Part shown: positions 1 to 64,000 of the stretch, one piece after another | How the letters are laid out: every line of letters begins with the position of its first letter | Numbering within the stretch: the stretch's first letter is position 1 | Assembly (NCBI GenBank): GCA_977862235.1 | Contig: OZ374560.1 | Span: forward strand, 2,852,001-2,916,000 | Length of the DNA stretch: 64,000 bases | Origin: Dudresnaya verticillata | Taxonomy: Eukaryota | Direction of reading: 5' to 3' | Notes under the pieces: model-generated | The model's input: the letters and a program-made list of their open reading frames with translations, nothing else | Databases searched by the model: none | What the model was told of the DNA's origin: nothing | Position numbers and translations under genes: made by a program

Positions 1-185
1 CCGATGATATGTTTCGCTATCCATTCCAATTGAGTGACTGAAGGAAAGATGCTTGTGAATCTTAAACGAGGCACCGACAACTTCACTACTAACTCGGTTC
101 AGCTGCTCCGGTTTGATTACTACAACAGTCAAAACGGCAGGGTTAGACTATTTCACGACTGGTCTAGTTACAGTCTCCCCGATAA

Positions 186-1180
186 CTACGATGCCGGATT
201 ATCGCGGATCACAAACAACGACTTATAACTGTACCCCTCCTCTCCCTGTTTTCGGGAATCGTGTGCTTTCCATCTAGGTAGTCATACGTTGCAATAGCCT
301 CAAGCTGCCCTTTTTCTGACATGTACTGACGTTGTTGATAGACTTCCCATTTGTCTTTAAGGTAGGTTTCGTAACCGTCTGCAGCGCTTCCAATATTATC
401 AAAAGTTGCGTGGAGAGAGTTCTTCCATTTACCGGAATACAGAATAGGCCTGAAACCGTATCTACTACCACGTTGCTGTTCTTGAGTTTATGTCTCATTG
501 TGTATTCAATACCATAGATACGAGAATTGCTCGTGACCTGAAATTCCATCGCGTGGTAAGAAGACTCTGTGCTCCCCTCATCTGTAGGGTCCCCAACGGT
601 TCTGCCTTTAATCGTATCGCTCGGAAGATGGGCTGTATCCCCGTTCCAAATGTACGGAAAGTCCAGCTCAATGTCGAGGTCCGATTCATGCACTATGAGC
701 ATGTTGATGGTAGCTATTGCTCCCAATATGAAAATAACAGCCACCGGATGCTTCAGTAGAGACTTTGTCAGTTTCTTAACAGCTTTTTTAAAGCCCTTGC
801 CGACGGCTTTTCTAGAAACTGATGCTGCAGTCTCAACGCTGTCCCCCGCTATCATACGTTTCGTGAATGTCGACATCAACTTAAATCCAGCCCGTACGCA
901 TGTATTTGTCAACTCCCATACATCTTTGGACACATTTCCGTCCAATTCCTTGAACGCTTTAGAGAAAGCGTACCAAACGTCTTGGCGATATTAGCAACCT
1001 GTTCGGCAAGAACAGATTTTCCCAGCACAAATACACCAAGCCTGAACAACGCATCTGGAATTCGAACAACGCATCTGGAATTCCAACGGAAACCATATAC
1101 GAAAGAGGTATGTTGAAAACGACCGTATCACTAATGCCATTGGTTTCGATATACGTTAATGCAGGTTCTATATCATCAAA
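186..1180 (-). pseudogene. Decayed gene for an unknown protein with a predicted transmembrane helix
   Basis: 223-aa ORF 274-945 has hydrophobic PVAVIFILGAIATINMLIV. Protein-like sequence continues in shifted frames (NSLHATFDN...TYDYLDGKH; YSYKSLFVIRD*). A perfect 20-bp tandem duplication at 1044-1083 shifts the upstream frame. Confidence 0.45.
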
Positions 1181-2282
1181 GGCTTGTGTGATGTTATGCT
1201 ATGATCATGTGACGTGATAATCAAGAAATTAGCCAAACCACTTTTGCTAGAGGAAGTAGGGCTATGTGACGCCACAGCTACCATCCCCATCGAATGACAT
1301 ATATATTTAATAGAACGGGGTGACTAGTACTATCAACCTTTCTTTAGGAAACATGCTCTTCCTAGGGAAAGATTCGTGGTGGATCAACAGATATTGAGTC
1401 CCCCTTTACTGTTTTGCATGTTCGTACATGTGTGTAGGAGAGTGCGTGTTGCATCGAGACGTGTTTTCATTGGTCACGATTGGGGTCTTAGGTACCGTTC
1501 TGAAATGCTACTGGTAGGCTTTCAAAGCGATAAAAAAAGTTCCGAAAATCCACCAGTAATGACACGGCGGGGGCTTTGACACTGAGGGAAGCATCACTTT
1601 AACCAAGGCGTACCAGGAGGTCCCATCAGGGGACGAGACTACGACGAAGGACTGAGGTGCTGAGACGGAGCTGACGGTTCACAGCAAGGGCTACATGTTG
1701 GAGCACAACCAAAACTAGACGAGATGGAGACCTTATGCACTAGACGAGTGAGGAGAGAATTCTTCTCAACAAGCGGATTCGAGCCCTTCTTGCCCGTGAA
1801 AAAGCCAGTAAGTGTTTGCAGTCCAGAATGAAAGCTGATTCCAACTAGACTGTAGATCTACCGGTAGATATTCACTACTAACGGATGAATGGTGATGCCA
1901 TGAACAGGGCAAATATCATGATAGTGGCCGCCCTTAGCACGCTCGCGAGCGGCAAGGGCCTGCCCAGAAACAACGCCAGACGAGCTTGAATGAGAATGAG
2001 GACGGACTTATGATGGAAACGTCGAACGCTTGTGGATGTGAAGCAAAAGTCGGATCATCAATTAACAAATCGAGACGGTAGGGGTCATGATCGGGATGCG
2101 TCGGGATAGGAAAAACGCGACGCCCGCTGGGGCGTATCTACGGGTCGGAGTGCGGAGGGGAATGGGACATGAGCGGAAAGCTGGCTATATACTAGCGACG
2201 CCCCGCCGCGGTAACTGGATCACGAGACTAAGACAGAGAGCCGTCGGATCTGACGGGAAGTATTAACAAGTAGTTTACTATT

Positions 2283-3389
2283 CTACTGGTGATGTAGCAC
2301 GAGCGTTGGGCCGGACTCATCCCAAGTCATCCTTTCCAGCGCTCTTTCTACACAGTTGAAGGTGAAGCTTACTCTCTCATAAATCCTTTCAAACTCCAGG
2401 CACAATTCATCGGGAATGTCCAAATCGAGTGGATCGCGAGGGTCAGGAATACCGTCAAGTGGTGGAGGAGGTATCGTCCCGTTGTGAACATTTTGCGTTG
2501 CGGTTCCAGACCTAGAATAACTGTAGCTGCTTTGGCTTGTCGATGTTTCCGGGCTTGGTTCGTGTTCGAAGGAACTTCTTTCCTCTGATGTGGTGGATGT
2601 ACTCGTGGCTTCGCCCTCAGTCGAAGACCGAGAGCTGCAAAAGCGCACAAGCTGGTCGCTAAATTCAAGACCTCCTCGTACAGCTCTTCCGTATATACTC
2701 ATAAAGCCGTGGAGTTCATCGTGCTGGCACTGCTCGTTCCAGAATGATGATTGCTGCTGGTTTAGGGCATCTGCCATCCTTCCAGGATTAACAAAACCGT
2801 GTTGAATAGACAAAACCTCACCAACATGGATAGTGCCGCGACATAGCGGGCAAGGAATATATGAATAGTCCTTCTCCCGCATATAGTTTAGAATGCAGTG
2901 CACATGGAACACGTTGGGGCAATTTGGGCACTTGACTGTACACATTGGATACATTGGATCGGTGCAAATTGTGCATTCATCGAACATGTTTCCAACGAGT
3001 TCAGATTCCACCAACTGAGAAACCTTGGTGTACTTCAACTCACTTAGGGCTGCGATAGCACTCAAAATCAATCTATGACGAGTTTGCATCTGCCAACAAA
3101 CGTACCAAAACTTCCTTGAGTACGTCTGAAAAGGCATCCGAAGCTGTTGAATTCTTCTCAACCCCTCACTGGCAAGGTTGGCGACTTCGCTTGAGTTTGG
3201 TGACATAGCGCAAAAAGTGGTTTCTAGTCCAGACCTTATGCTAAGCTTTCTGTGGAACGGTTTCTGTTGTTGCCTTTCGAGGAAGCCAGTCGTCTTGGGT
3301 AGGGTTGAAAACTTTGAGAGCGGTGAGAAGTGGCGCTCCTCACCGGAAGAACCACTCCCCAACCACTTATATGCCTTTCTATTTTGCAT
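2283..3389 (-). CDS. RING/PHD-like zinc-finger protein (C4HC3 spacing), 368 aa, start uncertain
   Basis: CTIC-x11-CPNC-x4-H-x2-C-x14-CPLCRG followed by a Ser/Thr-rich tail; ATG-initiated uninterrupted ORF. Confidence 0.7.
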   Translation of the reverse strand: MQNRKAYKWLGSGSSGEERHFSPLSKFSTLPKTTGFLERQQQKPFHRKLSIRSGLETTFCAMSPNSSEVANLASEGLRRIQQLRMPFQTYSRKFWYVCWQMQTRHRLILSAIAALSELKYTKVSQLVESELVGNMFDECTICTDPMYPMCTVKCPNCPNVFHVHCILNYMREKDYSYIPCPLCRGTIHVGEVLSIQHGFVNPGRMADALNQQQSSFWNEQCQHDELHGFMSIYGRAVRGGLEFSDQLVRFCSSRSSTEGEATSTSTTSEERSSFEHEPSPETSTSQSSYSYSRSGTATQNVHNGTIPPPPLDGIPDPRDPLDLDIPDELCLEFERIYERVSFTFNCVERALERMTWDESGPTLVLHHQ

Positions 3390-6300
3390 GGCCGACGAGC
3401 TTCATAGGAAAGTATTTCTGGTGACAATATATACCCGTTCCAATAAAGTTATATATTGTCACAAGAGAGTCTAATGTGAAAAGATTTTCTATCCCATAGC
3501 TCGCACATACTACCAAACGCTAAGAGCAATTTTCCCTCTCCATGGACAGTTCTCTACGGTCGGTGCAGCTAACTTATGATGTTATCATCGGTGTTCTCGG
3601 GATAGTGATGACTCAATTTTTTTATGGGTTGTTTAAGGTGGTCCTACGCGGGCGACACGGGCCCGTTAGCAGGCACACCAGCCCTGGGGGGCGAGTAACA
3701 TTACTTGGTATCTTTACAGAGCGCACTGCAATGTATGTAACTGGATCGGGGTGGGATGAGGGGGGCGATAGGGTCCCGGGGGCCGGGAAAGCAGTCGCGC
3801 AGAGATTTCGAATGGCACGGATGGGTGGTCGCGATAGCAGCAAGATCAACAGTGGTCGGTTTGGCCTTTGACACTTGCGCAGGGCTGGTAAGTGAGAACG
3901 GAGTGTTGCGAGGTGTGATGGGCTTTTCCGTGGGATAGAGAAGGTGCAAAGTGGATGGAATGTGGTCGTTCTCTCGTTCTTGTGACAGCGCCTAAATTTG
4001 TGAAGTTATTGAATGGTTTCACGGACACATTTTGTCCTTGCCTTTACTCACCGGTATCATCTAAGCTACTCGGAACTGGTTCCGGGAACATCCCTACGCG
4101 CATAAAGCATTCCGAAGGAGCAAAGAAGACGACCATCCAAGGCGCGACTGCTGCACCTGTAATACCGGTTCTTCTGTGTTGCACTGCTTCTCGCGAGTTG
4201 GCTCGCGGACCTGTTCGTTCTTCAGTACAGACGCCTTTTTTTACTAGAGCTCCCAGCTTCCGCTCTATTTATGCTCTCAACTCACTGGTACTCTTCCAAT
4301 CTACGTCGTTGTTTCAAATGCAGCGGTCCCTCTAAATGCAAATAGTAAATGCTAACTCGACGGCAAAGCGTCCTATATATATGTCATCTGTCTTCCGCCA
4401 TGGCATGAGTCAATTCATTTCCGGCTCGATTACCTTCTCCAACGTGCATAGCTGTGTAGCTTAGCCAACATCAATTCACGATTCATCCTATTTTCTAACA
4501 CACCGATAGTTGTCGAAGGGAGTGAGGGTTTTGCTACGATTATTCTCGTAGCTACGTCAGAACAAGAGATAACAAGAGATTCGTCGCAGTAAGTTCCGAA
4601 TGGAACGGCGAAACTCCACAGGTTGACTTTCTTTGGGAGCTGCAACAGGATGCTCAAAGAGAACAATGCGGTTGCTGTGGAAGGGATGCGCCATAACCGG
4701 CAGATTTACTTGCAACTATGTCAACTTGCTGGTTTCGAGGATTGGGCGTTGTTGCGTGCATCTTTATTGCTCCAGGACGTGGGAAGCTGAACACAGCTGC
4801 AGTGCTCATGGCTCTCTTGTTCTTTAATAAAGGTCCCCATCTCTCTCCTCTTCCCTCTCTCTCATGGCAAATATCTTCCAAGGAGCTATCAGTGCTGGAC
4901 CTGGTTCCCGTGCTGGTCCACAACCAGCGCCAAATTGCGTCAGGTGCTACTAATAGCGTTTCATCGAATGCTGTGTGGCGACCCCGGCAGCTACGCTGTC
5001 TGCGCTATCCGCCCGTGAGCCGTGGCAGAATCTTCTCTTGAAGCTGTACGCGTGGTCGTTAGTCGTCTTTCCGGCTTTCATCGAGCTATAATACGCGCGC
5101 CCAACTGATGTTATCGCGCGCTGGGCGCCACCCTCCTTCTTAGAGTTGCTAGTTGACGAGCTGTCGGGTTACTAATAGGCCAATCTGCTTTTCACAATGT
5201 GCGTACTGGACATCTACGGACGTCCGCTGAACCAACGCCGTCGGTATTGCGCGGATTGTGAACAGTTGTGCATACCTGGTGTCGAAGTTGGCCACAGCCG
5301 GCGAAACGTACAAGCGGTCCCCCATCTACTGCCTCGTATCGTTGCGTATCGGGAGAAGCGAGCCCCCTTTGGCTATATTGTCCACTAACACCGATGTCTC
5401 CACCGACAGGCATCGGAAATGTCAAAGTTCCAGCTAGCGCGGGGTGGAAGCAAGGCGGCACGAGGCGAGGCTCACAATGTTTGCATGGCCGCTCACCGCC
5501 TCGATCGCGCAGTATCCCTGCACCGTGCTCACGCCTCCCTCGCCCACGGCATCCGTCTCGCTGCGCTGCTCTGCACCCGCATGGATGGCCTCACCGCGGC
5601 GATGGATGTGGGGCACGGTGCACCTCTCACGCAAGGTGCTGGGAGAGGGTACGCCGGGCTCGCAGAACGCGCCGGGGATTCACCGTGGCGGCGGGGTGGG
5701 GCTGTTCAACTGCAGCTTGGACGACCGCGTGGCGCTCCGATGCGTCTACTGCGTCGAGTACGGCGACGCGCAAATACCGGAAGACACCGGGGGAGGCAGC
5801 GTGCCGTGTGTGTTCGAGCTGTCCGCCCCTGCCGGGGTTCGCGCACGGGGTAGCACACCGCGTGCGACAGGCACTGTTTGGGACTCCGGCCGCACCGGTA
5901 ACGGAAAAAGCGTTCTTCGAATCACTTGTCGATCGACTACGATGACGATACGTTCAGTGACGGCGGGATGCTATCCACAAGGGCTGCAGGCAATAACATC
6001 GCAAACACAAATGCAATAAGCAGCATGTTGCACCAATTCTCTCCCCTTCGGCAATAGGTATTGCAATATACAATGTCACTGCAACAACAATTGCAATTGT
6101 AATTACGAGCCCGACAGCCCTGGCACTAACGGCAAAGCGGTTCACTCCCACTCCTTCCCATCGCCCTTCCACGTCTTCTGCTTGCCATACACGAACCCCG
6201 CCGCGTACGGTGGATTGCTGCCGGCTTCGCAGACAATGCGTCCGGGCCTTTTCCTGCACCAGCAAGTCGCGATGCCGGACATCCGTTCGCCCCAGGCGTG

Positions 6301-6593
6301 ACTTACGCACTCTGTGTTATGCTCCCGTACCAGCCGCCCTTCACAGCTCCCCAGTCTCGCAAAATCAATGAAGTAGGTGCGGTGCACAGGCCGTGCGCCG
6401 TTGTGCGTCATGGAAGAAGCAGCAGGTGGAAGGGATGGGATGGGCGAGGGCCATCGAGAAAAGAAGGCGGCGCACCGAATATGTAATACCTATTGTGTCG
6501 TCATGAGCTGCGTCGCAATAATGATTGCTGCAGGCAGTAAACGATGAGATATATTAAACGGCAACGACAAACGTATACTATGGACCAACTCAA

Positions 6594-9500
6594 CTAGTGA
6601 CTTTCTAGTTTCTGGAGTAGTGTGATTGCGGCTCGTTGAGCAAAATCCTCGTTCGACTCTTCACGGTCATTCCGAATACCAACAAACGAGCTTAAACGCC
6701 CGGCCAAGTCAGCAATTTTCGTTGATGGCGATTGACTCCGTCGTTCGTACGTGAAAAACCCTCTCCTCCTGAAAAGATCGTTATTCTCTCCATGGAAAAC
6801 ATCCATCGCCTTCTGACATTCTTCGACCGAGAGTTTGTAGAACAACGGGAAAATCAACGGAGGTTTCTCGCCTCTTCCAACCGCCTCATCCGTCCGCTTG
6901 AAGAATTCTTCCAACTCTAGCATAGGCCACTTGCGAGCCAGGAACTCTGGTGACAGTATGAATATTGCAGCTCTGCTCCCTCGAATTGCAGCCATAATTT
7001 GGTCCTTATTCGTCTTTGTGGATACCTCGAGGCTTTTCTCATCTAAGAAACAACTGACCTTTGTGCCCATTGCATTCATTACCGGCACGGCGAGGCACCC
7101 CTTCTCGCTCCCTGCGTGGCTGATAAATACATCGAAAGGTCTTGCAGCTAGTCGCACGTCAACAGGCCGCGGACCTGAGCCCGCACTTGCTCCTTTGAGG
7201 ATGTGCGGCTTCAATCGCTTGAAAGTCCAAAGCTGCTCGCAAACGCAAGTGCCTTCTGCTCGGTCCAGTGGCTGGCACTGCGTACTTGTTACCCAACTCC
7301 GACGGATACCCAACTGCACGCTACTGGAACTTCCACACCCCCCCGCGCAATTCCTTAGGGCAGTCGGTGATCAGATAGTCTTTCCAGCTTGCATTGGTCC
7401 CATGCAGTGGTCCCTTCAAAAAAATTTCCACGCCCCGCAAACACTGGTGCGCAACCTGCACTGCTTCATCGGCATCCGCCCTTATAGTCCAGTCGATCCA
7501 TCTCTTTTCTGGAATAAAGCGAACCACGACTCTACATGCTCCCGCAAGGGCCAGGATGACGGCATCTTGACGAAGCTCGGGCGGTTTTGTCCGCTCTATT
7601 CCAATGGTTCGGTGAAGGTACGCGATCAGTGACCCTGTCAGACTTGGCGGAATGGTATCAACAAACTCTGTTCGCAAAATTAGTTCACTCTCTCCGTCCT
7701 TTGTGTCACACGAGAACCCTTCCCAACCCTTTGGAAGCAGTGAAGGTATCCCGATTAGCTCGTTCTGTTCACCGTCCGCTCTTTCCACAGCCTGAAGGCG
7801 CATGATGATGTCAAATTGACAAAGAATGTCAAGCATGACTTTTCGGACAGCCGATGGGTATTTACACCACAGTACCTCCAGTGCTTCACGGGGTATCAAC
7901 CCATTCCGATAACCGTCTGCTTCATGCTTTCCCAGAGTCTGTAAAGTCCTTTCAAACTCTTTCGCTTCTTCTTCACCCAGTCTTTCTCGCATAAACTCAG
8001 CCGGGCCCGTGACCTGCCGAATAAAGTCCAGAATAACTGTTGGATCTGGGAACACGAACCATCCCTCGCCCGTCTGCACTTCTACGATATGGCCCTGCTG
8101 ACTCTGGAATTGGACGCATTTCTCAACGTCGGCTTCTCTCTCCTCCTTGTCACTAGAGAATCCGGGAAGTCTGGCAGCATGGCTCTGAACTTCTGTCATT
8201 ACCAGAAAGACTTTTTGGCTTTCAGTGGCGTGCGACAAAATGGTTTCCCTGAGGGCAGCCCACCGAACTGGAACCTCTTCCCTTCCGTCCAGAATGTCTT
8301 CACTCGCTTCCTTGATAAACTTCTCTAGTTCCACAACGCCTGACCCGGCACGGTCTTGTTCAGCACTGCTGTTCTTGTTCTCGATGGCAACCCACCGACA
8401 CTTGTATTTGTCGACATCGCCCTTCTCACGTACCCAATCATTGTAGACAGCCCTTCCAAGATGCTTTCGCAGTTTTTGTCGCAGCTGCTGAAACAAGTCT
8501 TCAGGGCTTTCAACTTCTGCCTTCCTGGTTCCCACCAGGATCACCCAAACGTTTTTCGGGGTTTGCGAAGACGTATGTGCCATTTGCATCCAGTTGCATA
8601 GTTCCAACACTTCGTCCTCTTGGGTGACTTCTGACGCAAACCTTTTCAGGTCTACCACGAAAACAAAAATGGAAGCGCGGCGGATGAAGATTGCGGGAAC
8701 ACTGAGGTACTCTGCCTGACCCCCAAGGTCCCAGCATTGCACCAACGCAGCTCGATTATCCGCAGGTAATGGGTTACTCATGAGCCCTTGCCGTGCTGCT
8801 TCCCAAATGGGAGACGATAGGGAGTTTAAAGACTGCGAAGCAGCAATACTGGGCGGAGCTGGTGGTTGTTGAGCAGTGGTATGGCTGCTTGCCAATGTGT
8901 CTCCACTCTGGGGAACGGTCCTCTTGGTCGGAGGAGCTCGGTTGAGCGAAGTGGGGGGTTTAAGGTGCAATCTTGCGGTGGATTTTTCACTCGGCCGCGA
9001 TGGTGCATCAGTTGCAGTTGGGAGAAACGCCGATCCAGCTCGAAAGGAGCCGGCATCGGATGCACTTGCTGTAGATGACGTTGGTCGTTCCGTTGGCGTG
9101 GGTACCTCTTGAATCTCGGACCGTGACATGAGGGCATGGAAGGCCTCGCTGTTGAAGGCGAGCTGGTCGACAATGTCATCGTCCAACTTGGGGCCGTCCG
9201 GGACGACAAGAGTGCGACTCAGCGACACAAAGTGTGTCGGCTGGTGGGTGGCAACGAAGGGCATGGAGCGCAGGCTCCTTACCGTGCTTGTCTTGCCGCG
9301 TGCCGCACCGCCGAGAACAAGAAGAAAGCACTGCCGTGGCTTTGCTGTGGCGGTCTTGAGGGTGTTTTCAACAAGTGTGCTGGTGTCACCGATGCGGTTA
9401 AGAAGGTATTGCAAGTGGCTGCCGAAGAATTCAAGTTCAAAAGGCGTTAGCTGTTGATGCGCTGCTTGTTGATGCAGTTGGGCTGCTGCGTGCTCATCGC

Positions 9501-10671
9501 GAGCAACACCGACATCTCCGCGGCCAAGCAATGTGGCGAGCTCATAGAGTGCGACGCGGGAGCGATGGAGTTCGATTGAGCGTTGGAAGAGGCTCTTCGC
9601 GCGCGGCGGATCGCGCGCGTCTCCGATATGATTGGACAAAAGCGCTTGGCCCAACCAAACCATACACATTGGGGCGCTCTCGTGACCGCTGTCGCAGGCG
9701 CGTTGGAGCAGTTCGACGCCGCGCGGAACGTCTCTCGGAACATCGATTTCGCCGCTCAGCAGCAATTCGCCCAAAACGGCCATTGCGACGACATTTTCGC
9801 CCTCCGCGATGGCGCGGTCGTACAGCGCAGCGGCGCGCGGAGCGTCTTTGGCGACGCCGTCGCCGTTTTCGAGGAGAACGCCCAAATTGACCATTGCGGC
9901 GACATTTTCGCCCTCCGCGATGGCGCGCTCGTACAGCGCAGCGGCGCGTGGAGCGTCTTTGGCGACGCCGTCGCCGTTTGCGAGGAGATCGCCCAAATTG
10001 ACCATTGCGGCGACATCTTCGCCCTCCGCGATGGCGCGGTCGAACAGCGCAGCGGCGCGTGGAGCGTCTTTGGCGACGCCGTCGCCGTTTTCGAGGAGAA
10101 CGCCCAAATTGACCATTGCGGCGACATTTTTGCCCTCCGCGATGGCGCGCTCGAACAGCGCAGCGGCGCGCGGAGCGTCTTTGGCGACGCCGTCGCCATT
10201 TGCGAGGAGAACGCCCAAATTGAGCATTGCCTGCACATCCGCAAACTCTGCAACGGCTCGTTCGTACAGCGCTGCCGCGCGCTTTGTGTCTTTGACAAAA
10301 TGGCGCCATCCTTCAGAGAGATTCCATCCGAGATTGTACAGCGACACCCCGCGCGGATCTCGCGCGTTGGCGCGCTCGACCAGCTCCGCGGCGCGGCGCT
10401 CGTCCTTGGGCACTCCCGCGGCCCCTTCCTTTAGCAACAGTGCAAGGCCATGCCACGCATGGCATGACGCTTCGACACGGCATGTCGCTTTGTCACAGTC
10501 ATCGTCGCCCTCATCAATCGCTCGCTCGAACAAGGCGACGGCTTGCAAAGGTAGAACAGGCCCTCCATCTGAAGCGCCCCAGCACACAAAGGCGAGTGCA
10601 AGCATGTCGTCGACATCGGCATTGTCGTCGATAGCTTGGCGAAGGGCACGGCGCTGCGGTGTGGCATCCAT
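6594..10671 (-). pseudogene. Sel1-repeat/Roc/COR/TIR protein, paralog 1 copy A; +1 frameshift before TIR (G7 tract)
   Basis: First ATG at 10671 (MDATPQ); Sel1 units; P-loop GGAARGKT; WDLGGQ; COR motifs. Frame stops at 7321 and the TIR lies in the separate ORF 6594-7319; C7 at 7338-7344. Confidence 0.85.
9767..10290 (-). repeat. 111-bp coding tandem repeat (Sel1 units), paralog 1 copy A
   Basis: GACCATTGCGGCGACAT recurs at 9889, 10000 and 10111 (period 111 bp = 37 aa). Confidence 0.95.
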
Positions 10672-10766
10672 GTCGGCAGGAGCGGGCGGTCGAGCCGGTG
10701 GAGACGGTTGGAGATGGGATGGTTGGGGTGTGTGTGTCGGGAGCGAGTGCGCCAAGCGCACGGCGC

Positions 10767-10773
10767 TATTTAT
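10767..10773 (-). promoter_or_regulatory. Candidate TATA-like box (ATAAATA) ~95 bp upstream of the receptor ATG
   Basis: Isolated AT run in GC-rich flank, present upstream of all three copies (also ~18936, ~30629). Function is inference. Confidence 0.35.
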
Positions 10774-11699
10774 GCCGCGATGAAAGTTGCGAGTGGGACG
10801 GCGGGAGGTGTTGCATCGCGGCGTGTGTGGCGGTCCCAGAGCGTGCAGCAGGCGACTTGCTGGCGGTTGTAGGAAGAGAGGTTCTCGCGGTGCCGCGAGG
10901 TGCCGCGTGGGCGGCTGTGTGCCGCGCGGCGGAGCTGTTTTGCGCGGATGTTGTAAAAGTCGAAAGGCGCGTTGTCACGTCAGAGCAGTGCACGTGTATT
11001 TGGCGCTTGCGCCGATTGGCGCTCTGCGAGATGTTTCGGCCACGCACAAACGTCGTCATCGCTACAGCCCTTACAACAGAGTCGCGAGCCATCCTTCATC
11101 GCTTCGCGAGCTTCGTGCGGAGCAAGACCTGCTCCCCGCGAGCCGACTCCGGCCGTGTCCGGCCATGTTTTTCTGTCGGCGTCCGGCACGCCCGAGGTCT
11201 GAGGTGTTGGACATGAGGCGCTGGCCTAGTGGCCTGTGACGCGGCTACGGAAGTCATCCAACGGGCGGCGCATTGCCGGTTGTTGGCGGAGGCGGTTGTC
11301 GTGTGCTGCGCGACGTGCGATCTCCCATCTCTTTTTGCCACGCAGCAGCCGCGTCTGTATGCCGGCGGATGTTGTAAAAGTCGGCAGGCGCGTCGCGTCG
11401 TTCATCAGCGGCTGTATGCTGCGGATGCGCATCACTGTATTTCTACATCTGCAGCATCTTTGTCCCACCGCAAGTGCACCTCGCACGACAATGACGACAA
11501 ACACAGCTCTCAACGCGACTCTCTCTCTCGATGGAAGCGCACTCGGCGATGCGCTGCCGCCGCCGACCGACCATGCAATGCGCGCGAGGTGTTGTTTCTT
11601 TATTGGTGTGGTCGCATAGCGTCATTCCTTGTTATAAGAATGCTTCGGTAAAAGAACAAGCCTTCCGTCCACCGATCCGGTTCCTTTGAAATCAGCCAG

Positions 11700-12470
11700 T
11701 ACAGCTCACGTATGAGGGCCACATTCCTCGATAGCTGCTCGTGCACCTTTTACTGCCCTCCCGAATACCTATCGCGGTACTCGCTTCACCCCGGAGGAAT
11801 GGATTACCGCGTGTGATATCCGCTTGGGCAACCCGGTTTTTACCGGCACTACTCGTTGTCCCCACTGTGTACTCACGCGGGGCGTGACGCAAGCTCCTCT
11901 ACTTGATCCTCGCGGGAAACATGCCATCATCCGCGCTAGGCGCGAAGGTGCTATCCGGCGTCATAACACCTTACGCGATGCTCTAGCCAACGAATTCCGC
12001 CAGTTGGGCCTACGCCCTATCTATGTCGAATACTCGTTTCTCGCCGAACGTCATCTGCCCCCTACTTCTCGTCGCCGTATGGACGTGGTGGTTCCTATAT
12101 CTGCCTTTAGCCCCCGCCCTCAGGCCTTTGACGTTACGGTGGCAGCCCCGTTTGCTGCCAATTACTGCACTGCCGCCTCTCGCTTGGGTGGGGCAGCGGC
12201 GACGCTCGCTGAAAGGCCCAAAAGAGCGCATTACCAAGATCTACTCGACAGCGAGGGAATGGATTGGCCGCTTTACGTCCGAACAGAGAGGGAGTAACCC
12301 TTCGGACGAAACGCAAGCACTCACGAATCGCATTGTATCTCATCTTCTCCGCTTTCAGGCGCTGGCGATCAATCGCCGTCGTCTTGCCCTTCAGGTAGGT
12401 CCTTGCGTAGACGGGGCGACTTAGCGCCCTTCCAACCCTACCATAAAGGTCCCCATCTCTCCCATCTCTC
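11700..12470 (+). mobile_element. 5'-truncated non-LTR retrotransposon, CRE-like (restriction-like endonuclease C-terminus)
   Basis: ...EEWITACDIRLG...CPHC...DPRGKHA...RRHNTLRDAL...E...RRMDV...AFDVTV..P...AE..K..HY matches the zinc-knuckle/REL pattern; ends in a (CCATCTCTC)2 tail; no RT present. Confidence 0.8.
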
Positions 12471-13007
12471 AGAGCAGTGCACGTGTAGTGTATTTGGCGC
12501 TTGCGCGCGCTCCGCACGCGCCGCCATCCGACAATCATCCGCGGCGCCCATCGATCACAGTCCCATCGTCACCTCGCGCCGCCGCCGCTGCAGCATTCTG
12601 CCGACACATCGCTACATCACGCGCTGCACCACGCTCGCCCCCCGCGGACGCACAGCACATCACATCCACAGAACTGGCGGTGCGCAGCAGGACAATGATA
12701 CCTCGTCCCTCCCCTCCGCCGCGGCAGCAAAGCAGACCCACAAAAGTGTCTAAAAAAGCATTCCAATCTCCAATCGCATCGCCAACGCGTCAGCCCCTTA
12801 CTCCATGTCGATACCGTTTTGGCGGTAGTGGTGCTCTTTAATTGATGGTTGTAGCTGTGTTGGTGGAGGTACGTAGTTCGGTAACAATACTCTTTGGCTG
12901 AAGCACTTACTATGTTTCGCTCAGTGAAGGCACCCCGCCCTCTCACCCCAAAAAGCAGTATTGCGCCCCGCCCCGTACGCAACACAGCAGGAGAGTCAGA
13001 ACGCTCA

Positions 13008-13278
13008 AACCGACGTCATCGCTACGGCCCTTACAACAGAGTCGCGAGCCTTCGTTCATCGCAGCGCGATGCACGCGTATTTGGGGCTTGTGCGGATTGG
13101 CTCACTGTGGGATCTTTTGGCCACACCCAAACGTCGTCATCGTACAGCTGAACTCAGTCGCGCAATCCCATCCATCATCCACCGCAACCGTCAGCATTTC
13201 GTGCCCACCAAGCCACCTCGAGCTGCGCTCAACTCTGCCCGTGTTGCGCAGTCTCGCCGTCACACCTGCTGCCGCGCC
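13008..13278 (+). repeat. Left arm of ~260-bp imperfect inverted repeat (also at ~32870-33140)
   Basis: Reverse complement of 19168-19425 with substitutions and indels. Confidence 0.85.
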
Positions 13279-14880
13279 AGACATCCCGACCACGCCTACC
13301 GCCGCTCTGCTCGCTGCAACCACCCGGCGAATCGCCCCCCTCGCTCCCATTGTACACTCACACCCCTTGTTGTCCGTTGTCCTTGGCAGCAAGACTTGCT
13401 CGCTGTGGTGCACTCGCACACCATCGCGCCCCAGCCCGCGCCACTATGTTATTCGCTCCAGGTGTTGCATACGCTGTTTGACAATGTGCGTACTGGACAT
13501 CTACGGACGTCCGCTGAACCAACGCCGTCGGTATTGCGCGGATTGTGAACAGTTGTGCATACCTGGTGTCGCAGTTGGCCACAGCAGACGAAACATACAA
13601 GCGGTCCCCCATCTACTGCCTCGTATCGTTGCGTATCGGGAGAAGCGAGCCCCCTTTGGCTATATTGCCCACTAACACCGATGTCTCCACCGACAGGCAT
13701 CGGAAATGTCAAAGTTCCAGCTAGCGCGGGGAGGAAGCAAGGCGGCACGAGGCGAGGATCACAATGTTTGCATGGCCGCTCACCGCCTCGATCGCGCAGT
13801 ATCCCTGCACCGTGCTCACGCCTCCCTCGCCCACGGCATCCGTCTCGCTGCGCTGCTCTGCACCCGCATGGATGGCCTCACCGCGGCGATGGATGTGGGG
13901 CACGGTGCACCTCTCACGCAAGGTGCTGGGAGAGGGTACGCCGGGCTCGAAGAACGCGCCGGGGATTCACCGTGGCGGCGGGGTGGGGCTGTTCAACTGT
14001 AGCTTGGACGACCGCGTGGCGCTCCGATGCGTCTACTGCGTCGAGTACGGCGACGCGCAAATACCGGAAGACACCGGGGGAGGCAGCGTGCCGTGCGTGT
14101 TCGAGCTGTCCGCCCCTGCCGGGGTTCGCGCACGGGGTAGCACACCGCGTGTGATAGGCACTGTTTGGGACTCCGGCCGCACCGGTAACGGAAAAAGCGT
14201 TCTTCGAATCACTTGTCGATCGACTACGATGACGATACGTTCAGTGACGGCGGGATGCTATCCACAAGGGCTGCAGGCAATAACATTGCAAACACAAATG
14301 CAATAAGCAGCATGTTGCACCAATTCTCTCCCCTTCGGCAATAGGTATTGCAATATACAATGTCACTGCAACAACAATTGCAATTGTAATTACGAGCCCG
14401 ACAGCCCTGGCACTAACGGCAAAGCGGTTCACTCCCACTCCTTCCCATCGCCCTTCCACGTCTTCTGCTTGCCATACACGAACCCCGCCGCGTACGGTGG
14501 ATTGCTGCCGGCTTCGCAGACAATGCGTCCGGGCCTTTTCCTGCACCAGCAAGTCGCGATGCCGGACATCCGTTCGCCCCAGGCGTGACTTACGCACTCT
14601 GTGTTATGCTCCCGTACCAGCCGCCCTTCACAGCTCCCCAGTCTCGCAAAATCAATGAAGTAGGTGCGGTGCACAGGCCGTGCGCCGTTGTGCGTCATGG
14701 AAGAGGCAGCAGGTGGAAGGGATGGGATGGGCGAGGGCCATCGAGAAAAGAAGGCGGCGCACCGAATATGTAATACCTATTGTGTCGTCATGAGCTGCGT
14801 CGCAATAATGATTGCTGCAGGCAGTAAACGATGAGATATTTTAAACGGCAACGACAAACGTATACTATGGACAAACTCAA

Positions 14881-17800
14881 CTAGTGACTTTCTAGTTTCT
14901 GGAGTAGTGTGATTGCGGCTCGTTGAGCAAAATCCTCGTTCGCCTCTTCGCGGTCATTCCGAATACCAACAAACGAGCTTAAACGCCCGGCCAAGTCAGC
15001 AATTTTCGTTGATGGCGATTGACTCTGTCGTTCGTATTCGAAAAACCCTCTCCTCCTGAAAAGATCGCTATTCTCTCCATGGAAAACATCCATCGCCTTC
15101 TGACACTCTTCGACCGAGAGTTTGTAGAACAACGGGAAAATCAAGGGAGGTTTCTCGCCTCTTCCAACCGCCTCATCCGTCCGCTTGAAGAATTCTTCCA
15201 GCTCTAGCATAGGCCACTTGCGAGCCAGGAACTCTGGTGACAGTATGAATATTGCAGCTCTGCTCCCTCGAATTGCAGCCATAATTTGGTCCTTATTCGT
15301 CTTTGTGGATACCTCGAGGCTTTTCTCATCTAAGAAACAACTGACCTTTGTGCCCATTGCATTCATTACCGGCACGGCGAGGCACCCCTTCTCGCTCCCT
15401 GCGTGGCTGATAAATACATCGAAAGGTCTTGCAGCTAGTCGCACGTCAACAGGACGCGGACCTGAGCCCGCACTTGCTCCTTTGAGGATGTGCAGCTTCA
15501 ATCGCTTGAAAGTCCAAAGCTGCTCGCAAACGCAAGTGCCTTCTGCTGGGTCCAGTGGCTGGCACTGCGTACTTGTTACCCAACTCCGACGGATACCCAA
15601 CTGCACGCTACTGGAACTTCCACACCCCCCGCGCAATTCCTTAGGGCAGTCGGTGATCAGATAGTCTTTCCAGCTTGCATTGGTCCCATGCAGTGGTCCC
15701 TTCAAAAAACTTTCCATGCCCCGCAAACACTGGTGCGCAACCTGCACTGCTTCATCGGCATCCGCCCTTATAGTCCAGTCGATCCATCTCTTTTCTGGAA
15801 TAAAGCGAACCACGACTCTGCATGCTCCCGCAAGGGCCAGGATGACGGCATCTTGACGAAGCTCGGGCGGTTTTGTCCGCTCTCTTCCAATGGTTCGGTG
15901 AAGGTACGCGATCAGTGACCCTGTCAGACTTGGCGGAATGGTATCAACAAACTCTGTTCGCAAAATTAGTTCACTCTCTCCATCCTTTGTGTCACACGAG
16001 AACCCTTCCCAACCCTTTGGCAGCAGTGAAGGTATCCCGATTAGCTCGTTCTGTTCACCGTCCGCTCCTTCCACAGCCTGAAGGCGCATGATGATGTCAA
16101 ATTGACAAAGAATGTCAAGCATGACTTTTCGGACAGCCGATGGGTATTTACACCACAGTGCCTCCAGTGCTTCACGGGGTATCAACCCATTCCGATAACC
16201 GTCTGCTTCATGCTGTCCCAGAGTCTGTAAAGTCCTTTCAAACTCTTTCGCTTCTTCTTCACCCAGTCTTTCTCGCATAAACTCAGCCGGGCCCGTGACC
16301 TGCCGAATAAAGTCCAGAATAACTGTTGGATCTGGGAACACGAACCATCCCTCGCCCGTCTGCACTTCTACGATATGGCCCTGCTGACTCTGGAATTGGA
16401 TGCATTTCTCAACGTCGGCTTCTCTCTCCTCCTTGTCACTAGAGAATCCGGGAAGTCTGGCAGCATGGCTCTGAACTTCTGTCATTTCCAGAAAGACCTT
16501 TTGGCTTTCAGTGGCGTGTGACCAAATGGCTTCCCTGAGGGCAGCCCATCGAACTGGAACTCGTTCCCTTCCGTCCAGAATGTCTTCACTCGCTTCCTTG
16601 ATAAACTTCTCTAGTTCCACAACGCCTGACCCGGCACGGTCTTGTTCAGCACTGCTGTTCTTGTTCTCGATGGCAACCCACCGACACTTGTATTTGTCGA
16701 CATCGCCCTTCTCACGTACCCAATCATTGTAGACAGCCCTTCCAAGATGCTTTCGCAGTTTTTGTCGCAGCTGCTGAAACAAGTCTTCAGGGCTTTCAAC
16801 TTCTGCCTTCCTGGTTCCCACCAGGATCACCCAAACGTTTTTCGGGGTTTGCGAAGACGTATGTGCCATTTGCATCCAGTTGCATAGTTCCAACACTTCG
16901 TCCTCTTGGGTGACTTCTGACGCAAACCTTTTCAGGTCTACCACGAAAACAAAAATGGAAGCGCGGCGGATGAAGATTGCGGGAACACTGAGATACTCTG
17001 CCTGACCCCCAAGGTCCCAGCATTGCACCAACGCAGCGCGATGGTCCTCAGGAAAAACGTTACTCAAGAGCCCTTGTCGTGCTGCTTCCCAAATGGGAGA
17101 CGCTTGGGAGTTTATAGACTGCGAAGCAGCAATACTGGGCGGAGCTGGTGGTTGTTGAGCAGTGGTATGGCTGCTTGCCAATGTGTCTCCACTCTGGGGA
17201 ACGGTCCTCTTGGTCGGAGGAGCTCGGTTGGGCCAAGTGGGGAGTTTAAGGCGGAATCTTGCGGTGGATTTTTCACTCGGCCGCGATGATGCATCAGTTG
17301 CCGTGGGCAGCCGGAACAATGTAGCTCTTGACATGAGGGCATGCAAGGCCTCACTGTTGAAGGCGAGCTGGTTGACAATGTCATCGTCCAACTTGGGGCC
17401 GCCGGGGACAACAAGAGTGCGACTCAGCGACACAAAGTGTGTCGGCTGGTGGGTGGCAACGAAGGGCATGGAGCGCAGGCTCCTTACCGTGCTTGTCTTG
17501 CCGCGTGCCGCACCGCCGAGAACAAGAAGAAAGCACTGCCGTGGCTTTGCTGTGGCGGTCTTGAGGGTGTTTTCAACAAGTGTGCTAGTGTCACCGATGT
17601 GGCTAAGAAGGTATTGCCATTGGCTGCCGAAGACTTTAAGCTCAAGAGGCGTTACCTGTTGATGCGCTACTTGTTGATGCAGTTGGGCTGCTGTTTGCTC
17701 ATCGCTAGCAACACCGACATCTCCGCGGGCAAGCAATGTGGCGAGCTCATAGAGTGCGACGCGGGTGCGATGGAGTTCGATTGAGCGTTGGAAGAGGTTC

Positions 17801-18840
17801 TTCGCGCGCGGCGGATCGCGCGCGTCTCCGATATGATTGGACAAAAGCGCTTGGCCCAACCAAACCATATAAATTGGGGCCCTCTCGTGACCGCTGTCGC
17901 AGGCGCGTTGGAGCAGTTCGACGCCGCGCGGAACGTCTCGCGGAACATCGATTTCGCCGCTCAGCAGCAATTTGCCCAAATTGGACATTGCGATGACATT
18001 TTCGCCCTCCGCGATGGCGCGGTCGTACAGCGCAGCGGCGCGCGGAGCGTCTTTGGCGACGCCGTCGCCGTTTGCGAGGAGAACGCCCAAATTGACCATT
18101 GCGTCCACATTCGCAAACTCTGCAACGGCTCGTTCTAACAGCGCAGCGGCGCGCGGAGCGTCTTTGGCGACGCCGTCGCCGCTTTCGAGGAGAAAGCCCA
18201 AATTGACCATTGCGTCCACATTCGCAAACTCTGCAACGGCTCGTTCGAACAGCGCAGCGGCGCGCGGAGCGTCTTTGGCGACGCCGTCGCCGCGTCTGAG
18301 GAGAACGCCCAAATTGGACATTGCGACGGCATTTTCGCCCTCCGCGATGGCGCGCTCGAACAGCGCAGCGGCGCGCGGAGCGTCTATGGCGACGCCGTCA
18401 CCGGTTGCGAGGAGAAGGCCCAAATTGACCATTGCGTTCACAATCGCAAACTCTGCAACGGCTCGTTCGTACAGCGCTGCCGCGCGCTTTGTGTCTTTGA
18501 CAAAACCGCGCGATCCGTTATCGAGACGCAGTCCGAGATTGAACAGCGACACCCCGCGCGGATCTCGCGCGTTGGCGCGCTCGACCAGCTCCGCGGCGCG
18601 GCGCTCGTCCTTGGGCACTCCCACGGCACCTTCCTTCAGCAACAGTGCAAGGCCATGCCGCGCTTCGTCATGGTCGCCCTCATCAATCGCTCGCTCGAGC
18701 AAGGCGACGGCTCGCAAAGGCAGAACGGGCCCTCCATCTGATGCGTCCCAAAACGCAAAGGCGAGTGCAACCATGTCGTGGACGTCGGCATTGTCGTCGA
18801 TAGCTTGGCGAAGGGCAAGGCGCTGCGGTGTGGCATCCAT
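14881..18840 (-). CDS. Intact Sel1-repeat/Roc GTPase/COR/TIR protein, paralog 2 (1319 aa from first ATG)
   Basis: Single ORF: 37-aa Sel1 units (AMxNLGxLLxxGDGVAKDAPRAAAL); Roc G1 GGAARGKTS, G2 HQPT, G3 WDLGGQ, G4-like LVGTRK; COR (VPVRW, FPDPTVI, IPSLLP); TIR (FDVFISHAG...FLD...ILSPEFLARKWPMLEL...PLFY). C6 at 15625-15630. Confidence 0.92.
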   Translation of the reverse strand: MDATPQRLALRQAIDDNADVHDMVALAFAFWDASDGGPVLPLRAVALLERAIDEGDHDEARHGLALLLKEGAVGVPKDERRAAELVERANARDPRGVSLFNLGLRLDNGSRGFVKDTKRAAALYERAVAEFAIVNAMVNLGLLLATGDGVAIDAPRAAALFERAIAEGENAVAMSNLGVLLRRGDGVAKDAPRAAALFERAVAEFANVDAMVNLGFLLESGDGVAKDAPRAAALLERAVAEFANVDAMVNLGVLLANGDGVAKDAPRAAALYDRAIAEGENVIAMSNLGKLLLSGEIDVPRDVPRGVELLQRACDSGHERAPIYMVWLGQALLSNHIGDARDPPRAKNLFQRSIELHRTRVALYELATLLARGDVGVASDEQTAAQLHQQVAHQQVTPLELKVFGSQWQYLLSHIGDTSTLVENTLKTATAKPRQCFLLVLGGAARGKTSTVRSLRSMPFVATHQPTHFVSLSRTLVVPGGPKLDDDIVNQLAFNSEALHALMSRATLFRLPTATDASSRPSEKSTARFRLKLPTWPNRAPPTKRTVPQSGDTLASSHTTAQQPPAPPSIAASQSINSQASPIWEAARQGLLSNVFPEDHRAALVQCWDLGGQAEYLSVPAIFIRRASIFVFVVDLKRFASEVTQEDEVLELCNWMQMAHTSSQTPKNVWVILVGTRKAEVESPEDLFQQLRQKLRKHLGRAVYNDWVREKGDVDKYKCRWVAIENKNSSAEQDRAGSGVVELEKFIKEASEDILDGRERVPVRWAALREAIWSHATESQKVFLEMTEVQSHAARLPGFSSDKEEREADVEKCIQFQSQQGHIVEVQTGEGWFVFPDPTVILDFIRQVTGPAEFMRERLGEEEAKEFERTLQTLGQHEADGYRNGLIPREALEALWCKYPSAVRKVMLDILCQFDIIMRLQAVEGADGEQNELIGIPSLLPKGWEGFSCDTKDGESELILRTEFVDTIPPSLTGSLIAYLHRTIGRERTKPPELRQDAVILALAGACRVVVRFIPEKRWIDWTIRADADEAVQVAHQCLRGMESFLKGPLHGTNASWKDYLITDCPKELRGGCGSSSSVQLGIRRSWVTSTQCQPLDPAEGTCVCEQLWTFKRLKLHILKGASAGSGPRPVDVRLAARPFDVFISHAGSEKGCLAVPVMNAMGTKVSCFLDEKSLEVSTKTNKDQIMAAIRGSRAAIFILSPEFLARKWPMLELEEFFKRTDEAVGRGEKPPLIFPLFYKLSVEECQKAMDVFHGENSDLFRRRGFFEYERQSQSPSTKIADLAGRLSSFVGIRNDREEANEDFAQRAAITLLQKLESH
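17970..18500 (-). repeat. 111-bp coding tandem repeat (Sel1 units), paralog 2
   Basis: Same period and scaffold, different variable codons and unit order. Confidence 0.95.
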
Positions 18841-19167
18841 GTCGGCAGGAGCGGGCGGTCGAGCGGGTGGAGGCGGTTGGAGATGGGATGGTTGGGGTGT
18901 GTGTGTCGGGAGCGAGTGCGCCAAGCGCACGGCGCTATTTATGCCGCGATGAAAGTTGCAAGTGGGACGGCGGGAGGTGTTGCAGCGCGGCGTGGGCGGC
19001 GGTGTGCCGCGCGGCGGAGCTGTTTGGAGCGGATGTTGTAAAAGTCGAAAGGCGCGTTGTCACGTCAGAGCACAGTGCACGTGTATTTGGCGCTTGCGCC
19101 GATTGGCGCTCTGCGAGATGTTTCGGCCACGCACAAACGACGTCATCGCTACACCCCTGTCATACAC

Positions 19168-19425
19168 GGCGCGGCAGCGGCCGTGACGGCGAGACTGCGC
19201 AACGGTTTGGTGGGCACGAAATGCTGGCGGTGGATGACGGATGGGATTGCGAGACTGAGCTGAGCGGCGGAGCGCGAGACTGCAGCGGTACGATGACGAT
19301 GTTTGGGAGTGGTCAAAAGATCCCACAGTGAGCCAATCCGCGCAGGCGCCAAATACATGTGCACCGCGCTGCGATGAAGGAAGGCTCGCGACTCTGTTGT
19401 AAGGGCTGCAGCGATGACGACGGTT
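19168..19425 (-). repeat. Right arm of ~260-bp imperfect inverted repeat
   Basis: e.g. AAAAGATCCCACAGTGAGCCAATCCGC and GGCTCGCGACTCTGTTGTAAGGGC are exact reverse complements of sequence in 13028-13118. Confidence 0.85.
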
Positions 19426-20046
19426 AGCGGCGAAGGCCAAGTTTCCCTCCTCTTGGTCTACTTGGCATTGCCTGCTATGATTTTTATCTCCCCGCCCCAT
19501 TAATCGCGACCAGGACGACTATTTCTTCGGTCGTAGACGAAGTAGGGCGAGGTACAGAATAGTTCTATTGCGGGGCTCGGTCGGAATCCGCACTAGCGGA
19601 GAACAGTTCTTTCACGCTGCCGTGGCTATTCCTCCAGGATACGACGTGTTAAACAGGATTGAGCACGAGCTCTCCCCTTTTAAGGAAGCCACTGCAGTTT
19701 TGACGGTCTTGAAACCGCATATGAAGATGCTCCTATGGCCAAAATGAGAGTACGTTGGCGATAAAAGAGCGAAGACCAACAAGTCATTTGGCCAGTTCAA
19801 AGATAAAGATTGTTGTTCGAATTGGGGTATTTCTAACGTTTAGGTGCCTTCTATCGCATTTCCGATGATATGTTTCGCTATCCATTCCAATTGAGTGACT
19901 GAAGGAAAGATGCTTGTGAATCTTAAACGAGGCACCGACAACTTCACTACTAACTCGGTTCAGCTGCTCCGGTTTGATTACTACAACAGTCAAAACGGCA
20001 GGGTTAGACTATTTCACGACTGGTCTAGTTACAGTCTCCCCGATAA

Positions 20047-21041
20047 CTACGATGCCGGATTATCGCGGATCACAAACAACGACTTATAACTGTACCCCTC
20101 CTCTCCCTGTTTTCGGGAATCGTGTGCTTTCCATCTAGGTAGTCATACGTTGCAATAGCCTCAAGCTGCCCTTTTTCTGACATGTACTGACGTTGTTGAT
20201 AGACTTCCCATTTGTCTTTAAGGTAGGTTTCGTAACCGTCTGCAGCGCTTCCAATATTATCAAAAGTTGCGTGGAGAGAGTTCTTCCATTTACCGGAATA
20301 CAGAATAGGCCTGAAACCGTATCTACTACCACGTTGCTGTTCTTGAGTTTATGTCTCATTGTGTATTCAATACCATAGATACGAGAATTGCTCGTGACCT
20401 GAAATTCCATCGCGTGGTAAGAAGACTCTGTGCTCCCCTCATCTGTAGGGTCCCCAACGGTTCTGCCTTTAATCGTATCGCTCGGAAGATGGGCTGTATC
20501 CCCGTTCCAAATGTACGGAAAGTCCAGCTCAATGTCGAGGTCCGATTCATGCACTATGAGCATGTTGATGGTAGCTATTGCTCCCAATATGAAAATAACA
20601 GCCACCGGATGCTTCAGTAGAGACTTTGTCAGTTTCTTAACAGCTTTTTTAAAGCCCTTGCCGACGGCTTTTCTAGAAACTGATGCTGCAGTCTCAACGC
20701 TGTCCCCCGCTATCATACGTTTCGTGAATGTCGACATCAACTTAAATCCAGCCCGTACGCATGTATTTGTCAACTCCCATACATCTTTGGACACATTTCC
20801 GTCCAATTCCTTGAACGCTTTAGAGAAAGCGTACCAAACGTCTTGGCGATATTAGCAACCTGTTCGGCAAGAACAGATTTTCCCAGCACAAATACACCAA
20901 GCCTGAACAACGCATCTGGAATTCGAACAACGCATCTGGAATTCCAACGGAAACCATATACGAAAGAGGTATGTTGAAAACGACCGTATCACTAATGCCA
21001 TTGGTTTCGATATACGTTAATGCAGGTTCTATATCATCAAA
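20047..21041 (-). pseudogene. Duplicate of decayed gene at 186-1180
   Basis: Identical ORF 20135-20806 in duplication copy B. Confidence 0.45.
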
Positions 21042-22143
21042 GGCTTGTGTGATGTTATGCTATGATCATGTGACGTGATAATCAAGAAATTAGCCAAACC
21101 ACTTTTGCTAGAGGAAGTAGGGCTATGTGACGCCACAGCTACCATCCCCATCGAATGACATATATATTTAATAGAACGGGGTGACTAGTACTATCAACCT
21201 TTCTTTAGGAAACATGCTCTTCCTAGGGAAAGATTCGTGGTGGATCAACAGATATTGAGTCCCCCTTTACTGTTTTGCATGTTCGTACATGTGTGTAGGA
21301 GAGTGCGTGTTGCATCGAGACGTGTTTTCATTGGTCACGATTGGGGTCTTAGGTACCGTTCTGAAATGCTACTGGTAGGCTTTCAAAGCGATAAAAAAAG
21401 TTCCGAAAATCCACCAGTAATGACACGGCGGGGGCTTTGACACTGAGGGAAGCATCACTTTAACCAAGGCGTACCAGGAGGTCCCATCAGGGGACGAGAC
21501 TACGACGAAGGACTGAGGTGCTGAGACGGAGCTGACGGTTCACAGCAAGGGCTACATGTTGGAGCACAACCAAAACTAGACGAGATGGAGACCTTATGCA
21601 CTAGACGAGTGAGGAGAGAATTCTTCTCAACAAGCGGATTCGAGCCCTTCTTGCCCGTGAAAAAGCCAGTAAGTGTTTGCAGTCCAGAATGAAAGCTGAT
21701 TCCAACTAGACTGTAGATCTACCGGTAGATATTCACTACTAACGGATGAATGGTGATGCCATGAACAGGGCAAATATCATGATAGTGGCCGCCCTTAGCA
21801 CGCTCGCGAGCGGCAAGGGCCTGCCCAGAAACAACGCCAGACGAGCTTGAATGAGAATGAGGACGGACTTATGATGGAAACGTCGAACGCTTGTGGATGT
21901 GAAGCAAAAGTCGGATCATCAATTAACAAATCGAGACGGTAGGGGTCATGATCGGGATGCGTCGGGATAGGAAAAACGCGACGCCCGCTGGGGCGTATCT
22001 ACGGGTCGGAGTGCGGAGGGGAATGGGACATGAGCGGAAAGCTGGCTATATACTAGCGACGCCCCGCCGCGGTAACTGGATCACGAGACTAAGACAGAGA
22101 GCCGTCGGATCTGACGGGAAGTATTAACAAGTAGTTTACTATT

Positions 22144-23250
22144 CTACTGGTGATGTAGCACGAGCGTTGGGCCGGACTCATCCCAAGTCATCCTTTCCAG
22201 CGCTCTTTCTACACAGTTGAAGGTGAAGCTTACTCTCTCATAAATCCTTTCAAACTCCAGGCACAATTCATCGGGAATGTCCAAATCGAGTGGATCGCGA
22301 GGGTCAGGAATACCGTCAAGTGGTGGAGGAGGTATCGTCCCGTTGTGAACATTTTGCGTTGCGGTTCCAGACCTAGAATAACTGTAGCTGCTTTGGCTTG
22401 TCGATGTTTCCGGGCTTGGTTCGTGTTCGAAGGAACTTCTTTCCTCTGATGTGGTGGATGTACTCGTGGCTTCGCCCTCAGTCGAAGACCGAGAGCTGCA
22501 AAAGCGCACAAGCTGGTCGCTAAATTCAAGACCTCCTCGTACAGCTCTTCCGTATATACTCATAAAGCCGTGGAGTTCATCGTGCTGGCACTGCTCGTTC
22601 CAGAATGATGATTGCTGCTGGTTTAGGGCATCTGCCATCCTTCCAGGATTAACAAAACCGTGTTGAATAGACAAAACCTCACCAACATGGATAGTGCCGC
22701 GACATAGCGGGCAAGGAATATATGAATAGTCCTTCTCCCGCATATAGTTTAGAATGCAGTGCACATGGAACACGTTGGGGCAATTTGGGCACTTGACTGT
22801 ACACATTGGATACATTGGATCGGTGCAAATTGTGCATTCATCGAACATGTTTCCAACGAGTTCAGATTCCACCAACTGAGAAACCTTGGTGTACTTCAAC
22901 TCACTTAGGGCTGCGATAGCACTCAAAATCAATCTATGACGAGTTTGCATCTGCCAACAAACGTACCAAAACTTCCTTGAGTACGTCTGAAAAGGCATCC
23001 GAAGCTGTTGAATTCTTCTCAACCCCTCACTGGCAAGGTTGGCGACTTCGCTTGAGTTTGGTGACATAGCGCAAAAAGTGGTTTCTAGTCCAGACCTTAT
23101 GCTAAGCTTTCTGTGGAACGGTTTCTGTTGTTGCCTTTCGAGGAAGCCAGTCGTCTTGGGTAGGGTTGAAAACTTTGAGAGCGGTGAGAAGTGGCGCTCC
23201 TCACCGGAAGAACCACTCCCCAACCACTTATATGCCTTTCTATTTTGCAT
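22144..23250 (-). CDS. RING/PHD-like zinc-finger protein, duplicate
   Basis: Translation identical to 2283-3389. Confidence 0.7.
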   Translation of the reverse strand: MQNRKAYKWLGSGSSGEERHFSPLSKFSTLPKTTGFLERQQQKPFHRKLSIRSGLETTFCAMSPNSSEVANLASEGLRRIQQLRMPFQTYSRKFWYVCWQMQTRHRLILSAIAALSELKYTKVSQLVESELVGNMFDECTICTDPMYPMCTVKCPNCPNVFHVHCILNYMREKDYSYIPCPLCRGTIHVGEVLSIQHGFVNPGRMADALNQQQSSFWNEQCQHDELHGFMSIYGRAVRGGLEFSDQLVRFCSSRSSTEGEATSTSTTSEERSSFEHEPSPETSTSQSSYSYSRSGTATQNVHNGTIPPPPLDGIPDPRDPLDLDIPDELCLEFERIYERVSFTFNCVERALERMTWDESGPTLVLHHQ

Positions 23251-26200
23251 GGCCGACGAGCTTCATAGGAAAGTATTTCTGGTGACAATATATACCCGTT
23301 CCAATAAAGTTATATCTTGTCACAAGAGAGTCTAATGTGAAAAGATTTTCTATCCCATAGCTCGCACATACTACCAAACGCTAAGAGCAATTTTCCCTCT
23401 CCATGGACAGTTCTCTACGGTCGGTGCAGCTAACTTATGATGTTATCATCGGTGTTCTCGGGATAGTGATGACTCAATTTTTTTATGGGTTGTTTAAGGT
23501 GGTCCTACGCGGGCGACACGGGCCCGTTAGCAGGCACACCAGCCCTGGGGGGCGAGTAACATTACTTGGTATCTTTACAGAGCGCACTGCAATGTATGTA
23601 ACTGGATCGGGGTGGGATGAGGGGGGCGATAGGGTCCCGGGGGCCGGGAAAGCAGTCGCGCAGAGATTTCGAATGGCACGGATGGGTGGTCGCGATAGCA
23701 GCAAGATCAACAGTGGTCGGTTTGGCCTTTGACACTTGCGCAGGGCTGGTAAGTGAGAACGGAGTGTTGCGAGGTGTGATGGGCTTTTCCGTGGGATAGA
23801 GAAGGTGCAAAGTGGATGGAATGTGGTCGTTCTCTCGTTCTTGTGACAGCGCCTAAATTTGTGAAGTTATTGAATGGTTTCACGGACACATTTTGTCCTT
23901 GCCTTTACTCACCGGTATCATCTAAGCTACTCGGAACTGGTTCCGGGAACATCCCTACGCGCATAAAGCATTCCGAAGGAGCAAAGAAGACGACCATCCA
24001 AGGCGCGACTGCTGCACCTGTAATACCGGTTCTTCTGTGTTGCACTGCTTCTCGCGAGTTGGCTCGCGGACCTGTTCGTTCTTCAGTACAGACGCCTTTT
24101 TTTACTAGAGCTCCCAGCTTCCGCTCTATTTATGCTCTCAACTCACTGGTACTCTTCCAATCTACGTCGTTGTTTCAAATGCAGCGGTCCCTCTAAATGC
24201 AAATAGTAAATGCTAACTCGACGGCAAAGCGTCCTATATATATGTCATCTGTCTTCCGCCATGGCATGAGTCAATTCATTTCCGGCTCGATTACCTTCTC
24301 CAACGTGCATAGCTGTGTAGCTTAGCCAACATCAATTCACGATTCATCCTATTTTCTAACACACCGATAGTTGTCGAAGGGAGTGAGGGTTTTGCTACGA
24401 TTATTCTCGTAGCTACGTCAGAACAAGAGATAACAAGAGATTCGTCGCAGTAAGTTCCGAATGGAACGGCGAAACTCCACAGGTTGACTTTCTTTGGGAG
24501 CTGCAACAGGATGCTCAAAGAGAACAATGCGGTTGCTGTGGAAGGGATGCGCCATAACCGGCAGATTTACTTGCAACTATGTCAACTTGCTGGTTTCGAG
24601 GATTGGGCGTTGTTGCGTGCATCTTTATTGCTCCAGGACGTGGGAAGCTGAACACAGCTGCAGTGCTCATGGCTCTCTTGTTCTTTAATAAAGGTCCCCA
24701 TCTCTCTCCTCTTCCCTCTCTCTCATGGCAAATATCTTCCAAGGAGCTATCAGTGCTGGACCTGGTTCCCGTGCTGGTCCACAACCAGCGCCAAATTGCG
24801 TCAGGTGCTACTAATAGCGTTTCATCGAATGCTGTGTGGCGACCCCGGCAGCTACGCTGTCTGCGCTATCCGCCCGTGAGCCGTGGCAGAATCTTCTCTT
24901 GAAGCTGTACGCGTGGTCGTTAGTCGTCTTTCCGGCTTTCATCGAGCTATAATACGCGCGCCCAACTGATGTTATCGCGCGCTGGGCGCCACCCTCCTTC
25001 TTAGAGTTGCTAGTTGACGAGCTGTCGGGTTACTAATAGGCCAATCTGCTTTTCACAATGTGCGTACTGGACATCTACGGACGTCCGCTGAACCAACGCC
25101 GTCGGTATTGCGCGGATTGTGAACAGTTGTGCATACCTGGTGTCGAAGTTGGCCACAGCCGGCGAAACGTACAAGCGGTCCCCCATCTACTGCCTCGTAT
25201 CGTTGCGTATCGGGAGAAGCGAGCCCCCTTTGGCTATATTGTCCACTAACACCGATGTCTCCACCGACAGGCATCGGAAATGTCAAAGTTCCAGCTAGCG
25301 CGGGGTGGAAGCAAGGCGGCACGAGGCGAGGCTCACAATGTTTGCATGGCCGCTCACCGCCTCGATCGCGCAGTATCCCTGCACCGTGCTCACGCCTCCC
25401 TCGCCCACGGCATCCGTCTCGCTGCGCTGCTCTGCACCCGCATGGATGGCCTCACCGCGGCGATGGATGTGGGGCACGGTGCACCTCTCACGCAAGGTGC
25501 TGGGAGAGGGTACGCCGGGCTCGCAGAACGCGCCGGGGATTCACCGTGGCGGCGGGGTGGGGCTGTTCAACTGCAGCTTGGACGACCGCGTGGCGCTCCG
25601 ATGCGTCTACTGCGTCGAGTACGGCGACGCGCAAATACCGGAAGACACCGGGGGAGGCAGCGTGCCGTGTGTGTTCGAGCTGTCCGCCCCTGCCGGGGTT
25701 CGCGCACGGGGTAGCACACCGCGTGCGACAGGCACTGTTTGGGACTCCGGCCGCACCGGTAACGGAAAAAGCGTTCTTCGAATCACTTGTCGATCGACTA
25801 CGATGACGATACGTTCAGTGACGGCGGGATGCTATCCACAAGGGCTGCAGGCAATAACATCGCAAACACAAATGCAATAAGCAGCATGTTGCACCAATTC
25901 TCTCCCCTTCGGCAATAGGTATTGCAATATACAATGTCACTGCAACAACAATTGCAATTGTAATTACGAGCCCGACAGCCCTGGCACTAACGGCAAAGCG
26001 GTTCACTCCCACTCCTTCCCATCGCCCTTCCACGTCTTCTGCTTGCCATACACGAACCCCGCCGCGTACGGTGGATTGCTGCCGGCTTCGCAGACAATGC
26101 GTCCGGGCCTTTTCCTGCACCAGCAAGTCGCGATGCCGGACATCCGTTCGCCCCAGGCGTGACTTACGCACTCTGTGTTATGCTCCCGTACCAGCCGCCC

Positions 26201-26454
26201 TTCACAGCTCCCCAGTCTCGCAAAATCAATGAAGTAGGTGCGGTGCACAGGCCGTGCGCCGTTGTGCGTCATGGAAGAAGCAGCAGGTGGAAGGGATGGG
26301 ATGGGCGAGGGCCATCGAGAAAAGAAGGCGGCGCACCGAATATGTAATACCTATTGTGTCGTCATGAGCTGCGTCGCAATAATGATTGCTGCAGGCAGTA
26401 AACGATGAGATATATTAAACGGCAACGACAAACGTATACTATGGACCAACTCAA

Positions 26455-29400
26455 CTAGTGACTTTCTAGTTTCTGGAGTAGTGTGATTGCGGCTCGTTGA
26501 GCAAAATCCTCGTTCGACTCTTCACGGTCATTCCGAATACCAACAAACGAGCTTAAACGCCCGGCCAAGTCAGCAATTTTCGTTGATGGCGATTGACTCC
26601 GTCGTTCGTACGTGAAAAACCCTCTCCTCCTGAAAAGATCGTTATTCTCTCCATGGAAAACATCCATCGCCTTCTGACATTCTTCGACCGAGAGTTTGTA
26701 GAACAACGGGAAAATCAACGGAGGTTTCTCGCCTCTTCCAACCGCCTCATCCGTCCGCTTGAAGAATTCTTCCAACTCTAGCATAGGCCACTTGCGAGCC
26801 AGGAACTCTGGTGACAGTATGAATATTGCAGCTCTGCTCCCTCGAATTGCAGCCATAATTTGGTCCTTATTCGTCTTTGTGGATACCTCGAGGCTTTTCT
26901 CATCTAAGAAACAACTGACCTTTGTGCCCATTGCATTCATTACCGGCACGGCGAGGCACCCCTTCTCGCTCCCTGCGTGGCTGATAAATACATCGAAAGG
27001 TCTTGCAGCTAGTCGCACGTCAACAGGCCGCGGACCTGAGCCCGCACTTGCTCCTTTGAGGATGTGCGGCTTCAATCGCTTGAAAGTCCAAAGCTGCTCG
27101 CAAACGCAAGTGCCTTCTGCTCGGTCCAGTGGCTGGCACTGCGTACTTGTTACCCAACTCCGACGGATACCCAACTGCACGCTACTGGAACTTCCACACC
27201 CCCCCCGCGCAATTCCTTAGGGCAGTCGGTGATCAGATAGTCTTTCCAGCTTGCATTGGTCCCATGCAGTGGTCCCTTCAAAAAATTTTCCATGCCCCGC
27301 AAACACTGGTGCGCAACCTGCACTGCTTCATCGGCATCCGCCCTTATAGTCCAGTCGATCCATCTCTTTTCTGGAATAAAGCGAACCACGACTCTACATG
27401 CTCCCGCAAGGGCCAGGATGACGGCATCTTGACGAAGCTCGGGCGGTTTTGTCCGCTCTATTCCAATGGTTCGGTGAAGGTACGCGATCAGTGACCCTGT
27501 CAGACTTGGCGGAATGGTATCAACAAACTCTGTTCGCAAAATTAGTTCACTCTCTCCGTCCTTTGTGTCACACGAGAACCCTTCCCAACCCTTTGGAAGC
27601 AGTGAAGGTATCCCGATTAGCTCGTTCTGTTCACCGTCCGCTCTTTCCACAGCCTGAAGGCGCATGATGATGTCAAATTGACAAAGAATGTCAAGCATGA
27701 CTTTTCGGACAGCCGATGGGTATTTACACCACAGTACCTCCAGTGCTTCACGGGGTATCAACCCATTCCGATAACCGTCTGCTTCATGCTTTCCCAGAGT
27801 CTGTAAAGTCCTTTCAAACTCTTTCGCTTCTTCTTCACCCAGTCTTTCTCGCATAAACTCAGCCGGGCCCGTGACCTGCCGAATAAAGTCCAGAATAACT
27901 GTTGGATCTGGGAACACGAACCATCCCTCGCCCGTCTGCACTTCTACGATATGGCCCTGCTGACTCTGGAATTGGACGCATTTCTCAACGTCGGCTTCTC
28001 TCTCCTCCTTGTCACTAGAGAATCCGGGAAGTCTGGCAGCATGGCTCTGAACTTCTGTCATTACCAGAAAGACTTTTTGGCTTTCAGTGGCGTGCGACAA
28101 AATGGTTTCCCTGAGGGCAGCCCACCGAACTGGAACCTCTTCCCTTCCGTCCAGAATGTCTTCACTCGCTTCCTTGATAAACTTCTCTAGTTCCACAACG
28201 CCTGACCCGGCACGGTCTTGTTCAGCACTGCTGTTCTTGTTCTCGATGGCAACCCACCGACACTTGTATTTGTCGACATCGCCCTTCTCACGTACCCAAT
28301 CATTGTAGACAGCCCTTCCAAGATGCTTTCGCAGTTTTTGTCGCAGCTGCTGAAACAAGTCTTCAGGGCTTTCAACTTCTGCCTTCCTGGTTCCCACCAG
28401 GATCACCCAAACGTTTTTCGGGGTTTGCGAAGACGTATGTGCCATTTGCATCCAGTTGCATAGTTCCAACACTTCGTCCTCTTGGGTGACTTCTGACGCA
28501 AACCTTTTCAGGTCTACCACGAAAACAAAAATGGAAGCGCGGCGGATGAAGATTGCGGGAACACTGAGGTACTCTGCCTGACCCCCAAGGTCCCAGCATT
28601 GCACCAACGCAGCTCGATTATCCGCAGGTAATGGGTTACTCATGAGCCCTTGCCGTGCTGCTTCCCAAATGGGAGACGATAGGGAGTTTAAAGACTGCGA
28701 AGCAGCAATACTGGGCGGAGCTGGTGGTTGTTGAGCAGTGGTATGGCTGCTTGCCAATGTGTCTCCACTCTGGGGAACGGTCCTCTTGGTCGGAGGAGCT
28801 CGGTTGAGCGAAGTGGGGGGTTTAAGGTGCAATCTTGCGGTGGATTTTTCACTCGGCCGCGATGGTGCATCAGTTGCAGTTGGGAGAAACGCCGATCCAG
28901 CTCGAAAGGAGCCGGCATCGGATGCACTTGCTGTAGATGACGTTGGTCGTTCCGTTGGCGTGGGTACCTCTTGAATCTCGGACCGTGACATGAGGGCATG
29001 GAAGGCCTCGCTGTTGAAGGCGAGCTGGTCGACAATGTCATCGTCCAACTTGGGGCCGTCCGGGACGACAAGAGTGCGACTCAGCGACACAAAGTGTGTC
29101 GGCTGGTGGGTGGCAACGAAGGGCATGGAGCGCAGGCTCCTTACCGTGCTTGTCTTGCCGCGTGCCGCACCGCCGAGAACAAGAAGAAAGCACTGCCGTG
29201 GCTTTGCTGTGGCGGTCTTGAGGGTGTTTTCAACAAGTGTGCTGGTGTCACCGATGCGGTTAAGAAGGTATTGCAAGTGGCTGCCGAAGAATTCAAGTTC
29301 AAAAGGCGTTAGCTGTTGATGCGCTGCTTGTTGATGCAGTTGGGCTGCTGCGTGCTCATCGCGAGCAACACCGACATCTCCGCGGCCAAGCAATGTGGCG

Positions 29401-30533
29401 AGCTCATAGAGTGCGACGCGGGAGCGATGGAGTTCGATTGAGCGTTGGAAGAGGCTCTTCGCGCGCGGCGGATCGCGCGCGTCTCCGATATGATTGGACA
29501 AAAGCGCTTGGCCCAACCAAACCATACACATTGGGGCGCTCTCGTGACCGCTGTCGCAGGCGCGTTGGAGCAGTTCGACGCCGCGCGGAACGTCTCTCGG
29601 AACATCGATTTCGCCGCTCAGCAGCAATTCGCCCAAAACGGCCATTGCGACGACATTTTCGCCCTCCGCGATGGCGCGGTCGTACAGCGCAGCGGCGCGC
29701 GGAGCGTCTTTGGCGACGCCGTCGCCGTTTTCGAGGAGAACGCCCAAATTGACCATTGCGGCGACATTTTCGCCCTCCGCGATGGCGCGCTCGTACAGCG
29801 CAGCGGCGCGTGGAGCGTCTTTGGCGACGCCGTCGCCGTTTGCGAGGAGATCGCCCAAATTGACCATTGCGGCGACATCTTCGCCCTCCGCGATGGCGCG
29901 GTCGAACAGCGCAGCGGCGCGTGGAGCGTCTTTGGCGACGCCGTCGCCGTTTTCGAGGAGAACGCCCAAATTGACCATTGCGGCGACATTTTTGCCCTCC
30001 GCGATGGCGCGCTCGAACAGCGCAGCGGCGCGCGGAGCGTCTTTGGCGACGCCGTCGCCATTTGCGAGGAGAACGCCCAAATTGAGCATTGCCTGCACAT
30101 CCGCAAACTCTGCAACGGCTCGTTCGTACAGCGCTGCCGCGCGCTTTGTGTCTTTGACAAAATGGCGCCATCCTTCAGAGAGATTCCATCCGAGATTGTA
30201 CAGCGACACCCCGCGCGGATCTCGCGCGTTGGCGCGCTCGACCAGCTCCGCGGCGCGGCGCTCGTCCTTGGGCACTCCCGCGGCCCCTTCCTTTAGCAAC
30301 AGTGCAAGGCCATGCCACGCATGGCATGACGCTTCGACACGGCATGTCGCTTTGTCACAGTCATCGTCGCCCTCATCAATCGCTCGCTCGAACAAGGCGA
30401 CGGCTTGCAAAGGTAGAACAGGCCCTCCATCTGAAGCGCCCCAGCACACAAAGGCGAGTGCAAGCATGTCGTCGACATCGGCATTGTCGTCGATAGCTTG
30501 GCGAAGGGCACGGCGCTGCGGTGTGGCATCCAT
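26455..30533 (-). pseudogene. Sel1-repeat/Roc/COR/TIR protein, paralog 1 copy B; +2 frameshift before TIR (G8 tract)
   Basis: As copy A but C8 at 27199-27206; frame stops at 27150, TIR in ORF 26455-27180. Confidence 0.85.
29629..30152 (-). repeat. 111-bp coding tandem repeat (Sel1 units), paralog 1 copy B
   Basis: Matches 9767-10290. Confidence 0.95.
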
Positions 30534-31561
30534 GTCGGCAGGAGCGGGCGGTCGAGCCGGTGGAGACGGTTGGAGATGGGATGGTTGGGGTGTGTGTGTC
30601 GGGAGCGAGTGCGCCAAGCGCACGGCGCTATTTATGCCGCGATGAAAGTTGCGAGTGGGACGGCGGGAGGTGTTGCATCGCGGCGTGTGTGGCGGTCCCA
30701 GAGCGTGCAGCAGGCGACTTGCTGGCGGTTGTAGGAAGAGAGGTTCTCGCGGTGCCGCGAGGTGCCGCGTGGGCGGCTGTGTGCCGCGCGGCGGAGCTGT
30801 TTTGCGCGGATGTTGTAAAAGTCGAAAGGCGCGTTGTCACGTCAGAGCAGTGCACGTGTATTTGGCGCTTGCGCCGATTGGCGCTCTGCGAGATGTTTCG
30901 GCCACGCACAAACGTCGTCATCGCTACAGCCCTTACAACAGAGTCGCGAGCCATCCTTCATCGCTTCGCGAGCTTCGTGCGGAGCAAGACCTGCTCCCCG
31001 CGAGCCGACTCCGGCCGTGTCCGGCCATGTTTTTCTGTCGGCGTCCGGCACGCCCGAGGTCTGAGGTGTTGGACATGAGGCGCTGGCCTAGTGGCCTGTG
31101 ACGCGGCTACGGAAGTCATCCAACGGGCGGCGCATTGCCGGTTGTTGGCGGAGGCGGTTGTCGTGTGCTGCGCGACGTGCGATCTCCCATCTCTTTTTGC
31201 CACGCAGCAGCCGCGTCTGTATGCCGGCGGATGTTGTAAAAGTCGGCAGGCGCGTCGCGTCGTTCATCAGCGGCTGTATGCTGCGGATGCGCATCACTGT
31301 ATTTCTACATCTGCAGCATCTTTGTCCCACCGCAAGTGCACCTCGCACGACAATGACGACAAACACAGCTCTCAACGCGACTCTCTCTCTCGATGGAAGC
31401 GCACTCGGCGATGCGCTGCCGCCGCCGACCGACCATGCAATGCGCGCGAGGTGTTGTTTCTTTATTGGTGTGGTCGCATAGCGTCATTCCTTGTTATAAG
31501 AATGCTTCGGTAAAAGAACAAGCCTTCCGTCCACCGATCCGGTTCCTTTGAAATCAGCCAG

Positions 31562-32332
31562 TACAGCTCACGTATGAGGGCCACATTCCTCGATAGCTGC
31601 TCGTGCACCTTTTACTGCCCTCCCGAATACCTATCGCGGTACTCGCTTCACCCCGGAGGAATGGATTACCGCGTGTGATATCCGCTTGGGCAACCCGGTT
31701 TTTACCGGCACTACTCGTTGTCCCCACTGTGTACTCACGCGGGGCGTGACGCAAGCTCCTCTACTTGATCCTCGCGGGAAACATGCCATCATCCGCGCTA
31801 GGCGCGAAGGTGCTATCCGGCGTCATAACACCTTACGCGATGCTCTAGCCAACGAATTCCGCCAGTTGGGCCTACGCCCTATCTATGTCGAATACTCGTT
31901 TCTCGCCGAACGTCATCTGCCCCCTACTTCTCGTCGCCGTATGGACGTGGTGGTTCCTATATCTGCCTTTAGCCCCCGCCCTCAGGCCTTTGACGTTACG
32001 GTGGCAGCCCCGTTTGCTGCCAATTACTGCACTGCCGCCTCTCGCTTGGGTGGGGCAGCGGCGACGCTCGCTGAAAGGCCCAAAAGAGCGCATTACCAAG
32101 ATCTACTCGACAGCGAGGGAATGGATTGGCCGCTTTACGTCCGAACAGAGAGGGAGTAACCCTTCGGACGAAACGCAAGCACTCACGAATCGCATTGTAT
32201 CTCATCTTCTCCGCTTTCAGGCGCTGGCGATCAATCGCCGTCGTCTTGCCCTTCAGGTAGGTCCTTGCGTAGACGGGGCGACTTAGCGCCCTTCCAACCC
32301 TACCATAAAGGTCCCCATCTCTCCCATCTCTC
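31562..32332 (+). mobile_element. CRE-like non-LTR fragment, duplicate
   Basis: Identical ORF 31686-32159. Confidence 0.8.
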
Positions 32333-34309
32333 AGAGCAGTGCACGTGTAGTGTATTTGGCGCTTGCGCGCGCTCCGCACGCGCCGCCATCCGACAATCAT
32401 CCGCGGCGCCCATCGATCACAGTCCCATCGTCACCTCGCGCCGCCGCCGCTGCAGCATTCTGCCGACACATCGCTACATCACGCGCTGCACCACGCTCGC
32501 CCCCCGCGGACGCACAGCACATCACATCCACAGAACTGGCGGTGCGCAGCAGGACAATGATACCTCGTCCCTCCCCTCCGCCGCGGCAGCAAAGCAGACC
32601 CACAAAAGTGTCTAAAAAAGCATTCCAATCTCCAATCGCATCGCCAACGCGTCAGCCCCTTACTCCATGTCGATACCGTTTTGGCGGTAGTGGTGCTCTT
32701 TAATTGATGGTTGTAGCTGTGTTGGTGGAGGTACGTAGTTCGGTAACAATACTCTTTGGCTGAAGCACTTACTATGTTTCGCTCAGTGAAGGCACCCCGC
32801 CCTCTCACCCCAAAAAGCAGTATTGCGCCCCGCCCCGTACGCAACACAGCAGGAGAGTCAGAACGCTCAAACCGACGTCATCGCTACGGCCCTTACAACA
32901 GAGTCGCGAGCCTTCGTTCATCGCAGCGCGATGCACGCGTATTTGGGGCTTGTGCGGATTGGCTCACTGTGGGATCTTTTGGCCACACCCAAACGTCGTC
33001 ATCGTACAGCTGAACTCAGTCGCGCAATCCCATCCATCATCCACCGCAACCGTCAGCATTTCGTGCCCACCAAACCACCTCGAGCTGCGCTCAACTCTGC
33101 CCGTGTTGCGCAGTCTCGCCGTCACACCCGCTGCCGCGCCAGACATCCCGACCACGCCTACCGCCGCTCCGCTCGCTGCAACCACCCGGCGAATCGCCCC
33201 CCTCGCTCCCATTGTACACTCAAACCTCTTGTTGCGCGTTGTCCTTGGCAGCAAGACTTGCTCGCTGTGGTGCACTCGCACACCATCGCGCCCCAGCCCG
33301 CGCCACTATGTTATTCGCTCCAGGTGTTGCATACGCTGTTTGACATTGTCGATGCTCTATAACAGCTTCTGCCCCGCGCGCGAGCGACTTGATCCCCACG
33401 ATAAACATCTTGTGTCCGTAGTGGTCCACAACCCAGCGCTAGCCGCTAACCAACCTCCCTGCGTCAGCTTGTCCATCCCTGGCACCTTGTGCACTGCGCT
33501 ACAGATCGACAGCGCCTTGGAAATGTCCTAGCGCAATCGCAGGATGAACCAGAAGAGCGTTGCGAGAAGGCGTGATTGGCGCGCCATGGTTGCTGCCGAG
33601 GGTGGCCGGTAGGGGTGCCGTGAAGGACTGTGACGGTTGTAGTGTAATGTTAGTGGGTGCTTTGATTTCGTCGGGGCCGCCTTCATACAAATACACACCG
33701 CGTATTGGTGCCCGTCGCGGATCACACCGAATTGATCTCTCCATGTGACCAATCAATGTCCCCGAACGGCAGAGGATTACCGGCACCCCGACGCCGTCAA
33801 TCGTGAGAAAAGCAGCTCCCCACACCATCACAACCGCCAAGTACGGTATGCACCACCGCGCCACACGAGCTCGCCACGCTCGACATGCCCATGTTTTAAT
33901 GCCCACCTCGCGCACCCACCTACTTCCACACGTCATCCTCGCTCCCTTCAGCCCCAAATACTGCAATTCGACCTGGAGCCACCAGGCCGGCTTCTTCATT
34001 TCAAAGATTTTATGTTTGGCTACTACTGATATACCTACAGCAGTTTGTAACCCAGTATCCAAACTCTTGTTGATTACATTCAGTACAAACCCGCCATTGC
34101 TCTACAAAGTTGCTCCCTCGTGCCAGCGCAGTTGCACTTCTCTCCTCTACACATATGGAATGGTAACATTTTAGACATAGAAACAGCACCGTACCGGTTG
34201 AACGTTCATGAATGATAGAGGTATTCAAGCAAGCATCCCTTTAATCGCAAGATTCAGAGTAAGTCCCTTAAGGGGCTTACTCTGAATCCTTAAGGGGACT
34301 TATTACCAA

Positions 34310-34650
34310 CTGTTGCTAACGCGGCGGTCTGCAAGCTTGCGCCTGTTAACAGAAACCGCGACACACTGTAATACTAAAGATGTAAGGCGGGTAAGAAGGG
34401 AGACCTTCTCGCTAGGCGGGGACGTGCCCTTTTTCTCACGAGGAAATTCGCAATGCGTTGCGCACCGCGATCATGGCCGATGGAGCCATAGATGCCTATA
34501 ACCATCGGATGTAGTTCGAAATGGTTGTTTTCGCAGAGGCGACGATAGTGGCGCGCTTTTTCCTTTTTACAAGATTGAATCGCAAGATGGGCTCGAGAAG
34601 AGAAAGAGTGGGGAGTTACGACCGAGACGTCAAACGCTTGAGCAGTTGGT
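34310..34650 (-). mobile_element. Second REL-endonuclease non-LTR retrotransposon fragment
   Basis: AQAFDVSVVTP...KKEKARHYRRLCENNHFELHPMVIGIYG in ORF 34374-34754, the same motif series as at 11824-12297; boundaries approximate. Confidence 0.6.
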
Positions 34651-34838
34651 GCGAAGCCGATCAATGAGCGCTTCAACTGAACTGAAATAACTGAACTGAA
34701 ACGCTCGTTGATTACCCGTATCGTTTTATTCGCCTGCAGTATACTGCTGTGCATGTTAATCGTCGCCGTACGTATTCCAAACCAATAGCTTAGACACCTC
34801 TACGGAGCGTACTACCCCGTCACGGATATAAATATACG

Positions 34839-37112
34839 TTGGACACTGACGCATGTGACCACCAAGTCGGCTGTGTCCTTCTGCAGAAACAACCGAATGG
34901 CGATCACCTCCCTATTGGATATTGGAGCCGAAGCCTCACCGATGCGGAGAAAAATTATACGACAACCGAAAAGGAATGCTTAGCCGTGGTCTGGAGCATG
35001 TTAACACTCCGACCCTACCTTTACGGTGACAAGTTTATTCTCCGAACAGATCACGATGCCCTGCGGTGGATCCTGAACCTCGCAGACTCATCTGGCCGCC
35101 TAGCCAGGTGGAGGCTCCGCCTATCGGAATTTGAATTCGAGGTGCAATACCGTCCTGGAATTAAGCATCAACTCGCCGATGGGATGTCGCGACTCCGAAC
35201 GGATGGCGGTGACGATAGACCTTTAGATGAAGAAATACCTTGCTTCGTCGCCGAAAACACCGTCGACGGATTATATGAGCATGGAGTATATTTAATCGAT
35301 TGGGCCACATCACAAGAAACCGCTACGGAAAATAACGTAATATGCGCCGTGGAGTCCGCCAGTGGGAGCGCATCCGCCTCCCCTGACAAGCCCGACGCAA
35401 TACCGTCACGGTTTACTGTAATCCAAGAATCCGACGTTAAGGATGAGACAATTACCAGGGAGGAGTTCCTCGAAGCGCAAGCCGGAGACCCTTTCTGTCG
35501 CCTCAAAGCCGATACGGTAGGCTCCCCTGGATCACAGTTTGACTATGACCGTAACGGATTCCTGGTGCGCAAGTCCCAACTGGATGGCGCCCTACAGAAG
35601 GTGGTGCCAAGTGAACTCCGTGGACGGGTCTTGTATTTATCCCACTACACCCTGATGTCGGGTCACCCAGGCGGAATTAAGATGTATTATACACTCCGAC
35701 AGGATTATTATTGGCCTCATATGGCCAACGATGTCTTTGAATCCGTTCGGACATGTCGCTCCTGCGCGAAGACAAAGGGAACCCGCTTTCGGAATCAAAG
35801 GTTTATGAAGCTTTTCCCCGCTAGCGGACCTTTGGAGTTCGTCGCTATCGACAGTCTCGGGCCACTTCCGGAGACCAAACGGGGTTATTTCTACGTCTTG
35901 GTAATTACCGATCGGTTCTCTAAGATGACGCACTGTATCCCGTTACGGACGACAACAGCCGTTGTGGTGGCTAACGCCTTTCTGGACTTTTGGGTGTACG
36001 CCTACGGCGCACCCCAATTTGTCCTAACCGATAACGGACCGCAGTTTACTGCTAAGTTCTTCGACGCGGTGTGTTCCTTACTCGGAGTCAGGCACCTGCT
36101 CACGGCTGCCTATCATCCGCAGACAAATGGACAAGCCGAGCGATTTAATAAGACAATCGCCCAACGGTTGCGCCATTACGTTGAGGATCATCACTCCGAT
36201 TGGGATTTGTACCTGCAACCGTTGACGTATGCGTACAACATGCAGGTACACCGTATTACGGAAACAACGCCATTTGATTTGGTGCTGACACGCCACCCAT
36301 CGGACACTGTTGTACGAGGGGCCCCTGTCGAGCATCAAGAAACCGTTACGGAAGGGCGTATGACCCCGGTGCTACAGAAGCGGAGCACCATGCGCCGTTT
36401 ACGGTACGCGCTCCAGACAGCGCGCACGAAGCAGACAGTGTCTCAGCAAAAAGCCAAGGCACTGTTTGACCGTAAGGTGCGCTTTAGGCCCATAATCCGA
36501 AGCGGAGATCAAGTCTACGTCGACAGGCCGCCTCATAACTTGCGGCCTGCCGAACGCCGTGAACGGGACCGATTGGAAGGCAAGCCGGATGATGTAGGCG
36601 AGGTGGCTCAGGAAATGAAGAAACTCCTTCCGAGAGCCACGGGGCCTTACGAAGTGGAATCCGCAACGGAACATGTTGTTACAATCCGAAAGGAAGGGGT
36701 ATTGATCCCCGTAAGTATTGATCGCATCACAAAGGTCCCGATCGGAGTTGCGGTTCAGCCGGCACCCTTAACAGTGCCGCCTGTCACGCCATCAACCGTC
36801 TACGGAGAAGTAGTGCCACCTCCAGAAGGTACTACAGTAGTACCTCCTCCTGAAGGTATTACCCCCTCCGCGACGGAACCACTGCAAGCCGATACGGAAT
36901 ATGTGATCGACAAGATTGTCGGTCACCGCGACGAACCTACTGGGATGACATACAAAGTCCGCTAGTATGGATACCCTCCGGATCAGGACACCTTTGAGCC
37001 CGCGGAGGAGTTGCCGCAGAATTTCGTCTACCGGTATTGGACGCAAAAGGAAAGGACATCCGCTAAGGGTAAACCACGGCGACGTGCTAATCCAACACGT
37101 CACTCACCGTAA
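34839..37112 (+). pseudogene. pol: pol fragment: RNase H, integrase, chromodomain (premature TAG at 36963-36965)
   Basis: DTDA...YWSRSL...EKECLAVVW...TDH (RNase H); H..GHPG..CRSC; AIDSLGP, TDNGPQF, NGQAERFN (DDE); YVIDKIVGH...YKVR*YGY...DTFEP chromodomain reading on to TAA 37110-37112. Confidence 0.93.
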
Positions 37113-37516
37113 CGGAAAGCTGGAGTGCTGGGGTGTGAGAATACACAACGTTTATCGCAAGCTAAGATCGAGGCATAATGGAAACCGTTAAGGAGGCCTC
37201 GAGCCGTAACTCTAAGAGTTACGTCGACGCCGTTTCGGAGCAGGGGCAACTGTATCTTTCTCGTTGCTCCCCTGGCCCGTTCGTAAGCCAGGTTCCCCAC
37301 TCGGATCCGATTGGAATACGCGCTGCGTAGTGTCTCCCAAGACACGAACCGCACTGTCCATGCGCCGACGCTGACGACGGACCACCGCACGGAGCTGAAT
37401 TACCTGTTCCATCAGCCCCTCCGTTAAGATTAACACTTCCTGAACGGATCCTGGTAACGGGAAGCGCTGCGTACGGCAAATGCCCCGTAGTACCTGTAAC
37501 CCACTTTCCGTAGCGG

Positions 37517-38359
37517 CTAGATGAGCCGGAACCGTAACGGGGGATACTCATCTTCTTGAAATTCTACCTTCGGGGAGATCGACGGCTTACCCCTAACTCC
37601 GGCTTCGAGGGAGTGCTCCGTTGAGGAAACCACCAATACGGACGGTCCCGACTCGGGTGAAGGTACGTCCTTCCGCGGCGGTGGATCCGTGTCCTTCTCT
37701 GGCGAGGCAGTATCGCTCTTCCGTAACGGATCAGGACTTGGCGCTAGAGCCGAGGGCTTGTCTCCAGTTGCCCCAACACTTGGGCGCTTTGCAGCCACTT
37801 CCGATACGGTGATCGACGCCGCATTCCCCGCTGGTGTGGGAGTGGGCGCCAACAGCTGAGCACTTGGCAGGGGCGGTTCAGCGGCGACAGGCATTTGCGT
37901 CGCAGGAGACAATGCCGCCGGCACAGTATCCGGCGCCACTTCCGAAACGGGCTGCTCCTTTGAGACTACCTCCTTGGATGGTGCCGCAAGCTTGGGCACC
38001 GCCATATTCGGCGCAACCACGCCTATGGGCGTTGGGGCCTTATCCGATACGGGAGTAGGAGTCTCACGATCCACATCGCGCGACGTAGGTGTCGCGGCCA
38101 CCGGAAGGATTGGAGCGGGTGTCTTCTCGCTACCCGCTGCCATTGAGGCCACGGGCGTGACCTCCTCCTGTTCTTCCAAGAAGGGGTCAGCCTCTTGCTG
38201 CCTCACCGTAACGGAATCGCGCGGGTCGATTATACGCGAACGCCCCGCTGCCTCCTGAGAGCTCCCCCAATCTTCAGCCCCGTCCAAACCGTCACGGTAC
38301 GCATCCCTTGGTGCTTGGCGAGGAGCATAGCCCCGATGGGCCTGCACCTCTAAAGCCAA
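37517..38359 (-). CDS. Antisense Pro/Ala/Thr-rich ORF inside the Gypsy element, 280 aa
   Basis: Overlaps the end of ORF 38350-39525 by 10 bp; low complexity. Confidence 0.4.
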   Translation of the reverse strand: MALEVQAHRGYAPRQAPRDAYRDGLDGAEDWGSSQEAAGRSRIIDPRDSVTVRQQEADPFLEEQEEVTPVASMAAGSEKTPAPILPVAATPTSRDVDRETPTPVSDKAPTPIGVVAPNMAVPKLAAPSKEVVSKEQPVSEVAPDTVPAALSPATQMPVAAEPPLPSAQLLAPTPTPAGNAASITVSEVAAKRPSVGATGDKPSALAPSPDPLRKSDTASPEKDTDPPPRKDVPSPESGPSVLVVSSTEHSLEAGVRGKPSISPKVEFQEDEYPPLRFRLI

Positions 38360-39525
38360 CCATTCCGGACGCGGATCTTCCCGATGAGGAAATATGGCTC
38401 ACCCACTCCGGGCCTAAGTGGGGGAACCGATAGGACACGGTCCTCGTCCCAATTATACCCCAAGAATCCCAGAGTGCGTTGCCAATCTTGCTCACCGTGT
38501 ACGGATAAAAGAAGCTCAACCCGATGGAGAGGGTATGCCGACCCCGTCACCAAATCGGCTACGCCGACTTCGCGAATCAGGGCGATCACCGTTACGGGAA
38601 GTTGAAAAATACGGCCGCAGTCTCCTCCGGTCAGGTTATCCTCATCCCGTGGGAAGCATCGCCAGTCAGCTAACTTGGTGTTATACCGAACTCCGTAATA
38701 GGCCACCTGGAGGCACGAGAAGAGCACCAGCATGGCCCGTTCCGATCGGAAGATGCGCCACTGTACATCGAGCTGATCTTGATTCGGGGGACGTTCTCCG
38801 TTCGGATGCTTGTCGTTCCACTCCCGTTCGGTGAGTAAGTCCGCCAAGAAGTACGCTACGACGGACGGCGTGGGGACAGACAACCAACGGGTCACCTCAT
38901 AACGCGCCCACCATGACGGAGCTGTAAGGTACAATTCACGACGCACCCGATACGGAAGATGGAAGAACTCCTTAGTGTTCCAAGTATGTAGGATTGGCGA
39001 GCCAACCTGTATTCCGTCACGGGAACGAGTTCGCAAACGGTGTTCCGTCGCGGCATCGTCCTTCCACCCATCGGCATAGCGGAACCAATATACCGATTGG
39101 TCATAGGGGCGGTCGAAGCAAATGAATTGCACTCCGACCGGCGCACCCCGAAGACGGAAACCTGTGGCCAACAGGTGACTCACCTTGGCGGTATATCCTG
39201 CCTCCCCATGGCAGCGATACCACAACAAATCCGAAACGGTAGAGGTCCTCGCTTGACAATAGCCATGCACCCATCGGCTTTGCCACACAAACTCTCTCCG
39301 ATTCGGAACAACGCCAATGCGTTGATTCGCCTTGAAGGGTTGCGCCATGACGGCCTTGTACCTTCTCGCTTCCAAGACGGTTGGATACTTCTCAATGAAG
39401 AGGTCCACCGTCATCGGGGGCCTAATCTTAGCCCTTTCCGCATCGTTTCTAGCCGGGCGCCCCGCGCGAATGGTCAAAATGGTGTCCCGGCCAATAACCA
39501 CTCGGGGCAGGGCCCTCTCCGTCAC
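38350..39525 (-). CDS. Antisense ORF inside the Gypsy element, 391 aa, Trp/Tyr-rich, function unknown
   Basis: Long ORF with globular-looking composition between pol and PPT. The Pro/Ala-rich ORFs 37517-38359 and 39449-40345 overlap its ends and may be frameshifted parts of one gene. Confidence 0.5.
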   Translation of the reverse strand: MTERALPRVVIGRDTILTIRAGRPARNDAERAKIRPPMTVDLFIEKYPTVLEARRYKAVMAQPFKANQRIGVVPNRREFVWQSRWVHGYCQARTSTVSDLLWYRCHGEAGYTAKVSHLLATGFRLRGAPVGVQFICFDRPYDQSVYWFRYADGWKDDAATEHRLRTRSRDGIQVGSPILHTWNTKEFFHLPYRVRRELYLTAPSWWARYEVTRWLSVPTPSVVAYFLADLLTEREWNDKHPNGERPPNQDQLDVQWRIFRSERAMLVLFSCLQVAYYGVRYNTKLADWRCFPRDEDNLTGGDCGRIFQLPVTVIALIREVGVADLVTGSAYPLHRVELLLSVHGEQDWQRTLGFLGYNWDEDRVLSVPPLRPGVGEPYFLIGKIRVRNGWL

Positions 39526-40189
39526 GGGTATGCACTAACGGCCACCAAGGCCCCGGTGCAAGTGGGTTGCTTTGCGGGGGGCCACGCATCCGTCGCGGTG
39601 CAATTGAGGAAGGATGAGGACTGGAAGCCATCCTACCACTCGGCGTCGATACCGGTGTCGATGGTGTCCGTAACGGAATGGCCGGTAGGTCTGCCAAGTT
39701 GAGCTCCTCGCCACCACGACGGAACGCATCATCGTGCTCCTTGGTTGGAGCCTCTCCGTCACGGTGGGTCGCTGAATTCCCTGGTAAAACGGTCCTTGTG
39801 GCTGCGCTCGCAGCAAACCGATTCGGATCATAGACCGACCACCCTCGGCTCGCTGATGGAGCCGGTGAAGGTTCCGTCACGGTAATGTTCGTACGATCGC
39901 CCGTCGCGGGTCGCGTCGCTGCCGCCGAGGAAGAAGCCGGCGCTTGCGTCGAAGCATCCGTAACGGTTCGCGCGCCCTGCGCCCCAGTCGTGGAAAAGCA
40001 GCGCGGGAACGCCTTGTCGGTTGAAAGGGCGACGGTGAGCGCTTGGTCTTCTCCCCTGACATGGTGGGAGAAGCGCGCAAAAAGGGGAAGGGGTTGATGA
40101 GGACACTTCCGTATCGGTGTGTGTGTGTCCGTGGGTGAAGCAGCGATGGTAATCCGTGACGATGGGCGCCCGAGGACGTGGCGCCATTT

Positions 40190-40199
40190 AAGAAGGGGG
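40190..40199 (+). other. Polypurine tract
   Basis: AAGAAGGGGG two bases before the TG that opens the LTR. Confidence 0.85.
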
Positions 40200-40201
40200 T
40201 C

Positions 40202-40896
40202 TGTGGTGAAGTGAGCCGTGGCGCGCACGCGGCACGCCGACGGCGAGCCAACCGTAACGGATGATGTGGCAATACGCAACGCTGATGATCTGGCAACGTG
40301 TAACCGTGTCGGATGTTGTGCGCATTGCTGTACGCCGGTACGCATTGCTGTGCGCCGGTACGCATTGCTGTACAGCAGTGAAGCGCACCAACCATACCGG
40401 AGTATTTGTAGTGTTTATTCTTTATTTTTAGTGAGTATCTGTACAGTATGTAGAGTAGTGCGCCAGCCAATGAGAATGCTGCGCATGTCCGTGTCGGAGA
40501 TTGGGACCAGCAGGGCCGATTCCACCATAGGACCAGACCACTAGGGTCTGGCCCCCACGGGCCGGACCGATCGGTGCCACCCTGACTTGTATATCAGGGC
40601 GGCACCGCAGCGGCTCCTAAGGTAAACGGGTAAGCAACATTAGCCCAATCCTTTACGGTTTTCCCCGCGCCGAGCCCGTTGCGGTCTACCACCACCACCG
40701 TTACGGAGTCCGTCCCGGCACTTGTACCACCCCCTTGTCTGTTGCTTCCCAATATCCGTCTCGGTTAGCCGCTCGCTGTTCTCCCGTCTCGGTGCGAACT
40801 GCTCTACCACCCCGTGGAGGTAGTGTTGCTCTCGTCCGTTAAGGAAAGTCAGGCCAGCTGTCCGTCTCGGAGTTCGTGGGTTTTCACTACACCACA
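40202..40896 (+). repeat. 3' LTR (695 bp)
   Basis: Starts TGTGGTGAAGTGA, ends TCACTACACCACA (13-bp inverted termini, 1 mismatch, TG...CA); contains a 20-bp tandem repeat at 40321-40372. Confidence 0.85.
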
Positions 40897-43800
40897 ACTG
40901 CGCGTCGATGATATTATAACCACGTCGCTGTCCGACCCTTGCATAGCATCAACTGTTCCAACTGTCACATTGAAGTTCTTAAACTGCGTCATGAAATCCC
41001 TCGACAGATTAGTCTGGAGAAGCATCACCTGCGAACGGTATGGAGCCAGAACAGCAACTTCCACAACCTCTTCCATTTCCCCATTTCGCGCTTGCACGCT
41101 CGCGATCCTCCGCAGCAGTGATTCCACAATCCAGCTCTCAAGGTCATTGACAAAGCTTCCTTTTCCGCGCTGCAGACGCTCGAATCGGTCTCTACAAGCA
41201 GAGGTGTCGACAATTGTGAATGGAGAGAAGGCGTCTCTGTCATTTTCCTTCTCATTATAGTAAGCCAAGTGACGGGGAAGAACATCCGGGTGCTGGACAA
41301 GCTCACCATAGAATGGCACACTGTGTAGTTTTCCTATTCCGCGATGTGAGCGGTACTGTTTGCGAAGCATCGTTCCGCTGCAGCGCCGCTTTTCGACCAA
41401 CCTTTCAAACAAAGACCGTATCTGATTCTTGTAATGGGCTTGGTGGTTGCCGTTAGATTGTAGGACGCTCATCGCATGCTTCGACTTGAGAACCGGGGCA
41501 GCTGCTGGTGGTCACCTGCAAAGCAGAAATGGTTCACGTCGGAACGATTTTCAACGGAACTCAATGGTATCAGACTCTCCGGCTCAAATACACTCCCCGC
41601 TTCAGCACAAATTACCATATCAAACTTGGCTTGCATCGCCCGGAACGTCCCGCTCCCAACCAAACTATTCGTCGCTAGGTACACGAGAGAATTCTGAATA
41701 GCTTCCTTACGCGCTCGAGAAGAAGGCTTTTCCGGTTTTGGAACTGTGGAGTCCAGCTGCTGAACTTCCTGCCTACCTTCCAGCTCGTACTTCATTGCAC
41801 GTTCCCGAAGAGACTGCGACCATAAGTCCTTGAAGTCGTATTTGTGTCTGGCTATTCGTACCAATTCTGGAACTAGGTTTTCTTCCCCGATACCTTTCAA
41901 CAACCGGCGCGCAACATTGTCGACTGCCTGATTGCTGGAGGCCGTGACCAAGATACGCATTCCTCCTCCTTTCTGCGACCCAGGACAATTGACTTTAACC
42001 ACGTTTCTTCCATCTTCCTCTTCAATCTTCTTTGACCCCGCAATAAGGTGTCCTTTCACGGAGTGATGCAACAGCGCCATGATTAAGACACACAAGCTAG
42101 TCGTTTTTCCGGTTCCTGGAGGCCCATGAATATAACTCGCGGAATTGGAGCCCTTCTCACAGCCCCCAATGCGTCGCAAACAACTCAGAACAGCCTTCCT
42201 CTGCGAAACATTGTACTCCGACTCGGATAACGTGTCGAGGAATGCAAGCCATCCTGTATCAACACCGTTCCTGAGGGCTTCCATAGGAGTCTCAAGGTCT
42301 GTGGGTATCGCGTTTGAAGAGTCAACATCACCAAACAGAATATTATGAAGTCCCAGCGGGAGATTTGCGACGTAGTGAATACCGCGCAGCATTCTCTGAG
42401 GCAATACCATTATGGAGAAGGGTCGCAGGTAAAGGTGGTCATCCTCCTTCGGATCCCAACCGGTGAGGAGCATTCTACTCCCACATACTCTGACCATGAC
42501 CTCATCGATCTTGCGTCGTAATCCAACTTCATCCAAGTCCTCGCGTTCAAAGTGCACGCTGCGGATCAAGAATATTGCTACCGGCGAGTCTGGTCTCTTC
42601 GGTAGCTGCAAATCGCGATACGAATAGTCTTTGAAGAAACCGACGCAAGCTGTCATTCCGGTGAGCGACCGCACAATCTGCTCGTTGAGCTTCGGATCGT
42701 GGCTCTCGCAATTGAATTTCATCAGCAGAGCGGATGGCGTGACTTTTCCAACCCTCATCATAATCAAATTCGGGCAGCGAAGATCTGTCGCTTTGCGTAC
42801 GAGAAAATCCGCTCGTTGCACCAGTGTCAACCTAGGACGCCTAGCTCCGGCCTTCGGAATGCTGAACTCCTTGATAAGGTTAGCCTGCAAGCAATACTTC
42901 GCCTCCATATTCACCACAGCCGTCCAGTGATTGGAATAGCTCCTCGCATCCCTGAGTTTGGAATAGTCTGGCTCTATATGTTGGTGGTTCCACTGCGTGA
43001 ATACCTCTAGCCACTCCAAATGCTCTTCATCCAGGAGGCTACCTGCCGTTTTCGAACGCTCTTCAGACTTGTGATTACTCCACAACCCTTGTATGAGACT
43101 GGAATCAATCTCGTGGCTTGTGACGGTGGCATAGAAAATCTCATTCTCCACATCTAAAGACTTTCCTGCCTCCAAACGTTGCTGGGCAGTCACGGTGCGC
43201 ATCTCCTGTTCGAGTTTCTGTTCCGGGGACATCTGAATAGCATCCTCATTGTCGGAGTCAGGATAATCCAAATCGTAGCGCTCCTCGTGAGGACCGAGCC
43301 CAACGAGAACGTGGCGCATCGCCTGAGTGTCTAGACCGTGCTTGAACTGCATCTGGTAGGGCTTCAAATCAGTACGCCTCTTCTGACGAGCCGGACCCTG
43401 TCGAAATGCAGTCCTGCCGGATGCTGCCGGAGCGCCAGCAGCATCGGGAAGATCAGGCGATGGAGTAACCACAGGAGACGCACGAGAAGCAGTAACACGA
43501 GGCGTCGGAGTTTGGGATGGCGTCGGAATCCCTGAAGATATCGGTGGCGGGGGGCTATCGACGGCAGGACTCGACAATGCGCCGTGAGGTTTCCGTCCTT
43601 GGTTGACAACATTGCTATTCCTTGGTGTCCATCCCAACCTCTCCAGAGCCCCGGGACTGTCCGTAGTTGGAGCAGCGACAGCGGCAGACGCAGGCGATGT
43701 ACCATTGGCCGCGGCAGAGACAGGAATATTTCGTTGAATCTCATCCTCGTCATCCCGCGATCGCTTGCGGATATCCGCGGTAACATCAACGACTTCGGTC

Positions 43801-44888
43801 GTCTCCCTAACCTGGCTAGGCTCGTTGAGGTCAATAATCGGAATATCGATGGAGGAAATGCCCCTCGGAGCAGGCTGCCCTTTCTGCATATTCTCCCGTG
43901 AGTTCCTGGAACTGCTCAGGCGTGCCCGAGAACGAAGAAAAGAGAGGCTATTCCCAGGATTATCCACTCCACAATTGAGTCTTGCCCACACCTGTTGCAC
44001 AGCATAGTTATTGTGTTTCTTCTCTTCCCGAGACATGAGAAGACGTCCCGGAATCTTCCGGACATCTGCCAGCGTTGCATCATTACGAATAGCATCGTCC
44101 AGTACCTTGGGCTTGAAAATTCCCTTGAACGCATCGTTTCCAGCTTCTTTTCCATCATCTGGACATCCGTTCACCTCTTCGACCAACTTTCTGAATACAC
44201 GCGAGAGACTGTTCCTGACTCGAGGCGACGCCCCTTCTAGAGACATGAACTGATTCGCGCTATGACCAGAACAAACCAGCATCCAAACCGCAACCTCCTG
44301 GATGAGGTGTTTGCACCAGTGCGGAAGGCATTTCCTTACATCTTCAGCGGTCACAAGTTCCCCTTCGCTGTTGTGTAGAATCTGAGCAAGACTCTCTGTA
44401 TGCAATAGCATACACGTCTCGGCTATTCTCCATCCCTCAACCATCGACTGATACAGAAACGAAGAGTCTTCTTGTGACGACATCATACGGGAGCCCCATG
44501 AAGCAGCTAGGTATGTCTCGAACATGCCAACCATCGGAGCGAAGCCAACTTCGCAACCATTGCTTCCCGAGTGATGCTTTCCGAACCAACCACACAACGT
44601 ACCCGCCAGCGTCACAAACCTGAGAAATGTCATGCAGCAGATCTTGCGCGCTTCCTCCGAATACCTCGAAGCGATGTCTGCGACTGTGCGAGTCTCTCCC
44701 GAATAGTTGACTAGTCCTGGGCGATCAAACGCGTCGATGAACTCCAGTGAGAACGCATCTTGCGCATCGAACGGGCGAGATGCCGCTTTGGTCCACTCGC
44801 TTTCCTTCAGAACTCGGAAAGCTGAGTTGGCTTGAAGATACCCTTTCACTTTGTTGCTCCAGACTGATGAACCCTGGGAAGACTCCAT
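40897..44888 (-). pseudogene. Upf1/Sen1/DNA2-like superfamily 1 helicase, paralog A (disrupted)
   Basis: SQRKAV, HGPPGTGKTT, ASSNQAVDN, degenerate Walker B ICAEAG, GDHQQLP (1-bp frameshift in G4 run 41495-41498), SLFERL, QYRSH, APYRSQ, TVDAMQGSDSDVVIISSTRS, then cut by the LTR before motif VI. Confidence 0.88.
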
Positions 44889-47800
44889 GCCGAAGATGGT
44901 CTCCCCGGGGGCGTTTCCTGAAGTCAGCCTTCAGTCTTGATGTTGAACTCAGCGCGCTGACGCCGCGGCGAATAAAAGTCAGTATTGCTGTTTCGTGCGA
45001 GTGTGTGTGGGGAGTGTGCAGGTAGGCGAGCTTTTTCGCAGGGATTCGCGAAGTTCGTGTGGTTATATGCTATTCAAGCGCTCGATTCGTCCCGCTTTGC
45101 GCGCGCTTTTCAGCTTTCGTGCGCGTGTGCCAGTCTTGACGCTCGTCGGAGAAGGCCGGTGGGGCGCGTACGCGTAGCCACTTCAGTGGGATGGCCTTGG
45201 TCAAACTTGGCCCCATCAGACTGTACATATTATGTGGGGCGGGGGGCCTCACACGCGCGCGCGCGCGTGGCGCCACTTGACGATGAACGGATCAACTGCG
45301 GATCAACTGCGTACGATATGGGGCAAGTCAGCCGGCCTGGAAACGGCTGCTCACGGTATTTCGGTTGCTCAAACAGCCCCAGAAAACGGGTCTCCCACAA
45401 GGGCCTACAACGCAGGTGCGGACTAGATTTTTTTCTTTTGGGCAGGCCTGGATGTAATTCGGAACGCATTTTTGCACAAGACTTGGTCGCGACCAAGTGA
45501 AACGCGCCTGAACACAAATGGGCTGTAATTGTCGTCCTGACAGGACAATAGGGCTGCGGCTACGTCCCAGCCACACCACCAATGCGTGGGGCCCTAATGA
45601 CGTGTCGACATTAAGGTTCCTCGGCCAAGTGCCCGGGCACTGAACCGCGGCTCACAGGCGTATGGGACAAATGCCGGTGCAGTTGTGCAATTCTGAATGC
45701 AACAGTCCAAAACCGCTTCAACATGACGAGCAGCGAGCTGGTCCCCGAGTAAGCATACTCTACACGCGACAGGCTGCAGCCTTTCTCTCTCATAATCGAT
45801 ACAGCAGCTGTCGCGAAGTTTTCCGAGTGCGTCTCTACGTGCTGCAACACGAATCATGATTCTCGGTGGAAAGTATACTTGTTGCTGCAATGCATTGCTT
45901 GACAAGCATGAATAGAAATTATCACATCCCTGCCCCGCAAAGTTTCGCGAAGCTTATCGGAGCGTCTCTGGTTTTTCTCACTCTCAGTCGATGGAAGGTA
46001 GCTCGGGTAGCTACGCGTTTCTACAAACGCAGCTGTGTGCAACCATGAATAGAAAATATGACACCCTATTGTCCTGCCCTGCAGGACCACACTATGGTTG
46101 TACAGCATACACATGTGCAAATCCCACAGTGTGGCATACATAGATCAAGCTGCACCGTATTGATATCAATGCATGCTGTTGTAACCAATGCTGGAGATAG
46201 CTCTTCGAAACACAGTCTTTGAGCTATGGATCGATAATTTCCGAACACTCAGTGTGCGACCAGTCTGGTCGTGGAAGGGACCTTTCCGGAAAGAAACTTG
46301 GCTTTCCTGCGCAACTTACTGCCTTCCATGGAATTGCACGTGAGCAAGCGGTACGCGTGTGGGCTAGGTCAACTGCGAAGGGCGGCTCGAGTTTCAACTC
46401 TGAATAGCTATTCTGTGAGACGTGTCTGGCGCGCGCGTATGCTCGCCTCTTCGAATCCCGGGATTGTTGGGCCCAACTGAACATGAACTCAGTCGCGGCT
46501 GGGTACGTATCCGTGGATGTCCCGTCGGGGCCCCGAACGATCGGTATCAGAGCATACAATACTTCGGTTCCATGGAAACACCCAAATGATATCACGCATG
46601 ATATCAGGCGTGGTTTATGCGTGCATGCCTGCTCAAAGTTGACGCAATTGCAAGTGCAACCTGTTCAAGGCCTTGGCCGGCCATGGCCTGCAATCCATGT
46701 GGCGAAAGTTTGTACCGCGGTACACTAGTGTACCGAGCTCGGAATAGAAATGTAAGTATACATTAGAGCGATGACTCCGGAGTCATGGCGGCCGCCATTC
46801 CATGACATCATGCGCAATGCAGGCGTATCGATAGGTTCTTTGCACGCACGCAATTACAATTGGGAGTGCACCGTCGGGGACCCACGGTGATCACCGTTTG
46901 CGATTCCACATAACGTCGTGTTCAATACGTTCAGTCGGAATAACTGTTCATTTCTAAGAGTACCTCTCGTGGGATTGCGTTTACGCGACTGCATGCTGGC
47001 CTGCGCGGAGAAGCTGCTAGGAGCTTTTGGCTTCCACATAGTTAGACTGATCCCAAAACCTTGGTAATAGCTATTCATTCAGCCTTCTGCGCCTTCTGCT
47101 GGAGATAACGACTTCTGTACGCAATTGACATTGTTCCAAATAGGGAGAGGTAGGGTGATGCGGGAGCAACAGAAGTCGAACGAAACATGCCTGCATGAGT
47201 TTGCGAATAGCTATTCGGGTAGAGATGGGCCCATACCGGTATGGTGAAGGATGAAGAGCGGAGGGAGTACGGGGAAGTGGCTCTTCGACTGCTTGGAGGG
47301 GTATTTGCCACACGCAGAAACGACAGACTGTACTAAGTATCCTATTTGTAGCCGTGCGAAGCCCATTTGTCCGAATTGAGCTCACCAGTTGCATGCTCCA
47401 GTTTGTAAGACAATATATGCAGAATTCTATTACTCTGAAATTTGCTTATTCTGTCTTGAGATATGCAGAAGGAGAAAGTCGTCCTATTCGGATTAGCTCT
47501 TGACTTTCGGTCGTAAGAAAATCAGCCATTCTATAAGGAAAAGTTTCTAGTTACATTTTCTCTATGCCAAGTCACAGTCTGGTGGGCACCTTCGTACAGT
47601 AACAAAACGTAATGTCAAAAAGAGTCTACATTGCTGTGAACGTACCATTGGTCTGCCACCCAAAACATTACAGAAACTTTCAGTCTTTGGGGAATAGTAT
47701 CCCGCTGCTCAGCCCGCGGGTTACTGAACCGTACTTTCAACGCGACCTTGCGGCTCTACAAGAGCAAAGGGCCACAATATTTCTTCGCACATACCCTATT

Positions 47801-48925
47801 TGAATGCTGTACATCTCGAATATCGCTTTACTTTTGCTTTTGGAGGACATTTGTTAACAGCTTTTGCTCTCAGAGGAAAGTGCCAGAACAAGTCCATGAC
47901 AACGTTCTATCTACATTTGCCAAAACCAAGAAGATGTCATGAACATGAAGTCTAAACTCTTTATGCAAAACAGGTCTAATGGGTTCCCGGAATACTTTTC
48001 TGCAAGTCTGTGCTATTGAAATGCTAAACTGAGCCTACAGTAACGATAGAAGTGCGTCTGCTTGGATTGTGTGAGCCCCTTATGTTCAGCAATAGACTAT
48101 TCCTTACATTTGCCGTCTTTTTCAATAGTTCTTGTTCCTAAGCCAACTCTAATCCCTGCTGAGTCTCTTCCCATGTTTTTTCTATACCCTAAAGCCTATT
48201 CACATCACAAAACGCGGCCGTCGTGATGGGGTTGATAGCATCCTGGGTGGGGAGGGGAGTTATGATAAGCTTTTCTGCTCACTGTTTCCGGGATGTTTTG
48301 CCGGTAATTGCACTACCACACTCACTCTGTACTGTTGAATTCAACGCGCCCTCGCACTACTGGGTGCCCCTCCCGCAAACCCCAACACAACCAAGCGAGA
48401 ACAAGAAGAGAAACTCTGAGAGTTGAGACTCAACACACCGCGCGGTTTCCGCGCAACCAACACAAAGCGTTCCATGAGTGGACTCACACCGCCGGCCCCA
48501 GCAATCGATTAGTCCCACGTGCGCGCGCGCTTCTTCTGTATACGTTATCTGAATAGCTATTCGTGCAAAGTTGACCTCCCAAGTCGTACGCAGACGTCTG
48601 AAACTCCCATACCTTGAAAGCGCAAACACTCAATCAAGGGATGAATTCTTCAGCAATCGTTATCCCGGATAACAGAACCACCACTGATGAGCAAGAGGCA
48701 ACAGTTCTTCACGGGTGTCTCACAGAATCTGAACACGCTGGCAACACCCGTGCCCTGGGAAAAGATATTCGATGACTGTTGAGAGAGTTAGACATTCTGC
48801 ATTGGACATTCACGGGAATATCTCAAACTTGCGCGCGCTTGCTCCAAACCGCATTCAGTTTTCCATCTCGGAGCGTCGAATGCGAGTGGCGCGGGACCAG
48901 GGGCATTTGATTTCTCGAGGCACAG

Positions 48926-51900
48926 TTGCGCGCGCGCCAGAATACCGTTAGTAAAACGGGGAGGGGATGCTTTCGTGCTATTAGAGCGTCCGTGAGACCA
49001 CGTGTTGAGAAACAAAGATGGAATAGAAAGGAATTTGTGAGCGAGGAAGAATGTTTGAAGAAAGCTGTGCATGTATGCTCACAGTTGCTGTCAAGGATCC
49101 ACCAACAGGACCAGTTGCACGTGTTGAAGGATATTCACTCGAAGAGTAGAGGGCGTTTCTGCGGAATAATGACATCGCTAATGCTAGAAGGCCTTGAGTA
49201 CTACGGCCATCTTGGTGTTCTGTGGCAGAGCATGGAAGGAAAGTCAGCAAAGGTTTTGTCAATCACAATTATCTTGGATGGCACTGAAATACGGGCAGTG
49301 TGTTCCTGTGACCCAATTGCACACAATGAATGTGAGCACGCAAAGGCATGTTTGGAGAACAGCCCGTTGTCAGGGTTTGTGCTGAATCAAATGGCTGAGC
49401 CGCGTCTTCACTCGCACAGCTTTGGAAAAGTTTTAACTTCTGACATTGACTTCCCGGTAGTGCAATTGATACCTACTTCATCGAATACAAGGTATGGATG
49501 GACAGTCTGGGTGGTGTTCGATGCTGGAAAAAGACTTTTCGTGCCTGTTTTGAGGAAACCGAAGAAGAGGTTTCAATGTCAGATGTGCCGACGCTCGCGT
49601 TACAAAAGAATGGCGTGCTCACATGAGCTTGCATGCTCTATTCATCTTCGGGATGTTCGAAGTTCTAGTCCCCGGGGACTACAGTCCTCAGGATATGATG
49701 AACCCACAAGGCAGCGCGGCAACATAACAATGGACACATGTGAGCTGGAGAAGTATTGTCCTATTCAGATTGAACGGCCACTTCCTTGCAAACGAGAAAC
49801 TGAAGAGATGAGAAAGCTCGCAAGGAGAATAGACAATATTCGAGCCGGGAAAGTCATGGTGTTGGTTGACTCACACCTTGTATGCGACACCTGCAGAGAA
49901 TTGCAATTCCAAGGGGTCCCTGTCGACCGCACCGCTACACTTTTCACGCTGTCTCAAGGGGCGGTAGAAGTCGTGGTTCGAGACCATAACTGTACTAGGT
50001 GTCGTAACTTCTTGGCGTACAAAGGCCTTGTTGATGCGGTTTTTCCTGTTCGAAAGCACTCATTGTACACGACTGAATTGTTGTACACAATTGCAGATGG
50101 AGTTTTCAACTTGGCAATTCCGATAAGACCGTCCTTTTCGTTCCTCAGCACAATTGCTCGTTCAGCAAGCAATGTAGAACGTTTGAACAAAAACTCGAAT
50201 AGCAAATCAATTCCTATGAGAAGGAGAATAAGGGAGGCTTTCGGGCTTTTCATGATGACTCTGAGCATAAACGATGCGAAGCAGTTGTTTTCATGCGAGA
50301 AGTGTGACGTTCCCCTGACTGCTGAGGATAGGAGGCTATTAGGAATATCACCGGAAAATTCTGCAGGCTTGACGAGATACAAGGGAGTCGTTATTGATGG
50401 CACCTCAGCCGGAATAATACAGAAGCTTCCAGACTATGACAGGGACCTCTTCGTTATGGAAGGGACTGCAACAAAGAGGCAAAGGCTTGTGACGTCCAGG
50501 GAAAGACGAACAGAAATAACTCTTTTCTGTCGGTGCGCTCGTCAAGCTATTCGAAACGCCTGTGTTACTGCCAATAGAGAGAGTGAAACTGTGTCATTTC
50601 TGCTCCCGGGTTTGGTGTCTGGGAAATACCTCGACATCATGCGCCTATACTTGGATTCATCCACCTGCTTTTGTGAAGAGAGGAATATTCATCGCAACGG
50701 CCATAGTCAAACGTGCCGCAACAAGCGGAGAAAGTATTCTTCTCAGACAGATACGTCTCAGTTTCAAAGGGTCCTTCAGGCAATCTTTGCCATTAGTTTG
50801 GAATTCAGACCTACGGATTCTGTTCAGGTCAAAGCCAAAGATGATTGCGAGGTCGAGGATCTTGAACTTTCTTCGGCGGATGAAAGTGACGGTAGTGATA
50901 TTGATACCCCGACCTCTCAATTCTACGCACGTGTTTCCCCGCATGCACAGATGCATCATGTGTCCCAGTTTCTTGATTCAGTTTTAGAGCTAATCGAGTT
51001 TTGCGCTTGCGAGCACTTGGCTCTGGTGTACATAATGCCAACTGCATCAGCCCCACTTACTTTCGACAACTCTCCTGGAAGCAAAGCTGAATTTCTTTCC
51101 GCAGGTATACCGAACAGTTCAATAGAGGGAATTGCTAGTGCATCTGTCAGTCTGCATGAGAAGTGTTGTGAAGAGCTCCAAAGGTTCTCAAGATGTCAGC
51201 ACTCCTCCGGTCCCGGTCTCGTTTGTGATGCTTGTATTGCAAGGCTGACTGTCCACGCCCGGAAGCTATGTGAAGTTAATCCGGTTCTATACAAGTTTTG
51301 TACGGAACTTATTCTTACAATCAATCGGGCGCGATCTCCTGGACAAAATTTGGCAAAGCTGGTCGCGGGACTCTGCTCTGAGCACCTTTCTGCAGCGAAG
51401 CAATTATTTTTGGACTTCGATGCCAACCGCCCTGAGACGACAAAGGCATACCATGAGCTGTACGGACGAGCAATTCCAGAAGAAGAAGCACATGAGCTGG
51501 ATCCTAAAGATACTGGGATATGCCTTCCTGGGCGTCCGAGGTATCGAAGGCTTGTAACATTCGACAAGAAGGAGCGTCACCACTGCTCTAAACAGTACCC
51601 GAGCTCGCAACGATTCAGTCCTGGAATATTAACTGTTCAATGCGTGTGCAGTCACCCCAAGTGCATAGGGTTCATTGTCGTGACGCAGCCGGAGTCAACA
51701 GCTCTTGCATTATCATCCGTGCTATCACACTTTAGGGTTCCCCCACACACTGTTTACTACGACGACGGATGCAACTTGATAACGTCTGCGTTAATGCGAG
51801 TTCCCTGGTTTCTTCATCTCTCACGCCTGATGGTTGATCGATTCCGCTACAGCGGTCACACATGTGGTCCATTCTTCGACGCAAACTATTACAAGTCGAA

Positions 51901-52258
51901 TGAAAACCAGCGGAGCACAGCAGCAGAGGCAATCAACTCGCGGTTGCAAAAGTCCGTCCCGTTCCTGCGATTTGTTAGTGGGACACATCTAGTCACATTC
52001 TTAACTTCTCGTCTAGCAATGCTCAATATAGCGTCCGCTGCACGGGAAAAGCTTGGAGTCGGCGACCTCGAAGACGTGAACTTGACGCAGTTCTATCAGA
52101 ATAACTACAGTTGCAGATGCGCCGCTTGCGGTCTACCGCCGAAGGAAGAGGATGTTGAGCTTCTGGAAGACATATCAGGAATACAACCTGCTGATTCCGG
52201 GCCGGAGAATTCAGATTCCTCCACTGATTCAGCGACGGGCTCGGATGTGGAATCATAG
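48926..52258 (+). CDS. KDZ (Kyakuja-Dileera-Zisupton)/HMGXB3-like transposase, ~1110 aa, start uncertain
   Basis: SWIM-like CSC-x7-CEH; Cys clusters; FSCEKC...VVIDGT; GILTVQCVCSHPKCIGF...ES...VYYDDGCNL...VDRFRYSGH.C...AAEAINS. VDRFR where VDRFH is usual. Recognised from motif memory, no HMM run. Confidence 0.8.
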   Translation: MRARQNTVSKTGRGCFRAIRASVRPRVEKQRWNRKEFVSEEECLKKAVHVCSQLLSRIHQQDQLHVLKDIHSKSRGRFCGIMTSLMLEGLEYYGHLGVLWQSMEGKSAKVLSITIILDGTEIRAVCSCDPIAHNECEHAKACLENSPLSGFVLNQMAEPRLHSHSFGKVLTSDIDFPVVQLIPTSSNTRYGWTVWVVFDAGKRLFVPVLRKPKKRFQCQMCRRSRYKRMACSHELACSIHLRDVRSSSPRGLQSSGYDEPTRQRGNITMDTCELEKYCPIQIERPLPCKRETEEMRKLARRIDNIRAGKVMVLVDSHLVCDTCRELQFQGVPVDRTATLFTLSQGAVEVVVRDHNCTRCRNFLAYKGLVDAVFPVRKHSLYTTELLYTIADGVFNLAIPIRPSFSFLSTIARSASNVERLNKNSNSKSIPMRRRIREAFGLFMMTLSINDAKQLFSCEKCDVPLTAEDRRLLGISPENSAGLTRYKGVVIDGTSAGIIQKLPDYDRDLFVMEGTATKRQRLVTSRERRTEITLFCRCARQAIRNACVTANRESETVSFLLPGLVSGKYLDIMRLYLDSSTCFCEERNIHRNGHSQTCRNKRRKYSSQTDTSQFQRVLQAIFAISLEFRPTDSVQVKAKDDCEVEDLELSSADESDGSDIDTPTSQFYARVSPHAQMHHVSQFLDSVLELIEFCACEHLALVYIMPTASAPLTFDNSPGSKAEFLSAGIPNSSIEGIASASVSLHEKCCEELQRFSRCQHSSGPGLVCDACIARLTVHARKLCEVNPVLYKFCTELILTINRARSPGQNLAKLVAGLCSEHLSAAKQLFLDFDANRPETTKAYHELYGRAIPEEEAHELDPKDTGICLPGRPRYRRLVTFDKKERHHCSKQYPSSQRFSPGILTVQCVCSHPKCIGFIVVTQPESTALALSSVLSHFRVPPHTVYYDDGCNLITSALMRVPWFLHLSRLMVDRFRYSGHTCGPFFDANYYKSNENQRSTAAEAINSRLQKSVPFLRFVSGTHLVTFLTSRLAMLNIASAAREKLGVGDLEDVNLTQFYQNNYSCRCAACGLPPKEEDVELLEDISGIQPADSGPENSDSSTDSATGSDVES

Positions 52259-53015
52259 AGTTGTGACAATATGTATCGAACTATTCAATTTGTGCATTGC
52301 TCGTCTCTGCCATGGAGAGCTCCCGGAGGTAAAGGTATTCCTTGTATATATTCACTCGCACGCTCGTTTGGAGACTCTCGACGAGTCACATGCCATGATA
52401 GGTATGCATCGGTTTCGGGTCCGTTGTGGTTCGTGTGTTGCGGTTCCAGGAAATGTTCTGACCTTTAAGCTTAAAGAGCTGGCTCTTCATGTTCGACAGG
52501 AGCTGGCAGGTCGACCTGCTGCATGAAGCATGGTTTCACGTCTACAGTGGGACTCCTGAATCATGCATGGTGAACAGCGCATTGTCAGGACCCGCGGGCC
52601 TGGATGAATCCAGATCAAGATCCAGATTACTGCTGTGATGGTGCCACGATACAACATCATGATCTCATAATTTGATCCTTTCTCAAGAAATGTGACCTAT
52701 ATTTGACCAGGAAATTTCCCGCGCGCGCGCAATTACGTTTGTGCACAAATGACATGTCGAAGCTCTGTGGAGAAGTTCATCCACTCCCCACCATAGTCCG
52801 TCCGTTCCTGAGCATCAGGTGGTTAACACTATTGCTCCACCCGTGCATTGCGGACATACAGAGCGCTTGACCACTCTCTGCGCTGCATCGCTTGGGTCAC
52901 CCTTCAACCAGCACTCAGGTTCGCCTTTTGTTCATTCAAGAGAAATTGAGAGCTCTCACGCCATTGCGTATACGCCAGAAGATCGAATAGCTATTCATAA
53001 CAGTATTTCCACGTC

Positions 53016-55446
53016 ATGGGGGATAATGAAGAGGACCTTAACAGTGACTCTATAAGGCGTGCCTTAGATCTTACCGCTGTTGGAACTGTTCCAGGGCTTG
53101 GTGGAGAAATCGTTGAAGTCGTGGAGAAGCTGAATGTAGCTCAGAGAAGATGGAAATCTGGGAGGCTACACCTCCTCATGGAGACGGAAGGTGCCGAAGC
53201 CATTGCATCTGGAACAACATCTTCTCAACGAGAGATATTCGTCCTATTCTCTCCGAGTATCGATTTCGCGAAGGAAAACGGCAGGAATATTACTAGAAAA
53301 CCGGCCAGTTCCATAACAATGTTTTCGTTTTCAAACAACCCAAGACGGGCGGGAGCATCCTGTTCACAAGTCCCACAGCAACATATAGAGCCGAGTGCCT
53401 TGCCAACAGAAGAGGATGGAGTGAAACTGATGAGAGCAGCATTGCAACGAGCCCAAGGCCCGAACTGGTTTCCAGGTACCAAGGCTTCTGGAGCAGGAAT
53501 AGGTATTCTCACCGTGGACATAGAAATATTCCAAAAGTTCATGGAGCTTCCAGTGGAGCATCTCGACAACCTGTACGACAACTTCGTCTTTGAAGGCTAT
53601 CAGGAGCTGAAGTCAAGGATGCTGAACTCAGACCCAAGAGCTAGGAGGATGCGCAAGCGAGAGGCTATGACGCCGCAATGGTTTCGCAAAAAAATGAAAG
53701 CTGGTGAGCTCGTGATTGATATTTTGGAACCACTTCTTCCTTCCAAACGAACGCTCAGAGACAAGAGGAAAAGTGCAAAGCAGTCAATGATATTATCGGC
53801 ATTCTACAAAAAGGAAAGTGAGTTTGCTAAGGACGTGTTGGATGTTATGCATTCCGTGGCACACACGTTGCCTAGTTACGACAAGATACAATTCGTCACA
53901 AACAATTCAACTCGTGACTCTGCCAGGCATACGGAAGAAGTAAGGGCTGAAGCGCTGCGAGATACAGAACAGTTACAACCGCCTGCAGAATCCAGGAGTG
54001 CCGAAGGGAATGAGACAATGGCTCCACCACTTGATACTGTAGCATTGGCGACGTCTGCAGCGTCCCAGCTACAGTCAATCTCGGCAAACGCGCACGCCGC
54101 TGGCCATGGGGTGGATAATCAATCATCGCCTTCCCCACGTTTTCCACAACAAAGTGTATCCAATGCTCCCCGCGCTATGGAAACCACTAGAACAGCTTCT
54201 CGTACAAGAAATGAACAAGACAAAAATACAGAGCAGTACCCGCGTCCTTCATCCTCACAGAAAACTATTCGTACTTCAACTCAACCTTCTGCACAAAGGC
54301 CTTCTGGAATAGAACAAGGCTCTGTAGCCCGGGAAATGGGTGCCAAACATATCACCCCACACAAAATGAATAGAGACACACGTGCGAATGAAATCAATTC
54401 GGACATACTGCAGGACGAAGAAGGGGTGGGTTAGGAGCATCAGGCAATCGACAAAAGTCTACCAGACTCAAGCTTGGGGAAGAGACCAGGTAACCACTCA
54501 GAACAACCATCCAGGGACGCGCTGGACCGCGGAAAAAGACGGAGAGGACGGGGTGAGCTCAGATAGTTTCGCAAGTGATATTCCAATCGCTCAGATCAGG
54601 CGTACACGTCGAAAACCGCGGAAGCATCGGCGCGTAGGCTTTCGAGAACGTTGTTTGAATATTCGGACAGCAATTGCAAACCCAATTAATGATCAAAGAA
54701 CCAAATCGTCATCTGTAACACACAATACTTGTGCACTGCCACCAGCATGCAATCCCTCCGAACAGTCTTCACCGCGTGCAATGATAGCTATTCAAAGTCT
54801 TGTCTCATCACCTCGACAAAAAACGAGCGAGCCTCCAAGTGCTGCTCCCGTGAGCAACGGAATAACCTTTGAAGCTGATATGGCAGATCAGCAAAGTATT
54901 CATAACAGTGCAAGTGTGGCCACAGAAAGGGCATCGGCAGGTTATGGTGACCTCATGACTATTATTAATAATGAAACCATACAAACGGCTGGAAATAACG
55001 CAGAAGCTTCTGCCCTAGGGACGGAACTTGCACCACCACTTGCCCCACTGTCGGAGCTAATGCAATTCAGCTCTAGTGATGATCAGCAAGACATTTCTGA
55101 TGAGGAAAGCAATTCAGATGAAGACAAGTTAAGAATGACAACGTTTCCCGATAAGAATGACCCTTTGTGCACAGCCAAGATGCTTGACGTCAAGATATAC
55201 TGTTCCACCGGAATTCTGTGCGAGTTCCGCTTCAGAAAAGAAACACAAGTTCCTGATCTTCTGAAAGACATTTGAAACATTTGCGGAGTAGTAGTTCACT
55301 ATTCATGTCAGGTCCTCAATGACCAAAAGCCTAAACGGGGAGCCATCTGCAAGCTTTGCCAGATGAAGATTGATTTCGGAGACTTCCATTACCTGAATGC
55401 TCGTTACAACACGCTTAGTAGAGACTTTCTGCAGTCAATGAGTTAA
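53016..55446 (+). pseudogene. Decayed gene downstream of the transposase with C-terminal PHD-like finger
   Basis: ORFs 53016-54434 and 54382-55275 overlap. Reading through TGA 55273-55275 gives CSTGILC...KDI*NICGVVVHYSC...ICKLC, with the stop at a Cys position; ends TAA 55444-55446. Confidence 0.6.
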
Positions 55447-58400
55447 AACAATTGCCTTTGTTCTGTTCCCCAACTTGTCAGTAGAGTTCAGCCAAAACGT
55501 TTCTTGTAGCAGTGTAGTGAATATTCCCGGGGTGTTGTAAACCGCGGTTGAAGATGTAGTAAAAATGTTTCTCCTTAGGGCAGGGCGTCGTACAGTTCAG
55601 CGCAGGCGTTAGGTAGTGTGGCAGGTAGTTGCAAGGGTGCTATTCGTGAAGTGGGTCGGGTGACTTGAAGGTAAGTGTTAATCAGGTTTTGCTCAGAAGG
55701 GCAGCGCGCGCTTGGGCGCCCGCAATTTGGAGCGATGAAGCATCAGAGATGCAGGAGGAGGGGCAGGGGGCGCGGGGTGGCGGGGGAGGAGGGGGAGGCA
55801 GGGTGACCCCGACTGCTGAGAGGGTGAGGGCAGGGTGTCCTGCTTCGCCCGACTGATATGGCGCTTACAATGAAAGCCTGCCAGGTGGCGCTCCAGCTCT
55901 CTCCCAGCAGTGACACCACTAGTATCCCCAGTGGCTGCGGCGAGCGAGGCGCCCGGTATCCCAGCAGCTGCCGCGGGCGGCTGGCCAGTGAGACACCTGT
56001 CCAGGGCCGATGACGCGGCCCCCGGGGCGGGGCGGCCCAGATGGGAAAAGGACCACTGCGGGGCGCCGGGGCGGACCGGGTGGGCAAGGGGCAGGACGGC
56101 CCGCCCTCCAAAAGGCCCACGAGCCTACAAGAAGGCTTACAGCCATAACTGTAAGTGCGCCGCTCAGTAGCAGCGGGTGCAGTGACCAGCGCCGCCCGAG
56201 CGGCGCCGAGGGGCGCCTCCTTTTGTCCATGACAACAACGTTTTGTCCAATGTCTTCATACAAAGCTGTTTTTACGCGACGATTCACAGTAGGGAACTTT
56301 CCCGCCAGGCGAAATGCTCGCAAGTGTCCAAGTGCTTCATATGCCGCTCGCATTCGCATAATCGTACTCTCTACTAAGCAGAAGGCTCCCTTGGCGTAAT
56401 TATAATGCATTTCAAGGGCGAGAGCGTTACGAAGCGTTAGTCCAAACAGCACAACGTGCCCTACTCGATGCAGCGACTCAGTGCCCGGAGATCAAGAGGA
56501 TATCCCTTTCTTTAGAAGATTTACAAGAAGCCCCTTTAAGGAGGCTTAGGTGGTAGCATTTCCAACTCCACGGTTGAGAAGCGCACGCCACCGGGGCGGG
56601 CAAGTTGGAAAGACTTGTACAGCTCTAAAGGACGTCGTACGCGCATATCTATATGTATTATACAAAAGCAGGGAACTCATAAACTGAACGGGTGCATGTA
56701 CGGGTTTTGTACCAATCATTCCAACTTCCTGTGATTGAAACTATTGGGCAGCCAACTGACACGCGCCTGTCTGATGCGGCGACCAGCAATGCTCGTCACA
56801 CTCCAGTGACCAAAGGGTGATGGCCTGTGACAAGCAGAAAGACACGCGGGGAACCACTGTAATGCCACTTGCCATGCATGGTCCGGGTGGGTCAGCGGGC
56901 CACCGGGTGGGCCGCGGCCTTCAGGAGGGGACCGCGGTCCCCCGCGGTGACCGCGGTTGTCGGCAGTGGGCAGCTGGGGCGAATTGGGAAGCGTACACCG
57001 CTGGTGTTCTGACAGCCACCAGTTAAAATTCGGCACATGGCTGATTGCAATATTGTTTCAGCCAATTAAAATAGTATTATTGTCACGGAGCTTTTTAATT
57101 AGGTTTCTGCATTGCAGCGGGCAGGGGCTCTCTGGTGGCTTGCTCACACCACGCATCATGCGCGACCGGGCTCTTTTCTGTTGACGTTTTTACCTTCAGT
57201 TTTTCTCGAAGTCGACACACACAAGCATGCCCCCGCACAACCATCAACGCACTATGCTACACATCCCCACGCACAACTACCGACACGCTAAGCCGCGACG
57301 CCATGCTTGCTAATACTACAAACTGCTTTCCTGCCCCGCACGCACACAACCATCCGTGGACACAACACCGTTCTCCATGGCGAAGAAGGGAGGCACCCAA
57401 ATGGGGATACACATCCCAACGGCAACCTCGCGTTTCTGCAAACCAATTCTTACGTAACCGCTGTATTCATGTTTACCAGTATGTGACCGTAATGTCACTA
57501 ACCCAAACTAGCCACTTACACCACGCAGTTACCGCTAACTCTATGGCATGAACCCGGAACGACTCCTTGCGCGCCATTGCGAGAAGCCCCCGCTAACATT
57601 CTAACCCCATCTACTCTCGGAAAAGACGCGTAATGACTCATGTGCACAGCTCAGAGACATGGTTCAGAAACAAAGCTTTCAGTGAAGCCTTTGACTTCAT
57701 GAAAGCATCAAATATTTGCGGGAGAACGAAAAACATTGTGTAGTAGTATGGCCCGTTAAGGCAGAAACCCGCCAACCGGGTAGGACAGCTGTCCTGACGG
57801 TTCACAACACACTAGCTTAGGTAGCTCGGGAAAAGGGGTTGGTAGAGACTTTGAAAGGCACAGAGCCTAAGGGAAAAGGGGCAAAAGGGACGGTGCCACC
57901 CAGCTCGCACAGAGCAACCGTCTTGTGGAGGCAAGGCTCGTAAAGCACCTGAAAGGGAGGTTACGGTGAGTCCGTGAATTCCAGAAAAAGGGTAAAGACC
58001 CGAAACCCACCGTGGGTTCTATTCAGGAGGCCCCTGCTACTCAGGGGCCTATTAAGTATACAGAGCCGAAAATGCTCTTACCTCCTATGAGCTATTCTAA
58101 CCTATTCTGGGTGTAATTATTAATCTAATTGTACTGTTGTCAGTTGTAAATACAGATTAGTGGTAGTACCGCGTCGGGACGCGTGAGCGGCCACAATAAA
58201 TTACCCAATGGCAATTCGCCATCAATGTTGGTGCCAGCAGGGACGCCAGCGGGGCGCATCGCCCTTACAGCGCACGGCGCTTGTGCACGCCTTACAGCTT
58301 GATGCGCGGGGTCGTCTTACACCTTAATGCGCACAAATGACTTACAGTGCGCCAGCACTTCTGCTGCGGCTCATTCTTCCACACATTGCAGTACGCCACC

Positions 58401-58468
58401 AGACACGACCTGCACATAACCACTCCGTACTACCCTCACCATGACAACCAGTGCAAACATGCAGCGCG

Positions 58469-61400
58469 CTACTCACGTTCCTTGCTATTGTCACTATCTG
58501 GGACTTTTTCAGGCACTGTCTGAGTATTCGCACCGTCTCCAGCACCTGCTCCAGTCACCGTGCTATATGTAACAGGTGCACCTGAAGCTTCCAGTCTGTC
58601 TGCTTGTGTGTCAGTAACCACAGCACCCTGCGATATAGAGGGCGTAAGCCCAGCTTTTCCTTTGGATGGACTTAAGTTGTCCACAGAACCATTCACAGCA
58701 CCTTCTTCGATCAAATAGTTCTGCTCAACATAGGGAGATGTAAGTGGATCTACCTCTTCCGGCGTTTGCGGTTTAACAAACCACAACCTGGAGCCGTGAA
58801 GCCCATCCAGGCAGCTCCTCCAGAAATGATTGATGTGGTACACGTTACCAATCCGATCACAGTTCAGAGAGGGGTCCCGCTCGCAATCTCCGATTTGTTT
58901 CTCACCCTTGAGTGTACTGCCATCGCCAACAATAACGAGCAAAATGATCGCTCTGCTTGATGCAACATTTATCCTCTTCCGATCCTTGAGGAAGCCAATA
59001 TTACTTTGCATGTTGCTGCGAGTCATGAAAAGGATGACGACTCGTCTCTCCGATCCTTGCAGAGCATCAACGGTGTCAATAAGCACTGCCGGGTTTTCTT
59101 CTGCAATTCCATCAAGAACGCCACCGGGCATATTGAGAAAGTGTTTCAGAAACTCAACTTGGCTCCTGTAGGGTGATAGGATTGCAATCTTCCCGCGAAG
59201 CTCAGATGGTGCAAGATCCCATACGCGCTGCAGAACCAGTCCAACGAGCCGTGCCTCGCACTTGTTGATATATTTTCCGGCGTTAGGGCGTTCCTCGTCT
59301 CGAAACGAGTGGACAGTCGCACAGTATCCACAAACGTTAGTGGGGCTAACTGCATCTTTTTCTCGTCGTTGTACACTTTGTTGTACCTCGAAACATCTAC
59401 CGGTGACTTCACACGATTTCTATAAGTCACATACGTCTGAATGAAAGCAATTCCAGGATGCGAGCGATACTGCTCAACTATCCAAGCAACAGGGCAAGCC
59501 TGTTGCCTCATCAGACGCTCGAACAAAGAAGTCTTTTGGTGTCGGAACGAGAAGTTGACGCACATTGTGTGCAGGACTCCTTGGACAGCATTCTCCATCA
59601 TCAGTACTGGTGGGAGCTGATGATCATCACCGACAAGCAAGATGTGTAGAGTTTCAGAAACATTCCTCTTGCACCCGAGAGCAGTAATGGGAACCAATGA
59701 CTCAGGCTCCCAGGACTGGGCAGCCTCGTCAATGATCACTACGGAACACATAGACCCAAAGTACGGCTTCATGTTTGAGAAGAGGTTGCTTCCAGATGTT
59801 CAAGAGGTACACAGCACAACAACTGAATCTTGTATCATCTGGCACAATGCCTTTCTTGAAGGGTTAGTGCGGGGCTCATCATCAGGGCCAGGTACGTTGT
59901 ACAACTCGTTGTCATATGGTAGAGCAAGGTCGGTAGCTGAGTGTTTCTGCAACTATCCATAATCGTACTTTTTGCGGCCGATCCTGACAAAGTTGATATG
60001 GCGCCGCCCTCCGTGTCCATCAGGGACTCCGTCCTTGAGCTTCAGCGCAACATTGTCCACTGCCTGATTTGAGCTGCAGCAAACCAAGATGCGCATCCCG
60101 AATGGATTTGTAGATTGTGTTGAGTATCTCAGGACTCCATCTTCTCTTTTGAGAGCGTTCTCCGCAACAACCCCTTCCCTAATGTGGCCGACACGCGAAC
60201 GGTGCAAAAGGGCACCGATGGCCGACAATATCACAGTTGTCTTACCGGTGCCAGGGGGTCCATAACTTCAGAAACTGAGCTAGAGCGGGCTTCGGCATCT
60301 CCTACCGATCTTAGAAAGGTCAGCAGGGCGCGTTTTTGTGAATAATTTGCCTCGTGTCTGCCCAAATTAGATACATACTCGAGGCAACCTGGGTCCACAC
60401 CTTCCCCCAGCAAGTCTAAGGGGGTATCATTGCTTGTCTCTGGGATTTTGTGGCGTGTTTGGGAAAATAGGAGTTGTTTCAGAAACTTTGGTAACATCTC
60501 CGACTCATGCACTGCACGAAACATGCGCTGCTGCGGGGTTCGAACAACCAACGGCGCGAGACATCAGATGTCTTTTGGTTCAGGTCCTTCTTTCCAGGAT
60601 TTCACCAACTGCTTGTTTCCTACGACCTTAGCAACAATTTGCACGTCCGTAGACTCTGCATCACTCTCTGGCAGTCTCAACAGGTTGATCGAGCGCACAA
60701 TTAACAGAAAAAGTGCTGAGTTGACGGGACCAGCAACCTTCCTTCGGTTTTCCGTGTCACAAGCTCGGAAGAACCCAATGCAAACTGTCATTCCCGGAAA
60801 TTCATCTACTAGTCTCTGAGACTCCTTGGACTTCACCGCAGAAGCGCGAAAGTTCGTCACAAATGTGGAATGGGACACATCTTCAAGTTCAAGTTCAACG
60901 AAGGGTGAACTTGTCCCACCAGCGTGTGCTCGACTCCGGAATTCAAGCGGGGATGATATCATGCCTCGGTATCTCTGAGTGATACTCATTTTAAGGTATG
61001 TACGAATTTCCATGTACTGCAGAGCTTTCCAATGCGTAGCGTAGCACACGGAGTCGCGAATCCAACTCGCTCCTCGGTAGAACATGTTTCTGTTTGTGTG
61101 CAGAAGCTGAGATAGAAACCCGTCCCCCTCTGGATTCACGGGACCAAAGTCATTACCCATTATAACGTGGTTGTTTGTTTCGGAAACATCAATACCCAGG
61201 AAGTTATCTGGGAGTATAGAACTTGGACATCATACTCAAAACCAATTGCGGACCTCCTGATGACTCGACCTCTCTGCCTGATTTCGGCCGGGTCGTTGTC
61301 AACGTCTCCGTACAATTCATTGTACAATCGCATGTCCTCATTGTCCGAATCTGGGACATCGTACTCGAATCGCTCAGCGTCTAACGCGCGATTGGTAAGG

Positions 61401-63015
61401 AAGTTGCGAAGCGCTTGGATGTCCCCACGATATTTCTTCTCGAAAACCTCAGGAGGTGTGCTCGGTGGGAGTCCAGCAGATTTCATGATCTCTTCCCTTC
61501 CCACACGCCTTTCTTGCTCTCTCAAATGGGCCTGATGGTATCTGTAACCTGGATGTCTGGGATTTTCAACGCCAAATTCAGGTTCCATCCTGCGCCGCTT
61601 ATTCGGGCCTGCGTACCCCGGCCAATATTCTGCAGTCCATGGACTTTGGGAATAGGCTGAGTCACGGACCCGGTCATGGAATTACCAGCGACCGCGGCCG
61701 GCCACGGCCGGTCTGGATCCACGGCCTTGACCCCGGGGGTTGTACTGCTGCGCATGCGCATCCCAGTGCGCATCACTTCCTCTACCAATACCGCGGCCAC
61801 CTGAATGTACCCTTCCTCTATGTGAATATGTGCCCCGCCCTGCGTGTTCATGATTCCCCATCCAAGGCGACCCTGCATAACTGCCGTTATCACTTGGTGG
61901 TGGTGGGGCCACATGGTTTCGGAAATTCCTTGGAGCAGTTTCTGAAACTCTTGGCGTTGATGTATGCGTTCTCGTTCGCCGAAAAACACGAGCGAAGGTA
62001 TCCTGGTCCAAAGAGAACCGAAAGAAAAGCCCCCCACCTGTCAGGACGGTAGTGTCCCCTTGCGAAACGCGATCTTGTAGTGCGTAGTTGACAACGTTCC
62101 AATGCAGTGTGCTGTTGGCGTCCGGCAATATTTCATCCTCATCGAAAGTGCGAATAAGAGTCTCAGCAAGCCGCTCCCAAGCCCTTCCGACTTGGTTCTT
62201 CAACATATCCATTCCGGAAAGCGTGAATTGGCCGACACGCAAGAACATCCAGACAATAATTTCCTGTACTACCATTCTACACCAGTTCGTTGCCTCCTTC
62301 TTCCAGTCAGGGAGCTTGAAGTGCTCTGAGCTGTCCTGTTGCGTGACATTCCAAACCAGATCATCACACAACTCCATAATGACCTTGTTTGTCATGTCCC
62401 AGCCAATTCGCATACCCTTAGACTGAATAAGGGCTTCTCCTGCTTGCGCATCTCACCAGTACCCCAGAAGGGCTCTTCATATGAACGTATTGTATCTGAA
62501 ACATCATTCAAGGTCGCTTTATCAGCATAGGCCTCGAGGTAACCACACATGGAAGTGGAAAACTCTGCGGCGCGCAAGAATGCGAACGCAACTGCATCCC
62601 TGGAAGCCTGGTCGAATTTCCTAGCCAACCTGTCAACATCAGAGTTGCTTGAAATCAACCGCTCTTGCGTGGAGGCGAATGCCGTGAGTAATGCCATATC
62701 GTGCCCTCTCTCCCCCAACTCGTAGATCTCACGTTTCTGAAACACACAAAGGGAACTTGCTTCCGCACTTAGTAACGACCTGATGTTGGGAACCTGGGAC
62801 AGCCGCGTGCTGTACAGAACAGCACGAACGGCGTTTGAAGAAGTACCCATAGCGTCAGCGATCGCGGGAAATGCGGCCACGTAGTCATATTTAGAAGCTC
62901 TCTCAGTGAGAAGACGGTCAACGAGGGCACTGTTCTCTTGGGCGGAGTGAGCCTCGCGGCTCACAATGGAGACTTTCTCCTGCACTTTCTGAAGAGCAGA
63001 CCACAAAGAATCCAT
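58469..63015 (-). pseudogene. Upf1/Sen1-like superfamily 1 helicase, paralog B (many frameshifts and stops)
   Basis: Fragments in successive frames: YGPPGTGKTT (~60235-60265), CSSNQAVDN, IIDEAAQ, GDDHQLPPV, SLFERL, QYRSHP, TVDALQGSE, GFLKDRKRINVASSRA; N-terminal blocks align with paralog A. Confidence 0.88.
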
Positions 63016-64000
63016 CGAAACACAGTAGAATTGTAAGCCAAGGGCAACCAAGCTTGGTTGTGCCCTAGGACACCAAATGAGATTTTCTGAAACACCGATA
63101 CAGAGATATCTGTATTGGAGCCACCGTCACGCGACGCGCCGAAAGGAGTCTCAGAAACACGGATACACGGATAGGAGTTTCCGGGTTGTGTCGCACCGGT
63201 TAAAGGGAAGAATCGTACCAACAGTTGTCTTTAACAGCCTTATGTGTAGCTCGGGCTGATGAGCCGCGGCTGCGAGTGACCTTTCCGGAAGGGTTTCTGG
63301 TTTCAGAAACTCTCCGTGGTCTTCCCGTTAATCGACACCCTCGAGGGAAATTCCTGTTGCAGAACTAACGCGTGTAAACAAGCACAAAGCGTCTGTGTAG
63401 AGGTGGAGGCAGTAAGCTTAAGCGAATTCGTGGTGTTCGAAAAGCAACGTGGGGGGCAGACTGGCCGGTTTGCGTAGGCGCAGCTGCGGGCGTGTGGGCT
63501 CTGAGTGTCGGAAACTCAACGAGGATTTTCAGTTGCCACCGCGCGGACTGCGGACTGTACCACAATGTCGGTGGTGAAATCACGAGCGTACGCTCGTGTC
63601 ACAGTGAGCAAAGCAGAAAGACTAGAAAGGAGGAAGCTGAGTGTCAGAAAACTCGTGCGCGAGAATTGTGAGTTGGTGTGGAAGGCGGAAAAGGGTTGCA
63701 GGGTCGAAACACTGCAGCGCATGCGCTGAAGAGGACTCGGCAGTCGGTATGGCCAGGACCGTTCGTCGATGTGACGATTGAGTTTCGGTGTTTTCTTCCA
63801 AGTTGGCGCGGCCGCGGCTAGAGCCGAGTCAGGTCGTGTTACCGCGGTAAAATCCTGGGCTTTCGGGCAGGGCAACATGCATTGTCATGGCATTGCTATA
63901 CGCGCGTGTGCACACTGTACACGCGCGTGTGAGGGCATCACGGATCACTGCGGATCAAAAGTCCGTGCAATCTGCACTTAGAAGTGAATTCACCACACAG

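What the first reader, a model, noticed from the sequence alone, without database searches (positions are those of the whole stretch)
7338..7344. A G6/G7/G8 homopolymer just before the TIR domain sets effector on/off differently in each copy
Seen: the same tract is C7 at 7338-7344, C6 at 15625-15630 and C8 at 27199-27206, i.e. all three frames. Only G6 fuses TIR; G7 and G8 give sensor-Roc-COR proteins ending GGVWKFQ* and GGGVEVPVACSWVSVGVG*. The disconnected TIR frames are otherwise undamaged (about 6 substitutions in 241 aa versus the intact copy), and this is the only net length change across the two 13.5-kb duplicates. Inference: a slipped-strand, phase-variation-like switch giving TIR-less sensor or decoy subunits. 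Strong caveat: homopolymers are the commonest long-read assembly error, and both helicases also show frameshifts.
Basis: partly seen in the sequence, partly recalled or inferred. Interest (0 to 1): 0.72.

Follow-up and report, generated by a model that had tools for sequence, protein, structure and literature searches.

The report
Frameshifted seaweed Roco-TIR gene duplicates
Two of three tandem copies of an immune-receptor-like gene, likely from a red seaweed, are broken by one or two extra G's in a short run of G's, which is most likely an ordinary recent loss of spare copies (or a sequencing error) and not a built-in on/off switch.

Summary
In detail: C7 (7338-7344), C6 (15625-15630) and C8 (27199-27206), and only the C6 copy reads through to TIR. 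The genes are Sel1-Roc-COR-TIR Roco proteins; their named relatives are Chondrus crispus proteins. The switch or decoy reading is poorly supported. The run lies inside COR-B, in a conserved four-cysteine knuckle, about 48 residues before the end of COR and 67 codons before TIR. The shifted products would therefore lose the segment that matches the dimerisation part of the solved bacterial COR. The run is not conserved: Gly-Gly occurs in 6 of 26 homologs, Gly-Gly-Gly in none. Family members end early at scattered places, none at this site. Best reading (0.55): a real slippage mutation knocked out lineage A, which was then duplicated, and a further one-base slip or consensus error separates the two copies. 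Assembly error in both copies stays open (0.30). No reads, genome or second isolate could be obtained, and three of the four differences between the twin copies cluster within 95 bp. A selected reversible switch is about 0.07.

The parts
7338..7344 (-). G7 tract of copy A1 (+1 against the in-frame G6)
7321..10671 (-). Copy A1 CDS from the first ATG (start inferred): Sel1 repeats, Roc, COR cut inside COR-B; 1116 aa, ends GGVWKFQ*
6594..7337 (-). Disconnected frame of A1: rest of COR-B (three of the four conserved Cys) plus an undamaged TIR; no in-frame ATG before the first TIR strand
7424..7431 (.). Two substitutions against A3 within 95 bp of the tract (7424: A in A1, T in A3, C in B; 7431: C in A1, T in A3 and B)
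14881..18840 (-). Copy B, intact Sel1-Roc-COR-TIR CDS from the first ATG (start inferred), 1319 aa
15625..15630 (-). G6 tract of copy B, encoding Gly-Gly in the first knuckle of the Cys module
15526..15648 (-). Conserved four-Cys module (P0001 C1138, C1146, C1176, C1178) in the C-terminal part of COR-B; zinc binding is inferred
15481..16560 (-). COR domain of copy B (model residues 1-360 match C. tepidum COR 3DPT 629-938, Z 19.3)
14884..15423 (-). TIR domain of copy B; Glu at the catalytic position (P0001 E1286) kept in all three copies
27199..27206 (-). G8 tract of copy A3 (+2)
27150..30533 (-). Copy A3 CDS from the first ATG (start inferred), 1127 aa, ends GGGVEVPVACSWVSVGVG*
26455..27198 (-). 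Disconnected frame of A3, identical to that of A1
1..13211 (.). Left twin block (runs off the window start); 3 substitutions and 1 indel against 19862-33073
19862..33073 (.). Right twin block
13212..13487 (.). End segment 3% diverged (8 of 276 bp) from 33074-33349; likely an older paralogous flank marking the crossover point

Best explanation
Copies A1 and A3 of a Sel1-Roc-COR-TIR gene carry one and two extra G's in a Gly-Gly run inside COR-B, and these are likely real replication-slippage mutations that turned a redundant gene copy into a young pseudogene, not a programmed switch. Inferred order: an older duplication split A from B (about 2% diverged); the G6 run of A gained a base; a very recent duplication of about 19.9 kb (unequal crossover near 13211, or a second pass by the assembler) doubled the broken A; one more single-base slip, a short conversion from an unseen paralog, or a consensus error then separated G7 from G8. 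The products would be Sel1-Roc proteins with a cut COR-B, lacking the predicted dimerisation segment and TIR, and so probably inactive. Shown: tract lengths, frames, position within COR, lack of conservation of the run. Inferred: that the extra bases are real, the order of events, and loss of function.
For: (1) Parsimony: a true length of 7 or 8 needs one change to explain both copies, while a true 6 or 9 needs three bases of error over two copies. (2) The sequence looks clean elsewhere: 156 of 158 runs of 4 or more have equal length in the twins, and a second G/C run of 6 in the same gene (8953/28815) is in frame in both. (3) G9 would give a Cys spacing of 8 with three Gly, seen in 0 of 26 homologs; spacing is 6 in 16, 7 in 1, shorter or unclear in 9. 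(4) The gain direction fits real slippage: in C. elegans msh-2 knockdown lines G/C runs under 9 bp gain bases and G/C indel rates peak at 8 bp (PMC8727991, passages). (5) The family and the neighbourhood decay often: 29 of 52 family members end early at scattered points, and both helicases are broken by stops or truncation. (6) The cut falls inside COR: C. tepidum COR 629-938 aligns to model 2-360 and the tract is at 311-312. CtRoco 892-940 is the dimerisation part (PMC11052575, passages).
Against: (1) Two of the three substitutions in 13.2 kb lie within 95 bp of the tract (P about 7e-4), one at a three-state A/T-run boundary; this needs a local cause such as conversion or an unstable consensus. 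(2) The disconnected TIR frames show no decay: no stops, Glu kept, and A keeps the commoner homolog residue at 2 sites against B at 2 to 4. An artefact predicts this equally well. (3) GC homopolymers are a documented source of false frameshifts in HiFi and Racon consensus (10.1101/2021.07.02.450803, passages). (4) The twins' agreement is no independent check if they were built from the same reads. (5) The early ends among homologs may be contig edges or gene-caller fragments (not tested). (6) Helicase 1's one-base loss is in a C run. (7) The slippage data come from repair-deficient worms, not algae.
Confidence: 0.55

Rival explanations
1. Assembly artefact: A1 and A3 are really in frame (G6 or G9; possibly one locus assembled twice), and long-read consensus or polishing miscalled the run in a near-identical repeat. 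All copies then encode full Sel1-Roc-COR-TIR proteins.
For: The tract is the only coding lesion in A1 and A3. C7 and C8 are the longest G/C runs in the window. Differences cluster at the site. HiFi reads vary at long GC runs, Illumina supported longer lengths, and Racon made false frameshifts at GC-rich runs (10.1101/2021.07.02.450803). Homopolymer length is the dominant nanopore error (PMC7483855).
Against: Needs three bases of error over two copies while 156 of 158 other runs agree. Other G/C runs of 6 inside ORFs are in frame. G9 has no precedent in 26 homologs. G6 to G7/G8 would be overcalling, the opposite of the HiFi bias reported.
Confidence: 0.3
2. A selected, reversible, contingency-locus-like switch: slippage toggles each copy among G6 to G9, so clones differ in how many TIR-bearing receptors they make.
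For: Three lengths in three copies, and the only indel in 3,835 bp of A against B. The downstream frame is intact. A 7-C tract is long enough for reversible switching in M. tuberculosis glpK (10.1101/717272, abstract). If the cluster of differences is a conversion tract, a further paralog with another out-of-frame length exists (inference).
Against: The run is not conserved: Gly-Gly in 6 of 26 homologs, none longer. A G6 per gene is expected by chance. None of 29 early-ending homologs stops at this site. No mixed population could be examined. Eukaryotic mismatch repair keeps 6-8-base runs far more stable than bacterial contingency tracts (own knowledge).
Confidence: 0.07
3. The frameshift is real and fixed, and the truncated Sel1-Roc-partial-COR proteins are kept as decoys or dominant-negative sensors.
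For: The 1116- and 1127-aa frames are otherwise intact. Long TIR-less Sel1-Roc-COR ORFs occur among relatives from Logan contigs: P0027 ends about 10 residues after the knuckle and P0028 ends after the whole COR. A monomeric CtRoco has this segment disordered, so a product without it might still fold.
Against: The cut removes the segment matching the COR dimer interface, which a decoy subunit would need (inference). The two new tails differ and are unrelated. The 5 of 29 early ends between tract and TIR are not more than chance (P = 0.10). A premature stop about 700 nt before the normal stop may trigger decay (inference).
Confidence: 0.05
4. Recoding: an intron that removes the tract, internal re-initiation, or ribosomal frameshifting restores a TIR-bearing product.
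For: A 297-302-nt GT..AG candidate with a branch-like motif spans the tract in all three copies and restores the frame.
Against: That candidate would delete about 99 residues that align without a break in homologs and fold as COR-B. The first in-frame ATG after the tract is at codon 87, past the TIR start at codon 68. No stable structure follows the run (z about -0.5). G7 and G8 would need opposite shifts.
Confidence: 0.03

Closest known systems
Red-algal TPR/Sel1-ROCO-TIR proteins (Chondrus crispus XP_005712860.1 and XP_005710386.1; architecture named in PMC11378527)
   Same: Same domain order, conserved four-Cys module and TIR glutamate; 33-36% identity over the Roc-COR-TIR part.
   Different: Here three tandem copies, two frameshifted; the extra residue in the knuckle and the G6 run are peculiar to this lineage.
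Frameshift pseudogenes in tandem immune-receptor clusters (birth-and-death turnover; recalled from plant NLR clusters, no call)
   Same: A young duplicate broken at the gene's most slippage-prone run, in a TE- and pseudogene-rich region, with the most diverged part being the sensor repeats.
   Different: No further lesion yet, so it cannot be told from an assembly error without reads.
Bacterial homopolymer phase variation (e.g. M. tuberculosis glpK 7C tract, 10.1101/717272)
   Same: A short coding G/C run whose length sets the frame.
   Different: There, rapid reversion in clones was measured. Here nothing shows reversion, the run is not conserved, and the host is a eukaryote.
Chlorobium tepidum Roco (CtRoco; PDB 3DPT, 6HLU, 8R4B)
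   Same: COR fold matches model residues 2-360 (Z 19.3, rmsd 4.2, 279 aligned).
   Different: LRR sensor instead of Sel1; 14% identity; dimerisation of the algal protein is inferred, not shown.

Membership tests
Roco proteins | Roc GTPase domain | tested here: met
   Pfam Roc 34.2 bits, cutoff 27; P-loop-like and G3-like motifs in all copies
Roco proteins | COR domain directly after Roc | tested here: met
   No Pfam COR hit, but the AF2 model (pLDDT 90.6) matches CtRoco COR: Foldseek E 1e-9, Z 19.3
Roco proteins | GTPase activity and COR-mediated dimer cycle | not testable with these tools
   Needs biochemistry
Red-algal Sel1/TPR-ROCO-TIR family | Sel1 repeats, Roc-COR, C-terminal TIR in one ORF | tested here: met
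   Met for copy B; same order in P0020, P0022, P0023/P0170. A1 and A3 lack the fused TIR as sequenced.
Enzymatic (NADase-type) TIR domains | Catalytic-position glutamate and TIR fold | tested here: met
   Glu in 31 of 31 aligned homologs with a residue there; Z 19.2 to RUN1 TIR; activity itself not tested
Simple-sequence contingency loci (phase variation) | Tract length sets the reading frame of a coding sequence | tested here: met
Simple-sequence contingency loci (phase variation) | High-frequency reversible length change within a clone or population | not testable with these tools
   No reads, genome or second isolate were available
Simple-sequence contingency loci (phase variation) | Tract kept across relatives or longer than chance allows | tested here: not met
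   Judged from proteins only: Gly-Gly in 6 of 26 homologs, three Gly in 0; G/C runs of 6: 16 seen, 14.7 expected
Young frameshift pseudogene in a tandem family | Frame break with an intact paralog nearby | tested here: met
Young frameshift pseudogene in a tandem family | Further lesions or relaxed selection after the break | tested here: inconclusive
   No second lesion; post-tract pN/pS 0.46 on 13 changes against 0.5 in COR before the tract
Young frameshift pseudogene in a tandem family | Break present in accurate reads | not testable with these tools
   No reads were available

The most novel reading that the evidence does not exclude
A eukaryotic contingency locus: in a red-algal Sel1-Roco-TIR cluster a G run in COR-B slips often enough (G6 to G9) that copies, clones or tissues switch the TIR NADase on and off, tuning the dose of a potentially self-toxic immune receptor, with gene conversion spreading tract states between paralogs.
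Probability: 0.07. Interest if true: 0.75.

Novelty: new member of a known kind. Interest (0 to 1): 0.22.

Why it matters
As read here it is ordinary: a snapshot of gene turnover, or a consensus error, in a tandem array of a little-studied red-algal Roco-TIR family. The side value is anatomical. These proteins carry a conserved four-cysteine module in the COR-B dimerisation segment and a TIR that keeps its catalytic-position glutamate, so they are candidate NADase-type immune receptors of seaweeds. If the tract proved to switch reversibly, it would be a bacterial-style phase-variation mechanism in a eukaryotic immune gene. Two literature searches listed no such case, which is weak evidence because the library is partial.

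Tried and rejected
No whole genome is held for this window, so further paralogs and the left extent of the duplication could not be seen. The look-up of sequencing runs: none was listed, so no reads could be laid. Metagenome scans found no relative (158 pattern matches, none confirmed) and no exact match to the tract flanks. The first word-based protein search found only a WD40-TIR protein; relatives came. Earlier findings: nothing by place, sequence or the first word search. A COR homodimer prediction was not run because the queue was full, so dimerisation of the algal COR rests on structural likeness only. The Chondrus genome paper was not held; what it says about these genes was not seen. 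Pfam gives no COR hit on the window's proteins; this is no evidence of absence given. Rejected: an intron over the tract, re-initiation and ribosomal frameshifting; a C-terminal 'linker' position for the tract; helicase frameshifts as proof of poor assembly; Cys1166 as a conserved ligand (looked conserved in the pairwise alignment, not). In one search the regular expression gave spacing 8 for P0020 and P0069 by starting at an earlier Cys; I read both as 6 from the alignment. The 26 homologs came from 27 hits I picked by hand out of 150 because they seemed to span the region (P0116 dropped).

Full report
Observation. The three tracts are as described: C7 at 7338-7344, C6 at 15625-15630 and C8 at 27199-27206. 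On the minus strand copy B is one 1392-codon frame. From the first ATG the proteins are 1116 (A1), 1319 (B) and 1127 aa (A3). Pfam finds Sel1 repeats, Roc and TIR in B, Sel1 and Roc in A1, and TIR in both disconnected frames. C7 and C8 are the only G/C runs of 7 or more in 64 kb; runs of 6 number 16 against 14.7 expected.

Layout. Positions 1-13487 recur at 19862-33349 with 11 substitutions and one gap. The differences are unevenly spread. The first 13,211 bp hold three substitutions (3455, 7424, 7431) and the tract; the last 276 bp hold eight. B shares 98.1% with A over 3.8 kb and 90.9% over the sensor region, and the tract is the only indel in the 3,835 bp of the first block. I infer an older A/B duplication, then a very recent duplication of about 19.9 kb with a crossover near 13211. 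An assembler passing twice through a repeat would leave the same pattern. Two of the three substitutions lie within 95 bp of the tract (P about 7e-4), and site 7424 has a different base in each copy. This points to a local event: conversion from an unseen paralog or an unstable consensus. I cannot separate the two.

What the gene is. A search of 1.84 billion representatives returned 771 hits at E up to 0.001, of which 150 were listed. Of the 149 examined, 52 cover at least 60 residues of Roc-COR. I looked up 13 hits in all; the two clusters that carry names are Chondrus crispus XP_005710386.1 and XP_005712860.1. TPR-ROCO-TIR is reported for C. crispus in PMC11378527 (passages). The window is therefore likely red-algal (inference). 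An AlphaFold2 model of P0001 residues 834-1392 from a 42-sequence alignment has mean pLDDT 90.6. Its residues 2-360 match C. tepidum COR 629-938 (Z 19.3), and 377-559 match plant TIR domains (Z 19.2). The TIR glutamate is present in 31 of 31 homologs with a residue at that column, and in all three copies.

Where the tract sits. The two glycines are model residues 311-312, in the loop between strands 297-303 and 319-323, just before the second of four conserved cysteines. That is 48 residues before the end of COR and 67 codons before TIR. The GTP-state CtRoco structures align only to model 1-300. The paper describing them says residues 892-940 are the dimerisation part of COR-B (PMC11052575, passages). 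The shifted products would therefore lose most of the matching segment as well as TIR. They are not clean sensor-Roc-COR proteins, which weakens the decoy idea. That the algal COR dimerises through this segment is inferred.

Is the run a conserved device? In 26 homologs spanning the knuckle, the spacing between the first two cysteines is 6 in 16, 7 in one, and shorter or unclear in nine; B has 7. Gly-Gly occurs in 6 and Gly-Gly-Gly in none. This is judged from proteins, as no homolog DNA was available. Of the 52 family members, 29 end early, at positions spread from 79 to 736 of the query, and none at the tract (645). Five end between tract and TIR, no more than chance (P = 0.10). Some of these ends may be contig edges. 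Two long TIR-less ORFs (P0027, P0028) are the only support for TIR-less forms as a recurring type. P0120 appears by eye to shift frame about eight codons later, at another site.

Real or error? For real: a true length of 7 or 8 needs one change, 6 or 9 needs three bases. Of 158 runs of 4 or more, 156 agree between the twins. A second run of 6 in the same gene stays in frame. G9 has no precedent among homologs. Short G/C runs gain bases in repair-deficient C. elegans lines, where A/T transversions at run boundaries are also common (PMC8727991, passages). For error: the tract is the only lesion, the TIR shows no decay, the differences cluster, and GC runs are known sources of false frameshifts (10.1101/2021.07.02.450803 and PMC7483855, passages). 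The helicases do not favour error. Helicase 2 has three in-frame stops, helicase 1 stops matching its homolog about 90 residues before the end, and only helicase 1's shift lies in a run of 4. What the search for reads and genomes gave is told under Tried and rejected.

Recoding. One GT..AG candidate of 297-302 nt spans the tract in every copy, but it would delete conserved, folded COR-B sequence. The first in-frame ATG after the tract lies inside TIR, and no stable RNA structure follows the run.

Comparison and verdict. It works like slipped-strand frameshifting at a coding homopolymer, the same chemistry as bacterial phase variation (glpK 7C, 10.1101/717272, abstract only). It is not shown to be a contingency locus: reversibility could not be tested and conservation of the tract was not met. 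Two paper searches for a eukaryotic immune-receptor case (listings only) gave none. PMC8307928 (passages) gave background only. No supplements were read. Earlier scan notes on similar cases in other genomes reached similar verdicts; they are unchecked and not used as support. Odds: young pseudogenes by real slippage 0.55, assembly error 0.30, selected switch 0.07, functional decoys 0.05, recoding 0.03. Interest 0.22.

Noticed in passing
window 15526-15648 (and homologs P0020-P0130): A four-cysteine module, usually preceded by a His (Asp in these copies), is conserved in the C-terminal part of COR-B across this red-algal Roco family; zinc binding is a guess.
   Followed up: partly
window 17580-18840 against 9400-10671: The N-terminal and Sel1 part of A against B has pN/pS 1.01, against 0.43 (Roc) and 0.50 (COR), and is about three times more diverged than COR; fits a fast-changing sensor.
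   Followed up: partly
window 7424-7431, 15710-15717, 27286-27293: A three-state site at an A/T run boundary and a second substitution, both within 95 bp of the tract; unexplained, possibly the trace of an unseen paralog.
   Followed up: partly
window 13477-13487, 5190, 33340-33349: The junction between A1's flank and B's flank has a short microhomology, suggesting how the older duplication joined.
   Followed up: no
window 13008-13278 and 19168-19425: A segment upstream of the A copies recurs inverted upstream of B (75-80% identity); shorter pieces also lie at 10981-11109.
   Followed up: no
window 40849-44930 and 58469-63126: Two Upf1/Sen1-like helicase paralogs (AAA_11/AAA_12). The first has a one-base loss in a Pro-Pro codon pair and lacks its C-terminus; the second has several shifts and three in-frame stops. 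Intact homolog P0005.
   Followed up: yes
window 48911-52258: A 1115-codon open frame with no Pfam hit whose Atlas neighbours are KDZ-transposase and CxC clusters (score 0.96, KDZ on 23% of members); a lead only.
   Followed up: partly
window 34794-36965: Retroelement pol fragment (RT-RNase H, integrase) right of the array.
   Followed up: no
window 2283-3401 and 22144-23262: A RING-finger gene duplicated together with the Roco gene.
   Followed up: no
P0025, P0029, P0030: Relatives swap end domains on the same Roc-COR core: ankyrin-Roc-COR-TIR, TIR-Roc-COR-TIR, and Sel1-Roc-COR with an unrecognised C-terminus.
   Followed up: no

What the first reader, a model, noticed from the sequence alone, without database searches (positions are those of the whole stretch)
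14881..18840. Tandemly amplified Sel1-repeat - Roc - COR - TIR genes: candidate GTPase-switched innate-immune receptor system
Seen: three copies of a single-exon gene joining N-terminal Sel1 repeats, a Roc GTPase with intact G1/G3, a COR region and a C-terminal TIR that keeps the WxxxEL glutamate (WPMLEL). Established: Roc-COR proteins typically carry LRR, ankyrin or WD40 repeats and dimerise via COR; TIR domains with this Glu are oligomerisation-activated NADases in plant, animal and bacterial immunity. Inference: a sensor-switch-effector receptor analogous to NLRs, with Sel1 as sensor and Roc-COR replacing the STAND ATPase. I do not recall this architecture being characterised, but could not search.
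Basis: partly seen in the sequence, partly recalled or inferred. Interest (0 to 1): 0.9.

Follow-up and report, generated by a model that had tools for sequence, protein, structure and literature searches.

The report
Red-algal Sel1-Roc-COR-TIR immune receptor candidate
This gene, likely from a red seaweed, joins a variable repeat region, a domain pair predicted to fold like the GTP switch of the Parkinson's protein LRRK2, and a TIR domain, and it likely works as an immune receptor that would cleave NAD; the layout is already listed for the seaweed Chondrus, and two of the three copies here are frameshifted.

Summary
The architecture is real. An AlphaFold model (pLDDT 85) matches LRRK1/2 and Chlorobium Roc-COR and plant TIRs. 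The 'three copies' claim needs correcting. Only this copy is in frame. The other two break at a G run just before the TIR (G7 and G8 against G6) and lie in a 13.5-kb duplication that is 99.9% identical, so assembly error is possible. The layout is not new: Chondrus crispus CDF33057.1 is collinear (30% identity), 'TPR-ROCO-TIR' is in print for Chondrus, and bacterial LRR-Roc-COR-TIR proteins were predicted as counter-invader systems in 2021. Indirect signs favour an NLR-like role: near-identical Sel1 repeats varying at a few first-helix positions, dN/dS about 1 in the sensor against about 0.3 in Roc and TIR, sensor and effector swapping in the family, and TIRs related to those of NB-ARC/NACHT proteins. 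The guanine-binding motifs are atypical. No activity, expression or dimerisation was shown. Verdict: new member of a known but untested kind; interest 0.5.

The parts
14881..18840 (-). Copy B: intact, intron-free Sel1-Roc-COR-Zn ribbon-TIR ORF, 1319 aa
   Evidence: collinear with C. crispus CDF33057.1 over 1278 columns at 30% identity
17656..18783 (-). Sel1-like repeat solenoid (about residues 20-395, bounds approximate), putative sensor; core array of 111-bp (37-aa) units at 17974-18487
   Evidence: Pfam PF08238 E 2e-42; TRF period 111, 4.6 copies, 83% matches; repeat comparison
16570..17544 (-). Roc G-domain (about 433-757): G1 GGAARGKTS, G2 T467, G3 WDLGGQ, atypical G4 GTRKA, G5 EN; disordered insert at about 509-576
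   Evidence: PF08477 E 3e-8; motif alignment; model and VIA-align
15661..16569 (-). COR (helical COR-A and alpha/beta COR-B, about 758-1060)
   Evidence: COR-A E 0.034 here, down to 1e-7 in relatives, 8 of 21 members at E<=0.05; Foldseek 3dpt_A COR E 1.1e-8; VIA-align
15511..15660 (-). Four-cysteine Zn-ribbon-like segment (C1065, C1073, C1103, C1105); zinc binding is inferred
   Evidence: Cys in 33/34, 34/38, 31/36 and 30/30 aligned rows
15625..15630 (-). G6 run, in frame in copy B; G7 in copy A (7338-7344) and G8 in copy C (27199-27206)
14884..15432 (-). TIR domain (about 1137-1319) with Glu1213 (codon 15202-15204) in WPMLEL
   Evidence: TIR_2 E 4e-8; aligns to PdTIR and AbTir; RUN1 TIR 7s2z_A Z 19.4, rmsd 2.5 over 162 residues
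6594..10671 (-). Copy A: same gene, frameshifted at G7 before the TIR; TIR frame (6594-7370) is free of stops
26455..30533 (-). Copy C: near-identical to A, frameshifted at G8; TIR frame (26455-27216) is free of stops
19862..33349 (.). Block 99.91% identical to window 1-13487 (holds copy C, a RING-H2 gene and other ORFs); may extend beyond the window's left edge
13477..17310 (.). 3' part of unit B with 1.4 kb of downstream DNA, 98.1% identical to 5190-9024; the Sel1 part (17329-19003) is only 90.9% identical to A

Best explanation
This is a Roco-family protein (Sel1 repeats, Roc-COR, four-cysteine segment, TIR) that likely acts as an NLR-like intracellular immune receptor, probably in a red alga. 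Shown: the domain order, the predicted Roc-COR and TIR folds, the P-loop Lys, switch I Thr, switch II DxxG and TIR Glu, a multigene family that exchanges sensors and effectors, and faster, position-restricted change in the Sel1 repeats. Inferred steps: (1) the Sel1 groove binds a pathogen protein or a modified host protein; (2) binding shifts the nucleotide state of Roc and with it the COR-mediated monomer/oligomer balance, as in other Rocos; (3) assembly brings TIRs together to form NAD-cleaving active sites, which would drain NAD or make an ADP-ribose-type messenger and trigger local defence or cell death. Which nucleotide state is 'on' is unknown. A COR dimer alone may be too small, since active plant TIR receptors are tetramers. 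New specificities would arise by segmental duplication and repeat exchange, and frameshifted copies would be the expected debris, if they are real.
For: Domains and folds. TIR Glu in 121 of 123 hits aligned at that column (124 TIR hits). G1 Lys 22/24, G3 Asp 25/27. Family: 22 proteins at E<=1e-30, forming one starred clade of 14 rows with four Chondrus or Chondrus-cluster proteins. Members include Sel1-, Ank- and TIR-fronted forms, a Sel1 form with a non-TIR tail, and Sel1-TIR proteins without Roc. Related TIRs sit on NB-ARC-WD40 and NACHT proteins, and 3 Roco-borne TIRs fall among STAND TIRs behind a 99/98 branch. The eight core Sel1 repeats are 78-98% identical in DNA, with 24 of 37 positions invariant; copy A reaches 89% over 100 aa, like the high-internal-conservation repeats enriched in fungal NLRs (PMC4986451 passages). 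A versus B: dN/dS 0.99-1.02 over residues 1-395 against 0.27-0.32 in Roc and TIR. Within repeats, pN is 0.170 in the first helix and flank against 0.021 in the second (p 1e-7, post hoc split), while pS does not differ (p 0.31). Published precedents: PMC8195603 and PMC11378527.
Against: No activity, binding partner, expression or infection data; no sequencing run was available to test them. dN/dS in the sensor is about 1, not above 1, so relaxed constraint or gene conversion fits as well as positive selection. Copy B (81%) misses the 85% high-conservation cut-off, and none of 12 relatives tested reaches it (17-73%). The G4 Asp is missing in copy B and in 20 of 26 family rows (counted), so GTP specificity is unproven. 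COR dN/dS is 0.65 on few changes. The first AU test did not reject one clade for C-terminal Roco and Sel1 TIRs (p 0.074); the rejecting test (p 0.004) was framed after seeing the tree. Human and Dictyostelium Rocos have varied non-immune roles (PMC6337361 passages). Two of three copies are out of frame.
Confidence: 0.55

Rival explanations
1. It is a functional Roco-TIR signalling protein, but not pathogen-triggered: a GTP-level or stress sensor, or a developmental cell-death or self-recognition regulator, with Sel1 binding host partners.
For: Characterised Rocos act in development, trafficking and kinase signalling, and their activity may track GTP levels (PMC6337361 passages). Most relatives have old, diverged Sel1 repeats. 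No infection data exist here.
Against: Paralogue turnover, repeat homogenisation with first-helix variation, sensor and effector swapping and TIRs related to those of NLR-like STAND proteins are typical of conflict genes.
Confidence: 0.2
2. The locus is decaying or inert: recently duplicated copies in a transposon-rich region, with A and C pseudogenised, the Sel1 part drifting neutrally and the G-domain no longer a working switch.
For: A and C are frameshifted; sensor dN/dS is about 1; G4 is atypical; neighbours include a broken helicase with an in-frame stop and transposon fragments. Many brown-algal Rocos are called pseudogenes (PMC11378527 section 14).
Against: Copy B is open over 1319 codons with all core motifs. 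pN is below pS in the TIR (5 vs 5 changes, p 0.045) and in Roc. The second helix of the repeats is constrained (pN 0.021). The G4/G5 pattern is shared across the family (E725 in 26/29).
Confidence: 0.15
3. The TIR is a scaffold and not an enzyme: the receptor senses and oligomerises, then recruits other TIR proteins such as TIR-NB-ARC-WD40 or TIR-kinases as helpers.
For: Red algae hold several TIR-bearing classes. The Glu is kept in over 70% of all TIRs, while only a subclass is known to be active (PMC7075850 passage), so it does not prove catalysis.
Against: The closest solved TIRs by sequence include the NADase AbTir, and by fold the plant enzymatic TIRs RUN1 and RPP1. Glu conservation is 121 of 123.
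Confidence: 0.1

Closest known systems
Chondrus crispus TPR-ROCO-TIR proteins (CDF33057.1, CDF33637.1 'Sel1-repeat containing protein'; CDF40092.1; CDF39398.1 'TIR domain-containing protein GTPase')
   Same: Same domain order; CDF33057.1 is collinear over 1278 columns at 30% identity, E 2e-147; same clade by Roc-COR tree; architecture named in PMC11378527.
   Different: Only about 30% identical. The window's Sel1 repeats are internally near-identical (81-89% per 100 aa) against 21-29% in the Chondrus proteins. A recent local duplication is visible here. No functional test was found for either.
Prokaryotic AP-GTPase (Roc)-COR counter-invader proteins (Kaur et al. 2021, PMC8195603)
   Same: Repeat sensor, Roc-COR, variable C-terminal effector including TIR; multiple paralogues; predicted immune role.
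   Different: Bacterial, described with LRR sensors; this one is eukaryotic with Sel1. Also computational in the passages read. Their source-data tables were not read.
Roco family: LRRK1/LRRK2, Chlorobium tepidum Roco, brown-algal LRR-ROCO candidate receptors
   Same: Roc-COR tandem fold (Z 19-23); G1-G3 motifs.
   Different: No LRR and no kinase; Sel1 sensor, Cys4 segment and TIR; G4 without Asp and G5 'EN'.
Fungal NLRs with high-internal-conservation TPR/ANK/WD repeats; red-algal TIR-NB-ARC-WD40 proteins
   Same: Tripartite logic, near-identical repeats with a few variable positions, related TIRs.
   Different: The switch is a Ras-like Roc-COR, not a STAND ATPase; the order is reversed (sensor N-terminal, effector C-terminal); positive selection is not shown here.

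Membership tests
Roco proteins | Roc G-domain immediately followed by COR | tested here: met
   Roc above Pfam cut-off; model aligns across Roc and COR to 8e04, 3dpu_A and 6hlu_A at Z 19.5-22.8; COR-only 3dpt_A at E 1e-8
Roco proteins | G1, G2 and G3 motifs intact | tested here: met
   K448 22/24, T449 20/23, D609 25/27, G612 26/28; T467 20/22 (counted)
Roco proteins | Guanine-specificity motifs G4 and G5 | tested here: inconclusive
   G4 reads GTRKA; Asp in 6 of 26 family rows; G5 Glu 26/29. PMC6337361 says Roco G4-G5 vary from the classical form
Roco proteins | GTP binding and hydrolysis; COR-mediated monomer-dimer cycle | not testable with these tools
   Needs biochemistry
Chondrus-type TPR/Sel1-ROCO-TIR | Sel1/TPR - Roc - COR - TIR order and common descent of the Roc-COR | tested here: met
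   Collinear alignment; starred clades with Chondrus proteins
Enzymatic TIR (NADase) | TIR fold with catalytic Glu in helix C | tested here: met
   E1213 aligns with the W..EL Glu of AbTir and PdTIR; fold match to RUN1 TIR, rmsd 2.5
Enzymatic TIR (NADase) | Oligomerisation-dependent NAD cleavage | not testable with these tools
   Needs an assay
NLR (STAND) receptors | Central STAND NTPase (NB-ARC or NACHT) | tested here: not met
   No NB-ARC or NACHT hit in Pfam; the centre is Roc-COR. It may work like an NLR but is not one
High-internal-conservation repeat receptors (fungal NLR criterion) | At least 85% identity over 100 aa between repeats | tested here: inconclusive
   Copy A 89%, copy B 81% by an ungapped offset measure of my own; criterion from PMC4986451
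High-internal-conservation repeat receptors (fungal NLR criterion) | Positive selection at concave-face positions | tested here: inconclusive
   Variation concentrates at positions 1, 3, 6, 10, 13, 14, 29, 37 but pN/pS is about 1.04 there; the Sel1 part was not modelled

The most novel reading that the evidence does not exclude
Red algae run a third class of intracellular immune receptor in which Roc-COR takes the place of the NLR ATPase. It shares TIR effectors with their STAND receptors, diversifies its Sel1 groove by concerted repeat shuffling as fungal NLRs do, and reads its nucleotide with a rewired G4/G5 pocket. At this locus a slippery G run just before the TIR would switch copies between armed receptors and TIR-less decoys that still pair through COR.
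Probability: 0.1. Interest if true: 0.85.

Novelty: new member of a known kind. Interest (0 to 1): 0.5.

Why it matters
No Roco protein with a TIR effector turned up as experimentally tested in the ten literature searches run, and a review passage says red algal genomes lack canonical plant receptors (PMC8307928). An intron-free, single-chain sensor-switch-enzyme with an easy readout (NAD loss) would test directly whether Roc-COR can gate an immune effector, and in which nucleotide state. That bears on the open monomer/dimer question for LRRK2-type switches and on disease resistance in farmed seaweeds. The value lies in testability, not in the architecture, which is already on record.

Tried and rejected
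No whole genome is held, so no genome-wide count was possible. The look-up of sequencing runs: none was listed, so the G run and expression could not be checked on reads. Word-based protein searches were nearly blind: 1 weak hit, 1 hit with alignment A1, none for the neighbouring helicase, so the host could not be placed by a second gene. The Atlas did not hold the window protein; a Chondrus homologue gave Roc/COR clusters at 0.96. A single-sequence fold was useless (pLDDT 36.5); the alignment fold failed once and then succeeded. The complex predictor was not available, so there is no verdict on COR dimerisation. A short intron across the G run was considered and set aside by eye, not tested, because it would remove the conserved C1073. 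The Chondrus (Collen 2013) and Porphyra (2017) genome papers are not held; their supplements may already describe this family as candidate pathogen receptors. The supplement text of PMC11378527 held none of six terms, and its figures are not visible. Earlier scan notes had nothing by sequence or with all of my first words.
Full report
Observation. The minus-strand frame 18840-14881 is open for 1319 codons. Pfam gives Sel1 (E 2e-42), Roc (3e-8) and TIR_2 (4e-8) above cut-off, and COR-A only weakly (0.034). Two more copies exist, A (6594-10671) and C (26455-30533). Each is split into Sel1-Roc-COR and a separate TIR frame. The break is a G homopolymer: G6 in B, G7 in A, G8 in C. As written, A and C end at 1116 and 1127 aa. 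A and C lie in blocks 1-13487 and 19862-33349, which differ at 12 positions, one of them this indel. B matches A at 98.1% over 13477-17310 but at 90.9% over the Sel1 part.

Are the frameshifts real? This is unresolved. For error: these are the only two G/C runs of 7 or more in the window, and a neighbouring helicase also breaks once near a short C run. A's TIR frame has no stop and pN is below pS (5 vs 5 changes; p 0.045), so any break is recent. For real: only 1 indel separates the two 13.5-kb blocks, although the first holds 38 runs of 5 or more bases. C also carries a B-like base 90 nt from the run, which looks like conversion or mixed polishing. A second helicase nearby is a true-looking pseudogene with an in-frame stop. 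No genome and no reads were available.

Fold. A single-sequence model failed. With 75 relatives chosen from the 157 proteins then stored (guided), residues 431-1319 modelled at pLDDT 85.4 and pTM 0.78, with one disordered insert. The top 34 Foldseek ranks listed are all Roco structures, followed by plant TIRs. VIA-align gives LRRK1 8e04 Z 22.8, C. tepidum RocCOR Z 19.6 over 430 residues, and RUN1 TIR Z 19.4 at rmsd 2.5. COR and TIR are therefore supported. The Sel1 part was not modelled. G1-G3 are conserved. G4 is GT[RH]xx with Asp in 6 of 26 family rows (four outgroup rows left out), and G5 is a conserved EN (Glu 26/29). From recall, not from a call, an EN motif reads guanine in Toc34-type GTPases, so the pocket may be rewired and not dead. 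Four conserved cysteines between COR and TIR suggest a Zn ribbon; the G run lies inside it. E1213 aligns with the Glu of AbTir and PdTIR and is kept in 121 of 123 hits aligned there (hits were found with this query, so the count is biased).

Family. A full HMMER scan with residues 471-1319 found 753 proteins at E<=0.001 and 22 at E<=1e-30. Of 30 look-ups, the named members were Chondrus crispus (four Roco proteins), one Gracilaria changii TIR protein and two JGI labels; the rest are unnamed. The host is therefore inferred to be a red alga. CDF33057.1 is collinear with copy B at 30% identity. An 18-row Roc-COR tree puts B in starred clades with Chondrus proteins (a long-branch warning applies to the root). 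Among 21 hand-picked hits scanned and 7 proteins, architectures were Sel1-Roc-TIR, Ank-Roc-COR-TIR, TIR-Roc-TIR, Sel1-Roc with a non-TIR tail, Sel1-TIR, and related TIRs on NB-ARC-WD40 and NACHT proteins. In a 43-row TIR tree (near-duplicates, long branches, two further rows and 74 unclassified TIRs left out), 16 Roco TIRs and 2 Sel1 TIRs form a starred group, while 3 Roco-borne TIRs fall among STAND TIRs. The first AU test did not reject monophyly of the C-terminal set (p 0.074). A second, post hoc test with the N-terminal TIRs added did (p 0.004). TIR exchange between the two platforms is thus likely for the N-terminal TIRs and unproven for CDF40092.1.

Sensor evolution. A versus B gives dN/dS 1.02 (1-110), 0.99 (111-395), 0.32 and 0.28 (Roc), 0.65 (COR) and 0.27 (TIR); the N:S ratio differs between sensor and core at p 0.047. 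Eight core repeats are 78-98% identical in DNA. A2-A4 and B4 are 95-98% alike, which points to homogenisation within and between copies. Three or more residues occur at positions 1, 3, 6, 10, 13, 14, 29 and 37, while 24 of 37 positions are invariant. The 3-6-10-13-14 spacing marks one helix face and, from recall, matches the ligand-binding positions of TPR repeats. pN is 0.170 against 0.021 for the two parts of the repeat, with similar pS. The split was post hoc and pairs repeats by index. This resembles fungal NLR repeats (PMC4986451, passages), but omega is not above 1, B misses the 85% criterion, and none of 12 relatives meets it.

Mechanism. The best reading (0.55) is an NLR-like receptor: Sel1 binds a non-self or altered-self protein, Roc-COR changes nucleotide and assembly state, and assembled TIRs cleave NAD. 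Only the parts and the evolutionary pattern are shown. C. tepidum Roco cycles between monomer and dimer through C-terminal COR (PMC6337361, passages), so the 'on' state cannot be assumed to be GTP-dimer. RPP1 is a tetramer and LRRK2 has a tetramer state (PDB titles), so higher-order assembly is plausible. Rivals are non-immune signalling (0.2), a decaying locus (0.15) and a scaffold TIR (0.1).

What is in print. PMC11378527 (passages, section 14 and supplement text) names 'TPR-ROCO-TIR (Chondrus crispus)', counts five Chondrus ROCOs and frames algal ROCOs as candidate immune receptors. PMC8195603 (passages) predicts bacterial LRR-AP-GTPase-COR proteins with TIR among at least 24 effectors; earlier scan notes led me to it. 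PMC12115072 (passages) lists Sel1 proteins as potential pathogen receptors in Asparagopsis. I also saw passages of PMC6928737, PMC9806590, PMC7159879, PMC7075850, PMC8307928 and PMC5717322; the other papers listed were seen only as search listings. Ten searches of the held library showed no functional test of a Roc-COR-TIR protein. The library lacks most subscription papers and the Chondrus and Porphyra genome papers.

Verdict. A real gene and a new member of a known, untested kind. The amplification is smaller and less secure than first stated. The added observations are the Zn-ribbon-like segment, the family-wide G4/G5 change, the concerted and position-restricted Sel1 variation, and the TIRs related to those of STAND proteins. 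Interest 0.5.

Noticed in passing
window 40849-44930 (-) and 58469-63126 (-): Two UPF1/SEN1-like superfamily-1 helicase genes (AAA_11 and AAA_12). The first has one frame break near 41500 at a short C run; the second has many breaks and an in-frame stop.
   Followed up: partly
window 34794-36965 (+): Ty3/gypsy-type RNase H-integrase fragment; upstream frames are closed.
   Followed up: partly
window 48911-52258 (+): 1115-aa ORF with no Pfam hit; its Cys clusters and C-terminal motifs recall a CxC/KDZ-type transposase (recalled, untested).
   Followed up: no
window 11716-12297 and 31578-32159 (+): ORF that recalls the endonuclease end of a non-LTR retroelement (recalled motif; no Pfam hit), upstream of copies A and C.
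   Followed up: no
window 19069-19370; 10981-11109; 13008-13214: 80-nt inverted arms upstream of copy B, with related pieces upstream of A and C; possibly a MITE-like element in the promoter regions.
   Followed up: partly
window 2283-3401 and 22144-23262 (-); 274-990 and 20135-20851 (-): A RING-H2-like gene and an unknown ORF are co-duplicated in the 13.5-kb block, identical at protein level.
   Followed up: no
proteins P0014 and P0154 (unnamed ENA records): Sel1-Roc-COR relatives whose C-terminal 300-400 residues are not TIR and have no Pfam hit: a candidate unknown effector domain.
   Followed up: no
window 53001-55275 (+): Two overlapping ORFs (477 and 301 aa) with no Pfam hit that meet at a G-rich stretch near 54425; possibly one broken gene.
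   Followed up: no
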